Shown here: positions 1 to 42,647 of the stretch, piece after piece | How positions within the stretch are numbered: position 1 is the stretch's first letter | How the letters are laid out: every line of letters begins with the position of its first letter | From: Candidatus Bathyarchaeota archaeon | Lineage (GTDB): Archaea > Thermoproteota > Bathyarchaeia > TCS64 | Reading direction: 5' to 3' | NCBI GenBank assembly: GCA_043826455.1 | Contig: JBDRQD010000043.1 | Coordinates: 1 to 42,647, forward strand | Length of the DNA stretch: 42,647 nt | The notes under the pieces: model-generated | The model's database searches: none | Seen by the model: the letters and a program-made list of their open reading frames with translations, nothing else | What the model was told of the DNA's origin: nothing | Made by a program: the position numbers and the translations under genes

Positions 1-117
1 ATGCCTTATATCAATAGGTTCAATATCCCCATAATATGGCTTAAATTTATTAGAATGATTTTGCCCCCAATTGAATATGGCTTTCTTAATAGTAGAATGA
101 ATATCACTTTCTGGCAT
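1..117 (-). CDS. N-terminus of a hypothetical protein running off the window edge, possibly CoiA-like/PD-(D/E)XK nuclease
   Basis: Manual translation from ATG at 117: MPESDIHSTIKKAIFNWGQNHSNKFKPYYGDIEPIDIRH, open to the edge; the ES-x-x-H-x-x-x-K start resembles CoiA-type nuclease domains; overlaps the stop of the 104-292 ORF. Confidence 0.5.
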   Translation of the reverse strand, partial: MPESDIHSTIKKAIFNWGQNHSNKFKPYYGDIEPIDIRH

Positions 118-292
118 TTTTTTTGCCCTTCTTTATGGTCACATTTTTCTTTCTTTTCTTTACAGTTATATTTTTCTTTGTATCCTTTACAGGTTTTCTG
201 GCAGTAAACGTAATTTTCTTCTTTTTTCCACGTTCAGTAGTTGCCCAAAACGATACTGTTTCTTTTTTATATTTGACCATAATTGGATACAT
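104..292 (-). CDS. Small Lys-rich basic protein (62 aa), possible nucleic-acid binder
   Basis: ORF track; very basic; 14-nt overlap with the downstream ORF suggests an operon. Confidence 0.55.
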   Translation of the reverse strand: MYPIMVKYKKETVSFWATTERGKKKKITFTARKPVKDTKKNITVKKRKKNVTIKKGKKNARK

Positions 293-480
293 ATAAACTA
301 ATGTAAAAATAAGGTTTTCCCCTTTTTAAAAAAAATTAGAGTATTAACATTCTTCTCTAACTAATTCGCCACAACTCAAATGAAACACTGTGCAATAAGA
401 CTTTATTTTCTTTTTACAGGCCATTAAATACTGCTAAGGCTGTAGTTAAACAAAACGCTAAGTCTAGATATTTTGGCCAT

Positions 481-570
481 TTACTGAGTCTCGATGATCC
501 GCTTGGCCCAGACCGCGGCCTGCTTTAGTTCGCCTTCTCTCAGGGGACCCTCCTCTCCAAGATCGATGAA
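481..570 (-). pseudogene. 3' remnant of a flavodoxin-like gene
   Basis: GC-rich patch in AT-rich DNA translating FIDLGEEGPLREGELKQAAVWAKRIIETQ*, like the flavodoxin C-terminal F-x-V-x-G-x-EGPL-x-x-GE-L-x-x-A-x-x-WA; in-frame TAA immediately upstream. Confidence 0.6.
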
Positions 571-678
571 TTACCAAAAATATGTAACTAGGGGGGATAA
601 TAATTCTAAAGGGCGGTAGTTCAAATTTATCTTATATTTTAAATAAAGAATAAATTGAAGTAATAGAACATAGAAGAT

Positions 679-1845
679 ATGCCTAATATTCTTTATCAGA
701 TACGAGCATCAATTAAGGAAACTAAAAATTTTTTTTCAATTCATGACTCTGAAAATGATGATCTTACTGTGTATGCAATTAATTTTCTTAATTCACAAAC
801 ATATGGTGAACTTGAAACAAATGCGACAGAGTTCATGAACAAAATCCTGGAAATCCATGGAAAAATAAATTCAGTTGGAGGCCCAGCTCTGACATTAAAT
901 ATGATCGAATTACACGATCCTAAGATTAGAGATGAGCATAGGCTTCATTTTGTGCATTTAATAAACGTCTTTCTGCTTGGGCTTTACATCTACCATTCAA
1001 TGAAACAGGTAAAAGAGGCAATTATTAATGATATTGTAAGTTCTCCAAATGAAATCCCTTCTAGAAATGGCTTGTTTAATTACTCTGGAGGAACAGAAGA
1101 AGGCGAGTTTCAATATAGGTGGCGATTAACAGCGATTGGGCATGATATCGGTTATCCTATAGAACTATCTAAAAATAGAATATGTAATTTGTTAGACTAT
1201 ATCAAGAAATTAGATAATGTTCAGCAAGATGTTACTGTTTTTTCAGATTTTGAAAGGTATAATGATTGGAATATATTTTCCGAAATAGACTCTTCTGTTA
1301 CATCAATAAATCTCCGAACCTATGCTTTATATCAAAAGACTCATCCAGCGCACCAGAAAATTTTCCATGATCATGGAATCTATGGAGCCAATCTATTTTT
1401 ACGATTAATGCACGAGTCATTCGATAAAGAACCATGCAGTATTAAACGTTTGAATAATTATACAATTATATTCGACTTAAAATTATTGCATCGTGGATTA
1501 AAGAAAATAGCACGAGCAATTGCTTTGCATAATTTGGATAGTTATGAGGATGCACTTAAAATCAGTCAAGTAGAAAACGATAGACTATACAAACTATATG
1601 GCGAATCGCTTGCTTGGTTATTAAAAATTTCAGATGAGTTACAAGAGTGGTATAAATTCCAGATAAATAATATCCCTCCGCGCAATATTCCATTACCTCC
1701 AGTCGAATTATCCATTGAATTACAACTGGATAAAATAATAGTCCATAATTTCCCAAAATCTGAGCGTGATATAAAGGAACTTTTAAAGAAATTTATGCGA
1801 TATTATTCACCTTCAAATCTAATCCAATTTGATAATGTCGATTAA
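679..1845 (+). CDS. HD-domain metal-dependent phosphohydrolase (HD-CE-like)
   Basis: Motifs HFVHLINVFLLG, AIGHDIGYP, HDHGIYGA, AIALHN, LLKISDELQEW; AT-rich. Confidence 0.8.
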   Translation: MPNILYQIRASIKETKNFFSIHDSENDDLTVYAINFLNSQTYGELETNATEFMNKILEIHGKINSVGGPALTLNMIELHDPKIRDEHRLHFVHLINVFLLGLYIYHSMKQVKEAIINDIVSSPNEIPSRNGLFNYSGGTEEGEFQYRWRLTAIGHDIGYPIELSKNRICNLLDYIKKLDNVQQDVTVFSDFERYNDWNIFSEIDSSVTSINLRTYALYQKTHPAHQKIFHDHGIYGANLFLRLMHESFDKEPCSIKRLNNYTIIFDLKLLHRGLKKIARAIALHNLDSYEDALKISQVENDRLYKLYGESLAWLLKISDELQEWYKFQINNIPPRNIPLPPVELSIELQLDKIIVHNFPKSERDIKELLKKFMRYYSPSNLIQFDNVD

Positions 1846-2091
1846 ATATATTACACATATTTTTAATTCTTAGTTGCATCAGAGCCCAAAAAATAGACAA
1901 TTTTCCGAAAATAATTATGGAGAGTGACTTATTGGCTGAAATGGGCTCAAAAACTCCCCCAAGGTCGGTAGCTCAAATCTACCCCCCAATACCACTAATC
2001 TACCGACCACTTATGAGGGCCTCGTCAAGATACTGTGCGCCACACATTACGAACCTTTTTATCTATAATATATATAAAAACATAAACGTAA

Positions 2092-3060
2092 ATGAAGGTC
2101 AACGTCTCCGTAATAGGCTGCGGAATATGGGGCAGAAACCACGCACGAGTATTCTCAGAGCTACCCCACGCCACAATGAAGTCAGTGGTGGATCTCGACA
2201 AGAACAGTGCCAAACATGTTGCAGACAAGTATCACGTACAGAACTGCAACGACCCCGACCATGCCTTCAGCGACCCCGAGATCGACGCAGTGACCATCTG
2301 CACCCCCACCGTAACCCACGCAGACCTAGCCCTCAAAGCCATCGAGGCCGGGAAACACGTCCTCGTGGAGAAGCCCATGACCAACGACATCGACGAGGCC
2401 AAGATGCTCATCAAGGCAGCCAAGAGGAACGGCGTCCACCTGGCCGTCGGCTTCGTGGAGCGCTTCAACCCCGCCGTACGGGAGGCCATGAGAGTGGTCA
2501 ACGAGGGGGAGATAGGGCGGGTCATCCTCGCCCACACGCGGCGGGTCAGCCGGTGGCCCGTAAGGATAGGAGACGTGGGCGTCATCAAGGACCTGGCTAT
2601 TCACGACATCGACATAGTGAACAAGTTCTTCGGGGTCGAGGCTGGCGCCATATTCTGCAACGCCGGGAGCATCCAGCACGCCTTCGAGGACTACGCCAAC
2701 ATAGTCATGTGCCTACCGGGGAAGCGAGCCGCCTTCATAGAGACCAACTGGCTGACCCCCAGGAAGATAAGGACCCTGACCATAACCGGGACCGAGGGCA
2801 TCATCAACGTGGAGTACATCGGGCAGACCATGAGCATAGAGAACAAGAAGCACATATACCAGCCCTTCATCGAGACCGCAGAGCCCCTGAGACTGGAGCT
2901 GGAGAGCTTCATCAACTCCATAGTCAGCGACACCCCGCAGGAGGTCACCGGAGAGGACGGGCTCCGAGCCCTGAAGGTGTGCGAGGCTGCCATAGAGTCC
3001 GCCCGCATCGGCAGGCCCGTGGTGAACAACCTGGACACGTGCGAGTACGTCTACATATAG
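2092..3060 (+). CDS. Gfo/Idh/MocA oxidoreductase, probable UDP-GlcNAc(A) 3-dehydrogenase (WbpB/WlbA/GnnA-like)
   Basis: Rossmann GCGIWG, HVLVEKP, VGFVERFNP, DLAIHDID; sugar-nucleotide cluster context. Confidence 0.9.
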   Translation: MKVNVSVIGCGIWGRNHARVFSELPHATMKSVVDLDKNSAKHVADKYHVQNCNDPDHAFSDPEIDAVTICTPTVTHADLALKAIEAGKHVLVEKPMTNDIDEAKMLIKAAKRNGVHLAVGFVERFNPAVREAMRVVNEGEIGRVILAHTRRVSRWPVRIGDVGVIKDLAIHDIDIVNKFFGVEAGAIFCNAGSIQHAFEDYANIVMCLPGKRAAFIETNWLTPRKIRTLTITGTEGIINVEYIGQTMSIENKKHIYQPFIETAEPLRLELESFINSIVSDTPQEVTGEDGLRALKVCEAAIESARIGRPVVNNLDTCEYVYI

Positions 3061-3072
3061 GAGATCGAGACC

Positions 3073-4428
3073 TTGACGCGGCTGGTGGTTGTGGGCATGG
3101 GCTACGTGGGCATCCCCTCAGCGGCCCTCTTCGCAGATGTTCCAGGTTTCAGCGTTACAGGCGTCCAGAGACGGACCAGGCGCTCAGGCTGGAAGATCGA
3201 GTGCCTGAACCAGGGCGGGTGCCCCATAGAGGGGGACGAGCCGGGCCTGGCGGAGCTCATAGGTAGAGTGGTGAGTAAGGGGACCCTCCGGGTCACCGAC
3301 GACGCATCCGTCTACGGCGACGCCGACATCATCCTCATCGACGTGCAGACCCCCGTGGACACGGACCACGTCCCCAGGTACGAGTCCCTCCGGGAGATAT
3401 CAGAGGAGGTTGGGCGCAGGATGAAGCCGGGCGCCATGGTCGGCGTAGAGTCCACGGTGGCCCCCGGCACAACACAGCACATCGTCAAGCCCATCCTGGA
3501 GGAGGCCTCAGGGATGCTGGCAGGCCACGACTTCAACCTAATCTATAGCTACGAGCGCGTCACGGTGGGCAGGCTACTCCACAACCTAGTCAACATGCCC
3601 AGGGTCGTGGGCGGGTACACCCCCGGGTGCGCCAAAAGGGGCGCCGAACTGTACAGAAACATAGTCCAGGTCGAGGTCTACGAGACCGACTGCCTCACCG
3701 CCGAGATAGCCAAGGTGGCCGAGAACGCTTATCGGGACGTCAACATAGCCTTCGCCAACGAGGTGGCCCTCATATGCGAGTCCCTGGGGGCCGATGTCTA
3801 TCAGGTGCGGAGGCTGGTGAACAGCTTGCCCCACGACCCCCGGGACCCCTCCAAGAACCCGTACAGGCTGATGATGGTCCCTGGCGCCGGCGTGGGGGGC
3901 CACTGCCTCCCCAAGGACTCGTGGCTCCTCAAGTACGGGGCGGACACCTACGGCAAGAAAAGGGTCAGCCCCTGGGTCATTCTGAGCAGCCGCTTGGTAA
4001 ACGACTACATGCCCACCCACATGCTGGGCCTCATAAAGGACGGGCTGGAGGAGAATGGCCTCAAGCTGGGGGACGCCCGGGTAGCGGTTCTAGGCTACGC
4101 CTTCCTGGAGAACTCGGACGACGCCCGCAGCACCCCCGCCCACCCCCTCTACGTGGAGCTGAAAAAGGTCAGCGGTGAGGTGGTGGTCCACGACCCCCAC
4201 GTGAAGGAGGCCGAGGGCGTCAACCTTACCCGAGACCTGGCCTCGGCGGTGGAGGGCAAGGACTGCGTCGCGGTGGTCACAGGGCACCGGGAGTACCATG
4301 GCCTGGACCTGGAGTGGCTGAGGGGCATGATGAGGACGCCGGTGATCGTGGACGGCCGCAACGTCTTCAGCCCAGCGGATGCCAAGAGAGCCGGGTTCAC
4401 CTTCCGCGGAGTCGGCGTAGGCTCCTAG
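3073..4428 (+). CDS. Nucleotide-sugar 6-dehydrogenase (WbpA/WecC family)
   Basis: GMGYVG, ESTVAPG, AKVAENAYRDVNIAFANE, catalytic GVGGHCLPKD; GGAG before a TTG start. Confidence 0.93.
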   Translation: MTRLVVVGMGYVGIPSAALFADVPGFSVTGVQRRTRRSGWKIECLNQGGCPIEGDEPGLAELIGRVVSKGTLRVTDDASVYGDADIILIDVQTPVDTDHVPRYESLREISEEVGRRMKPGAMVGVESTVAPGTTQHIVKPILEEASGMLAGHDFNLIYSYERVTVGRLLHNLVNMPRVVGGYTPGCAKRGAELYRNIVQVEVYETDCLTAEIAKVAENAYRDVNIAFANEVALICESLGADVYQVRRLVNSLPHDPRDPSKNPYRLMMVPGAGVGGHCLPKDSWLLKYGADTYGKKRVSPWVILSSRLVNDYMPTHMLGLIKDGLEENGLKLGDARVAVLGYAFLENSDDARSTPAHPLYVELKKVSGEVVVHDPHVKEAEGVNLTRDLASAVEGKDCVAVVTGHREYHGLDLEWLRGMMRTPVIVDGRNVFSPADAKRAGFTFRGVGVGS

Positions 4429-4440
4429 CCGTCACCCTGG

Positions 4441-4599
4441 TCACTGGGGCTTCCTGTAGTTCTTGCCCGGCTCCTTCTTGGCGTCCAGGGTGAGCTCATG
4501 GTTGTAGCACTCCACGCACAGCTCCCCCTTGAGGGGGATGTAGCCCGCGAAGAAGGACAGGGGCTTGCTGCACATTTTACAGTGTCTCATGCTGTCCAT
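4441..4599 (-). CDS. Zinc-finger microprotein (52 aa, two CxxC), not in the ORF track
   Basis: MDSMRHCKMCSKPLSFFAGYIPLKGELCVECYNHELTLDAKKEPGKNYRKPQ*; GC3-rich codons; AT-rich promoter-like region upstream (about 4610-4710). Confidence 0.75.
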   Translation of the reverse strand: MDSMRHCKMCSKPLSFFAGYIPLKGELCVECYNHELTLDAKKEPGKNYRKPQ

Positions 4600-4733
4600 C
4601 GCACCCCAATCATGATTGTATCAAATATTTAAAATTATATGAAAGTCTATAACTCTGGCCTGGGCGCTGGATTATAATGTTTAGTGTAATGGAAACGTAT
4701 TAAATCCATGTTCGACGCAGTACATCCGAGTGT

Positions 4734-5891
4734 GTGCGAATGGATGTTCTAGCTTCAAAGGGAGGCAAGGCGGCTTCCCCGAAAAGGATCAGCATAGCCA
4801 AGCCCATCATCAGCCCGGGCGTCCTCGGCGAGATAAAGGACGTACTGGAGTCGGGGCAGCTGCGGCAGGGGCGGAGGGTCAGGGAGTTCGAGGCCCTGTT
4901 CGCCGAGAAGGTGGGGGCCAGGCACGCCTACGCGGTGTGCAACGGGACGGCCGCCCTCCACGTGGCCTACCTCTCGGCGGTGAGGCCCGGCGACGAGGTA
5001 CTAGTCCCCAGCTTCACGTTCCTGGCCACAGCCAGCATGGTCTACTACAGCATGGCGAGGCCGGTGTTCGCCGACATAGACCCTGAGACCTATCTCATCG
5101 ACCTGGAGGACGTGAAGGAGAAGATCACGCCGAGGACCCGGGCCGTGGTGCCGGTGCACCTCTTCGGTAACGCGGCGGACATCCGAGGCCTCCAGGACCT
5201 GTGCGAGGACCACGGCCTAACACTAATCCACGACTCGGCTCAGGCCCACGGCACACGGTACGACGGAAGGGACGTGGGGGGCATCGGCGACCTGGGCTGC
5301 TACAGCTTCTACCCCTCCAAGACGCTGACCACGGGGGAGGGGGGCATGGTGACCACCGACGACGAGGGACTGTACCGGAGGGGCGTCCTCCTCAGGGCCC
5401 ACGGGGACGACGGAAGATACCACCACATAATGATGGGCTTCAACTACAGGCTCACGGAGTTGGCCGCCGTCCTGGGCCTGGACCAGATGAGGCAGTTCGA
5501 CGGGTTCCTGAAGCGGCGGAGGAGGTGCGGCGAGTACCTGAGGCGGGAGATAGGCAGGGTAGAAGGGCTTCACCCTCAGAAGGTCACCCCGAAGGTGGAC
5601 CACAGCTACAGCTACTTCAGCCTAACCATGGACCCTGACAGGTTCAGGTGCACCAGGGACCAGTTCCTGGAGGCCCTGACGGCGGAGAACATCGAGTGCG
5701 CTGTCCACTACCCCGCGCCTCTCACGGAGCAGCCCGCCGTGAAGGAGCTGCTGGACCCGGCGCCGTGCCCGGTCTCGGAGGCGGTCTCTGAGAGGATATT
5801 CAGCCTGCCCATGCACCCCGCCTTGACGGACGAGGACCTGGAGCGTATCGTGGCTGGGGTGGAGAAGGTGGCCGGCTACTACCTGAAGTAG
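4734..5891 (+). CDS. DegT/DnrJ/EryC1/StrS PLP aminotransferase (WbpE/WlbC-like)
   Basis: NGTAALH, PVHLFG, DSAQAHG, SFYPSKTLTTGEGG (PLP lysine), GFNYRL; true start may be ATG at 4740. Confidence 0.93.
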   Translation: MRMDVLASKGGKAASPKRISIAKPIISPGVLGEIKDVLESGQLRQGRRVREFEALFAEKVGARHAYAVCNGTAALHVAYLSAVRPGDEVLVPSFTFLATASMVYYSMARPVFADIDPETYLIDLEDVKEKITPRTRAVVPVHLFGNAADIRGLQDLCEDHGLTLIHDSAQAHGTRYDGRDVGGIGDLGCYSFYPSKTLTTGEGGMVTTDDEGLYRRGVLLRAHGDDGRYHHIMMGFNYRLTELAAVLGLDQMRQFDGFLKRRRRCGEYLRREIGRVEGLHPQKVTPKVDHSYSYFSLTMDPDRFRCTRDQFLEALTAENIECAVHYPAPLTEQPAVKELLDPAPCPVSEAVSERIFSLPMHPALTDEDLERIVAGVEKVAGYYLK

Positions 5892-5897
5892 CCCCCG

Positions 5898-6398
5898 TCA
5901 GCCTCTGCCTGACTCCCAGTCCCGCTTCTTCGCCAGGTAATCCTCTTTGCCGTACCTGGCCTTGGCCGGGTTGCCGTAGACCACCGTGTCGGGTGGCACG
6001 TCCTGGGTAACCACGGAGCCCATGCCCACCACGGAGCGGGCGCCCACGGTTATGCCCGGCCTCAGGACGGCCCCGGCGCATATGGTGGCGTCGTCCTCAA
6101 CGGTGACGCCCACCATCCTGTCCGACATGGGGTAGGGGTCGTTGGTGAATATTACGCCGGGCCCTATGAAGACCCTGCTGCCGATACGGGTGAGGGGCGG
6201 TATGTAGGCCATGCCCTCGATCTTACAATCTGAGCCAATTTTAACGTTGTAATCAACGTGAACAAGGGACCCTATCTTGGTGTTGTCCCCTATCTCCGTT
6301 TCGTCGCCGATGTAGGTGAAGTGCCAGACGCGGACGTTTTCACCCAGTTTAACGTTTCTTCCTATGTGCTGAGTCACGTTCGACGTGGGATAATACAT
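5898..6398 (-). CDS. Hexapeptide-repeat (left-handed beta-helix) N-acetyltransferase, WbpD/WlbB-like
   Basis: Hexapeptide repeats, VWHF, FIGPGVIFTNDPYP, VYGNPA. Confidence 0.9.
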   Translation of the reverse strand: MYYPTSNVTQHIGRNVKLGENVRVWHFTYIGDETEIGDNTKIGSLVHVDYNVKIGSDCKIEGMAYIPPLTRIGSRVFIGPGVIFTNDPYPMSDRMVGVTVEDDATICAGAVLRPGITVGARSVVGMGSVVTQDVPPDTVVYGNPAKARYGKEDYLAKKRDWESGRG

Positions 6399-6497
6399 GT
6401 TTTAAATCCATATTACAGTAACTATATAAAACATCTCATTAATTTGTGATGAAAGTAACAGACATAAAGTTAATCAATGGCAATGTGAAGTTTTATT

Positions 6498-6698
6498 GTG
6501 AGTTACTTGAATAAGTTCGACAAGTGTGAGCTTGAGCCTAACATCCTGTGCGACATGGAGTACAACTGCCTCAACTGCGCCAAACAGGAGAACCGGTGGG
6601 CCGAGATATGGATCAAGGGGCCGGCGAAGATAGTTGAGGCGGAGGCGGACGAGAAGTCAGAGGTGCGGGTGCCCGCCAAGAGCCTGTCCACACGCTAG
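6498..6698 (+). CDS. Small Cys-containing hypothetical protein (66 aa)
   Basis: ORF track; C-x6-C-x5-CxxC; GC3-biased codons; TATA-like sequence upstream. Confidence 0.6.
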   Translation: MSYLNKFDKCELEPNILCDMEYNCLNCAKQENRWAEIWIKGPAKIVEAEADEKSEVRVPAKSLSTR

Positions 6699-6819
6699 GA
6701 GACCCGTCTCAAGCCGTTTTTACGCCGATGATAGCCGGCGGCGCCGTCCGCGGACCATGAAAACTGTCAGCCCAGTCTACACACAAACCAACATAACCCG
6801 CTGCGGCGAAGTCAGCGTG

Positions 6820-7134
6820 ATGCATGTTCGCTGTAGAGCACTTTGTCGTATCGTTCTCACTGGGCTTGCTATTAGCGCTCCCGGTGTACTACTGGACGTC
6901 GACCACTGGTACTGCGTCGTCAAGGGGCTGGGTAACGCCAGATGGCTTCATTACAGTCTCGCGTCTGCTCCGGCTGTTCTTGTACTTCTCAGTGTCCTCT
7001 GGGGTCTTGTTGCTACTACATTTACGGTTGGATGGGGTGCTTTAGAGCCGGCGGTGGTGGAGGCCCCGGTGATCGAGTTTCCATTGCTGGGCTCGGGTGT
7101 CCGGGCCGCGGATGCTTCGCCCAGGGATGACTGA
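6820..7134 (+). CDS. Membrane protein, frame B of dual-coded locus: carries DxDH and RxxH motifs of YdjM-like metallohydrolases (104 aa)
   Basis: ATG at 6820 inside track ORF 6634..7134; IVLTGLAISAPGVLLDVDH...ARWLHYSL followed by a hydrophobic helix; GC3-rich codons in the centre and in the 7046-7134 tail. Confidence 0.6.
   Translation: MHVRCRALCRIVLTGLAISAPGVLLDVDHWYCVVKGLGNARWLHYSLASAPAVLVLLSVLWGLVATTFTVGWGALEPAVVEAPVIEFPLLGSGVRAADASPRDD
6824..7045 (+). CDS. Membrane protein, frame A of dual-coded locus: N-terminal His helix and C-terminal HxxxD helix (73 aa)
   Basis: MFAVEHFVVSFSLGLLLALP...GVLLLLHLRLDGVL; two hydrophobic helices corresponding to first and last YdjM motifs. Confidence 0.6.
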   Translation: MFAVEHFVVSFSLGLLLALPVYYWTSTTGTASSRGWVTPDGFITVSRLLRLFLYFSVSSGVLLLLHLRLDGVL

Positions 7135-9341
7135 CGGGGCCGCCGAGACAGCCAAAGCCCAGCGGCGGCTGCGGCGATCACACCTGATATGATTAGGGCC
7201 TGGTTGTTGTCCTCCGTGGGCCGTTCAGATACCTCCACGGTTCCAACCAGCTCGTTGTTGGCTTCATCCACTTCATGTACAGCGTCCTCCTCGTCCACGA
7301 CGACCCTGATGCTGTACGCTCCTGGGGCGTCTGGGGTCCAAGCGAACTCGACGCCTCTGGCCTCTCCTGGGGGTAGCGGCCCAAGCCTGGTTGTCCCTTT
7401 TTTCAGGTCGTCTATGTAGAGGCTCACGTTGAGGGCCTCGGACGGGGCCTCGCCCATGTTGGACACGTTGAACGGTATGGTTTGAGGGACGCCGGCCGTC
7501 GCCTCCGAGGGGATGGCTCCTATGATGGTGAGGTCAGGTAAGGCCACGGCGTAGACGGTGAGGGGCGCGGTTACTCCTCCTACCCCCACATGGTGGAGGC
7601 CCGGCGTGTCCAGGGACAGGGTGAAGGTGACGAGTCTGCTTTCCCCCGGGCCCAGGTGGACGGTTCTCAGGGCCTTCGGGGCCTGGTCCACTTCCAGGAC
7701 CAGGGTGAATAGCGCCTCGCTGTCACCTATGTTCGCCACCTCGACTGAGACGGTCACCTCTTCCCCCATGCGCACGGCGTCGCTGCTCAGGGCCAGGCTT
7801 CGGATGGCCGCCCCCTCGATGAGCGACGCGGCCCCGATGGTCAGAGGTGAGCCCTGTAGCTCGCCTCGCCCCAGCCGGGCCCACACGGCGCCCAGCTTTG
7901 TCCCCGTGTCTCTGCACTGGAGCCAGCCGGAGCTGTAGTGGTACAGGCCCAGGTTACCGACATCGAGGGTATTGTTGGCGTCGTATCTCAGCTCCAGGTA
8001 CAGGGGCCACGTCACGAGGTCTGGGTCCCCAACGCTCAGGTCGAGGAAGCCGCCCACCTGCCCGGGGGGAACATGTTCGTCGGGGTGCGGGTTGTCTGGG
8101 TACATGAAAAACAGGATGGGGACCGCATCAGACGCGTTGACCGTGATGTGTCCGCGTTGGCCAGGGAGTTCCAGGGGGCCGCCCCGTGCTGTCAGCTCCA
8201 CCCAGTCCGTGTGCCCCGCGAGGGGACTCAGTACGTCTACCAGTATCGTGGCCTGTCCGCTCAGCCCCTCCTCGTCTGTCACCGCGAGAGTCACGTTGTG
8301 GAGCCCCGGCGACAGGTACCTGTGGCTAACGGCTACCCCCTCAGCGGTTGAGCCGTCCCCCAGGTCCCACGTGTAGGAGGCGATGCGGCCCTCAGGGTCG
8401 TGGGACCTGTAGGCGCTGAAACCCACCAGCTGGCTCACGAAACACGATCTGCGCTGGGTCACCACCGGGACCGGGGGCCTGTTGGGGGGCTCCGCGACGT
8501 CCAGCAGCTCGACGCGTCTGCTTGTGAGGCCTATGTTGTCTACCACGGTCAGGACCACGGTGTACAGGCCGGGCGCGCCGTAGGTATGGGTGACCTCCTT
8601 GCCGCGGAGGACGGCGCCGTCGCCCAGGTCCCAGATGTACTCCACGATCATGCCGTCGGCGTCGTATGAGGCCGACGCGTCGAAGGTCACTGCCTCGCCT
8701 GCGACGGTTTTTGGCGGGTTGAAGCGGGCCACGGGGGGCACCAGGGATGGCGCCGGAGTGACGGTGCCCGCCTCGGAGAGGGTTAAGGTGCGGGAGACGC
8801 CGCCCACGTCCACGTTGAATGTGCCCGCAGGGATGGGGGAGGTGTCGTAGCTGATGGTGTACCTGCCATCGCCTCCGACCGTGACGGTGGTCCTGGCCGT
8901 CACCTCGGTGGATACCTTGCCTGCGCCGGGGGCCGCGTCGCCCTTCACCTGGACGTCGTATCTTCCCTGGAGGACACCGCTCTGGGATATGGTGGCCACA
9001 CCGTTCACAGCCTCCTTGCTGACGCTTATCCAGATGCCTATCCTGACGGCCAGGACTAGGTTTTTCACGTTGGTGGCCTTCACGGTGAAGGAGTTGGGCC
9101 TCTGGGGGACCTCGACGCCCTTCAGCTCGAGGAGGTACTTTCCGCCGCTGACCTGGAGGTCCTTCTTGAACCTGATCTGGACGATGACCTCCTCGCTGGG
9201 GGCGGCCTTCACGTCTACTGTTAACACGTCTCCGCGGACGGGTTTCTCGGGGTAGACGGATACGGATGTGACGCCGCATGAAGCGGTGCAGACGGATAGG
9301 AACAGTAGGGCCAGTGTCACCGTGGCCGTGAGGCGTCTCAC
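6951..9341 (-). CDS. Cell-surface protein: signal peptide, two PKD domains, two CARDB/Ig-like domains, C-terminal TM anchor
   Basis: FDASASYDADG...WDLGDG...HTYGAPGLYTVVLTV-type unit twice; V-x-E-x-x-E-x-NN CARDB end; ALIISGVIAAAAAGLWLSRR anchor. Confidence 0.88.
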   Translation of the reverse strand: MRRLTATVTLALLFLSVCTASCGVTSVSVYPEKPVRGDVLTVDVKAAPSEEVIVQIRFKKDLQVSGGKYLLELKGVEVPQRPNSFTVKATNVKNLVLAVRIGIWISVSKEAVNGVATISQSGVLQGRYDVQVKGDAAPGAGKVSTEVTARTTVTVGGDGRYTISYDTSPIPAGTFNVDVGGVSRTLTLSEAGTVTPAPSLVPPVARFNPPKTVAGEAVTFDASASYDADGMIVEYIWDLGDGAVLRGKEVTHTYGAPGLYTVVLTVVDNIGLTSRRVELLDVAEPPNRPPVPVVTQRRSCFVSQLVGFSAYRSHDPEGRIASYTWDLGDGSTAEGVAVSHRYLSPGLHNVTLAVTDEEGLSGQATILVDVLSPLAGHTDWVELTARGGPLELPGQRGHITVNASDAVPILFFMYPDNPHPDEHVPPGQVGGFLDLSVGDPDLVTWPLYLELRYDANNTLDVGNLGLYHYSSGWLQCRDTGTKLGAVWARLGRGELQGSPLTIGAASLIEGAAIRSLALSSDAVRMGEEVTVSVEVANIGDSEALFTLVLEVDQAPKALRTVHLGPGESRLVTFTLSLDTPGLHHVGVGGVTAPLTVYAVALPDLTIIGAIPSEATAGVPQTIPFNVSNMGEAPSEALNVSLYIDDLKKGTTRLGPLPPGEARGVEFAWTPDAPGAYSIRVVVDEEDAVHEVDEANNELVGTVEVSERPTEDNNQALIISGVIAAAAAGLWLSRRPRQSSLGEASAARTPEPSNGNSITGASTTAGSKAPHPTVNVVATRPQRTLRSTRTAGADARL

Positions 9342-9404
9342 ATCTCCTTATTTAGTGTCACATGTACATGAGTGTTAATGTTCACTGCGTCCCTGGTGAG
9401 TGGT

Positions 9405-9653
9405 TTAACCTCTTTTCAGCAGCTCGTCCACCAGGGCCACGTACTCCCGGAGGCCCTCGCTTATGAGTACCAGGGCCGCCAGGAGCCAGACCGTCAGGTC
9501 CCCCAGGTACAGCACCTTGACGGCGCCAGGGGCCTGGCCCCGGTAGTAGGCGTAGTACTCAACGGCTAGGACACCGCAGACTATGCCCAGCACCATCTTG
9601 AAGAGGGGGTACAGGAGCACCACCTTGCCCACCACCCTCACCTGTACCGTCAT
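9405..9653 (-). CDS. Small membrane protein (2 TM)
   Basis: ORF track; hydrophobic segments; GC3 bias; co-oriented with flanking surface-protein genes. Confidence 0.7.
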   Translation of the reverse strand: MTVQVRVVGKVVLLYPLFKMVLGIVCGVLAVEYYAYYRGQAPGAVKVLYLGDLTVWLLAALVLISEGLREYVALVDELLKRG

Positions 9654-9739
9654 ACGTGTCTAGAGGGGTACACGCACCACAATATGGAGACTGTCACACG
9701 CGGAGCTGCGGCCCGGTCATACTGAAAGAAAAATAGAGA

Positions 9740-12427
9740 TCAGGGGGCCACCGCTGATCTCCTCTGGCTGTATATGATGTAGCCCACCGCCGTCACCACG
9801 ACGACGGCTGCCAGGACGGCCGCCCACGGGACCCCAGGCGGCGGGGGCGGGGGGGCCGTGACGGTGAAGCCGCCTGTCAGGCTGCCCACAGCCACCGTGT
9901 ATGCGCCCGCCGTGTTCCTGGTCACCGTGAAGGACACTGTTGTGCTGGAGCCGGGGTCGAGGGTAACTGTCCGGGTGTCCTCCTGGACGCCATTTATCTT
10001 CAGCTCCACGGAGGTGGAGCCTCTCAGGCCGCCGGTGTTCGTCGCCTTCACCGTGACTGTCACGGGGACGCCCGGCTCCACCGTGGCAGGGTTCACCGTG
10101 AGGTCGCTGAGGGTGAAGGACGCGGGCCCGGACGCCGGCTGCACCGTAAACGAGCCGGTGAGGCCGTTGACGTCAACGCTGTAAGACCCCGCCTGGACCC
10201 TGGACACAGTCCACTCCACTGTCTGCCGCTGCCCCGGCTGCAGGGTGAGCTTCCGGGTGCCCTCGGTGACACCATTCACCCGCAGGGTCAGGGTGTACGA
10301 GCCTGGCTCTGCGCCCACGTTCTCGACCTGGACGCTGACCGTGACAGCCTGGCCGGGCGGGGCCGTGGCTGGGCTCACCTGGAGGCCGCTGAGCTGGAAC
10401 TCGCCCACCTCAGGCAGCCGCTCCACGGTCTCCGGGGGCAGATAGGCGAATAGGGCGCTCCTCTCCGCGGCGGACATGCCTCTCCACATCTCTGAGAGGA
10501 AGCTATCCGAGAAGTAGCTGAACACCTCACCCAGCTCATCAAGGCTCCCCACGTCTATCCACGTAGAGACCACATCAAATACCTTAGCGGTATCCATGGC
10601 CTCCAACACCGTCGCGACTGTTGATGGCGTCTCAGGCAGGCTAGCAATCTCTATGAAAATGTTCACCAGGGTCCCCGTGTCAGCGTTTTTAAGCGTTTCA
10701 GCGACGTGGCGAAGCATCTCCCTGGCCCTAGCCGGGTCCGTCTCCCCCAGCCTCAGCTTGATTGCCTCCTCGACCCGTTTGGCTGCCTCGCGGAGGTTGT
10801 CCTGAGCCATGCCCTCCACGATCCTTGCCGCCGCCTCGGGTGAGGTCTCTAGGAGTATCTCTGCTGCCTTTTTCTTGTTCAGCATGTTCATGTAGGCGCC
10901 GAACTGCGCAGTCTTGCCGGCGCGAACCGCCTCCTCAAGGACCCGGGCCACTTTAATTGTGGTCATCTCGCCGAGAATGGCCGCGGCCTTGGAGGCCTCC
11001 AAGGCCGTCAAGACCCGCACCACGACACCATTCTCGGCCTCGTTCATGATTGCGGCGGCTGCCTTTGTCTGCATCTCCTTGACGATGGCTGCAGCGTTAG
11101 CCGTAGCCATTCTGCCCATGATGCTGGCTGCCTTCTTGGCCGTGATCTGGCTCATGATGTTTGCAGCCGTGGCTGGGCCCATGGCCGCCAGGGCGGTGGC
11201 AGCCTCAGTATCGCCCATGGCCTGGACCTGCCCGGGGGTGGGCGGGGCCGGCGGGGTCGGGCCTGGGGCGGGTGGGCCGCTTACGGTGACCTCCCGCTGG
11301 TGGAAGGCCACCAGCTTGTCGCTGACGCCCTCCCAGACGCCTATCAGGACGATGAACTTACCCGCGTTCAGGCCGGTGGTGGTCACCGGCACAGTCTTCG
11401 TGGTGTCCGTGGTGTAGTCGGTGAAGGCGGCTGAGAACTCGGCTCCGCTGTAGGCCTCGTTGAGCTTGGCGATTAGCTGGTCCTTGTCTAGGCCTTCCAG
11501 GCCGATGCCGGCGAGGCTGAAGCTGTCCGCCGTGCCCTCTAGCAGCGTCGCGCCTCTGCCCGTTAGGCTGGTGCCCTCGGTGGAGCCGTCGCTGGTGAGC
11601 ACCAGGTCTACCTTGTACTTGGACTGCTGGATGATGACGGCCCCGTACCTGCGGCTGGCTGCGCCGGCCCCCGTCAGCTGTACCTGTATCTGGAGGTCAG
11701 TGCCCCTGGTGACCGAGGATGGGGCCGTAACCGTGGACGGGTAGTCCAGCACCTCTATGGCGGTGGCCGAGTACACGTCCAGTGTGTACGGGTTGCCCGG
11801 GTTCTCGTCAACTATGACTAGGGCGTAGTCCCCCGCTGGCAGGGTGCCTATTGTCTTGGATACCAGGTCGCCGTCCACGTTCAGAGTCTCGGTGGAGCTG
11901 TAGACGCTGCTAGCAAGTATCGACTTCATCGCTGATGTGTCGCCCCTGAAGGCGTCGCTGGCAGCGTCTCTGAGAGCCGTTGCTGTGACGGGGATGACTC
12001 GGACGGACACCGTCTTACCGGCGTGGGCGGTGGAGCCGCGGAACGTGTATGTTATGGTCTGGGCCGGTGTGTGGGTCTGGTGCTTGGAGGGTGGGTACTG
12101 GACGGTTCTGCCGTTGAGGTTGTACGTCGCCAGGGTTACCTGGTTGCCGCTGCGGGTGTAAGTGGCCTGCGTTACGCCACTGTACTTCATGGTGATCTGG
12201 GGTAGGGCAGCGTCGGTTCCTCCGCCCAGGGTGATCCAGTTGCCTTCCATGGGGCTGCTGGTGTGGTCGGCGAACCTGATGGTGTCAACGAAGCCTGGGC
12301 CCAACACCTGTACGACTAGGGGGTAGGTGGCGTCGGGCGGCGGAGGCGCTGCGCTTACCGGGGTAGCTATGATGGTTAGAAGTGCCAAGATGAGTACGGT
12401 TCTGAGCCTTTGAGGGTGTCTCTTCAT
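9740..12427 (-). CDS. Large surface protein: TIGR04279-like extracellular domain, Pro linker, MgtE-N/FliG-like helical repeats, two CARDB domains, TM anchor
   Basis: Signal peptide; FADHT..EGNWITLGGG...LP motif; repeated M-x-x-x-x-AA-x-I-(M/L) units; duplicated SxLxVxPxT...VTVxVxxxNxG; PPPPPPGVPW + TM + RR. Confidence 0.82.
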   Translation of the reverse strand: MKRHPQRLRTVLILALLTIIATPVSAAPPPPDATYPLVVQVLGPGFVDTIRFADHTSSPMEGNWITLGGGTDAALPQITMKYSGVTQATYTRSGNQVTLATYNLNGRTVQYPPSKHQTHTPAQTITYTFRGSTAHAGKTVSVRVIPVTATALRDAASDAFRGDTSAMKSILASSVYSSTETLNVDGDLVSKTIGTLPAGDYALVIVDENPGNPYTLDVYSATAIEVLDYPSTVTAPSSVTRGTDLQIQVQLTGAGAASRRYGAVIIQQSKYKVDLVLTSDGSTEGTSLTGRGATLLEGTADSFSLAGIGLEGLDKDQLIAKLNEAYSGAEFSAAFTDYTTDTTKTVPVTTTGLNAGKFIVLIGVWEGVSDKLVAFHQREVTVSGPPAPGPTPPAPPTPGQVQAMGDTEAATALAAMGPATAANIMSQITAKKAASIMGRMATANAAAIVKEMQTKAAAAIMNEAENGVVVRVLTALEASKAAAILGEMTTIKVARVLEEAVRAGKTAQFGAYMNMLNKKKAAEILLETSPEAAARIVEGMAQDNLREAAKRVEEAIKLRLGETDPARAREMLRHVAETLKNADTGTLVNIFIEIASLPETPSTVATVLEAMDTAKVFDVVSTWIDVGSLDELGEVFSYFSDSFLSEMWRGMSAAERSALFAYLPPETVERLPEVGEFQLSGLQVSPATAPPGQAVTVSVQVENVGAEPGSYTLTLRVNGVTEGTRKLTLQPGQRQTVEWTVSRVQAGSYSVDVNGLTGSFTVQPASGPASFTLSDLTVNPATVEPGVPVTVTVKATNTGGLRGSTSVELKINGVQEDTRTVTLDPGSSTTVSFTVTRNTAGAYTVAVGSLTGGFTVTAPPPPPPGVPWAAVLAAVVVVTAVGYIIYSQRRSAVAP

Positions 12428-12632
12428 GGTGTCTGCCTCACGTGTATGGGCAATTATCTAGATATTTAATGTTTAGTCTAATATGAACATATATTTTAGT
12501 TAGGCCCGGTCGAGGGCTGGTGGTGGATCGGTGTTAGGTATCATGGTTTGCTGATACCCTTCTCTAGAAATGACAGGTAGCGGCCCTTCATAATGATTAA
12601 AGGGGTTCGCCCTGTGCTTGGAGTGCTCTGGG

Positions 12633-12878
12633 ATGCATGCACTGGGTAGGCTGCTGGGCTTTATGCTCCGGAAGAGGGGTGAGATCGCCGTCTTCGCGGC
12701 CTACCTGTGCATGGTGTTCACGTTCTTGGTGGCTTATCTGCATCCTACCAGGTCGGCGCTGGTGGCGGTGAACGGGTTCAACGAGGCTAACCTGGAGCTG
12801 CTGCTTATACTGGTGTCGCTGCCTGCTGCGGCCCAGTTCCTGTTCTCCAGCATGGCCCGGGATGGCCGTGAAGGATAG
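12633..12878 (+). CDS. Small membrane protein (2 TM)
   Basis: Track ORF 12618..12878, ATG at 12633 preferred; two hydrophobic helices. Confidence 0.65.
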   Translation: MHALGRLLGFMLRKRGEIAVFAAYLCMVFTFLVAYLHPTRSALVAVNGFNEANLELLLILVSLPAAAQFLFSSMARDGREG

Positions 12879-12892
12879 GCCTGTTCTCTGAC

Positions 12893-12904
12893 TTTTAAAA
12901 AAAG
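12893..12904. terminator. Bidirectional T/A-tract between convergent genes
   Basis: TTTT followed by an A-run between the stops at 12878 (+) and 12914 (-). Confidence 0.4.
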
Positions 12905-12913
12905 GGTTGAGGG

Positions 12914-13399
12914 TTAGTAGACCCACCTGTCTATGATGCTGCCGGCGGTTATGGGCTCCTCCACGTACCACGCCTTCTCCAGGACTGCCTCGTCCAGGAG
13001 GGTGCCCGTCTCGGCGTCCATGAGCTGGAACAGGGCGTCGTAGTGCTTGCCGGCCATCTCCTCGGTCAGCTCCAGGGCGCCCAGCTCCATGTGCTTGTAG
13101 GCGCCGGGCTCCAGACTGGTGTCCTCCAAGGCGGCTGTCTCCCACTGGCCGGTGCCGTGCTCCGCGTACTTGACCCTGATGATGTATCCTGTGGCCTTGG
13201 TGCCCGTGTTCATTATCTTGGCTCTGAAGTTGACGGTGTCCCCGGGCTTCTTGGTGAGCTGGGTCTCGGTGGCCTGGGCCATGGGTATGAGTGAGCCGGC
13301 CTTCTCGGGCCTGAGGATGATGTCTCCGACGGCCAGGGTGAAGGTGAGGGCCAGGATGATCAGGGTTACCAGTAACGGCGCTATTGCTCTGCGCTTCAT
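12914..13399 (-). CDS. Secreted or membrane-anchored Ig-like protein
   Basis: MKRRAIAPLLVTLIILAL signal; beta-rich CARDB-like body; ATG at 13399 preferred within track ORF. Confidence 0.72.
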   Translation of the reverse strand: MKRRAIAPLLVTLIILALTFTLAVGDIILRPEKAGSLIPMAQATETQLTKKPGDTVNFRAKIMNTGTKATGYIIRVKYAEHGTGQWETAALEDTSLEPGAYKHMELGALELTEEMAGKHYDALFQLMDAETGTLLDEAVLEKAWYVEEPITAGSIIDRWVY

Positions 13400-13740
13400 T
13401 TCTCTCCCGGGGTTGGGTGGGTTCAACGTTTTTTAAAGGGTTGTCGAGGCTGGGTACCCACCCTGGGACTGGTTTTAGGGTATGTAGTGGTGCTTGTGTT
13501 TGGTTGTTTTATGTTGATGTGACGCTGCGTTGATACGGCGGTCTTTCAATGGTTTTAATCTCCGAGTTAAGGGCGTTGTCCGTTTGATCCTGTTTTGTCA
13601 CGGTTGGTTGACGCGTTCCCGTGTTTTTTGCTTAATCCCGTTAAATGCGTGTATGTTTGTGCATTGATATTTATCTGATGTATAAACCGTGGTTCCATCA
13701 AGCGTAAATCGTGGCCGCCTAACGATGTTGGGGGGAGTTA

Positions 13741-13947
13741 GTGGTTTCCATGTCGTCGGGTGAGGAGGCCTCCGAGTCTTCTCAGGATTCCAATGTTTTC
13801 GGCAAGTTCGCGGTGGCTTCGGTCCTGTTGATGGTTTACATGCTGGTTCAGAGGAACTTGGGCATGTCGGCGGTTTTTTTTACTTTGGCCACGTTCCTGT
13901 ATGCGCTGGATATCAGGAGGAGGCCGGGGCGGCTGTCCCTGGTGTAG
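13741..13947 (+). CDS. Small membrane protein (2 TM)
   Basis: ORF track; two hydrophobic helices; GGAG upstream. Confidence 0.6.
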   Translation: MVSMSSGEEASESSQDSNVFGKFAVASVLLMVYMLVQRNLGMSAVFFTLATFLYALDIRRRPGRLSLV

Positions 13948-13971
13948 GGCTGCTTGTCGTGGCTGCTGTGT

Positions 13972-14775
13972 TTAAGGGGAGCTCTTACCGAGCCGCTCTA
14001 TTATTCCATCGTAGGTTTTCAGGGCGGTCAAGCCTTCCTCTGTGATCCTGTACGCGTACCTGGAGGCTGAGGCCTTCTCCTTGGTGAGGTACCCTTTGGT
14101 GACCAGGTCGTTGACCATGTCCTTGCCGGGTTTCCAGGGGATGACGGTCTTGTTCAGAATCCTGTTGAGCACCGTCTCTCCTTTGCTGACGGCTTTGAGG
14201 ATGTCGTGGTACCTGTCCATGGCGGAGCGGCTCTTTACCTGGTACACGGCTTGGAGCTCCTTTGTGGGCGCCCTTTTTCCTTTGACTCTGTGGATGGCCT
14301 CGGCTATCTCGTTGGTGAAGGCTTCGGCGGTCTTGGTGTCCTCATCTGAGAAGTGGCCGGGGTGCCGGTTCTCGAAGTTGATGGTGCCCAGGACCTGGCC
14401 TTGGTGGATTATGGGGACGCACATCTCTGACAGCATCCGGATGTTGCTTCCGCCCGGCAGGTAGTCGGGGTCTTTTCGTGTGTCTTTCACGAGCTGGGTC
14501 TGGCCTGTCTTGACAGTGCGGGTGTTTATGCTGGGCTGGTCCAGTTTCAGGCTGTGGCTGCTTAGGTTATCCTGTTCTCCTATGGTGCTGACTGGTCTGA
14601 GGGTGTCTCCGTCTGTCACGGCTAGCGCGACTTTGGTGGTGGGGATGATGGAGAACATCATGGTTGTGGCGAACATGGCCACGTCCTCGATGGTGTGGAA
14701 CTGGGTCAGGGTCTCCCTTGTGAACCTGAGCTTTCCCTCCATATCACCACTCACGCGTGATACTCTGGGGGTCAT
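13972..14775 (-). CDS. One-component regulator: GAF + C-terminal winged helix
   Basis: KTGQTQLVKDTRKDPDY...LSEMCVPI..GTINFE GAF; RSAMDRYHDILKAV...LVTKGYL...YRITEEG archaeal wHTH. Confidence 0.85.
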   Translation of the reverse strand: MTPRVSRVSGDMEGKLRFTRETLTQFHTIEDVAMFATTMMFSIIPTTKVALAVTDGDTLRPVSTIGEQDNLSSHSLKLDQPSINTRTVKTGQTQLVKDTRKDPDYLPGGSNIRMLSEMCVPIIHQGQVLGTINFENRHPGHFSDEDTKTAEAFTNEIAEAIHRVKGKRAPTKELQAVYQVKSRSAMDRYHDILKAVSKGETVLNRILNKTVIPWKPGKDMVNDLVTKGYLTKEKASASRYAYRITEEGLTALKTYDGIIERLGKSSP

Positions 14776-14877
14776 TATATCCTGTAAGGTCGAGTTTGAT
14801 CATTTATAAGGTTTGATGAATCGTGATCAGCTACAGATGTTTGACAGTTTATGGCTTGTTTCTTCTTGTCTCGGTCA

Positions 14878-14993
14878 TGTAGGCTTCTAGGTCTTCTCTG
14901 GTGACTTTCCAGTGTATTATCTAGTGGCATGTGCGTGCGCTTTATCCGATACTAAAAGATGTTGGATGGCGCTTTGTTTAGGGCTAACCAATA
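14878..14993 (+). repeat. Copy 1 of a ~115-bp imperfect direct repeat containing ATCCGATA-N8-TGTTGGAT
   Basis: Aligns with 16446-16565 (tgtaggcttc.aggtcttctctggtg...ttatct...gcgct..atccgata); dyad at 14944-14967, degenerate half-site at 14986-14993. Confidence 0.8.
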
Positions 14994-15052
14994 TTATCGT
15001 TTGACGTAGTTTTCATATAGCTCGGTTCGTTGTTTTTAATCAACTTAATTTA

Positions 15053-15487
15053 ATGGTGATAGCCTTGAGAAGACAGCGGATGATGATGCAGAGGAGTCAG
15101 GTGGAGGAGCACTTGAGCCAGGTCCAGGGGGAAGAGGTGTTCTCTGCTGCCAAGTATGTGATCGACTCCGTCTACGAGGATAAGTTCAGGGTGCTGGTGT
15201 CGCGTCAAAAGGAGCCGATACCCAAGTCGGCTGGTGTCAAGGGCTTGGCCCGTTTTGATGTGTGGGAGCCTGTGGAGGAGGATGAGTTTATGATCCGTGA
15301 GAAGAGGCGTGCCTTCTCCGAGTTTGGGATAAGGGCGGACCAGGTGGAGGAGGGGCGGGTCTTCGTGAGAATCCCTGCCGACGGGAAGGCCAAGGCCCTT
15401 GAGATCACCGAGTTCGTCAGGGATGAGAGTAAGAGCCAGTATCTTGCGTTGGTAAAAAAGGAGCGGACCCGCAGGAGGTCGATCTAG
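15053..15487 (+). CDS. DUF3006-like hypothetical protein
   Basis: KYVIDSVYEDKFRVLV, QVEEGRVF and C-terminal helix resemble DUF3006, a family often adjacent to ComEC-type MBL genes; abuts the next gene. Confidence 0.6.
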   Translation: MVIALRRQRMMMQRSQVEEHLSQVQGEEVFSAAKYVIDSVYEDKFRVLVSRQKEPIPKSAGVKGLARFDVWEPVEEDEFMIREKRRAFSEFGIRADQVEEGRVFVRIPADGKAKALEITEFVRDESKSQYLALVKKERTRRRSI

Positions 15488-16396
15488 GTGAGTGTAGACC
15501 TCAAGGCGGACACCCTCTCGGTTCACGTACTGAACGTGGGGGATGGCGACAGCATCGTGGTGGAGCTGCCTGAGGAGAGGGGCAGCCGCTCCCACATAGT
15601 GGTGGACTGTAAACGCGGCGACAAGAGTATCAAGTACCTTAAGCAGCTGGGCGCCAAGAGGCTGGAGCTGGTGGTGGCGTCGCATCCTCACGCGGACCAC
15701 ATCAATGGGCTGGTGGCCGTCATGAAGGAGTACGGTGACGTGGAGCAGTTCTGGGACAGCGGCTTCCGCCACAACTCGGACACCTGGTACGAGCTGGTGA
15801 GGTACGTCCGGGATGATAGGCCCGAGGTCCAGTTCATCAGGCCCACCTCCGGCTTGACCACGGTCATGTCAGGGGTTGAGGTCACGGTGCTGGCTCCTTC
15901 GATATCTCTGAGGAACAGGTACGACACGTATGGGGTGAACATCAACAACTCGTCCATCGTCCTGAAGCTCACCTACAAGGATGAGACAATAATATTGGCG
16001 GGGGACGCCCAGTTGGAGAGCTGGGGGAAGGTCACCGAGGAGTTCCCCCACTTCGAGAAGACGTCGAACCCTTCGCAGCACATCAAGGTGGAGAAGAACT
16101 ATTTCCCCCTGGACTGCAGGTTCCTGAAGGTGTCTCACCACGGGAGTAAGCACGGCACGGCCCTGGAGGTTGTCGAGAAGCTGAAGCCGAACGTGGCGGC
16201 GATATCGTGTGACAGTCCCTCCGAGTACGGTTTCCCGCATCACCTGGCCACGGACTCGATAGAGGAGGTGACCAAGAAGGTGTTGGTGTCTCACAAGGGG
16301 TCGATCGTGTTCTGGGTGAACGGGGACGGCTCCAAGGGGGTCCACCAGTACACTGAGGGTAAGTACCAGGTTCCCCCGGGGCCCAACCGGGTCTAA
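15488..16396 (+). CDS. ComEC/Rec2-type metallo-beta-lactamase-fold hydrolase (probable nuclease), no membrane channel domain
   Basis: LNVGDGDS, SHPHADHING, NNSSIV, LAGDA, KVSHHGS, YGFPH. Confidence 0.9.
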   Translation: MSVDLKADTLSVHVLNVGDGDSIVVELPEERGSRSHIVVDCKRGDKSIKYLKQLGAKRLELVVASHPHADHINGLVAVMKEYGDVEQFWDSGFRHNSDTWYELVRYVRDDRPEVQFIRPTSGLTTVMSGVEVTVLAPSISLRNRYDTYGVNINNSSIVLKLTYKDETIILAGDAQLESWGKVTEEFPHFEKTSNPSQHIKVEKNYFPLDCRFLKVSHHGSKHGTALEVVEKLKPNVAAISCDSPSEYGFPHHLATDSIEEVTKKVLVSHKGSIVFWVNGDGSKGVHQYTEGKYQVPPGPNRV

Positions 16397-16445
16397 TATT
16401 TTTATTGTTGTTGAAGATTTCTTTGATCACCCTTCACCTCAGCGG

Positions 16446-16581
16446 TGTAGGCTTCCAGGTCTTCTCTGGTGGTTTATTGGTTTGTTATCTCGTTTGCGGT
16501 GGCCGTGTGCGCTCCATCCGATACGAAATGATATCGGATAGCGCTTCATTTTGTGCTATCCGATATGCCAGAGTATTGGAT
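16446..16581 (+). repeat. Copy 2 of the direct repeat, with two ATCCGATA-N8-TAT(C/T)GGAT dyads
   Basis: Dyads at 16516-16539 and 16558-16581, 42 bp apart. Confidence 0.8.
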
Positions 16582-16785
16582 AAACGAGGTCGGTGTGTGA
16601 TGGGGCTTCTGGTCTTGGCTGGTTGTTTTTCTTTTTCCTAGGATGATCCATGTGGGTATGGCTGCTATGGTGAGCCAGATGATCCACTGGTGTTGGTCGA
16701 GGTAGCCTTCGGTTATGAGGGCTAGGAGGATTAGGGCTGCGAAGATGATGGGTAGCTCCCTGGGCTTGATGGATAGCTGGGTCAT
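16546..16785 (-). CDS. Small membrane protein
   Basis: ORF track; two hydrophobic helices; abuts the upstream ORF. Confidence 0.6.
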   Translation of the reverse strand: MTQLSIKPRELPIIFAALILLALITEGYLDQHQWIIWLTIAAIPTWIILGKRKTTSQDQKPHHTPTSFIQYSGISDSTK

Positions 16786-17085
16786 TCAGTTTTCCTTGAG
16801 GGTTTGAGTCGTGGCTGTGCATTTATGGGTTTTTCGTCTCTCCTGGATTGTTAGGATTGTGCCCGCGGTTAGTGTTGCGGTGCCTATGATGAGGTTGGTT
16901 ATGGTGTATTCTGGTATGGTGTGCGCGTCGTAGCTGTGGGGTATCCAGAACTGCCACCACTGGAGCTCATTATAGACGCGGAGGTAGGTCTCAGCTCCAA
17001 CATCGTCTAGGCTCAGATATGCAGATGTAAGGAATAGGAGTCCAGTGAGGATGAGCGCAGGGCCGACTAGCTTCGTCCTTTGCAT
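16786..17085 (-). CDS. Small membrane protein
   Basis: ORF track; N- and C-terminal hydrophobic helices. Confidence 0.65.
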   Translation of the reverse strand: MQRTKLVGPALILTGLLFLTSAYLSLDDVGAETYLRVYNELQWWQFWIPHSYDAHTIPEYTITNLIIGTATLTAGTILTIQERRKTHKCTATTQTLKEN

Positions 17086-17098
17086 AGATGATTCTTGT

Positions 17099-17230
17099 CT
17101 ATTTCTTGTTTTTATCGGCAGCGCTTTGGGCTCGAGCCGCGAAGCTTCCCTTTTCCACTTTTCCGTCGCCTTTTTTGGCTTCGGCGCTCTGGATTCTGGC
17201 CGCTGCTTCAGATGTCATCTTCTTACCCAT
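17099..17230 (-). CDS. 43-aa SMP/LEA-like hydrophilic microprotein, not in the ORF track
   Basis: MGKKMTSEAAARIQSAEAKKGDGKVEKGSFAARAQSAADKNKK*; resembles the seed-maturation-protein pattern MT-x-x-x-AA-x-IQSAE...GG-x-AA-x-AQSAA-x-x-N; TATA-like sequence upstream. Confidence 0.78.
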   Translation of the reverse strand: MGKKMTSEAAARIQSAEAKKGDGKVEKGSFAARAQSAADKNKK

Positions 17231-17362
17231 TTCGATCAAGTATAGGGGAAATTGATTTTAATATAAACATTTCATTGAAGGAAATGCATCTATTCTTGAG
17301 CGGTATAAAAGAAAAAACATTTAAAAAAAAATTCACGCAATGATGACATTGAATGCGCGGAA

Positions 17363-17737
17363 ATGACTAGAGAGGACCTGATAATCAAGCTCTGTTCCTG
17401 GTTCATTCTGGGGTGTCTACTGGTGTTTCCTGTTGGATACTATACGGGTGAATGCGAGGACACTCATGCGGATGGCCCAGGGTTCTCATTTTATATCTCA
17501 AAGTGTGAAGAAGGCTACCCCTATCACTGGAAATTCAGTAAATATGATAGTAGAGTGGGCTACTCCGTTACATATGATGTGGCTAATTTTTATCGAGACG
17601 GGATCATACTCTCATTCGTATCTCCCTTCATCCTTGAACCAGCTCATTTTATACTCAGGAGGTTAAAGTCAAAGGAAACCGTGTCATATCGATATATCAG
17701 TCCCCATTGGAAGAGCACGCGCTCATCCCATGGTTGA
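17363..17737 (+). CDS. Hypothetical membrane protein
   Basis: ORF track; two TM segments around a Cys-pair loop. Confidence 0.6.
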   Translation: MTREDLIIKLCSWFILGCLLVFPVGYYTGECEDTHADGPGFSFYISKCEEGYPYHWKFSKYDSRVGYSVTYDVANFYRDGIILSFVSPFILEPAHFILRRLKSKETVSYRYISPHWKSTRSSHG

Positions 17738-18358
17738 CAGAGCTCCTAAAGCGTTCATCAGGCTATGTGTCAACCAGCCAGGCAAGATACTTCCGGACCT
17801 GGAACGCAGCCACCCCATGACCCAACCAGCTAGAAACTGTACAACAACCACTGCCCAGAAACTCAGACTAACCAGCAATAATAGTAGATGAGGGAGCAGG
17901 AAGATGAAAGCCTGTATGGTGTTCCCTTTCATGAACCCAAAACGCCTCTCCAGGTATCCGCCTAACAAGCCGCGGAAGAGGATTTCCTCTCCAAGGGTAA
18001 CGTAGAACGCCTCCCGCTGCAATGCATACATGAATGAGGATAGACTCAGAGACCAACCTGCATACACTGAGACACTTACCATGGGGCTCTCAAGGACACT
18101 GGAAGGAACCATGCGTAGAACCAGCCACATCAGTCCCCCTACAGTGACGGCGACTCCGACGCCCTCTAGATAGAAGGCGCCGTTACACCCCTTCAAACCG
18201 AGGTTCTTCAGCACACTCCTCCATTTCTCTCCGCGTCTAATCTGAGAGGTGAAGTAAATTAGGGAAGGAATACTGAAGAGGATTAGCTGCGCTGGAACAT
18301 CCAAAACCTTTCTCCAAAAAGGTATTTTTGTAAATATTATAAAAGATGGCTTAACCAA
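17723..18358 (-). CDS. CPBP (CAAX protease/Abi) intramembrane metalloprotease
   Basis: EEILFRG, FLLPH, HSLMN motifs; multiple TM; start may be TTG near 18304. Confidence 0.88.
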   Translation of the reverse strand: MVKPSFIIFTKIPFWRKVLDVPAQLILFSIPSLIYFTSQIRRGEKWRSVLKNLGLKGCNGAFYLEGVGVAVTVGGLMWLVLRMVPSSVLESPMVSVSVYAGWSLSLSSFMYALQREAFYVTLGEEILFRGLLGGYLERRFGFMKGNTIQAFIFLLPHLLLLLVSLSFWAVVVVQFLAGWVMGWLRSRSGSILPGWLTHSLMNALGALSTMG

Positions 18359-18511
18359 CGTTTGTGATACGCATATACTCGTACTGCGTTCGCAGGTGCG
18401 CTCATTTTGTTTTATTAGTGCAATCTCTCGTTATTGTCTGCGCGCGACGGCGTGTGTGAGGTCAGTTTTTCATTAATAAAAATTAAATGCTTAACGATTT
18501 ACATTTACTCT

Positions 18512-19621
18512 ATGTCTAATGTGAAGATCGTAACGAGTGATAATGTTACGATAAATGAAATCCCTCAAGTTAGCGTCTCAAGGGAGGATTTCATCCGTAT
18601 TGTGGACTCACTTGAGTCAGAGATTGTGTTTTCCTGCGAGATTGATTACCAAAGAAAGGATGCTTACATGATTTTCTATAAAGGAAGCATGGTCTACACT
18701 CAGTTCATGAAAGTTGAGACATGGGACGAATTCAAGTTAATGCACATGAAAATGCAGGAAGGTGGTTTTATTAAATATGATAAGTTCCTTGATGCGCATG
18801 ATTATGGAATTAGTTCAAATGGCGAATACGAAGAGTTTGTTAGTTCCGATGTATATTACGATCAACGTGGATACTATTCAGAGAAAGAAAAGAAAAAGAA
18901 ACTCTATAATTTGTATCTCCATGTGAATAAAAGTGGTTTTGAGAATTTTTCACAGTATAAGAATGCCTATAATCTCGGAATATCTGACCCTATGGAATAC
19001 AATCTCTTCATTTCCTCGGAATGGGGAGAACGAGATCACTATAGAAGCTATGATAAAAATGATTACATTGAGTTCTGTGACGCTAGGAAAAAAGGATTCA
19101 CAAGTAAAGATGAATATAGAAAGGCCGTTAAACTTGGTTTTGAAGATGCTAAAATATATAGTATGTTTGTTGAAAGCGGGTTGAAGGATAAGAAGGATTT
19201 CGATTACGTGGTCTACGAGTTCCCTTCAACTGTTGACGAGGAATTGAATAAAGCAGCGCAGAGTAAAAAAGAGGCTGATGCGGCGTTCAAAGATTCTCGG
19301 TACCAAGAGAGCGTATTATAGAACTTTATCCAGGTCGAGAAGTTATTGAACCTAGCGTATGTCATTTCACATAAACAAAAAATTGAGAGTCAAATCGATT
19401 TCGACGACCTGTTGAAGGAATTGAACTCTAAATATGGTCTTGGTATTTCTGGTTTGAGCAAGTTTAGATATTGTAGGCAACTTCGGAACAAGGTTGCTCA
19501 TGAAAACTGTAATGTAACAGAAGAAGAGGCTCTGTCTGTGAAAAACTATCTTGAAGAGATAGTATCAATATTAATGCCTTTCATTAAATCAACGCTAGAA
19601 ACGGAGTTCAAGAACCTATAA
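18512..19621 (+). pseudogene. Repeat-containing protein with C-terminal HEPN domain interrupted by one in-frame TAG (19319-19321)
   Basis: Track ORFs 18434..19321 and 19346..19621 are in the same frame; read-through gives RYQESVL*NFIQVEKLL...RQLRNKVAHE (RxxxxH); N-terminal G(F/I)-x-x-x-x-(E/Q)Y repeats. Confidence 0.75.
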
Positions 19622-19729
19622 TCGTGTCTTTCTTTCAATATTGTATATTTTTTAAATACTATATTTCGGCTTATTTAATTAATAATTAGTTTTATATTTC
19701 AGAAATCGGTCATAATCTAGGTGTGATAT

Positions 19730-20260
19730 TTGGTTGAATATTATTTCGACATTGAAACCACTGGTCTTGACCCTGAGAAGGATAAAATCATCACGATTCA
19801 ACGACAACTCATTAAATTCGGTAGACCAACTGGGCCGATAGAAATCTTGAATACTTGGGATTCTTCCGAAAAAGAAGTGCTTGAAGAATTTCTCTCAATG
19901 GCATACTGTCCAAACATGTGGGATTTTGTGTATATTGGTACTAACCTTCTGTTCGATTTCAATTTTATAAATGAAAGGGCGAAAAAGTGCGAGCTTCGGG
20001 GAACTGATTTTGCTTATTGTTGTGAGCGGCCTCATTTGGATCTGAAACATGTTATGATACTGCTCAATGAGGGGCGTTTCAAAGGATACTCGGATATATT
20101 AGGCAAAGGAACCCAGTTAGACAACACTTTGGTTCCTCAATGGTATTACGAAAAAAAGTATGGAAAAATTAAGCAGTACATTGAACTTGAGGCTGAAAAG
20201 ACGATCGAATTCTACGGGAAACTTATAAAATGTCTTCCCACAATCAGAAATAAATTATAG
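19730..20260 (+). CDS. RNase H-like DEDD 3'-5' exonuclease (RNase_H_2/YprB-like)
   Basis: YFDIETTGLD, EKEVLEEF, GTNLLFDFNFI, HLDL motifs. Confidence 0.85.
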   Translation: MVEYYFDIETTGLDPEKDKIITIQRQLIKFGRPTGPIEILNTWDSSEKEVLEEFLSMAYCPNMWDFVYIGTNLLFDFNFINERAKKCELRGTDFAYCCERPHLDLKHVMILLNEGRFKGYSDILGKGTQLDNTLVPQWYYEKKYGKIKQYIELEAEKTIEFYGKLIKCLPTIRNKL

Positions 20261-20356
20261 TGTTTGAAAAAATCAAATAATTTCAATACGATAATTGACT
20301 TGACCACATTATTTTTAAATAAAATTTAAATTACCAATTGTTCCATTTCCATCAAT

Positions 20357-20953
20357 ATGTATCAATTACTCTATTTTCTAAGTGGGATAGTCATAGGTTT
20401 TTTTGTGATGTTCGTAATTTCCTCCATTAAAAACGCAGGAATTGGACGCATTATAACAATTTCGATATTATTTATATTGGTCTACGGATTCTTACAATTA
20501 TTTCCTTATGATCCCAATGACCTATACCTTAATTTATGTAGTGAGTTTTTAGGTATAATATCAATAGGAGCCATATGGGATTGGTTGAATGTGAGGAAGG
20601 AAAACAGATTAAAACAAAGGGTTAAAAAACACACTACAATGGTTCTTATTGAATGTATGAAAGAAACATCAGATATAATTGATCATTTACAAAGAAAATC
20701 TATAAACCATGAGTTACATATAAACAGGTTAAAATCATGTCAAAGAAGATTACAAGTGTATTGGGCCATTTCTTTTGATAGGATTAATGAACAGATGCTA
20801 GAAAATATTTCTAAACTCGACTTTTTAATTGATCGAATTATTTTATGGTGTGAAAAAAATCCAGATGTAAACACAAATAGAACCTTAAAAAGATTACTTG
20901 ATGTTTCAAAAAAAATTATTGATGACGCAATCAAGCGGGAATCGGTTGAATAA
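20357..20953 (+). CDS. Hypothetical membrane protein (3 TM + helical cytoplasmic domain)
   Basis: ORF track; AT-rich; hydrophobic N-terminal half. Confidence 0.7.
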   Translation: MYQLLYFLSGIVIGFFVMFVISSIKNAGIGRIITISILFILVYGFLQLFPYDPNDLYLNLCSEFLGIISIGAIWDWLNVRKENRLKQRVKKHTTMVLIECMKETSDIIDHLQRKSINHELHINRLKSCQRRLQVYWAISFDRINEQMLENISKLDFLIDRIILWCEKNPDVNTNRTLKRLLDVSKKIIDDAIKRESVE

Positions 20954-21371
20954 ATTTTTCATATTCTGTTTGATTCAAATAATTTTGTGTACACCAATAA
21001 TGTAATAATTGAGTTGTTGTTTTAAACTCGAATCCAAAATAGTTTGCTTGTATTTTATTCCATTCTTCATCCAAAATTAAGACACAGTTATCATTTTGAT
21101 GAGCATAACAAAATACGTAATACTCACCAGAATTTCGATCATTTTCAAAAATCCAATCTATATCAACATTAGCTTCAACATAAACAATCGAACAATATCG
21201 GGAAACTAATTTAAGCTCTCCTGAGGTAGGTTTTTCTAATAAAAATTCTTCATATACTTGTTTTGGAATAATATAGTGGCACTCAACTAAACTTTTACTT
21301 AAACAAACATATGGTTTTAATGTTATGAATAAACTATTTAATGCAGGTTTATCTAAAACGAAATTTATCAT
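20931..21371 (-). CDS. PIN-domain protein (DUF3368/COG2405-like toxin)
   Basis: FVLD at the N-terminus, IPKQVYEE, SGE, VLILDE; ATGA overlap with the upstream antitoxin-like gene. Confidence 0.72.
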   Translation of the reverse strand: MINFVLDKPALNSLFITLKPYVCLSKSLVECHYIIPKQVYEEFLLEKPTSGELKLVSRYCSIVYVEANVDIDWIFENDRNSGEYYVFCYAHQNDNCVLILDEEWNKIQANYFGFEFKTTTQLLHYWCTQNYLNQTEYEKFIQPIPA

Positions 21372-21922
21372 TTTGAAACAAACTCATCAAATGATTTTTC
21401 TGATATTTCTAACCATTTGGCCCCTGTATATTTACTTATCAAACCTTTTCTGTATAGAGACTTAGTAAGTTGTATTTTATTTTTTAATAATCTGCTTAAT
21501 TGAGTGGAGTTTTTTTTACTCTCAGGTAATAAATTATACATAAAAAACATTAATTCATCATCATCCATATTTTTTAATCTATTGTATGCAAGATTTAATT
21601 GTTTGATAGTTTCTTCATCATATGTTTTTATTATTTCTTTTGTAACTTCTTCTCCTAAAGGGGTAATTTCACAATTTTCATCAAATTTATCTATCAAATC
21701 ATATGAATTTAATTCCTCAAGTGATTCTTGAATTTCATACGATACATCTCCTTTTCTAAAATTTGAAAAAGTAACGTAATTTTTCTTTTTAATATATTGA
21801 AAATATCTTGTTATCTTATGTATATGAAGTTCATTAAGCGAATCACCTTTGTGAAAAGATAGAATCAATAACGGTATTTCTACAGATGGGTCGTCTATGC
21901 CATATTCTTCCATGAGAGACAT
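21368..21922 (-). CDS. Antitoxin-like protein: YwgA/Panacea-like winged helix + UPF0175-like C-terminal HTH
   Basis: HIHKITRYF..F.NFRKGDVSYEI..SLEEL..YDLI..ITPLG; ELMFFMYNLLPE; LYRKGLISKYTGAKWLEIS..SF. Confidence 0.65.
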   Translation of the reverse strand: MSLMEEYGIDDPSVEIPLLILSFHKGDSLNELHIHKITRYFQYIKKKNYVTFSNFRKGDVSYEIQESLEELNSYDLIDKFDENCEITPLGEEVTKEIIKTYDEETIKQLNLAYNRLKNMDDDELMFFMYNLLPESKKNSTQLSRLLKNKIQLTKSLYRKGLISKYTGAKWLEISEKSFDEFVSK

Positions 21923-21952
21923 TAAATATGAATGTTTAGTATTAGTTAATAA

Positions 21953-23086
21953 ATGTCACCAGCATTCGAGGTAGTGCGAGCAGAAAAACCGGAGGGTTTT
22001 CCTGCTTTAAGTAAAGAAATAAAGATATCCTCCAGTGTGACGGCTTATACACCTACAAAAAGTTATAGAAATTATAAAGATACAAATTTTAATACAACGC
22101 AATTTGTAGAAATTACACGTAATTTTCAGATGGATAGATTAAAAGCATTATTCGAAGGAAAAAGAATTAAAATACTAGAATCGATTCCTCATGAAATCGT
22201 ACCAAGTAAGATTAATTTTGTCATTTTTAACCTTGATATAAAAAACATACCAGATGATGATATTATAGAGAGTTTTACACACACATTATATAAAAATAGT
22301 GTTAGTTCATACTTTCTGCCAACCATTAATATGAACGCTTTAAAATCTCCTATAGAAAAAATCAACAGAAAAGGAGAAACCACCATTAAAAATGTAGAGG
22401 ATGAAAATAAAATAATAAAATATATGCATATGCTTGATTTGATGGTTGACATAACACAAGTATGGAATAAAAAAGAAATTATTGGAACAATACCTTTGAT
22501 TGCTCCAAAATATGTAAATCCAATAATAGATGTGTATTTAAAAAAAGAGATAAAATCCTTCTCAATAGATGCTAATCTCAAAGATGTATTTTCTGGTCAA
22601 AACATGACGCATCTTAAAAATATTTTATTTAGAATAAGTAAAGTAGTGCCTCTATCTGAGAGTTTTATATATTTAAACAATCCTGGAATCGGTCATTTTG
22701 AGAATAATTACACCAAAGCAGACGATTTTCTAAGTTTAATCGCTGGAATCGATAATATTAGTGAGATTTTTAAAAGAAGATTATTTCGCCCAACTCCACC
22801 ACTTCCAGGTGTACCAAAAAGACCGTCAAGATGTAAAATGTTCCAAAATTTAGATTATCGTTATCAATTGTTTGATACTTATGGACGAGCGAGTGTTCAT
22901 TTCGGTGTCGATGTAAATCGTGACTTTATTAAAAATTATAATCAAGAAAAACAACTAGAAGAAACTATTAAAATTAGAAGTCATATTAAAGAAGGTACAT
23001 TATATTCACATATCGACTCTAAAAAAATACTTGACGAAAAAATGAGAAAACAATTATCCGAATTAGAATCTAAACTTTCTTTTTAA
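21953..23086 (+). CDS. Hypothetical protein, possible tRNA-guanine-transglycosylase-like TIM barrel
   Basis: 377-aa AT-rich ORF; N-terminal beta hairpin ending YTPT, alternating beta/alpha pattern, IAGIDNIS near the C-terminus; fold assignment tentative. Confidence 0.5.
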   Translation: MSPAFEVVRAEKPEGFPALSKEIKISSSVTAYTPTKSYRNYKDTNFNTTQFVEITRNFQMDRLKALFEGKRIKILESIPHEIVPSKINFVIFNLDIKNIPDDDIIESFTHTLYKNSVSSYFLPTINMNALKSPIEKINRKGETTIKNVEDENKIIKYMHMLDLMVDITQVWNKKEIIGTIPLIAPKYVNPIIDVYLKKEIKSFSIDANLKDVFSGQNMTHLKNILFRISKVVPLSESFIYLNNPGIGHFENNYTKADDFLSLIAGIDNISEIFKRRLFRPTPPLPGVPKRPSRCKMFQNLDYRYQLFDTYGRASVHFGVDVNRDFIKNYNQEKQLEETIKIRSHIKEGTLYSHIDSKKILDEKMRKQLSELESKLSF

Positions 23087-23160
23087 ATATATTGTTTAAA
23101 AATTATATAATAGAAAAAGTTCAAGTATAGGCTAAAGTAAAAACCGTAAACATAGAAAAA

Positions 23161-23400
23161 TCACATTCTCATAACAATAGGCTGCGAAACATGGAAGGAC
23201 GCCACATAAGACACGTACACTGCCCTTGCCAGAGACCAGAACCTATCATCGTGAACCTCTTCAACTCAACTAAAATGAACCCTACCAGACTTTCAAAGCT
23301 CGAACATGGGCGAGTTAAGCTCACTGAATAGATCAGGATCAAACGGGGCACCAAGCCACGGCACCACTATCAAAGGATTACCCTCACCGCTCCTGTGCCC
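23161..23400 (-). pseudogene. 3' remnant of a terminase large subunit (nuclease domain)
   Basis: PFDPDLFSELNSPMFEL*KSGRVHFS*VEEVHDDRFWSLARAVYVS; HDD-x-x-W-x-LA motif; in-frame TGA at 23293-23295 and 23266-23268. Confidence 0.75.
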
Positions 23401-23464
23401 CCGCAGGCAGGTGGTTCTCCACTCGCTGTCAAGCGACTGTGCACACGCCAAAACATTTACACTA

Positions 23465-23728
23465 TCATTCATCTTTCTTGGGCGCTAACCCCGCTTTCCG
23501 TACCATCGACTTGATTTCCTCGGGCAGAGTCTTCCAAACCTGGGGCATCTCATCCCAGTCAAGCATCTCCCACCACTCAGGTCTAGACAGCACTAGCTTC
23601 CTATCCACAATCTCCACCTTTAATACCTCCTCATCCTCGAAAGGGAACTTCGGATCATCGAGGAGCTCCCGTCTCAGGTACAGCCTCGCCCCGGACTTAA
23701 ACCGCTTCAGCTGAGCAGTCGATACCAC
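23465..23728 (-). CDS. AbrB/MazE-like swapped-hairpin DNA-binding protein
   Basis: GARLYLRRELLDDPKFPFEDEEVLKVEIVDRKLVL; GGAGG SD before GTG at 23728 (track ORF 23465..23788). Confidence 0.7.
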   Translation of the reverse strand: MVSTAQLKRFKSGARLYLRRELLDDPKFPFEDEEVLKVEIVDRKLVLSRPEWWEMLDWDEMPQVWKTLPEEIKSMVRKAGLAPKKDE

Positions 23729-23791
23729 GATGGCTCCTCCAATAAAATAGATAAATGATACCTTAAACGAGCCGTCACCATAAGCCAAACA

Positions 23792-24094
23792 CTAAGACTC
23801 CGGGGGCTTCCCTATGGTGTACCCCACCAGCCGCCCCTCCCTCTCCAGCCTCTCCAACGCAGCCACCTCAGCCTCCAACTCCTCCACATCCACCACCAAC
23901 CCATAACACACCCGCACAGCCCTGATCAACACATCCAGCGCCCTCATCTGAACCTCCTCAAACCCACCCGGATCAGCCGCCACCCGGTCACACACCCGCA
24001 TCACATCCTCCAAACGCCCAATATAGCTCAGCCTCCTCTCAGCCGGGTCAACCCTGACTCTGCGGCACGAAATACCGACCTCCAACACGCCCAA
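23792..24094 (-). CDS. Helical/coiled-coil hypothetical protein, positional candidate for small terminase
   Basis: ORF track; DVEELEAEVAALERLE coiled coil; upstream of the terminase remnant. Confidence 0.5.
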   Translation of the reverse strand: MGVLEVGISCRRVRVDPAERRLSYIGRLEDVMRVCDRVAADPGGFEEVQMRALDVLIRAVRVCYGLVVDVEELEAEVAALERLEREGRLVGYTIGKPPES

Positions 24095-24097
24095 GTC

Positions 24098-24129
24098 CCT
24101 TCACCGGATGTAGCCTTCACCGGATGTAG
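24098..24129 (+). repeat. Perfect 16-bp tandem duplication CCTTCACCGGATGTAG x2
   Basis: Read directly at 24098-24113 and 24114-24129. Confidence 0.9.
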
Positions 24130-24745
24130 ACCAAGTCGCTCCTCGCAAGACGCCTAAAACACCGGCTCGGCACCCCCAGAAAGAGCCTCCAATCCTTACA
24201 GGCCCCAACTAAAATCATGCTATCCGGGCTGACCCGCACCTCAGACACATCCAACTGCCGGATTAAGACAAGCCATCTATGGCCAGCCCTCCCTCATGTA
24301 GACCCTTACAGCACCCCCCGGAGGCTAGGGCAGCGCACACGTCTCCAATAATCAGATACATCACGCATTGTTTATGCCATTTTTAGCATGCATGTCATAA
24401 TTTTTATTACAGAGGTTTTCGGTTAACCGTGTTCTGTAGGTCTCCTGAGCAAGGGATAACGAGGCATCTCACTGAAGAAAAAGCACGAAATAAAAGATGG
24501 AATTTTTTTTCCGCCTTATACCCTCTAGGACGGTATAAGCCGCCTCTCAGGAACTTCACCACGCCAGCACCACAGCCCCAGAGAGGGGGGAGGGGGTAGA
24601 GCAAGAAAAACCGGAAACAGGGGCCCCGCGCCAAAAGGGGCCCGGGAAACACGCCTTATCGATCCCATTCTATGCAAAAACGCCGTCCACTCCACACAGA
24701 ATCACGGTCCGTCCAGCACATCAGAACGACTCAGACGAGGGCTGG

Positions 24746-24994
24746 TGTGCAAAAAACGTAGGGGGGGTACCCCCTAATGGCGGTTTTTTTAGTCATTCGG
24801 GATCACCCGCACACCGACGAGACGCCTGAGCGCCCCAGATAAATTGACGTGAAAAAAGGTAGGGGGGTATCATTTTATGGCGGTTTTTTCAGTCATAAAA
24901 CGAATTAACTCATCCCGCGAGGCCATAACCCGGGGCATATGTGCAAAAAACGTAGGGGGGTATCGATTTTAGGAAGAAAAAACCTCCTAAAATC
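24746..24994 (+). repeat. Three G-string iterons (GTG(C)AAAAAA(C/G)GTAGGGGGGTA) plus a terminal 10-bp hairpin
   Basis: Copies at 24746, 24848, 24940; first two continue ATGGCGGTTTTTT.AGTCAT exactly 100 bp apart; GATTTTAGGA-N10-TCCTAAAATC at 24965-24994. Confidence 0.85.
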
Positions 24995-25142
24995 AGGGTC
25001 TCCGCCGCCGAGACCCGAACCGAGGATGACCACAACCATAACAAGAAGAAGGCACACCGGCCGAAACATGAGACCCCCGAAAGAAGCCAAGAGCCTCAGC
25101 CTAGATCGAAGAGAAGATCAAACCGCCATGGATAGGCCATCC

Positions 25143-25443
25143 TCAAACCCATACGCCTCTCAGGCTGTTGAGCATCGCCTCGCTCCCGACCCGCCTCACC
25201 TCCGCCAGCCCCATACCCACATCCGTCACCGCGGGGGCGATCTTAGGCTCGTAGCTTCCGTCGGGCAGCCGCGCCTCCAGCCCGTCCTTCAGGCTCGTCA
25301 CCGAGACCGTCTGCGGCGGCCCGTAGCCCACCTAGGCGCGGCCCGGCACCCGGACCTGGGTCGTGAAAACCGGGTTCTTCCTGTGGGCCAGGACGCTTGA
25401 GACTACGTACCCGGTATAGTCCACATCGGTGATGGTCTTGTCC
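25143..25443 (-). pseudogene. Decayed paralog of the 3' end of the 906-aa tail-tip gene
   Basis: DKTITDVDYTGYVVSSVLAHRKNPVFTTQVRVPGRA*VGYGPPQTVSVTSLKDGLEAR/LPDGSYEP...LNSLRGVWV aligns to about 30186-30567 with a TAG and a 27-codon deletion. Confidence 0.9.
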
Positions 25444-25516
25444 GCCGCCGCGTACGCGTAATCTATAGGCCGACTCGTACAAAGTTTAAATTCACATCCC
25501 CTCAACCAATTAAGAC

Positions 25517-27583
25517 GTGAGGCGCCCCCATAAAACGAGTCCCGGAGCCTCCGCGCAGCTTGAAGAGAAACTCAACGCCGTCATCGAGGGCGGGGACCTG
25601 GCGTGGTGGGAGATGGAGTACCCGTCGGGAAAAGTCACCTACAGCGACAAGAAGGTGACCATGCTGGGCTACACCCCAGAGGAGTTCAAGGCGGAGCATT
25701 ACAGGGACTTCGTCGACCAGCTACACCCGGAGGACCAGGAGACGGCCATGGAGGCCATGCGCCGCCACCTCTCAGGGGACGCGCCCAGGTACGAGGTGGA
25801 TTACCGGATAAGGGCCAAGGGGGGCGATTGGCGCTGGTTCCACGACACCGGCACGGTCACCCAGCGGGGCCCGGACAACGAGCCCCTGAAGGTCACCGGC
25901 GTAGTCATTGACATCACGGCCAGGAAGAGCTACGAGAACAAGCTGGAGGCCCTCCACGCATACGTTAACAATCTAGGCGAGGCCTCCACAGTCCAAGAGA
26001 TAGCTGAGGTAACTCTGGAAGCCATCGCCAGGGTCATTGGATTGACCACCAGTGTCTTCATGACGGTAGGCAAAGTCTGCTTAAGTCCCATATACAGCAT
26101 GGGCGTAGACTTGAATTTGGTGTCTGAGTTACCCCTCGGAGGAAGAGGCATCACGGTGAGGGCGGCAAGGACCGGCGAGACCCAGCTTGTGCACGACACC
26201 CGCCTCGACCCTGACTACCTTCAAGACATGGATGCTGAGGTCCGCCTCTCGGAACTGGATGTCCCAATTAAGGTGGCCGGAAAAGCCGTCGCCGTTATAA
26301 ACCTGGAGGACCGCCGCCCCAACGCCTACACGGAGGAGGACAGGAGGCTGATCGAGATATACTCCCAGCACGTGGCCGGCGCCCTCCAGAGGATAACCCA
26401 TCAGGGTAGGGAGAAGCGGATAAACGCCAGGCTCCACGCCCTCAACAGGAACGCCGGAAGCCTCAGCAAGGCCAAGACCCTGAACCAGGTCTACGACCTC
26501 GTAATAAGCATACTCCGGGACGACTTCGGGTACAGGTGGGCCGGCATCGCCCTCGTTGAGGGGGACATCGCCCGCTATGTACGGCATATGGCGGTGAAAC
26601 TGGGACCAGACGACTACCTTAGCCTGGACGGCAAAGGAGTGACCGTGAGGGTTGTTAAGACGGGGGAGACCCAGCTGGTGTCCGACGCCCGCTTGGACCT
26701 CGACTACGTTAAACTGATACAGGTGGGAGAGCCCTTCCTCTCCGAGCTGGCCGTCCCCGTGTGGGTGGAGGGGCAGGTCCACGCCGTGGTAAACCTGGAG
26801 GAGCACACAGTGGACGCCTTCGCCGATGAGGACAGGGACATGGTGGAGCTGCTGGCCCTCCACATGGGCACCGCCATCACCCTCATCAACGAGAGGCGGA
26901 GGCACGCGGAGCAGCAGACGGCCCAGGTTCGGGAGCTCCTGGAGGGCGTCCAGAGGATAAGCAGCATGGTTCGCCACGACCTCAAGGGACCCCTCAGCAC
27001 CATAAAGAACGCGGCCTACCTCATCAAGGACAGCCCAAAGGACGTGGACGAGTACCTCACCATGATCAACAGAAGCGTAGACTACGCCTTGAACATCCTG
27101 GAGGACCTGAGGAACATAGCCGCCACCCCCGTCATCCAGAGGACCCTGGACAACCTGGTGGACCTCCTGGACCAGAGCCTGAGCGCAGCCGGCGTCCCCC
27201 CCGACATAACCGTGGTGAAGAGGTACGAGTCCCCCTTCATAGCCGTGAGCGTGGACGCCACCAGCCTTCGCCGGGTCTTCGACAACCTGATAAAGAACGC
27301 CGTCGAGGCCACGCCCGGGGAGGGGACCCTGACCCTCACCGTGAGCCAGTTAGACCACGAGGTCGAGGTGACCGTGGCCGACACGGGGACCGGGATGCCC
27401 CCTGAGGTGCTGAAGGAGATCTTCAGGCCCTTCTACACCACCAAGCCCACGGGCACGGGGCTGGGGCTCAGCATATGCAAGCGCGTCGTGGAGCTCCACG
27501 GCGGCACCATCACAGTGGAGTCCAGGGTGGGGGCGGGCTCGGTCTTCACCGTCCGGCTGCCCGTGTCGACGGAGGTAAAGTAG
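25517..27583 (+). CDS. Cytoplasmic sensor histidine kinase: PAS-GAF-GAF-HisKA-HATPase
   Basis: LHPED..YRIRAKGGDWRW PAS; two GAFs; VRHDLKGPL H-box; NLIKNAVEA, DTGTG, GTGLGL. Confidence 0.93.
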   Translation: MRRPHKTSPGASAQLEEKLNAVIEGGDLAWWEMEYPSGKVTYSDKKVTMLGYTPEEFKAEHYRDFVDQLHPEDQETAMEAMRRHLSGDAPRYEVDYRIRAKGGDWRWFHDTGTVTQRGPDNEPLKVTGVVIDITARKSYENKLEALHAYVNNLGEASTVQEIAEVTLEAIARVIGLTTSVFMTVGKVCLSPIYSMGVDLNLVSELPLGGRGITVRAARTGETQLVHDTRLDPDYLQDMDAEVRLSELDVPIKVAGKAVAVINLEDRRPNAYTEEDRRLIEIYSQHVAGALQRITHQGREKRINARLHALNRNAGSLSKAKTLNQVYDLVISILRDDFGYRWAGIALVEGDIARYVRHMAVKLGPDDYLSLDGKGVTVRVVKTGETQLVSDARLDLDYVKLIQVGEPFLSELAVPVWVEGQVHAVVNLEEHTVDAFADEDRDMVELLALHMGTAITLINERRRHAEQQTAQVRELLEGVQRISSMVRHDLKGPLSTIKNAAYLIKDSPKDVDEYLTMINRSVDYALNILEDLRNIAATPVIQRTLDNLVDLLDQSLSAAGVPPDITVVKRYESPFIAVSVDATSLRRVFDNLIKNAVEATPGEGTLTLTVSQLDHEVEVTVADTGTGMPPEVLKEIFRPFYTTKPTGTGLGLSICKRVVELHGGTITVESRVGAGSVFTVRLPVSTEVK

Positions 27584-27707
27584 CTTCCCGACGCCATTAT
27601 AACTTATCTCCACCATACATGGGGGTTGAGTGGAAGCAGCGGGAAAAAAGGAGTCCACTTTCATATAGTTATTATAAACACTGTAGACTCAGATACTAAG
27701 AGTAAAA

Positions 27708-29753
27708 ATGTCAGGCCATCTCCCAGGCGCCGTAAGCCCCATCATTAGGGTACTCCTCATAGACGACAACGTTGACAAACTCAAAATAACCAAAGCTTTC
27801 ATGGAGAGGGCTGACCCCACCCTCAGCGTCGACACAGAGGTATCACCCCGCAGAGCCATCGCCTCAGTAAAAGGGAAGCGCTACGACGCCATAGTCACGG
27901 ACTACCATATGCCCGAGATGGATGGCTTAACCCTCACCCGTATGGTTAGGGAGACAGAGAAGGTGCCCGTCATCCTTTACACCGGGATGGGTAGCGAGGA
28001 GGTGGCTGAGGCTGCCTTCAAGGCGGGTGTCAACGACTACGTGATGCTGGAGGCGTCACCGGCCCACTACCAGGTTCTGGTTAATAGGGTGAGGCACCTG
28101 GTGGAGCGACACCGAGTCGAGGAGGTGTACCGCGCTGTCGTCGAGGGCAGCATGGACGCATTCTCCATCACTGTAGGGAACACAATCGTCTACGTCAACC
28201 AGGCAATGGCTCAGCTCGTCGGAGTAAAGAGCCCTGAAGACCTCGAAGGCAGGGAACTCAAGGAGTGGGTGCCGAATCTTGACGACGAAGACTTGAAATG
28301 GGCCGATTATATGAGACAAAAAGGGGAGAGGAAGCCTGAAATCTTTGAGACTAAAATTAGAAAGGTTGACGGCGAGGCTCGCCTCGTCGAGGTCTCCTTA
28401 AGTTTAACAAACTACTATGGACGTCCCGCCGTTCTCGCTTTCGTAAGAGACGTGACTGAAAGAAGGGCCATGGAGGAGGCACAGCGACGTGAACGAGATC
28501 GCCTTGAGAGCCTCCGACGCCACTCCGTGAAACTCAACTCGGCGGTGACATTGGAGGAGGTCGCGGACATCGCCTTAAGCATCATGGATGAGGTCATGGA
28601 CGTGGAGCTATCGTCTTTCATAGTGGAGGAGGATGGTGAGCTCATCACCCTCCAAGTAAGAGGCTCCACAATGGCCCCTATACGTTTACCATTAAACGGG
28701 CCAGGAATAACGGTCAAAGCCTTTAACGAGAATCGGACCGTGGTAGTCGAAGATACAAGGCTTGAACCTGCCTTCGTGAAAGGATCCACCGACAGCCTGA
28801 GCGAGTTGGCCACTCCTATAATGTTTAAGGGTGAGGTAATGGGCGTGTTGAACATGGAGAGCCTGGGGATAGGCCACTTCAACGAGAGCCATAGGGTCCT
28901 AGCGGAGATACTTGCGCAGCACGTGGCCTCGACCCTCGACAGATTGAGGAAGGAGGGGGAGAGGATACGAGCCACGGTGGAGGCGGAGGAGTCCAGGGTC
29001 AGGGCTCAACAGTCTGAGGAGATGGAGAGGATGAAGACCCGGTTCATCTCCACGGCCACCCATGAGCTGCGGACCCCTCTCACCTCCATCAAGGGCTACT
29101 TGGAGCTGATCCAGAGCCACATGGAGAGGCTGAGTGGAGTCGAGGGCTTCAAGGAGATAGGGCAGATGCTGGTCGTCGTCTCCAGGAACGTTGACCGGTT
29201 GGAGGAGCTGACCAACGATCTCCTGGACGTGCAGCGCCTCACCGAGGGAAGAATAGAGCTAGTACCAGCGAGGCACATGATGGACGAGTTTCTGCAGCAG
29301 GTCAACGAAGAGCTTACTCCAACGTTGGAGAGGAGAAACCAGAGCCTTCAGATAACATCCAACGTCGACTCCCTCGTCTTCGGCAAGCTGCGTTTCATAC
29401 AGGTCCTCCAGAACCTCCTGCTCAACGCCTCCAAGTTCAGCCCGGAGGGCTCAACCATAAAGCTATCCGTGGAGAAGCTGAAAGGATGCGTGCGGTTCAG
29501 CGTCACGGATGAGGGCATCGGCCTAGCCCCCGAGGACATACCCAAGCTCTTCACCCCCTTCCCCAGCATAGAGAAGCCCGGCTTCTACGAGGGCACAGGG
29601 CTAGGGCTCAGCATCTGCAAGGGCATAGTGGAGCTCCACGGTGGAGAGATTTGGGCAGAGTCACCCGGCCCAGGCAAGGGCTCCACCTTCGCCTTCACCA
29701 TACCATACAAAACAGATATCAACATGAGACGCGGAGCCCATCAAAAACTCTAA
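27708..29753 (+). CDS. Hybrid histidine kinase: REC-PAS-GAF-HisKA-HATPase
   Basis: LLIDDN, VTDYHMPEMDG; PAS ending VRDVTERR; GAF; THELRTPL; NLLLNASKF, DEGIG, GTGLGL. Confidence 0.93.
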   Translation: MSGHLPGAVSPIIRVLLIDDNVDKLKITKAFMERADPTLSVDTEVSPRRAIASVKGKRYDAIVTDYHMPEMDGLTLTRMVRETEKVPVILYTGMGSEEVAEAAFKAGVNDYVMLEASPAHYQVLVNRVRHLVERHRVEEVYRAVVEGSMDAFSITVGNTIVYVNQAMAQLVGVKSPEDLEGRELKEWVPNLDDEDLKWADYMRQKGERKPEIFETKIRKVDGEARLVEVSLSLTNYYGRPAVLAFVRDVTERRAMEEAQRRERDRLESLRRHSVKLNSAVTLEEVADIALSIMDEVMDVELSSFIVEEDGELITLQVRGSTMAPIRLPLNGPGITVKAFNENRTVVVEDTRLEPAFVKGSTDSLSELATPIMFKGEVMGVLNMESLGIGHFNESHRVLAEILAQHVASTLDRLRKEGERIRATVEAEESRVRAQQSEEMERMKTRFISTATHELRTPLTSIKGYLELIQSHMERLSGVEGFKEIGQMLVVVSRNVDRLEELTNDLLDVQRLTEGRIELVPARHMMDEFLQQVNEELTPTLERRNQSLQITSNVDSLVFGKLRFIQVLQNLLLNASKFSPEGSTIKLSVEKLKGCVRFSVTDEGIGLAPEDIPKLFTPFPSIEKPGFYEGTGLGLSICKGIVELHGGEIWAESPGPGKGSTFAFTIPYKTDINMRRGAHQKL

Positions 29754-29777
29754 ATCATGTGTGCTTAAGCTAATCAT

Positions 29778-30164
29778 GTGGCCAACATTCTGGTAGTCGA
29801 CGACGAGGAAGACATACAGAGCCTAGCCGAGATAATCCTGAAGGAAGCCGGGCACAACGTGACAACGGCTCAGGACGGTGAGACAGCGCTGGACCTTGTA
29901 GGCCGAAACCGCTACGATCTGGTCCTCCTAGACGTCATCCTGCCGGGCATCAGCGGCCTCGACGTGTGCCGCACACTGAAAAAGGGGAAAAAGACGAGAA
30001 ACATCCCCGTGGTGATGTTCACGGCCCTGGGCACTGGGGTGGACATGATGCTGGAGAAGGACGTGAAGGCTGACGGGTACCTCCAGAAACCTTTCACAAG
30101 GAGGCTGCTCCTGGACGCAATCGAGAGATGCATTAAACCGGTGAGACACCTCAGCCTCGGCTAG
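29778..30164 (+). CDS. Single-domain response regulator (CheY-like)
   Basis: ILVVDDE, LLDVILPGISG, FTA, YLQKPF. Confidence 0.93.
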   Translation: MANILVVDDEEDIQSLAEIILKEAGHNVTTAQDGETALDLVGRNRYDLVLLDVILPGISGLDVCRTLKKGKKTRNIPVVMFTALGTGVDMMLEKDVKADGYLQKPFTRRLLLDAIERCIKPVRHLSLG

Positions 30165-30185
30165 TATTACATGAAAATTGGGGTC

Positions 30186-32906
30186 TCACACCCACACACT
30201 CCTCAGGCTGTTGAGCCCTGTCTCGTACCTCATGCGCCTCAGCGCCGCCAGGCCCAGGCCCACGTCGGCTACGGCAGGCGCCACCCGAGGCTCGTAGGAG
30301 CCGTCCGGCAGCCGGGCGGCGGCCAGGTCAAGGTCGCATACGTATCCGCCCCCCGGCGTGTACCTGTGCTGGGCCCTGACTATCTGGAAGCTCCGCGCCT
30401 CCAGGCCATCCTTAAGACTCGTCACCGTCACCGTCTGGGGAGGCCTGTACCCAAGCTGGGCGCGGCCCGGGGCCCGGACCTGGGCCGTGACGACCGGGTT
30501 TTTCCTGTGGGCCAGGATGTTTGAAGCGACATACCCGGCGTAGTCCACATCGGTGATGGTCTTATCCACCAGACGGAGCGTCCGCTTACCGTAGGCAGCC
30601 TGGCTCGTGGAGTCGCTGGCCGTCCCCGCCTTCTCGTATCTGACGAACCTGAGGTTGTCGATGAGGAAGCCGCCGGTCCCCACCTGAGACATGTGCACTG
30701 CCTTGATCTGGACGTTGGCTATGACGCTCCCCGGGTTCCCCGTCTTGCTCATGGAGGCCAGGTCCATGGTGTACTCGTGCCAGGCAGCAGCGCTCTGAGG
30801 CGTGATCCCTGTCTCTTCATAGTAGTCGGTGACCCACAGCCAGCCGCCCCGCCAGATGCGCACCTCCAGGCTGTCTACGCTCAGCCCCGAGCCATACTTT
30901 AACTGGAACTTGAGCGAGTCGAAGCCGGTGATGTCTAGGTCCGGGAACTCGACCCGCATACGGTAGTAGCTCCCCGGGTTCGTGGTGTTGAAGTGGACGC
31001 TAGCCGAGCCCGCCACCTTGTCCCCTGTGTCGCTCTGCGGGTAGCCGCCGTCTGTGGGGTCCGGGCTGCTCCACCCCTCCACAGACTCGGTTAACGCGTC
31101 CCCGTCCGAGGGCTGTGTCTCCTCCTCGAACACGATGACCCGGACATCGTTGGTCAGCCTTGGGCTGCCCTTGATGGATTCCTTCACCTGGATGTCCAGG
31201 ATGTTGGGGGTGCCGCCGCCGCTGCCATCCGTGACGCTGAGGGGGCAGACGAAGACCCCGTACTTCTTGAACCTTACCGTTCCGCCCGTGTCCACCCAGA
31301 AGTTGGCCCCAGTCTCGCTCGAGGCGAAGGTGGCCGTCTCCGCCAGCTTCTCCAGCAGCGACCAGACGCCCTCCTGGTGGAACCTGTTGACGATGGCGCG
31401 GTTGGTGGTGTCCTTGTCCTGGTACAGCTCAGGCGACTCGTCCAGCATGTCGTCGACGATGGTGCTGATCTGGGTCGCCGAGGCGTACTCTTTGGAGAAG
31501 GTGCGCTCCAGCAGTATCTCGCCCAGGTCCTCGCACACAAGCTGAGTCACTGGGTTGTCCGGTTCCCCCAGGGTGAGCCTATCAATGACGCGCCCCGTGA
31601 ACAACTTACTCACCAGACTCTCAGACGCGGCCCCCAGGTACGCCATCACGACGCATCCCGGCCCCGCCCTCTGCGCACCGCTCAACGGACTCGATGTGTA
31701 TAAACGGTAAACCTCCGCGTCGGAAAAGGCCCCTATATAGATTCGTGTATCATCCAGACAGCCTGTTAAGGGGTGTATAGCCGCGTTGTACTTACCTAGA
31801 TACTTGGCGCGATTTACAGACGGAAACACCGGCACCCCGGACATGCTCAACTCCTCAATGAACACCCCGTTCCTGTAGAACCGGACCGTCTTAGCCGCAT
31901 AGTCACAGACCACGGCTACATGAGTCCATACGCCGTCACACCCAGCGAAGAAGTTGTTAGATTGGGCTGTACGGTAGGCTGTGCCGTCGGCGTACTGCCA
32001 TGTAAAGTGATACGAGCCGGGGTTCCTATAGCACCAGATGAACCCTATAGTCGAGCTCTGGGCACCGTCCGAGATGAGGGTCTGGTAGACGCCAGCGACG
32101 TAGCTAGGTTTGATCCATGTGGCGAAGGTGAGAGCGGTGCCGCTTAAGGCAAAGGCTACTGTCTGAACATAATCGTCCGACCCGTCGAAACTCAGAGCCT
32201 TCCCATATTTACCGTCAACCCATAATGGGCCATTATAAAGGTGCCCGGTGCGCCCCCACGGGCTAAGATCATAAGCCCTCGTATCCTGCCCCTCATCCAT
32301 GGGCAGCCAGAGGGCCAGCCTAGGGTAGGCAGGGTCCCGGAGCATGGTGAGACGGAGCCCTGAGACGGCGGTGGTGGTCACCAGGTCGGCCACAAGCTCC
32401 TCTATCTCCGCGGGCACCAGAGGCGGGTTCTTTAGGACACAAGCGTAGTCGTAGTCGATGACGGCCTGGGCGTAGACCTGGCTGCTCCGGGCGTACAACT
32501 TAACATACTTCACCGTCTTCCCGGAGGTTAGCTGGAGCCACACAGCCTCGAAGCTGGTCGGGGCATCAATCCACCCCAAGGAGGTGGACGACGCGTCAGT
32601 GTACTCCACCTCAACCTTGTACTGTGGCGCCGTGTCCCTGCCCCTGAGGCGAACCCTGAACACGGGATATGTGCTGGTGCTGAGGTTGAGGCCACTGATG
32701 TCTCGCCTCCAGCCACAGCCGTTGACCGCAGCACCCTCCGTCACAGCCATGGACGCGTAGTCCCCGGCGACGTCATTCACGTTACCGAAGCTCTCAGAAG
32801 CCGCCGACTGGAACTTGACCCAGAGGCTGCTCCTGAAACAATCGTCCAAGAACCCGGGCTCCTCGTAGAGCTCCACCCTGCACTGGGCCCAGATGGGAGT
32901 CGGCAC
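30186..32906 (-). CDS. Tail tip/hub-like protein with inserted LamG (concanavalin-like) domain and carbohydrate-binding-like modules
   Basis: Follows the tape measure; WLPMDEG..WVDGKYGKALSFDGSDDYV..WTHVAVV..FYRNG..GCLDDTRIY LamG; DSTSQAAYGKRT hub-like motif. Confidence 0.75.
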   Translation of the reverse strand: MPTPIWAQCRVELYEEPGFLDDCFRSSLWVKFQSAASESFGNVNDVAGDYASMAVTEGAAVNGCGWRRDISGLNLSTSTYPVFRVRLRGRDTAPQYKVEVEYTDASSTSLGWIDAPTSFEAVWLQLTSGKTVKYVKLYARSSQVYAQAVIDYDYACVLKNPPLVPAEIEELVADLVTTTAVSGLRLTMLRDPAYPRLALWLPMDEGQDTRAYDLSPWGRTGHLYNGPLWVDGKYGKALSFDGSDDYVQTVAFALSGTALTFATWIKPSYVAGVYQTLISDGAQSSTIGFIWCYRNPGSYHFTWQYADGTAYRTAQSNNFFAGCDGVWTHVAVVCDYAAKTVRFYRNGVFIEELSMSGVPVFPSVNRAKYLGKYNAAIHPLTGCLDDTRIYIGAFSDAEVYRLYTSSPLSGAQRAGPGCVVMAYLGAASESLVSKLFTGRVIDRLTLGEPDNPVTQLVCEDLGEILLERTFSKEYASATQISTIVDDMLDESPELYQDKDTTNRAIVNRFHQEGVWSLLEKLAETATFASSETGANFWVDTGGTVRFKKYGVFVCPLSVTDGSGGGTPNILDIQVKESIKGSPRLTNDVRVIVFEEETQPSDGDALTESVEGWSSPDPTDGGYPQSDTGDKVAGSASVHFNTTNPGSYYRMRVEFPDLDITGFDSLKFQLKYGSGLSVDSLEVRIWRGGWLWVTDYYEETGITPQSAAAWHEYTMDLASMSKTGNPGSVIANVQIKAVHMSQVGTGGFLIDNLRFVRYEKAGTASDSTSQAAYGKRTLRLVDKTITDVDYAGYVASNILAHRKNPVVTAQVRAPGRAQLGYRPPQTVTVTSLKDGLEARSFQIVRAQHRYTPGGGYVCDLDLAAARLPDGSYEPRVAPAVADVGLGLAALRRMRYETGLNSLRSVWV

Positions 32907-33526
32907 TAGCCTCCCCTCCTCATACGCTCCTCGAGACGCGGCCCCAGCTCACGGAGCCACTGGTCCACCTCCAGGCCGCTGGACGGCTGACGCTCGAAGG
33001 TGACGAAGATGGGTCCCAGGTGGGTCTGAGAGGCCGGGACCACGTACTCTCCCCGGTGCAGCATGTATAGGCCCGTCCGGTTCACAGGGCCTCCCGCCTG
33101 CATGCTCTGAATACGGCTGTAGACCATGGCACCTGCCGCTATGGCTAGGGGGATAAGCCACCACTGGCCTGAGAGGGTGGTGAGGATGGCCTGGGCTGCC
33201 GAGGCCGCCGCTGTGTTCTCCCGGAGCCTCCTGGTGAGGGCGGTCAGGTTGCTGACCACCTGGATCATGCTCATGAAGCTCGTCAACAGCGCCACCGGGT
33301 TCATATCGTTGATGGCCCGGCTCGTCTGCGTGACAGCGAGCCTGGTCGAGTTCAGAGACCTGAGAGTAAGGGACAGCGTAGCCAGGGTGCCCCCACTCTG
33401 AGCCTGCACCCCCTGAAGCGCAGCCGAGGCCTGGCTGGCGCTCTGGGCAGCCGCGTTGGCCGAGGCCGCGGCCTCTCCCAGCCCCGTTACCTGAACATTG
33501 TACTCAAGGTCCACACGGTTCGCCAC
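32906..33526 (-). CDS. Very short tape-measure-like protein (206 aa)
   Basis: Ala/Ser-rich helical body; C-terminal MQAGGPVNRTGLYMLHRGEYVVP motif typical of TMP ends; position after chaperones. Confidence 0.72.
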   Translation of the reverse strand: MANRVDLEYNVQVTGLGEAAASANAAAQSASQASAALQGVQAQSGGTLATLSLTLRSLNSTRLAVTQTSRAINDMNPVALLTSFMSMIQVVSNLTALTRRLRENTAAASAAQAILTTLSGQWWLIPLAIAAGAMVYSRIQSMQAGGPVNRTGLYMLHRGEYVVPASQTHLGPIFVTFERQPSSGLEVDQWLRELGPRLEERMRRGG

Positions 33527-33903
33527 TACACCACTCCCGCAGCCCTGTCTAGCATCTCACGGCCCACACTCAGACGCCCCGCCAGGACGCCCTGAAGCAG
33601 GAAGGGGCGGGCCGGCATCCTGCTGGTGCCGTCGTGGACGTGCCGAGCATAGTCCACCTCTCGCCCCGTAAGAGGATTCACGTGGCCCCCACCCCCAGCC
33701 ACCAGCTTAGCAGCTAGGGGACCCGGACGCTCAACACGGATCGAGCCGCGCAGCGCTCCGGTGCGGACGGGGCAGAAGGCCCGGGCGAACTCCAGCATCG
33801 CGGGCACCTCCAGGGCCAGGTCAGCGGCCTCCTGGATGCTCTGAGGGATAAGGGACAGCTCGGCCCCTAGGTCCTCCAGACGCAGCGTTTTACTTACCTT
33901 CAC
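33526..33903 (-). CDS. HK97 gp10-like neck/tail-completion protein
   Basis: CPVRTGALRGSI, YARHVHDGTSRMPARPFL. Confidence 0.85.
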   Translation of the reverse strand: MKVSKTLRLEDLGAELSLIPQSIQEAADLALEVPAMLEFARAFCPVRTGALRGSIRVERPGPLAAKLVAGGGGHVNPLTGREVDYARHVHDGTSRMPARPFLLQGVLAGRLSVGREMLDRAAGVV

Positions 33904-34112
33904 CTTGCTCCCCTCCTGAGCCTATTAAGCTCCTCCTCCAGCCGCCTCTTCTCCCGGTCCTGCACGCCAGCCACCGCCTCCAAGTAGACGCCCAGCCTCT
34001 CCACGAACACCGCAGGCTGGACCGCCAACTGGTCAAGCGTCCAGCCCGTGGCCACACAGAGGGCCACATCCTCCGTCAGTGGGCTCGGCTTCCCTCGCTT
34101 CACAGCCTCCAC
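33900..34112 (-). CDS. Tail assembly chaperone extension (gpT-like), probably made as a -1 frameshift fusion
   Basis: GWTLDQL..QP motif; in the -1 frame of the upstream chaperone, directly after A AAA AAA. Confidence 0.7.
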   Translation of the reverse strand: MEAVKRGKPSPLTEDVALCVATGWTLDQLAVQPAVFVERLGVYLEAVAGVQDREKRRLEEELNRLRRGAR

Positions 34113-34432
34113 TATTTTTTTCGCTCATCAACCGTGACGCCGTTGATCCGCAGGCAGTAGGAGATCATCTCCTCCACCAGCTCAGGCGGCTCAAGGCCGT
34201 GGACCGCCTCCACTGTGATGGGCAGAGACTGCCCCTCCTCATCAACCAGGTCCCACCCCTGGAGGCACCCGACCAGCATCAGGTCGTTCAGGGCCCACGG
34301 GTCCACTTCAGGCTCAAGCCCCGAGGCCCCCCTCTCCCACCTGGTAGCCTTCCTGAGGGCCTCCTGCTTCATCCCGTAGGTCCACGTCCTGAACGCCAGT
34401 TTATGGCCTCTGATCTCGACTTCATGCCTCAT
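34112..34432 (-). CDS. Tail assembly chaperone (gpG-like)
   Basis: Between tube and TMP genes; GWDLVDEEGQSLPITVEAV motif; ends ERKK on a slippery A7. Confidence 0.75.
   Translation of the reverse strand: MRHEVEIRGHKLAFRTWTYGMKQEALRKATRWERGASGLEPEVDPWALNDLMLVGCLQGWDLVDEEGQSLPITVEAVHGLEPPELVEEMISYCLRINGVTVDERKK
34115..34121 (-). other. Candidate -1 programmed ribosomal frameshift heptamer A AAA AAA
   Basis: Minus strand CGA AAA AAA TAG TGG; a -1 slip reads AAA AAA ATA GTG GAG into the next ORF. Confidence 0.75.
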
Positions 34433-34438
34433 GGCTCA

Positions 34439-35320
34439 TCACGTGAAGTTGTGCTCCAGGTAGCCCCCCGTGAACTCTACGCGGCACGCCACCAGGTCCT
34501 CTGGCTTGATTATGGGGTCCACCAGCCGCATCTTCCCCTTACTGAACTGAAGATACTTCGAGTTAGGCAGCACCAGCTTCAGGTAGAGCTCCGTCTGGTT
34601 GATCAGGTAGCTGAGGTACGTGCCGTCCTGGAGGTTCATGGTGAGCCTCACATCACAGAGGCGCTCCATCTCCTCCAGTCCCTGGAGTTGCTTGGTGGCC
34701 GTGCTGGTGAACACATGGACGGCGCTCAGCTGGTTATCTACCCTGAACTCCCAGTCCGTGACGTCCGGTATAGTCGTCCAGTCTGTGCCGTTGGTGCTCA
34801 CCTGGACGTAGCAGTCCGACCACTCCCAGACGGTGCCGGGCAGCGCCCCGTAGCTGTGTATGGTGGTGGTCTTGGTGCCGTAGAGCTTGCCGATCATCTC
34901 AGCCGACCACACCACAGGCTCCCCTATGCTGCACTGGACAGATAGGACGTCCGCCTTCAGCCCCGTCCAGTAAAGATAAAGCTGGTTGGAGGCGTCCCGG
35001 TACAGCTTGGTCTCCGCGAAGAAGTTGTACCCACCGAGGATGAACTTCTGGAAGTAGTCGCCCAGCTGACCCTGAAGCCACCTGAGCCCAAGCTTCACGT
35101 TCTGGCGCCGGGACAGAACCGTCAGGGGTCTGCCCTCGCTGCCTCCGTCCCGGAGCACGAACACCCGGTTTAGCTCAGGGTCTAGGCTCGGCTTCATCTC
35201 AGTGACGTAGCCGACCCTGTACAGAGTGGTGGGAGTAGCCCCAGGGCTGCCCCCGTAGCTGGCCTCGTCGTAGGGCTTGTGCCCGAACGCGACCTGATCC
35301 TTACCCTTGTACCTAACCAT
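34439..35320 (-). CDS. Major tail tube protein
   Basis: EASYGGSP N-terminal motif, beta-rich, WEFRVDNQL; between terminator and chaperone genes. Confidence 0.75.
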   Translation of the reverse strand: MVRYKGKDQVAFGHKPYDEASYGGSPGATPTTLYRVGYVTEMKPSLDPELNRVFVLRDGGSEGRPLTVLSRRQNVKLGLRWLQGQLGDYFQKFILGGYNFFAETKLYRDASNQLYLYWTGLKADVLSVQCSIGEPVVWSAEMIGKLYGTKTTTIHSYGALPGTVWEWSDCYVQVSTNGTDWTTIPDVTDWEFRVDNQLSAVHVFTSTATKQLQGLEEMERLCDVRLTMNLQDGTYLSYLINQTELYLKLVLPNSKYLQFSKGKMRLVDPIIKPEDLVACRVEFTGGYLEHNFT

Positions 35321-35720
35321 AATACAGCACCTCTACTCGACACTGACTTCTGAACAGCGGAGGCCTGAGGCTTCCCTCGTCAAGGTCACGCCATGAGGAG
35401 ACGCTCAGCGCCTCAAGGCCTCCACCTGGATCAGTACACTTGGAGTGGAGTATCCGGTCCACCTCCTGGAGCATCTCCCACCGCTGAGCCGCGTCGCCCC
35501 GGGCCCAGGCGTCAACAAAGTACACTGCCTCGAACCGACGCTCCGCCTGCGCCGGGTTCTCGCTGAACCCCACCTGACGGGGCTGCGTGAGCACGTGGCT
35601 CACCACCACCTGAGGAAACTCAGCCTTCTCCATGAGCCAGTCCGCGCTAAACGCAGGCTTGTAACCCAGGCCCCAGCCGCCCCCCAGGAGCTCCAGGAGC
35701 GTCACCTTGGGGTCCGTCAA
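35313..35720 (-). CDS. Tail terminator/completion protein
   Basis: FPQVVV..., YFVDAW, EVDRILH pattern; position before the tube gene. Confidence 0.65.
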   Translation of the reverse strand: MTDPKVTLLELLGGGWGLGYKPAFSADWLMEKAEFPQVVVSHVLTQPRQVGFSENPAQAERRFEAVYFVDAWARGDAAQRWEMLQEVDRILHSKCTDPGGGLEALSVSSWRDLDEGSLRPPLFRSQCRVEVLYYG

Positions 35721-36103
35721 CTCATCGCCCTCTCCCCGTACACCTTACGGTAGGCCGTGGTGTGCTCCAAGCCCGTGACGTGGTAGCGGACGCCGTCCAC
35801 CTCCACCTCATACCGCTCCTCATTCACCGGTGCCCAGACGGGCAGCAGCACCTCCAGGTCCGCCCTCTTAACCTCCCCCGGCGGGAGCCGGAGCTCGCCT
35901 GGAGACAGCTTCACCATTGCCTTCACGGTCAAGGACGTCTCCAGGTAGACTGGCTGCCCGTAGGAATCACGGCTTGAGAGTGTCTGGTGGACTACCACCA
36001 CGTCTACGCCCCTTAGCCGGGCAAGCTCCTCGAAGCGCAGCGCCTCAGGATTAGGCATCATGACGTCGAAGCCCTCACCGAACTGCTTGTACATGAAGCT
36101 CAT
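35717..36103 (-). CDS. Head-closure/head-tail adaptor protein
   Basis: RDSYGQP, VEVDGVRYHV motifs; position. Confidence 0.68.
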   Translation of the reverse strand: MSFMYKQFGEGFDVMMPNPEALRFEELARLRGVDVVVVHQTLSSRDSYGQPVYLETSLTVKAMVKLSPGELRLPPGEVKRADLEVLLPVWAPVNEERYEVEVDGVRYHVTGLEHTTAYRKVYGERAMS

Positions 36104-37173
36104 GACTCGTACAGCCCGACCTTGGTTACGTTGGTCACGTTGGCCCCTTGGTTGACCGCTGAGCCGGTGACGCCGAATATCTGGCCGGGGCCGATGACCA
36201 CGTGGTCAGTGTATCCCTGAAGGTCGATGCCGTTGGGGGTCACACTCTGTCCATCGATGATGAGGCTGCTCAAGTTGATCCTGAAACACTTGTTGGCGGA
36301 GCCGTCGTCGTCTATGTCTATGGCGTCCCCGCCTGTCCTGTAGAATATGTGCCCCGTGCAGACGATGGACTCGACTCTACGATACATCTTGAAGCCGACG
36401 CCCACCGTGTTGAAGTGCTGGTTGTTGTGGAGTTGGCAGAGCCGCACCTTGCCCTCAGTCCCGTCCAGGGCGCCTATCTCTATGTCCCGGTTGTTGGCGT
36501 AGAAGTAGTTGTTCAGGAAGTAGCTCTTCAGTATCACCCCAGAGCCCACTCCTCCCTCTAGCCTGATACCGGCCTGGGCCGCGTTTTCGAACAGGCAGTC
36601 CTGGACCCACAGGTTCCACGAGTCCCCGGTGCTCTCCACGTGGAAGGCGTGCCTCTTGGCCTGGTTGATATAGACGCGGTCCATGTGCCAGTCTGATACC
36701 CGGTCCAGGTGCACAGTGTCCCGGTCCCCTGAGCCGGGGTAGAGGGTCATGTCGTAGAGGCCACCGAAGTGAACCGCGTCCCCGACTTTGCCGATGGCGA
36801 TACAGTGGACGCCGTTGGCCACGTTGAACCTGATCATGGTCCCGTAGTCCAGGTCGTGCCAGCACATCCCGGCCCCGTACAGGTGCACCGGGTATACCTC
36901 GTCCAATGTCCACGGCTGCGTCTCAGTGACCTTGCCCTTGGGCAGCCAGACGGCTCCACCCGTGTCAGCGTACACGTCATCGATGGCCTGCTGGACGTTG
37001 CCGGCGGCCCTCTCCCAGATGTTGCCCCGGCTGTTCACTATCCGGGTTCTGTCCCTGATGAAGGCCTCGGCGCCGGGGCCGAGCCTGGCCTCCAGGGCGT
37101 CAACAAGTGTATCGTAGTGGAGGTAGGTTATGGAGTCCGGGGGATACGGCTTGATGAACGCAGGCAACATCAT
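36100..37173 (-). CDS. Right-handed beta-helix (pectin-lyase-like) protein, tailspike/fibre-like
   Basis: VQQAIDD...GGAVWLPKG...VHLYGAG start and N-x-F-x-x-N repeats; ATGA overlap with the next gene. Confidence 0.78.
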   Translation of the reverse strand: MMLPAFIKPYPPDSITYLHYDTLVDALEARLGPGAEAFIRDRTRIVNSRGNIWERAAGNVQQAIDDVYADTGGAVWLPKGKVTETQPWTLDEVYPVHLYGAGMCWHDLDYGTMIRFNVANGVHCIAIGKVGDAVHFGGLYDMTLYPGSGDRDTVHLDRVSDWHMDRVYINQAKRHAFHVESTGDSWNLWVQDCLFENAAQAGIRLEGGVGSGVILKSYFLNNYFYANNRDIEIGALDGTEGKVRLCQLHNNQHFNTVGVGFKMYRRVESIVCTGHIFYRTGGDAIDIDDDGSANKCFRINLSSLIIDGQSVTPNGIDLQGYTDHVVIGPGQIFGVTGSAVNQGANVTNVTKVGLYES

Positions 37174-37189
37174 CCATCCTTTACGATCA

Positions 37190-37295
37190 CTATTTTATTC
37201 CGACATATTTATACTATTTTTATAGCTGGCATAATATGATACGTATTATATTGTCTTCATTAAATGCCAGGCATTTATAGCCCGTTATAAAATCT
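37190..37295 (-). promoter_or_regulatory. AT-rich promoter region of the tail operon with nested dyads
   Basis: TATA-like tracts; ATAATA-N7-TATTAT at 37231-37249; CTGGCAT...ATGCCAG at 37226-37270. Confidence 0.45.
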
Positions 37296-37381
37296 GTGTA
37301 CCAACTCCTCGACGAGATCGAATCGTTCATGACTGCCTTCGGGGAGACACTTTCTTCCCTGGGCACGGATGCATGTACAAA

Positions 37382-39484
37382 TCAGGGGTCTGTGTAACTT
37401 ATTTTATTGTCCTGCCCCTCATCTACGACCCCTTCGCCTTTCCTTATTTCAATCACGTTGTCTTTGGTGAGGGAGTCTAGCCACACGTGCCTGGTCTCTG
37501 AGTTACCCTGTGTTCCAGCGAACATGACTCCATCCGCGTTCTCGTTGCTGTAATTATCTGGCGCCTTGATCTCGAGGCCGGTCATATCGTTGTCTGTGAC
37601 CCTGTTTTTTTCAGCGAGTATGGTTGTATCCTGCTGCTTGTCTCTTCCGTGAACCCTGATGCCATAATACGCCTTACCTGAGATGACGTTGTCAAGTACT
37701 TCAATCGAGTCGTTGCGGCCAACCTTGATCCCGACAAACCCATCAGCGAGACAAATAGAGTTCTCCGAGACGGTGCCCGCATGAAGCTTACCCGCCCATT
37801 CCGGCACGTTGAAAGGCCCCATGATCATCATCCCCCCGTAGTTCTTCTTTGTACATTTTATAGAGTTCTTGGACACAACTACGCTGAATCCTGGTTTATG
37901 CGGGAAGGCCATGGCGCTGTGAACGGTGATTCCGAACCCGGTCTCAACCCAGTTATGCACACGACTGCCGAACACCTCTGAAACTATCTCGTTGTCGATA
38001 ATCTCAGCCTTCGCTGAAGCCTGGCAGTCTGATACATTAATCCCCACGGCGTTCATATTCTGGACAACATTCTTTCTTATCGATACCCTGCCTTCTGCAT
38101 GTAATACGAATACTCCGACCCCACAATAGTACTCCTCGAGGAGATTTGGGTAGTAGCTTGGGTCATTCCACTGATCATGGGTTGAAGCGTATCCTCTTCT
38201 TAAGGGGGATAGGGCGAAATCAAGGTAGTTACCCTCAATGCGTACTCCCTCAGGATAATACGTGATATTTTCTGGGGCGCCGAAGTGACCTACCATTATT
38301 CCTGTAACCATGTCCCCATACGGGTGGCGTCTGCCTCTGCTGTACCCTGTCTCCAGTGTGATTCGGTTGTTCCTTATTGTCAGACCTGCGCCGCCTTCAC
38401 CGTATACACAGATATCATTGAAATCTGTGAAGTGGATGTTCTCAATAGTAATGTGGGTGTTCTCTCCCTTAGCCCGCACCAGCCACTCGTTGGACGTGAA
38501 GGGCATCTGCCACCCCTTCTTGTATATCTTTGTTGATGGAACATCGTTCTCTCGTCCCTCCCCCCTGAGTGTGCAGCTCTTAGAAATGGTGATCCCTGAG
38601 TTACCGAAATTGAAGACGCCTCTGAGCGTCACCTCATCATAGTTGTCCACGGCGTCCTGGACCGCGCGCTGGTCGTGCCTGGGGTCATCTCTCCCATTGA
38701 TCGTTATCCGCCTGATGCTTTCCCTACCCAGAGTCCCGCGGGTTGTTTGACCCTTCGAGGCCTCACTCCAGAGAAGCTGGTACAGGTCCCTGCACCACTT
38801 CACAGCCCCGGCGTCTGAGGTCGTGAACCCCGTGTAATCGTATCTTCCTTCGTGTGTGGGGAAAGACACGGCAGCCCTCAGCTTGGAGACGAAGAGGAGG
38901 ACGCCCACCTCATGGGACGTGGAGCTTTCTACGAGGGGAGAGAAGGTTATCCGTGTGACGTCTTCACTCCTCTCCCTGTCTTCGTGTGTTATTATCTTGA
39001 AACTGGTTCCTTTGTTCAGCGCGTCCTCGATGCAACGGGTTACAGTGTAAGGAACCTCGTCCACCTGCATCCAGACGTACTCGTTCGAGTCGGCCACGGT
39101 TTCCTCGATGAACCTGAGAAAATCCATCATGCTCTCAACGTAATGGCTTTCAGAGAGCTCTCCGAGCCTTGAGACAAACTCTCCAGGGATCCCCCTCAAC
39201 CCGTGCGAGATGAAGTAGTCCCTGTTTTTTGACATGAACGAGATTTCCTCGATCTGGCCCAGGACCAGCTCCCCGAATGAGGACAGGGAGTAGGTGCCGT
39301 CAAGGTTCTTCCTGATCACATCTACCTCGAGAAGCCGGGAGACGTGGCGGCTGACCTCTGGCAGACTCAGATCCAGTTTTCTGGAGAGCTGGGACAGGTT
39401 AAGTGACTCGCCGCTCAGCAGTATCAGTATCCGGTGTCTGACCTCACTGGAAACCTCGAACAATAGATCGTAGAGTCGCTCCAT
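37382..39484 (-). CDS. ArsR-type wHTH + DUF1724-like regulator fused to a C-terminal right-handed beta-helix
   Basis: LLFEVSSEVRHRIL..LSQLSRKLDLSLPEVSRHVSRL..YSLSSFG; YFISH..IPGEFVSRLGEL; AVKWCRDLYQLLW; then AVQDAVD..VTLRGVFNFG and I-x-x-N-x-I repeats. Confidence 0.85.
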   Translation of the reverse strand: MERLYDLLFEVSSEVRHRILILLSGESLNLSQLSRKLDLSLPEVSRHVSRLLEVDVIRKNLDGTYSLSSFGELVLGQIEEISFMSKNRDYFISHGLRGIPGEFVSRLGELSESHYVESMMDFLRFIEETVADSNEYVWMQVDEVPYTVTRCIEDALNKGTSFKIITHEDRERSEDVTRITFSPLVESSTSHEVGVLLFVSKLRAAVSFPTHEGRYDYTGFTTSDAGAVKWCRDLYQLLWSEASKGQTTRGTLGRESIRRITINGRDDPRHDQRAVQDAVDNYDEVTLRGVFNFGNSGITISKSCTLRGEGRENDVPSTKIYKKGWQMPFTSNEWLVRAKGENTHITIENIHFTDFNDICVYGEGGAGLTIRNNRITLETGYSRGRRHPYGDMVTGIMVGHFGAPENITYYPEGVRIEGNYLDFALSPLRRGYASTHDQWNDPSYYPNLLEEYYCGVGVFVLHAEGRVSIRKNVVQNMNAVGINVSDCQASAKAEIIDNEIVSEVFGSRVHNWVETGFGITVHSAMAFPHKPGFSVVVSKNSIKCTKKNYGGMMIMGPFNVPEWAGKLHAGTVSENSICLADGFVGIKVGRNDSIEVLDNVISGKAYYGIRVHGRDKQQDTTILAEKNRVTDNDMTGLEIKAPDNYSNENADGVMFAGTQGNSETRHVWLDSLTKDNVIEIRKGEGVVDEGQDNKISYTDP

Positions 39485-39500
39485 CTACACCACAATTGAA

Positions 39501-39610
39501 GGTTCCTAAAGGTTACGTACACGTTTTTAACCTTAAGGATTGCCCTGAAGTTACTATAATATTCGCTGAAGCTTCTCCCTGAGACAGGTTTACTCCTGTG
39601 AAGGTGCTGG
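39501..39610 (+). promoter_or_regulatory. Copy 1 of a ~110-bp promoter/operator unit with AAGGTTA-N12-TAACCTT dyad
   Basis: Aligns with 41626-41733 and 42409-42518; dyad at 39509-39534; lies between the divergent regulator and the 67-aa ORF. Confidence 0.85.
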
Positions 39611-39637
39611 GAACTGGGGCGTAACTTCTCTATCCAC

Positions 39638-39841
39638 GTGAGATCAAGGGCTCACCTGAAGACCATCAGCATATCTGAGGATAACAGCGGCGCCCTCTTT
39701 GAGGGCGACCTGGGTGAGTCACTGGAAATAGCGCTGCAAGAGGACATGCTACTGCTGGTAAAGGGGACCCTCGGGACACTCAGGGTCGAGGTCACGAGGG
39801 ATGAGCTGAGACAGGTTCTCCAGGCCAAGTCGAGGAGTTAG
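39638..39841 (+). CDS. Small beta-rich hypothetical protein (67 aa)
   Basis: ISIS...ALFEGDLG....LLLVKGTLGTLRVEVT; decayed homolog at about 42537-42630. Confidence 0.7.
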   Translation: MRSRAHLKTISISEDNSGALFEGDLGESLEIALQEDMLLLVKGTLGTLRVEVTRDELRQVLQAKSRS

Positions 39842-39846
39842 AACTG

Positions 39847-39865
39847 AGCTCCGAGGTGGGGAGCT
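39847..39865 (+). promoter_or_regulatory. Conserved hairpin AGCTCC-GAGGTGG-GGAGCT in a 5' leader (copy 1)
   Basis: Identical core at 41846-41863 and 42636-42647 (truncated by the window edge). Confidence 0.75.
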
Positions 39866-39898
39866 ATACAAGTACCAAGAAGGAGTGAGGATGAAAGA

Positions 39899-41473
39899 AT
39901 GAAGATGGAAAAAGTGCTCGTGAAACAGACATCGCGCGGCATCTGCAAGTACGCTCTCCTTGCGCTGCTTCTCCTATCATCAGCATACATGGTGTATGGG
40001 CAGGGGTATGAGGAGTGGAGTAAGGACATTGGAGGCGAGGATACTGAACACTTCAAGGCGATACAGGAAACAACAGACGGGGGCTTCATCATCGTAGGCT
40101 ACGTTGAGCTTTGGACACGTGACGACCGTGAACTATACATGGTAAAGACGGACTCCATGGGAGACATTGAGTGGTCACAGGTATACGGTGACGTAAAAGA
40201 TGATGACGCCTACGACGTCGTGCAGACAAGTGACGGCGGATACCTTGTAGCAGGAGGCACAAAATCATACGGAGCAGGGTTAACCGATCTGTGGGTGATG
40301 AGAACCGATGGCCAAGGAGAGCTCCTCTGGGAGAAGATTCTAGGAGGAGCCAAAGACGACGTCGCATACTCGATTACCAGTCTGGCTGGTGGAGACTACC
40401 TGCTAGCAGGAAGCACTGCCTCATACGGTTCTGGAAGCAGTGACGTGTGGGTCCTGAAGATAAACGACGAAGGAGAAGTCCTCTGGAACATCACCCTAGG
40501 TGGACCCAAGAACGACATAGGAAGAGAGATAATAACCACAGCCGATGACGGGTTCATAATAGTAGGCGACACGTCCTCCTACGGAGCGGGATGGAGCGAC
40601 GTATGGCTCATAAAAATGAATGCGGACGGCAGCGTCTCCTGGAACCAGACATACGGCGGATCAGCGAATGACAGCGGAAGATCCGTCAAAGAAACAAGTG
40701 AGGGTTACGTCATCGCCGGCAACTCTGACTCGTTTGGAAGCAACCTGGTTGAAGGATACATCGTTAAAGCTGACGCGGAAGGCAACCTTGTATGGGAGAA
40801 GACGTTCGGCGGATCATCGGATGACTACGCCGAATCAGTAGAACTGCTCGCTGATGAGGGTTACCTCGTAACGGGATACACGACTTCAACAGGTACAGGT
40901 GAGTCGGATGTCTGGCTCTTCTCATTATCAGGTGACGGCGACCTAGTCGACGAAACATTCTACGGCGGCAGCATGCGAGACAGAATGTACCAAGTACACG
41001 CAACATCAGACGGCGGATATATCCTAGTTGGATTCACATGGTCCTTCGGGTCTGGAGGAAACGGATACCTGATTAAGATCACCATGGAGCAGCCAAAGAA
41101 GCCGGCAGAGTTCAAGCTATCGAACCTGGCTGTCTCTCCCACGACAGTTGAAACCGGAAAAACGGTGACCGTGTCGGTGACCGTGACCAACGTGGGCGAG
41201 GAGACGGGAAGCCACAAAGCCGAACTGCTCTTGGATGGCTCTAAGGTCGACGAAGAGACGGTTTCCCTCGAAGGCGGAGCAAGTGAGACAGTGGAGTTCA
41301 CAGGCGTCTCCGGAGGCGAGGGCGCTCACACGGTAGCCGTTGGCAGTCTCTCAGGCAGCTTCACTGTATCAGCGCCCCCAAGGCAAGACGGAATACCCGG
41401 GTACCCGGTAGCTTCACTAATACTAGGGTTATCTGTCACGGCTCTTGCGTTGCTCTATAAAAGAACCCACTAA
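39899..41473 (+). CDS. Secreted beta-propeller-like repeat protein with CARDB domain and PGF-CTERM-like sorting tail
   Basis: Seven ~50-aa repeats (W...YGG..DD...V..T.DGGY...G.T.S.G.G..DVW..K...G); CARDB; GIPGYP + TM + KR. Confidence 0.85.
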   Translation: MKMEKVLVKQTSRGICKYALLALLLLSSAYMVYGQGYEEWSKDIGGEDTEHFKAIQETTDGGFIIVGYVELWTRDDRELYMVKTDSMGDIEWSQVYGDVKDDDAYDVVQTSDGGYLVAGGTKSYGAGLTDLWVMRTDGQGELLWEKILGGAKDDVAYSITSLAGGDYLLAGSTASYGSGSSDVWVLKINDEGEVLWNITLGGPKNDIGREIITTADDGFIIVGDTSSYGAGWSDVWLIKMNADGSVSWNQTYGGSANDSGRSVKETSEGYVIAGNSDSFGSNLVEGYIVKADAEGNLVWEKTFGGSSDDYAESVELLADEGYLVTGYTTSTGTGESDVWLFSLSGDGDLVDETFYGGSMRDRMYQVHATSDGGYILVGFTWSFGSGGNGYLIKITMEQPKKPAEFKLSNLAVSPTTVETGKTVTVSVTVTNVGEETGSHKAELLLDGSKVDEETVSLEGGASETVEFTGVSGGEGAHTVAVGSLSGSFTVSAPPRQDGIPGYPVASLILGLSVTALALLYKRTH

Positions 41474-41491
41474 TTTTTTTATGACACTGGA

Positions 41492-41536
41492 TGCTGGAGG
41501 TGGCGTCGCATATTTCCAAGTCTTGCACCTCCAGCA
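41492..41536 (+). terminator. 11-bp inverted repeat hairpin after a T-tract
   Basis: TGCTGGAGGTG-N23-CACCTCCAGCA just downstream of the 41473 stop and T7 run. Confidence 0.5.
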
Positions 41537-41625
41537 ACTCTCTTGTTTATTATTTTTCAGGCGCCATTCTAGATTATTCTAGGTAAAACATAAACTATTT
41601 CTGAAAGAAACAGATAGTGATCGAT

Positions 41626-41733
41626 GGCTCCTAAAGGTTATGTACCGATTTTTAACATTAAGGATTGTATCTAAGTTATTGTAATATTCGTTGAAGCCTC
41701 TCCCTGAGATAGGGTTGCTCCCATGAGTATGCT
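41626..41733 (+). promoter_or_regulatory. Copy 2 of the ~110-bp promoter/operator unit
   Basis: ggctcctaaaggttatgtaccgatttttaacattaaggat...taatattcg.tgaagc.tctccctgaga. Confidence 0.85.
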
Positions 41734-41891
41734 AAAAGGCGATCTCGCGGCGTTCAAATACAAATACACCCAGATCAGTCACATAGAAAAATTGCTGTGA
41801 ATAAGCTTAGATCAAGTCTTATGGCATTTCATGGGTTGACGCCCAAGCTCCGAGGTGGGGAGCGTTAGAAATACCATGAAATGAAGGGAGA

Positions 41892-42293
41892 GTGAACAAA
41901 CTGGGAGAAATAAGAAAAAAGATTGATGCCGTAAACAAGGGCTTCGTAGAAGCTTTCAACAGAGGAGACCTGGCCGCAGCCATGAGGGTTTACACAGAGG
42001 ACGCTACTATCCTCCCGCCAAACACTGAGATGATTAAGGGAAGGAAGGCCATCACAGCATACTGGCAGGGCGCCCTGGATATGGGTGTCAAGGAGGCGAA
42101 GCTTGAGACGGTGGAGGTTACGCCCATGGGTGATAAAGCTGCATGTGAGATCGGAACATACGTGCTGAAGATTCACCCTGAAGGTGGGCCGGCTTTCACT
42201 GATAAGGGAAAATACATGATGGTCTGGAAGCTTGTGGACGGGTCCTGGAAATGGGACTCTGATGCCTGGAACAGCAGCCTACCACCAACATGA
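41892..42293 (+). CDS. NTF2/SnoaL-like protein (DUF4440/YybH family)
   Basis: AFNRGD...YTEDATILPP...IKGRKAI..EIGTY..GKYMMVWKLVDGSWK..DAWNS. Confidence 0.9.
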   Translation: MNKLGEIRKKIDAVNKGFVEAFNRGDLAAAMRVYTEDATILPPNTEMIKGRKAITAYWQGALDMGVKEAKLETVEVTPMGDKAACEIGTYVLKIHPEGGPAFTDKGKYMMVWKLVDGSWKWDSDAWNSSLPPT

Positions 42294-42408
42294 GGCTAAA
42301 ACTGGTGAAAGACACCATCTGAAATTCCCCCTTTTTTCCAACCAAGACTGTACACGTAGGAAAATAGTGAGGATAAAACCATTGGTGATTGAGCACATAG
42401 TGATCGAC

Positions 42409-42518
42409 GGCTCCGAAAGGTTACGTACCCGTTTTTAACCTTAAGGATCGAACCTAAGTTAGTGTAATATTCGTTTAAACTTCTCTCTGAGACAGGTTTA
42501 CTCCTAATAAGATGCTGG
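42409..42518 (+). promoter_or_regulatory. Copy 3 of the ~110-bp promoter/operator unit
   Basis: ggctccgaaaggttacgtacccgtttttaaccttaaggat...ctgagacaggtttactcct. Confidence 0.85.
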
Positions 42519-42536
42519 TATCTGGATGAACTTGAA

Positions 42537-42630
42537 GAGATCAAGGGTTAACGGGACCCTAACCTCTCTCAAGGTTGAGTTCACCTGGGCTGAACCAGGA
42601 CAGGTTCTCCAGGCACAGCAGAAGAGAGAG
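42537..42630 (+). pseudogene. Internally deleted copy of the 67-aa ORF at 39638-39841
   Basis: Shares gagatcaaggg, gggaccct and gacaggttctccaggc with copy 1, but the middle is missing. Confidence 0.7.
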
Positions 42631-42647
42631 ACCTGAGCTCCGAGGTG

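Follow-up and report, generated by a model that had tools for sequence, protein, structure and literature searches.

Two overlapping reading frames of a Bathyarchaeia locus probably encode the chains of a YdjM-like membrane metalloprotein

The window analyzed here, a stretch of 42,647 nt from a Candidatus Bathyarchaeota archaeon (contig JBDRQD010000043.1, assembly GCA_043826455.1), carries a twin start, ATGCATG, on its forward strand (6820–6826, +). Two stop-free frames open from it 4 nt apart. Frame B (6820–7134, +; 104 aa, TGA stop) encodes a helix, D26-x-D28-H29, a loop, R41-x-x-H44, a second helix and a dispensable tail. Frame A (6824–7045, +; 73 aa, TAG stop) is wholly nested in frame B at +1 and encodes H6, a helix, a basic loop, another helix and H66-x-x-x-D70; the shared stretch (6820–7045) comprises 226 bases. 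Candidate metal ligands lie in both frames, namely His6 of A (6839–6841, +), one or more residues of the D-x-D-H motif of B (DVDH, 6895–6906, +), which matches the motif of single-chain YdjM proteins, His44 in R-x-x-H-x-S of B (RWLHYS, 6940–6957, +), and H66 and D70 in H-x-x-x-D of A (HLRLD, 7019–7033, +). An initial annotation had described these twin starts, frame lengths and motif positions, and all were reproduced. Upstream of its ATG, the B frame stays open to 6634 in the window genome, an extension that is not conserved among relatives. A PKD/CARDB surface-protein ORF (6951–9341, −) has a C-terminal run-on (6951–7134, −) antisense to the B tail and the second helix of A, creating a local triple overlap in the window genome. 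This overlap is incidental: the homologous gene ends near the B stop at locus L012 and is not adjacent to the locus in L017, L018 and L020.

Within the overlap, the third codon positions of B are the second codon positions of A. Across B codons 1–75, third-position T reaches 0.44 vs 0.09 in the genome and GC3 is 0.44 vs 0.805, genome figures being drawn from ORFs of at least 400 aa. Past the A stop, in the B-only tail (7046–7134, +), codon bias is as usual (GC3 0.79), as the initial annotation had claimed. Its second claim, that frame A uses rare Leu codons, also holds (10 of 16 are TTG, CTA or TTA, vs ~18% together genome-wide). We estimated chance expectation by resampling B synonymous codons 100,000 times, with only B taken as coding. 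With genome codon usage, 1.3% of the resampled sequences kept the +1 frame free of stops, and with uniform usage 0.2%; one that was open and also carried H6, H66 and D70 arose at 4e-5 (4 of 100,000). The observed hydrophobicity of A was reached in 0 of 100,000. The reverse null, with only A coding, left B open in 12–32%; an open B with its D, D, H and H appeared in 1.6% and 0.3%, and these residues plus hydrophobicity in 0 and 1 of 100,000.

Both frames are present in a same-genus genome at 81% nucleotide identity. Scans returned 10 further loci, one of which (L019) ends at a contig edge; the other nine and the window represent seven distinct haplotypes. All seven are of the Bathyarchaeia type and 85–98% identical; across their first 210 nt, A and B are both free of stops and the third frame has 1–3. 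The twin start is retained at 10 of 11 loci including the window. At the remaining locus (L017, copy at 2392–2710) A starts with GTG, and a 1-nt insertion near the A end removes the final Asp, carries A on into the frame of the B tail and ends B at 73 aa; this is a decaying copy or a sequencing error. In L018 the A stop is gone and HxxxD is retained. Among close relatives, each of 67 variant alleles was scored singly against the majority base: synonymous changes number 35 in A (expectation 28%) and 20 in B (expectation 26%), and none creates a stop in either frame. The initial annotation had proposed to test whether both frames stay open with suppressed synonymous variation. Both do stay open; synonymous variants exceed expectation in A and not in B, so that the allele test points to selection on A and says nothing about B. 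One RNA library contains two short contigs of a 90–95% identical relative over 6860–7144 and none over the flanks; their strand and level are unreadable, and DNA carry-over is possible. A paired indel in these contigs (6924/6932) falls in a variable loop and is probably an alignment effect.

These comparisons bear on the suspicion that the double frame is an assembly error, or a decayed single-frame gene with two compensating indels. The locus is known from metagenome assemblies, and L017 does have a real or erroneous indel. However, the same phase recurs in the seven haplotypes, in two other DNA runs and in a second class, and these independent loci refute such an origin. A contig from what may be the source run shows an identical sequence, and in two other DNA runs the sequences of relatives are free of indels across 6820–7045. 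Relatives keep both frames instead of bringing the motifs together in one fused frame, and neither frame is routinely interrupted by stops. A repaired single frame would also be too short, with 56 nt from the first His to the Asp vs 84 nt in single-chain YdjM. We regard this explanation as hardly credible, and take the double frame to be a genuine, confirmed feature of the DNA.

A B-profile search of 1.84 billion representative proteins gave 24 matches, one of which (P0025) is a repeat protein and a spurious match. D26, D28, H29 and H44 are invariant in all 23 aligned B sequences, at identities down to 24%. Many distant homologs are stand-alone proteins of 74–90 aa that lack the tail, and none of the B-profile matches has all four motifs on one chain. 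Several A sequences are already gene calls in public collections. In the A alignment (47–93% identity), H6, H66 and D70 are invariant in 10 of 10 sequences, and independently called A proteins at 47–56% identity retain them. Partial or mixed-frame calls (P0003, P0040 and P0041) were excluded from alignments A4 and A7, and further candidates (G074, G093, G608/L024, L052–L054, L056 and L058) were dropped on inspection as spurious matches. All five tested A proteins allow the D, D and H of B in the −1 frame, and three allow H44 as aligned. Conversely, in a protein-only “shadow” test, residue pairs in all 15 distant B proteins are compatible with H6, H66 and D70 in the +1 frame. Of the 73 columns, two alone (6 and 66) are His-compatible in 90% of rows; at B71, 11 of 21 rows have G and 10 have R, the alternation expected of xGA codons. 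The shadow test is suggestive and not decisive, because the single-chain control family also gives 3 His-compatible columns and 1 Asp-compatible column, including an HxxxD-spaced pair. In the same control the +1 frame has 5–12 stops (10 of 10 genes), although these genes are AT-rich and the comparison is not like for like.

The arrangement recurs in another class of the same phylum. There, one genome (G689) contains two paralogs with the same +1 overlap in a tighter register, each combining a B frame (DxDH, RxxH) with a +1 frame A (H...SHxxxD, then a stop). Their starts are 5–8 nt apart, downstream of GGAGGA. Between the paralogs, 46 of 235 nt have changed (23/13/10 across B codon positions) with frames and ligands intact, and the chance null for a double frame with ligands is 1e-5. 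Profiles of G689 B and the window B family align with a probability of 92%; those of the A families do not align significantly. Directly downstream of one copy lies a long CT dinucleotide run (L023, ~1888–1950).

With these data we weighed the reading that one frame only is a gene, the other being an open hydrophobic shadow or the DNA being retained for its role as an RNA or a binding site. Hydrophobic codons read out of frame do tend to be rich in F, L, S, Y, C and W, the reverse null often leaves B open, and the shadow test yields false positives. Against this, the nulls with ligands and hydrophobicity lie at or below 1e-5 to 4e-5, motifs are retained in both families at low identity, and the second class shows the arrangement in a different register. 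RNA structure was rejected as the cause of conservation, as 0 of 69 pairs covary, a separate structure test gives z −1.44 and Rfam gives no match above threshold. We consider a single gene very unlikely, and selection on both frames highly likely.

The initial annotation had compared the locus with the YdjM family (PF04307), whose function we take to be putative. Neither window peptide matches a Pfam or PHROG family, and scans of the peptides against Pfam, NCBIfam and PHROG returned nothing informative. The PF04307 cut-off of 29 bits is reached by neither half. The best half is a B homolog (P0032, 20 bits), which matches positions 30–92 at E 5e-4; the best Pfam value for A comes from G689 A (positions 71–108, E 0.21). 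A widened B profile recovers a single-chain protein (E 0.0097) that is itself a true YdjM (34.6 bits). Its family (A13), found in 10 of 51 genomes, has invariant H55, D83, D85, H86, R98, H101, H135 and D139, placed by a structure model (pLDDT 88) at the ends of four consecutive helices. B aligns with this family in hhalign at E 5.6e-4 (probability 30%, 28 ungapped columns) and fails to match a YdjM alignment of greater diversity. For A, neither alignment gives a significant profile match, and its resemblance to YdjM is one of motif alone. At the sequence level, B thus appears weakly homologous to the middle of single-chain YdjM.

The motif order is the same in both architectures: H, D(xDH), H(S) and HxxxD are all present at four helix ends, and the 18 residues from D26 to H44 equal the D83–H101 spacing. 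However, the split locus distributes them over two chains, helices 1 and 4 on A and helices 2 and 3 on B. No single polypeptide of the locus carries all YdjM motifs, and the extra helices of single-chain members are missing. Given the motifs and the weak B match, together with sub-threshold scores and the lack of a complete single chain, we describe the locus as encoding a YdjM-like core outside family membership. The name “hydrolase” is inherited from an uncharacterized family. The window genome has no single-chain YdjM above the Pfam cut-off and two weak matches, and the genomes G004 and G689 hold the split locus plus single-chain members. A PDB sequence search with the B profile and with single-chain YdjM produced no genuine match, and a fold search with two single-chain models (pLDDT 63 and 88) gave no Z of 8 or above and no Foldseek E below 0.001, so that a link to zinc phospholipase C is conjectural; neither search found a solved relative of the fold. 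The “YdjM” in the part of 10.1101/2024.07.01.601547 available to us is YjdM, which is unrelated.

As the initial annotation had suggested, we modeled A and B together, adding two zinc ions. The complex scored 0.66, compared with 0.01 for the best of three controls. In a benchmark, a score this high was attained by 116 of 157 solved complexes and by 2 of 215 mismatched pairs, counts that apply only roughly to the present case. Model runs share at least 87% of contacts, and partner pLDDT is at least 71. The model passes with the candidate ligands A6, A66, A70, B26 and B44 in its interface, and was returned as a score and contacts, with no zinc positions. The best contact pairs (B18–A14, B15–A18, B62–A55 and B66–A52) are antiparallel, a register that would bring D26 near H6 and H44 near the C-terminal motif of A. 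A pass does not show binding, because two parts of a divided gene may score well simply by resembling a fold that the predictor has learned. The K+R distribution (2.6 in the A loop, 0 and 1.0 at the A ends, 1.9 at the B N-terminus and 1.2 in the B loop) fits the A loop inside and the B loop outside, a modest signal by which the site would face out. We think it very probable that A and B form a heterodimer.

An alternative already raised in the initial annotation is double (−1/+1) recoding, in which translation starts in A, shifts −1 into B and returns +1 to A. The product would have two helices and all ligands, and could form an antiparallel homodimer. Such a path exists, as the motifs follow each other 1-2-3-4 along the DNA. 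However, within 6800–7140 there is no X-XXY-YYZ heptamer, and no covarying RNA structure was seen; programmed −1 frameshift genes would have both a slippery heptamer and a stimulating structure. The portions to be skipped remain open and hydrophobic in both frames, each frame has its own conserved start, and B additionally has its own tail and stop. In a recoded chain H6 and D26 would sit at opposite ends of one helix. Recoding is disfavored, and we judge it highly improbable. The split into two overprinted peptides, also put forward in the initial annotation, is supported by the conserved frames, the partition of the motifs, the weak homology of B to YdjM and the passing model.

Expression of both frames may rely on a single promoter. 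A conserved promoter-like element of 18 nt (6779–6796, +; −41 to −24 relative to the B ATG) keeps a constant offset in 8 of 8 loci checked, though the spacer diverges. In the window genome it has a single exact match, and near matches show no excess (9 vs 7 in the control), which ruled it out as a regulon site. Archaeal promoter spacing places the transcript start near the B ATG for such an element, so that both ATGs fall inside leaderless range. We infer that the element is positioned as an archaeal BRE/TATA with a leaderless transcript.

Genomic context varies. Sugar-nucleotide genes lie upstream in the window and in L011, L012 and L020, and L016–L018 have different neighbors. The locus was found in 2 of 71 genomes of the family, in 2 of 401 of the class and in 1 of 62 of the G689 class, and many of these genomes are incomplete; it is rare, patchy and movable. 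Viral contigs, plasmids and phages gave no match with the queries used. A Cys-rich ORF of 66 aa (6498–6698, +; no Pfam or PHROG match) precedes the locus in the window, and was also seen in L011 and, at 62 aa, in G004, and not at L016–L018. Elsewhere in the window, a 52-aa ORF with two CxxC motifs and no Pfam match (4441–4599, −) lies between sugar-nucleotide genes, and a cluster of co-oriented ORFs (30186–37173, −), two of which match PHROG tail and neck families, is a partial head-tail provirus-like module.

Taken together, we interpret the locus as a self-contained dual-coding unit that probably specifies a two-chain YdjM-like metalloprotein, most likely a membrane metallohydrolase. One mRNA, probably leaderless, would be initiated at both starts 4 nt apart, yielding two helical-hairpin membrane peptides. 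A (H-helix-loop-helix-HxxxD) would have both ends at one membrane face, and B (helix-DxDH-loop-H-helix) would be inverted, with its loop at the face holding the A ends. In the modeled antiparallel register, A and B would pack as a four-helix YdjM-like core and jointly supply at least five His/Asp ligands to one metal site. The activity may be that of a membrane metallohydrolase on a lipid or other phosphoester substrate. A hydrolase role for such a YdjM-like site seems likely to us, and we consider it unlikely that A and B are made and bound together for another purpose, as a metal sensor or buffer or with one peptide holding its partner in check. That reading draws on the lack of any YdjM activity in the literature we found, the reduction of the split core relative to single-chain YdjM, and the patchy, movable distribution. 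Yet the complete YdjM ligand set is retained with equal D-to-H spacing, and one single-chain YdjM matches Zn_dep_PLPC at E 0.002.

The two-chain core may have originated when two compensating frameshifts flanked helices 2–3 in a single-chain gene and the middle part acquired a start of its own. The early product would have been a pair resembling M.EcoHK31I. Later deletions could have slid helix 1 over 2 and helix 4 over 3, a compaction eased since shifted hydrophobic codons read as F, L, S, Y, C and W. From the first His to the Asp, distances are 84 nt in the single chain, 56 in the window and 41 in G689; from the second His to the last, 102, 70 and 37 nt. These spacings fit a compaction series and give no order of events, and A may have been overprinted independently in the two classes.

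To our knowledge, long same-strand overlaps are mostly viral, and a molecular reason is at hand for few of the cellular cases. At this locus such a reason suggests itself: the two frames would carry complementary halves of one site, making both indispensable, with a single mRNA serving the pair. Two-chain overlap of this general kind has been described before. According to the portion of the report available to us, M.EcoHK31I is a soluble two-chain DNA methyltransferase made from overlapping frames, with alpha as the catalytic domain and beta as a smaller nested chain (PMC2836561). As there, one chain (A) is encoded inside the second frame of the other (B). Unlike in that account, the starts are 4 nt apart, the frames are co-extensive, candidate ligands lie on both chains, and the transmembrane helices of both share the same bases. 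Other bacterial cases, as far as the accessible text goes, comprise GndA, a nested same-strand frameshifted ORF translated from one mRNA (PMC11230408), and AUGUG/GUGUG sequences, in which adjacent start codons can open two frames (PMC9841429). These bacterial ORFs, as presented there, are not halves of one fold, and compared with AUGUG/GUGUG the split-locus starts are 4–8 nt apart and probably leaderless in Bathyarchaeia. A literature search, with most subscription papers outside its reach, found no description of the locus or of co-extensive overprinted halves of a membrane enzyme. The initial annotation's view that the arrangement was undescribed thus needs narrowing: two-chain overlap is a known principle, and what appears new, within the literature searched, is the co-extensive overprinting of transmembrane helices with shared ligands.

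We lean towards a broader view, in which these loci represent an archaeal membrane metalloenzyme family in at least two classes of one phylum. Its catalytic core would be written twice over ~230 bases, each base serving a helix per chain, with an active site that exists only across both frames and surviving loci that record how a single-chain gene was compacted. Since public collections list the halves as separate unnamed or “hypothetical” proteins, genes of this sort can readily be overlooked. The locus provides a minimal model (73 + 77 residues) of the uncharacterized YdjM core and a native setting for testing two-frame initiation in archaea at the level of one mRNA, and the loci offer a series for tracing the evolution of overprinting.

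Follow-up and report, generated by a model that had tools for sequence, protein, structure and literature searches.

The window, by which we mean the whole stretch of 42,647 nt analysed here, carries nine intact open reading frames on its minus strand (30186-37173; 357, 128, 135, 293, 106, 70, 125, 206 and 906 aa), which follow each other without interruption and with intergenic gaps of -8 to +6 nt (Table 1). The tightly coupled gene set described in a first-pass annotation of this DNA is thus confirmed, and so is a codon style resembling the GC-rich backbone, as the nine genes have a GC3 of 0.75-0.85, the genome median being 0.82. Of the gene names proposed there, beta-helix spike, tube, tip (by its LamG domain) and gp10-like protein are backed by profile matches; for the head-closure protein, the terminator and the second chaperone, the assignment comes only via weak matches of their homologues (best E 3e-5, 7e-3 and 1e-4, respectively). 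Structure models of the tube and the tip, both of low confidence (pLDDT 47 and 52), resemble tail-tube and CBM-type folds, respectively, and count only as support for the fold class. Other genera have a beta-helix protein of about 503 aa in place of the spike, and we found no sheath gene in the virion gene set. An assembly chimera was ruled out: one independent Logan contig covers 29064-39549 and bridges both junctions of the block at a depth of 13.7, compared with 12.5 in the flank, and the run behind it may itself be the source sample.

Table 1. Features of the tail block and of the decayed packaging region in the window
Feature	Position	Strand	Basis or remark
Conserved promoter-like element opening the block	37207..37239	-	BRE/TATA-like core 37207-37223, AT-rich boxes upstream
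Beta-helix spike/appendage protein, 357 aa	36100..37173	-	PF13229 above cut-off
Head-closure (stopper) protein, 128 aa	35717..36103	-	homologues match phrog_501, best E 3e-5; window copy E 0.08
Tail terminator, 135 aa	35313..35720	-	position; 1 of 8 homologues matches phrog_176, E 7e-3
Tail tube protein, 293 aa, non-contractile	34439..35320	-	PF18906 above cut-off
Tail assembly chaperone 1, 106 aa	34112..34432	-	position; phrog_9046 (function unknown), E 5e-12
Tail assembly chaperone 2, 70 aa	33900..34112	-	homologue matches phrog_9001, E 1e-4
HK97 gp10-like neck/tail completion protein, 125 aa	33526..33903	-	phrog_5, E 2e-10
Short tape measure protein, 206 aa	32906..33526	-	position; 9 of 14 homologues match phrog_15478, best E 2e-4
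Tail tip protein, 906 aa, carbohydrate-binding-like and LamG domains	30186..32906	-	PF13385 (LamG); phrog_52
Decayed second copy of tip 3' end (stop, 81-nt deletion)	25146..25448	-	same deletion and stop in G029
o156 fragment (gene after tip in complete copies)	24147..24272	-	41% over 44 aa, E 0.003
Small-terminase-like reading frame	23792..24100	-	homologues directly before TerL in relatives
TerL C-terminal remnant, 2 stops; only terminase in window	23173..23451	-	C-terminal fragment

The tape measure is 203-208 aa long in all 14 aligned homologues. We ruled out that its shortness is a product of head loss, since the copies that contain head genes have the same length. A tape measure of 206 aa is therefore a family trait, and it is of the size found in RcGTA, for which excerpts of the published descriptions give 113+83+20 residues, five tube rings and a 49-nm tail (PMC7296036, PMC5721377). 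Its C-terminal motif is common to the ends of much longer proteins, and its profile gave no match against the PDB sequences. In a separate Atlas search, unnamed clusters ranked first and a TMP cluster came at rank 26.

The AT-rich, promoter-like region reported upstream of the block was also recovered, with 29% GC over 121 nt and a conserved motif. This motif has a single match in the window, where 0.01 would be expected, and at up to one mismatch only one further match in the 2.9-Mb genome, preceding o156 on contig C38. It is common to the spike-first relatives, and it presumably serves as a promoter. Across genomes, one-mismatch matches were at background level (3 unrelated ones, compared with 7 for the reversed control), and therefore only exact matches and a longer profile were counted.

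Capsid and portal genes, said to be absent upstream, were found neither in the window nor in its genome, which is 97.7% complete, nor in any of the four genomes belonging to the host clade of the window (98, 91, 95 and 78% complete). The only terminase in the window is indeed a stop-containing remnant, and the packaging remnant had decayed already in the common ancestor with the sister species G029. The genome-wide search proposed with the first-pass annotation did recover two intact TerL genes, on contigs C38 and C18 only and none at the locus. Neither these genes nor the decayed second tip end (25146-25448) had figured in that annotation. Furthermore, no integrase was found among the 40 window ORFs scanned, the genome's integrase matches sitting on other contigs, and no tRNA in the window. 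Replication or integration genes were found neither at the window nor in the C38 block. This copy thus shows none of the hallmarks of a provirus at its locus, namely HK97 capsid, portal, intact terminase, integrase and att sites. Two RNA runs gave zero cover over the nine genes, the organism being hardly present in either. The window's genome contained no CRISPR array, and 34 spacer units from two relatives had no match to the other sequences compared.

Complete copies of the gene set have the order portal-protease-decoration-capsid-adaptor, the nine genes, then o156-holin-like-ABC/GNAT-TerS-TerL, and comprise about 20 genes in about 15.8 kb. In the same-genus relatives G020 and G024, portal to adaptor lie directly upstream of the nine-gene set. 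Where the spike start is in view, the head adjoins the spike directly in 4 of 17 GTDB contigs and in 16 of 31 metagenome loci, the latter partly redundant, and it lies upstream behind an insert in 4 further contigs and 1 further locus. The full set also occurs in a provirus of about 41 kb (G061:C58) that extends from a tRNA-Ala to an integrase (PF00589 above cut-off) and carries ParB, which points to a proviral origin of the family. The att-like repeat of this provirus is weak (13 nt, E 0.19), and its early module is also present in the same-genus G020, on a separate contig. The statement that no integrase lies near complete copies in metagenome loci was dropped, as only 1.4-4 kb upstream of portal is in view there and the G061 integrase lies 11 kb upstream.

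Within one Bathyarchaeia order, the tube is present in 23 of 79 genomes, the capsid in 24 and both in 13. The module is patchy in the window's genus (14-15 of 31 genomes), where the locus is not conserved; the family occupies many different loci, with several copies or fragments per genome. The host clade of the window has two loci, and two of its four copies are broken (G008 has a deletion of the tape measure, and the tip of G013 lacks residues 746-877), as are the tails of G035 and G091. In L164, the same tail is joined to a different head. Among IMG/VR sequences no tube was confirmed, out of 1 and out of 50 candidates.

Relatives with upstream head genes, patchiness and neutral evolution had been named in the first-pass annotation as signs of a recently deleted ordinary provirus. 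The first two were found, along with a provirus bearing an integrase, but the virion set is not evolving neutrally. Its dN/dS is about 0.1-0.3, and the nine genes hold no stop, whereas neutral simulation at 0.03 changes per site gave at least one in 300 of 300 runs. Purifying selection includes the tip 3' end: compared with G029 at the same locus, codons 701-906 have a host-like dS of 0.20 and a dN/dS of 0.24 (95% interval 0.13-0.44). The tip as a whole is mosaic between the two species, with a swapped LamG region (49-59% at the nucleotide level).

The tail and host EF-2 trees have 13 of 19 splits in common, and Mantel rho against EF-2 is 0.69 for the tail and 0.71 for the capsid, whereas TerL tracks the host poorly (0.32 inside the family; tail, capsid and TerL trees by FastTree). 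In the window's genus, tail and host trees agree at clade level, with dS decoupled from the host and differing loci. Indeed, tail dS is far above EF-2 dS in close pairs (0.58 vs 0.11, 0.48 vs 0.18, 0.41 vs 0.17).

We favour, with a probability of about one in two, the reading that the nine genes make up the tail operon of a provirus that is grounded (immobilised) and belongs to an undescribed short-tailed, siphovirus-type temperate family of one Bathyarchaeia order. The head-contiguous relatives, the integrase-bearing G061 provirus, the patchiness, the varied loci, the excess of tail dS over host dS, the mosaicism with G029, the broken tails and the exchanged head of L164 all support it. Against it stand the stop-free genes, the selected tip end, the agreement of tail and EF-2 trees, the motif on C38, the lack of a confirmed tube in IMG/VR and the domesticated look of the sister genus g27. 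According to this model, transcription from the motif would yield one mRNA for the nine genes, the chaperones would keep the tape measure of 206 aa on the tip, and the tube would polymerise to a few rings, about 30 nm in all, before the terminator caps it. In head-bearing relatives, the stopper and neck proteins would then link the tail to an HK97 head; the window's genome, having no head, would form no infectious particle. We propose that the nine genes stay readable because recombination with related copies in the same host clade refreshes them; a degree of residual selection may contribute. Even if it is only a relic, the block defines a virus family that is apparently undescribed, whose tail is very short and whose terminase genes come last.

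The idea of domestication or of a split GTA-like system, raised in the first-pass annotation, gained ground from complementary blocks behind a shared motif and from g27; we regard it as tentative and less probable than a grounded provirus. The window's tail operon would act in trans with a head operon beyond the unassembled end of C38 and with the C38 holin-ABC/GNAT-TerS-TerL genes. The shared promoter would co-induce tail and packaging genes, and small heads would deliver host DNA through a tail of RcGTA length. C38 in fact carries an adaptor running off the contig end, o80 and then an intact o156-holin-ABC-TerS-TerL, which are the pieces that flank the window's nine genes in complete copies. 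The genome thus holds tail, adaptor and terminase; head genes were not found in it, but C38 ends inside the adaptor frame, and its end overlaps no other contig. The same complementary split recurs in G087 and G017, and a different one in G007. The motif precedes both blocks, and the equal tape measure length as well as the Mantel values for tail and capsid fit such a system. However, the lack of capsid and portal in all four host-clade genomes speaks against it, as do G008 and G029, in which adaptor, ABC-GNAT and a full-length family-type TerL were all not found. So do the persistence of integrase-bearing members, the unconserved locus in the window's genus and the poor agreement of TerL with the host.

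In g27, the whole virion set lies at one shared locus and is split by shared host-gene inserts. Sixteen virion genes have a dN/dS of 0.11-0.30 and a dS mostly of 0.8-1.2, compared with 0.8-1.0 for neighbouring host genes. One member, G070, has the complete head-tail-terminase set, with no stop in 4391 codons where about 118 would be expected under neutrality; on its 445-kb contig (G070:C50) we found no PF00589 match and no replication or integration genes. Vertical inheritance and purifying selection, as in a GTA, are thus seen in g27, although tube and capsid were not found in two of its five genomes. The virion set looks domesticated by the host there, and the family is therefore a candidate archaeal gene-transfer particle. 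It is possible, if doubtful, that domestication in one Bathyarchaeia family turned a short-tailed virus into a GTA-like particle that has an RcGTA-sized tail and is encoded in at least two separate operons, g27 being fully domesticated while integrase-bearing ancestors persist. Bathyarchaeia, archaea that abound in sediments, have hardly any cultured members; a lineage-wide GTA, if true, would offer them a means of exchanging genes. It would also allow a comparison, rare among archaea, of an active provirus, split operons and a domesticated cluster all belonging to one family. The likeness to RcGTA, as far as excerpts of its descriptions go, lies in a head-tail cluster of about 15 kb, a stopper, a terminator, few tube rings and genes spread over several loci (PMC7296036, PMC5721377). 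The Bathyarchaeia set differs in its terminase genes coming last, its 293-aa tube, its integrase-bearing members and its varying loci, and the likeness is one of gene content, protein length and gene layout.

The weakest of the ideas in the first-pass annotation is an F-type tailocin, which we consider unlikely. Here, the clade would have lost the head and kept a self-promoted, short, non-contractile killing tail, whose swappable LamG/CBM tip binds surface glycans and whose tape measure punctures the membrane, the C38 holin-like gene serving release. F-type pyocins and monocins likewise lack head and sheath, and their tail operons encode terminator, tube, chaperones, tape measure and a variable receptor-binding tip. 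Every clade-type copy with a visible start (G000, G013, L136, L193) is spike-first with the motif, no head genes were found in the clade, the LamG region was swapped between sister species, and the tip end is under purifying selection in place. Yet in one subtype the gene set is broken up between adaptor and spike, and the spike gene there has a promoter-like motif of its own. A promoter in front of a head-less tail can come about where the set splits naturally, and by itself does not indicate a tailocin. The block keeps its head-closure and neck genes under selection (dN/dS 0.15-0.27), whereas in the F7 pyocin, according to the part of its description at hand, the terminator caps the tube and the tape measure has at least 611 aa (PMC12874032). 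The tape measure here is a third of that length, and its hydrophobicity over 19 residues peaks at only 1.47. The adaptor and intact TerS/TerL persist on C38, and tails are broken in two of the four clade genomes, so that no conserved, intact and fixed locus runs through the lineage. Nor did the selective retention of tail genes proposed in the first-pass annotation hold across the family, with 10 tube-only and 11 capsid-only genomes (9 and 6 inside the family). Relics of the head alone and of the tail alone are equally common; this, together with the broken state of several tails, argues against a tailocin. Our literature search found no paper linking tailocins with archaea of the Bathyarchaeia.

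Capsid-forming PICIs have head, adaptor and terminase without a tail. The tail-less Bathyarchaeia copies are similar, and they might be satellite-like (head, adaptor, o80, holin, terminase), with head-less blocks such as the window's giving tails in trans, a pairing that we consider improbable. Tail-less sets with intact genes exist in G025, a 94% complete genome in which neither tube nor tip was found, and in G087; homology points to further ones on C38 of the window's genome (G000) and in G017. However, no integrase or replication gene was found beside them in the stretches examined, and no adjacent integrase or primase as in PICIs; the window itself holds the tail half. A simple loss of the DNA from one promoter element to its second copy would also account for such sets, and L136 carries both copies.

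Among archaea, the thaumarchaeal loci Nvie-Pro1, CalSub-Pro and a third one have morphogenesis modules that lack att sites and replication genes and were suggested, in the portion of the report considered, to be GTA-like or remnants (PMC6563490). Compared by description, these are three divergent single loci, whereas here a single family spans 23 of 79 genomes, and its co-phylogeny and selection can be measured. The tailed Bathyarchaeia viruses 'Fuxiviridae', 'Kunpengviridae' and BATPV1/2 share the host class and the hallmark genes (HK97 capsid, portal, TerL, tail tube; integrase in some), and excerpts of their descriptions mention neither a short tape measure nor a GTA (10.1101/2023.08.24.554615, PMC11705971). 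The family studied here is apparently undescribed; it is set apart by those descriptions, as far as the excerpts go, and may overlap the eight Bathyarchaeia proviruses of PMC11705971. Its capsid relatives in IMG/VR are 27-59% identical, and those examined have genes of 382-618 aa at the tape-measure position.

The tail operon proposed by the first-pass annotation lies where it was claimed, as nine ORFs spaced by -8 to +6 nt. The tube (PF18906), beta-helix (PF13229) and LamG (PF13385) matches of the window ORFs are all above the Pfam cut-offs, and the neck protein matches phrog_5. The names stopper, terminator and second chaperone are tentative, being drawn from position and from weak matches of homologues, while the tape measure would be recognized by its position, by phrog_15478 in 9 of 14 homologues and by a C-terminal motif common to much longer proteins. 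The block's GC3 agrees with the genome, in line with the earlier remark that its codon style resembles the GC-rich backbone. The window is one entire contig of an 81-contig genome (G000; 97.7% complete, 7.2% contaminated). Both block junctions are bridged by a Logan contig at a depth as in the flank, and a related tube is present in 12 genome records, 11 of them titled Bathyarchaeia or Bathyarchaeota and one a bacterium.

Neither Pfam, the relatives' proteins nor a capsid profile found a capsid or portal in G000. Two intact terminase (TerL) genes are present on other contigs. One closes a block on contig C38 ordered adaptor (off the contig end), o80, cargo, o156, holin-like gene, ABC/GNAT fusion, TerS and TerL (we coined the names o80 and o156 as well as the gene abbreviations); the other belongs to an orphan TerS-TerL pair on C18, beside which no other virion genes were seen. 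The putative holin matches no family; its name reflects its size, its position and a single strongly hydrophobic stretch. Similar tail-less sets occur in G025:C281 and G087:C133. The window segment at 23.2-25.4 kb corresponds to the C38-type downstream part in decayed form; two histidine kinases and a response regulator lie between it and the intact tip.

We put at roughly 0.5 the probability that the window's block is a head-less, grounded tail operon. That it forms part of a split GTA-like system is possible at distinctly lower odds, and we retain this reading because the end of C38 falls precisely at the position expected for the head. No capsid or portal turned up in any of the four genomes of the window's host clade (G000, G029, G008, G013), and two of its four tails carry large deletions.

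Full sets of about 20 genes, which span ~15.8 kb and end with the terminase, were observed in metagenome loci L146, L147/L148, L154, L158, L162 and L166, and in genome G061. In G061 the set is flanked by a tRNA-Ala on one side and by an early module on the other, and the tyrosine integrase of this module scores above the Pfam cut-off. Beyond the module, 13 nt repeat the 3' end of the tRNA (weak, E 0.19), which would give a provirus of about 41 kb. Its spike gene consists of two overlapping frames. The same-genus genome G020 has this same early module on a separate contig, and the integrase type occurs in 8 of 79 genomes but was not found in G000 at the threshold used. We conclude that the family represents a lineage of temperate viruses and that its virion genes live on in host chromosomes in a split and partly domesticated form.

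The tube was found in 15 of 31 same-genus genomes (single protein query; one match is a 29-residue fragment) and, by profile search, in 23 of the 79 genomes of the order. By our own tally, 13 genomes have both tube and capsid, 10 have the tube only and 11 the capsid only, the latter two counts both being inflated by incomplete MAGs. The spike start is visible in 17 of 25 GTDB contigs: four are head-contiguous, four have the head upstream behind an insert, five are spike-first, two adaptor-first and two cut. Among 64 partly redundant metagenome loci it is visible in 31, of which 16 are head-contiguous. Tails are broken in G008, G013, G035 and G091, and in L164 the family tail is joined to a different head.

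A 17-nt AT-rich core 34 nt upstream of the spike start matches once in the window (0.01 expected); at one mismatch, G000 holds one further match, before o156 on C38. Twelve loci whose block starts with the spike carry the motif (one via a specified variant), versus 0 of 27 in which adaptor and spike are directly adjacent, and it is lacking in spike-first copies of other genera. In 37 genomes the exact motif occurs four times, each time ahead of a spike gene, and one of these sites is new. With a profile from nine training sites, two untrained sites, before spike and before o156, score ~37, the genome background reaching no more than 23.7; the ~100 nt upstream region shows loose likeness among copies. 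Position and composition suggest that the motif is a promoter. Since G010 and L198 read head, adaptor, o80, cargo, motif, spike, and since the motif flanks the tail block of L136 on both sides, the head-less start is a natural split point of one subtype. The gene o80 encodes a small winged-helix protein followed by variable cargo, and its junction varies (after adaptor, terminator or tip), as if o80 plus cargo were an insertion cassette (L136, L175, L217 in G068, L030 in G010).

The tape measure, whose very short length accompanied the earlier tailocin-like or GTA-like proposal, spans 203-208 aa in all 14 aligned copies, including those with a head. Among 301 genomes of the class its full-length form was found in this order only, the two matches elsewhere being the C-terminal motif only; in more remote proviruses whose capsids are related, the gene at this place, labelled by position, encodes 382-779 aa. 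That the block is a tailocin we regard as improbable, behind both the grounded operon and the split system. By the established rule of thumb of 0.15 nm per residue, which the first-pass annotation used, the tail would be about 31 nm long. By comparison, the gene transfer agent RcGTA has a tape measure of 113+83+20 residues and a tail of 49 nm with five tube rings (PMC7296036).

Tail and host EF-2 trees have 13 of 19 splits in common (22 genomes; Mantel rho 0.69, 0 of 5000 shuffles, kin not being independent); rho was 0.71 for capsid and 0.51 for TerL, or 0.32 without the outgroup. The synteny and dN/dS comparison proposed earlier gave a purifying range in relatives, with pooled tail dN/dS of 0.16-0.25 in 17 of 17 pairs. 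In close pairs of the window's genus, dS of the tail is several times that of the host and plateaus near 0.5-0.6; tails are therefore exchanged between members of the same host clade. G029 has its block at the same locus (kinase dS 0.22, tail genes 0.5-0.7, LamG region replaced). The final 206 tip codons, at dS 0.20 and dN/dS 0.24 (0.13-0.44) between the two, suggest that the tip 3' end is under selection in place, with the caveat that the dead remnant nearby is 97% identical in the two species and the local history thus mosaic.

The sister genus g27 departs from this pattern. G070 and G072 have a common locus and a common host-gene insert inside the virion set. Their 16 virion genes show dN/dS of 0.11-0.30 and dS mostly of 0.8-1.2 (range 0.52-1.79), host neighbours having 0.8-1.0. 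G070 has no stops in 4391 codons, versus ~118 under neutral drift, and its 445-kb contig gave no integrase (PF00589) match. Tube and capsid were not found in two of five g27 genomes, and a spliced-in terminase of a second type occurs in G068. The set of G070, G072 and G068 is the family's best GTA candidate.

In the mostly open-access literature we found no description of the family, a Bathyarchaeia GTA or a Bathyarchaeia tailocin, though supplementary provirus lists may include members (papers compared, in the parts available: 10.1101/2023.08.24.554615, PMC11705971, PMC9022992, PMC7296036, PMC13669383, PMC6563490, PMC13626063, PMC5721377, PMC12874032).

Coordinates of the blocks discussed and of side observations (G, genome; C, contig; L, locus)
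Feature	Location	Remarks
Nine-gene tail block	window 37173 to 30186	minus strand
Tail-less block	G000:C38 51009-58347 (L005)	adaptor, o80, toxin-antitoxin-like pair, tubulin/FtsZ-like gene (55371-56735, PhuZ match), o156 to TerL
Orphan TerS-TerL, second type, intact	G000:C18 5109-7074 (L003)	among AT-rich cargo, near tRNA-Glu
~41-kb provirus, apparently complete	G061:C58 37657-78454 (L255, L219, L220)	tRNA-Ala, integrase, ParB, ATPase-like
Complete head-tail-terminase set, host-gene inserts	G070:C50 250040-286420 (L212-L214); also G072, G068	common locus
Dead tip remnant	window 25146-25448; L037 533-835	97% identical across two species, perhaps by recent exchange; adjacent kinases dS 0.22
Tail-gene internal deletions	window 25269-25275; L008 1688-1900; L035 4492-4515	frame kept in 3 of 3 examined
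Non-coding dispersed repeat	window 24480-24960	54 matches genome-wide; inserted in decayed packaging region; adjoined by a strongly skewed stretch
~123-nt intergenic repeat, three copies	window 39495-39620, 41620-41742, 42403-42525	restricted to window contig
AT-rich island	window 18434-23086	27-41% GC; unnamed genes with weak ABC-three-component CTD1 and RNase H-like matches; probably defence cargo
Genes also found after TerL in G013	window 16760-18415	
Integrase genes of G000	C56 480-4400; C37 1088-6441; C57 84067-85380	two adjoin tRNAs; C56 and C37, with similar small unknown genes, are a separate integrative element family
CRISPR array, ~32 repeats	L071 6001-8012 (G053:C1)	within a related provirus that carries an integrase and, at tape-measure position, a 779-aa gene
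Related capsid genes, another family	G044:C18, G040:C10, G039:C79, G041:C51, G042:C185	5 of 6 genomes; between rpoN/rpsB and Sm gene in the two examined; G040 set truncated, stop inside capsid
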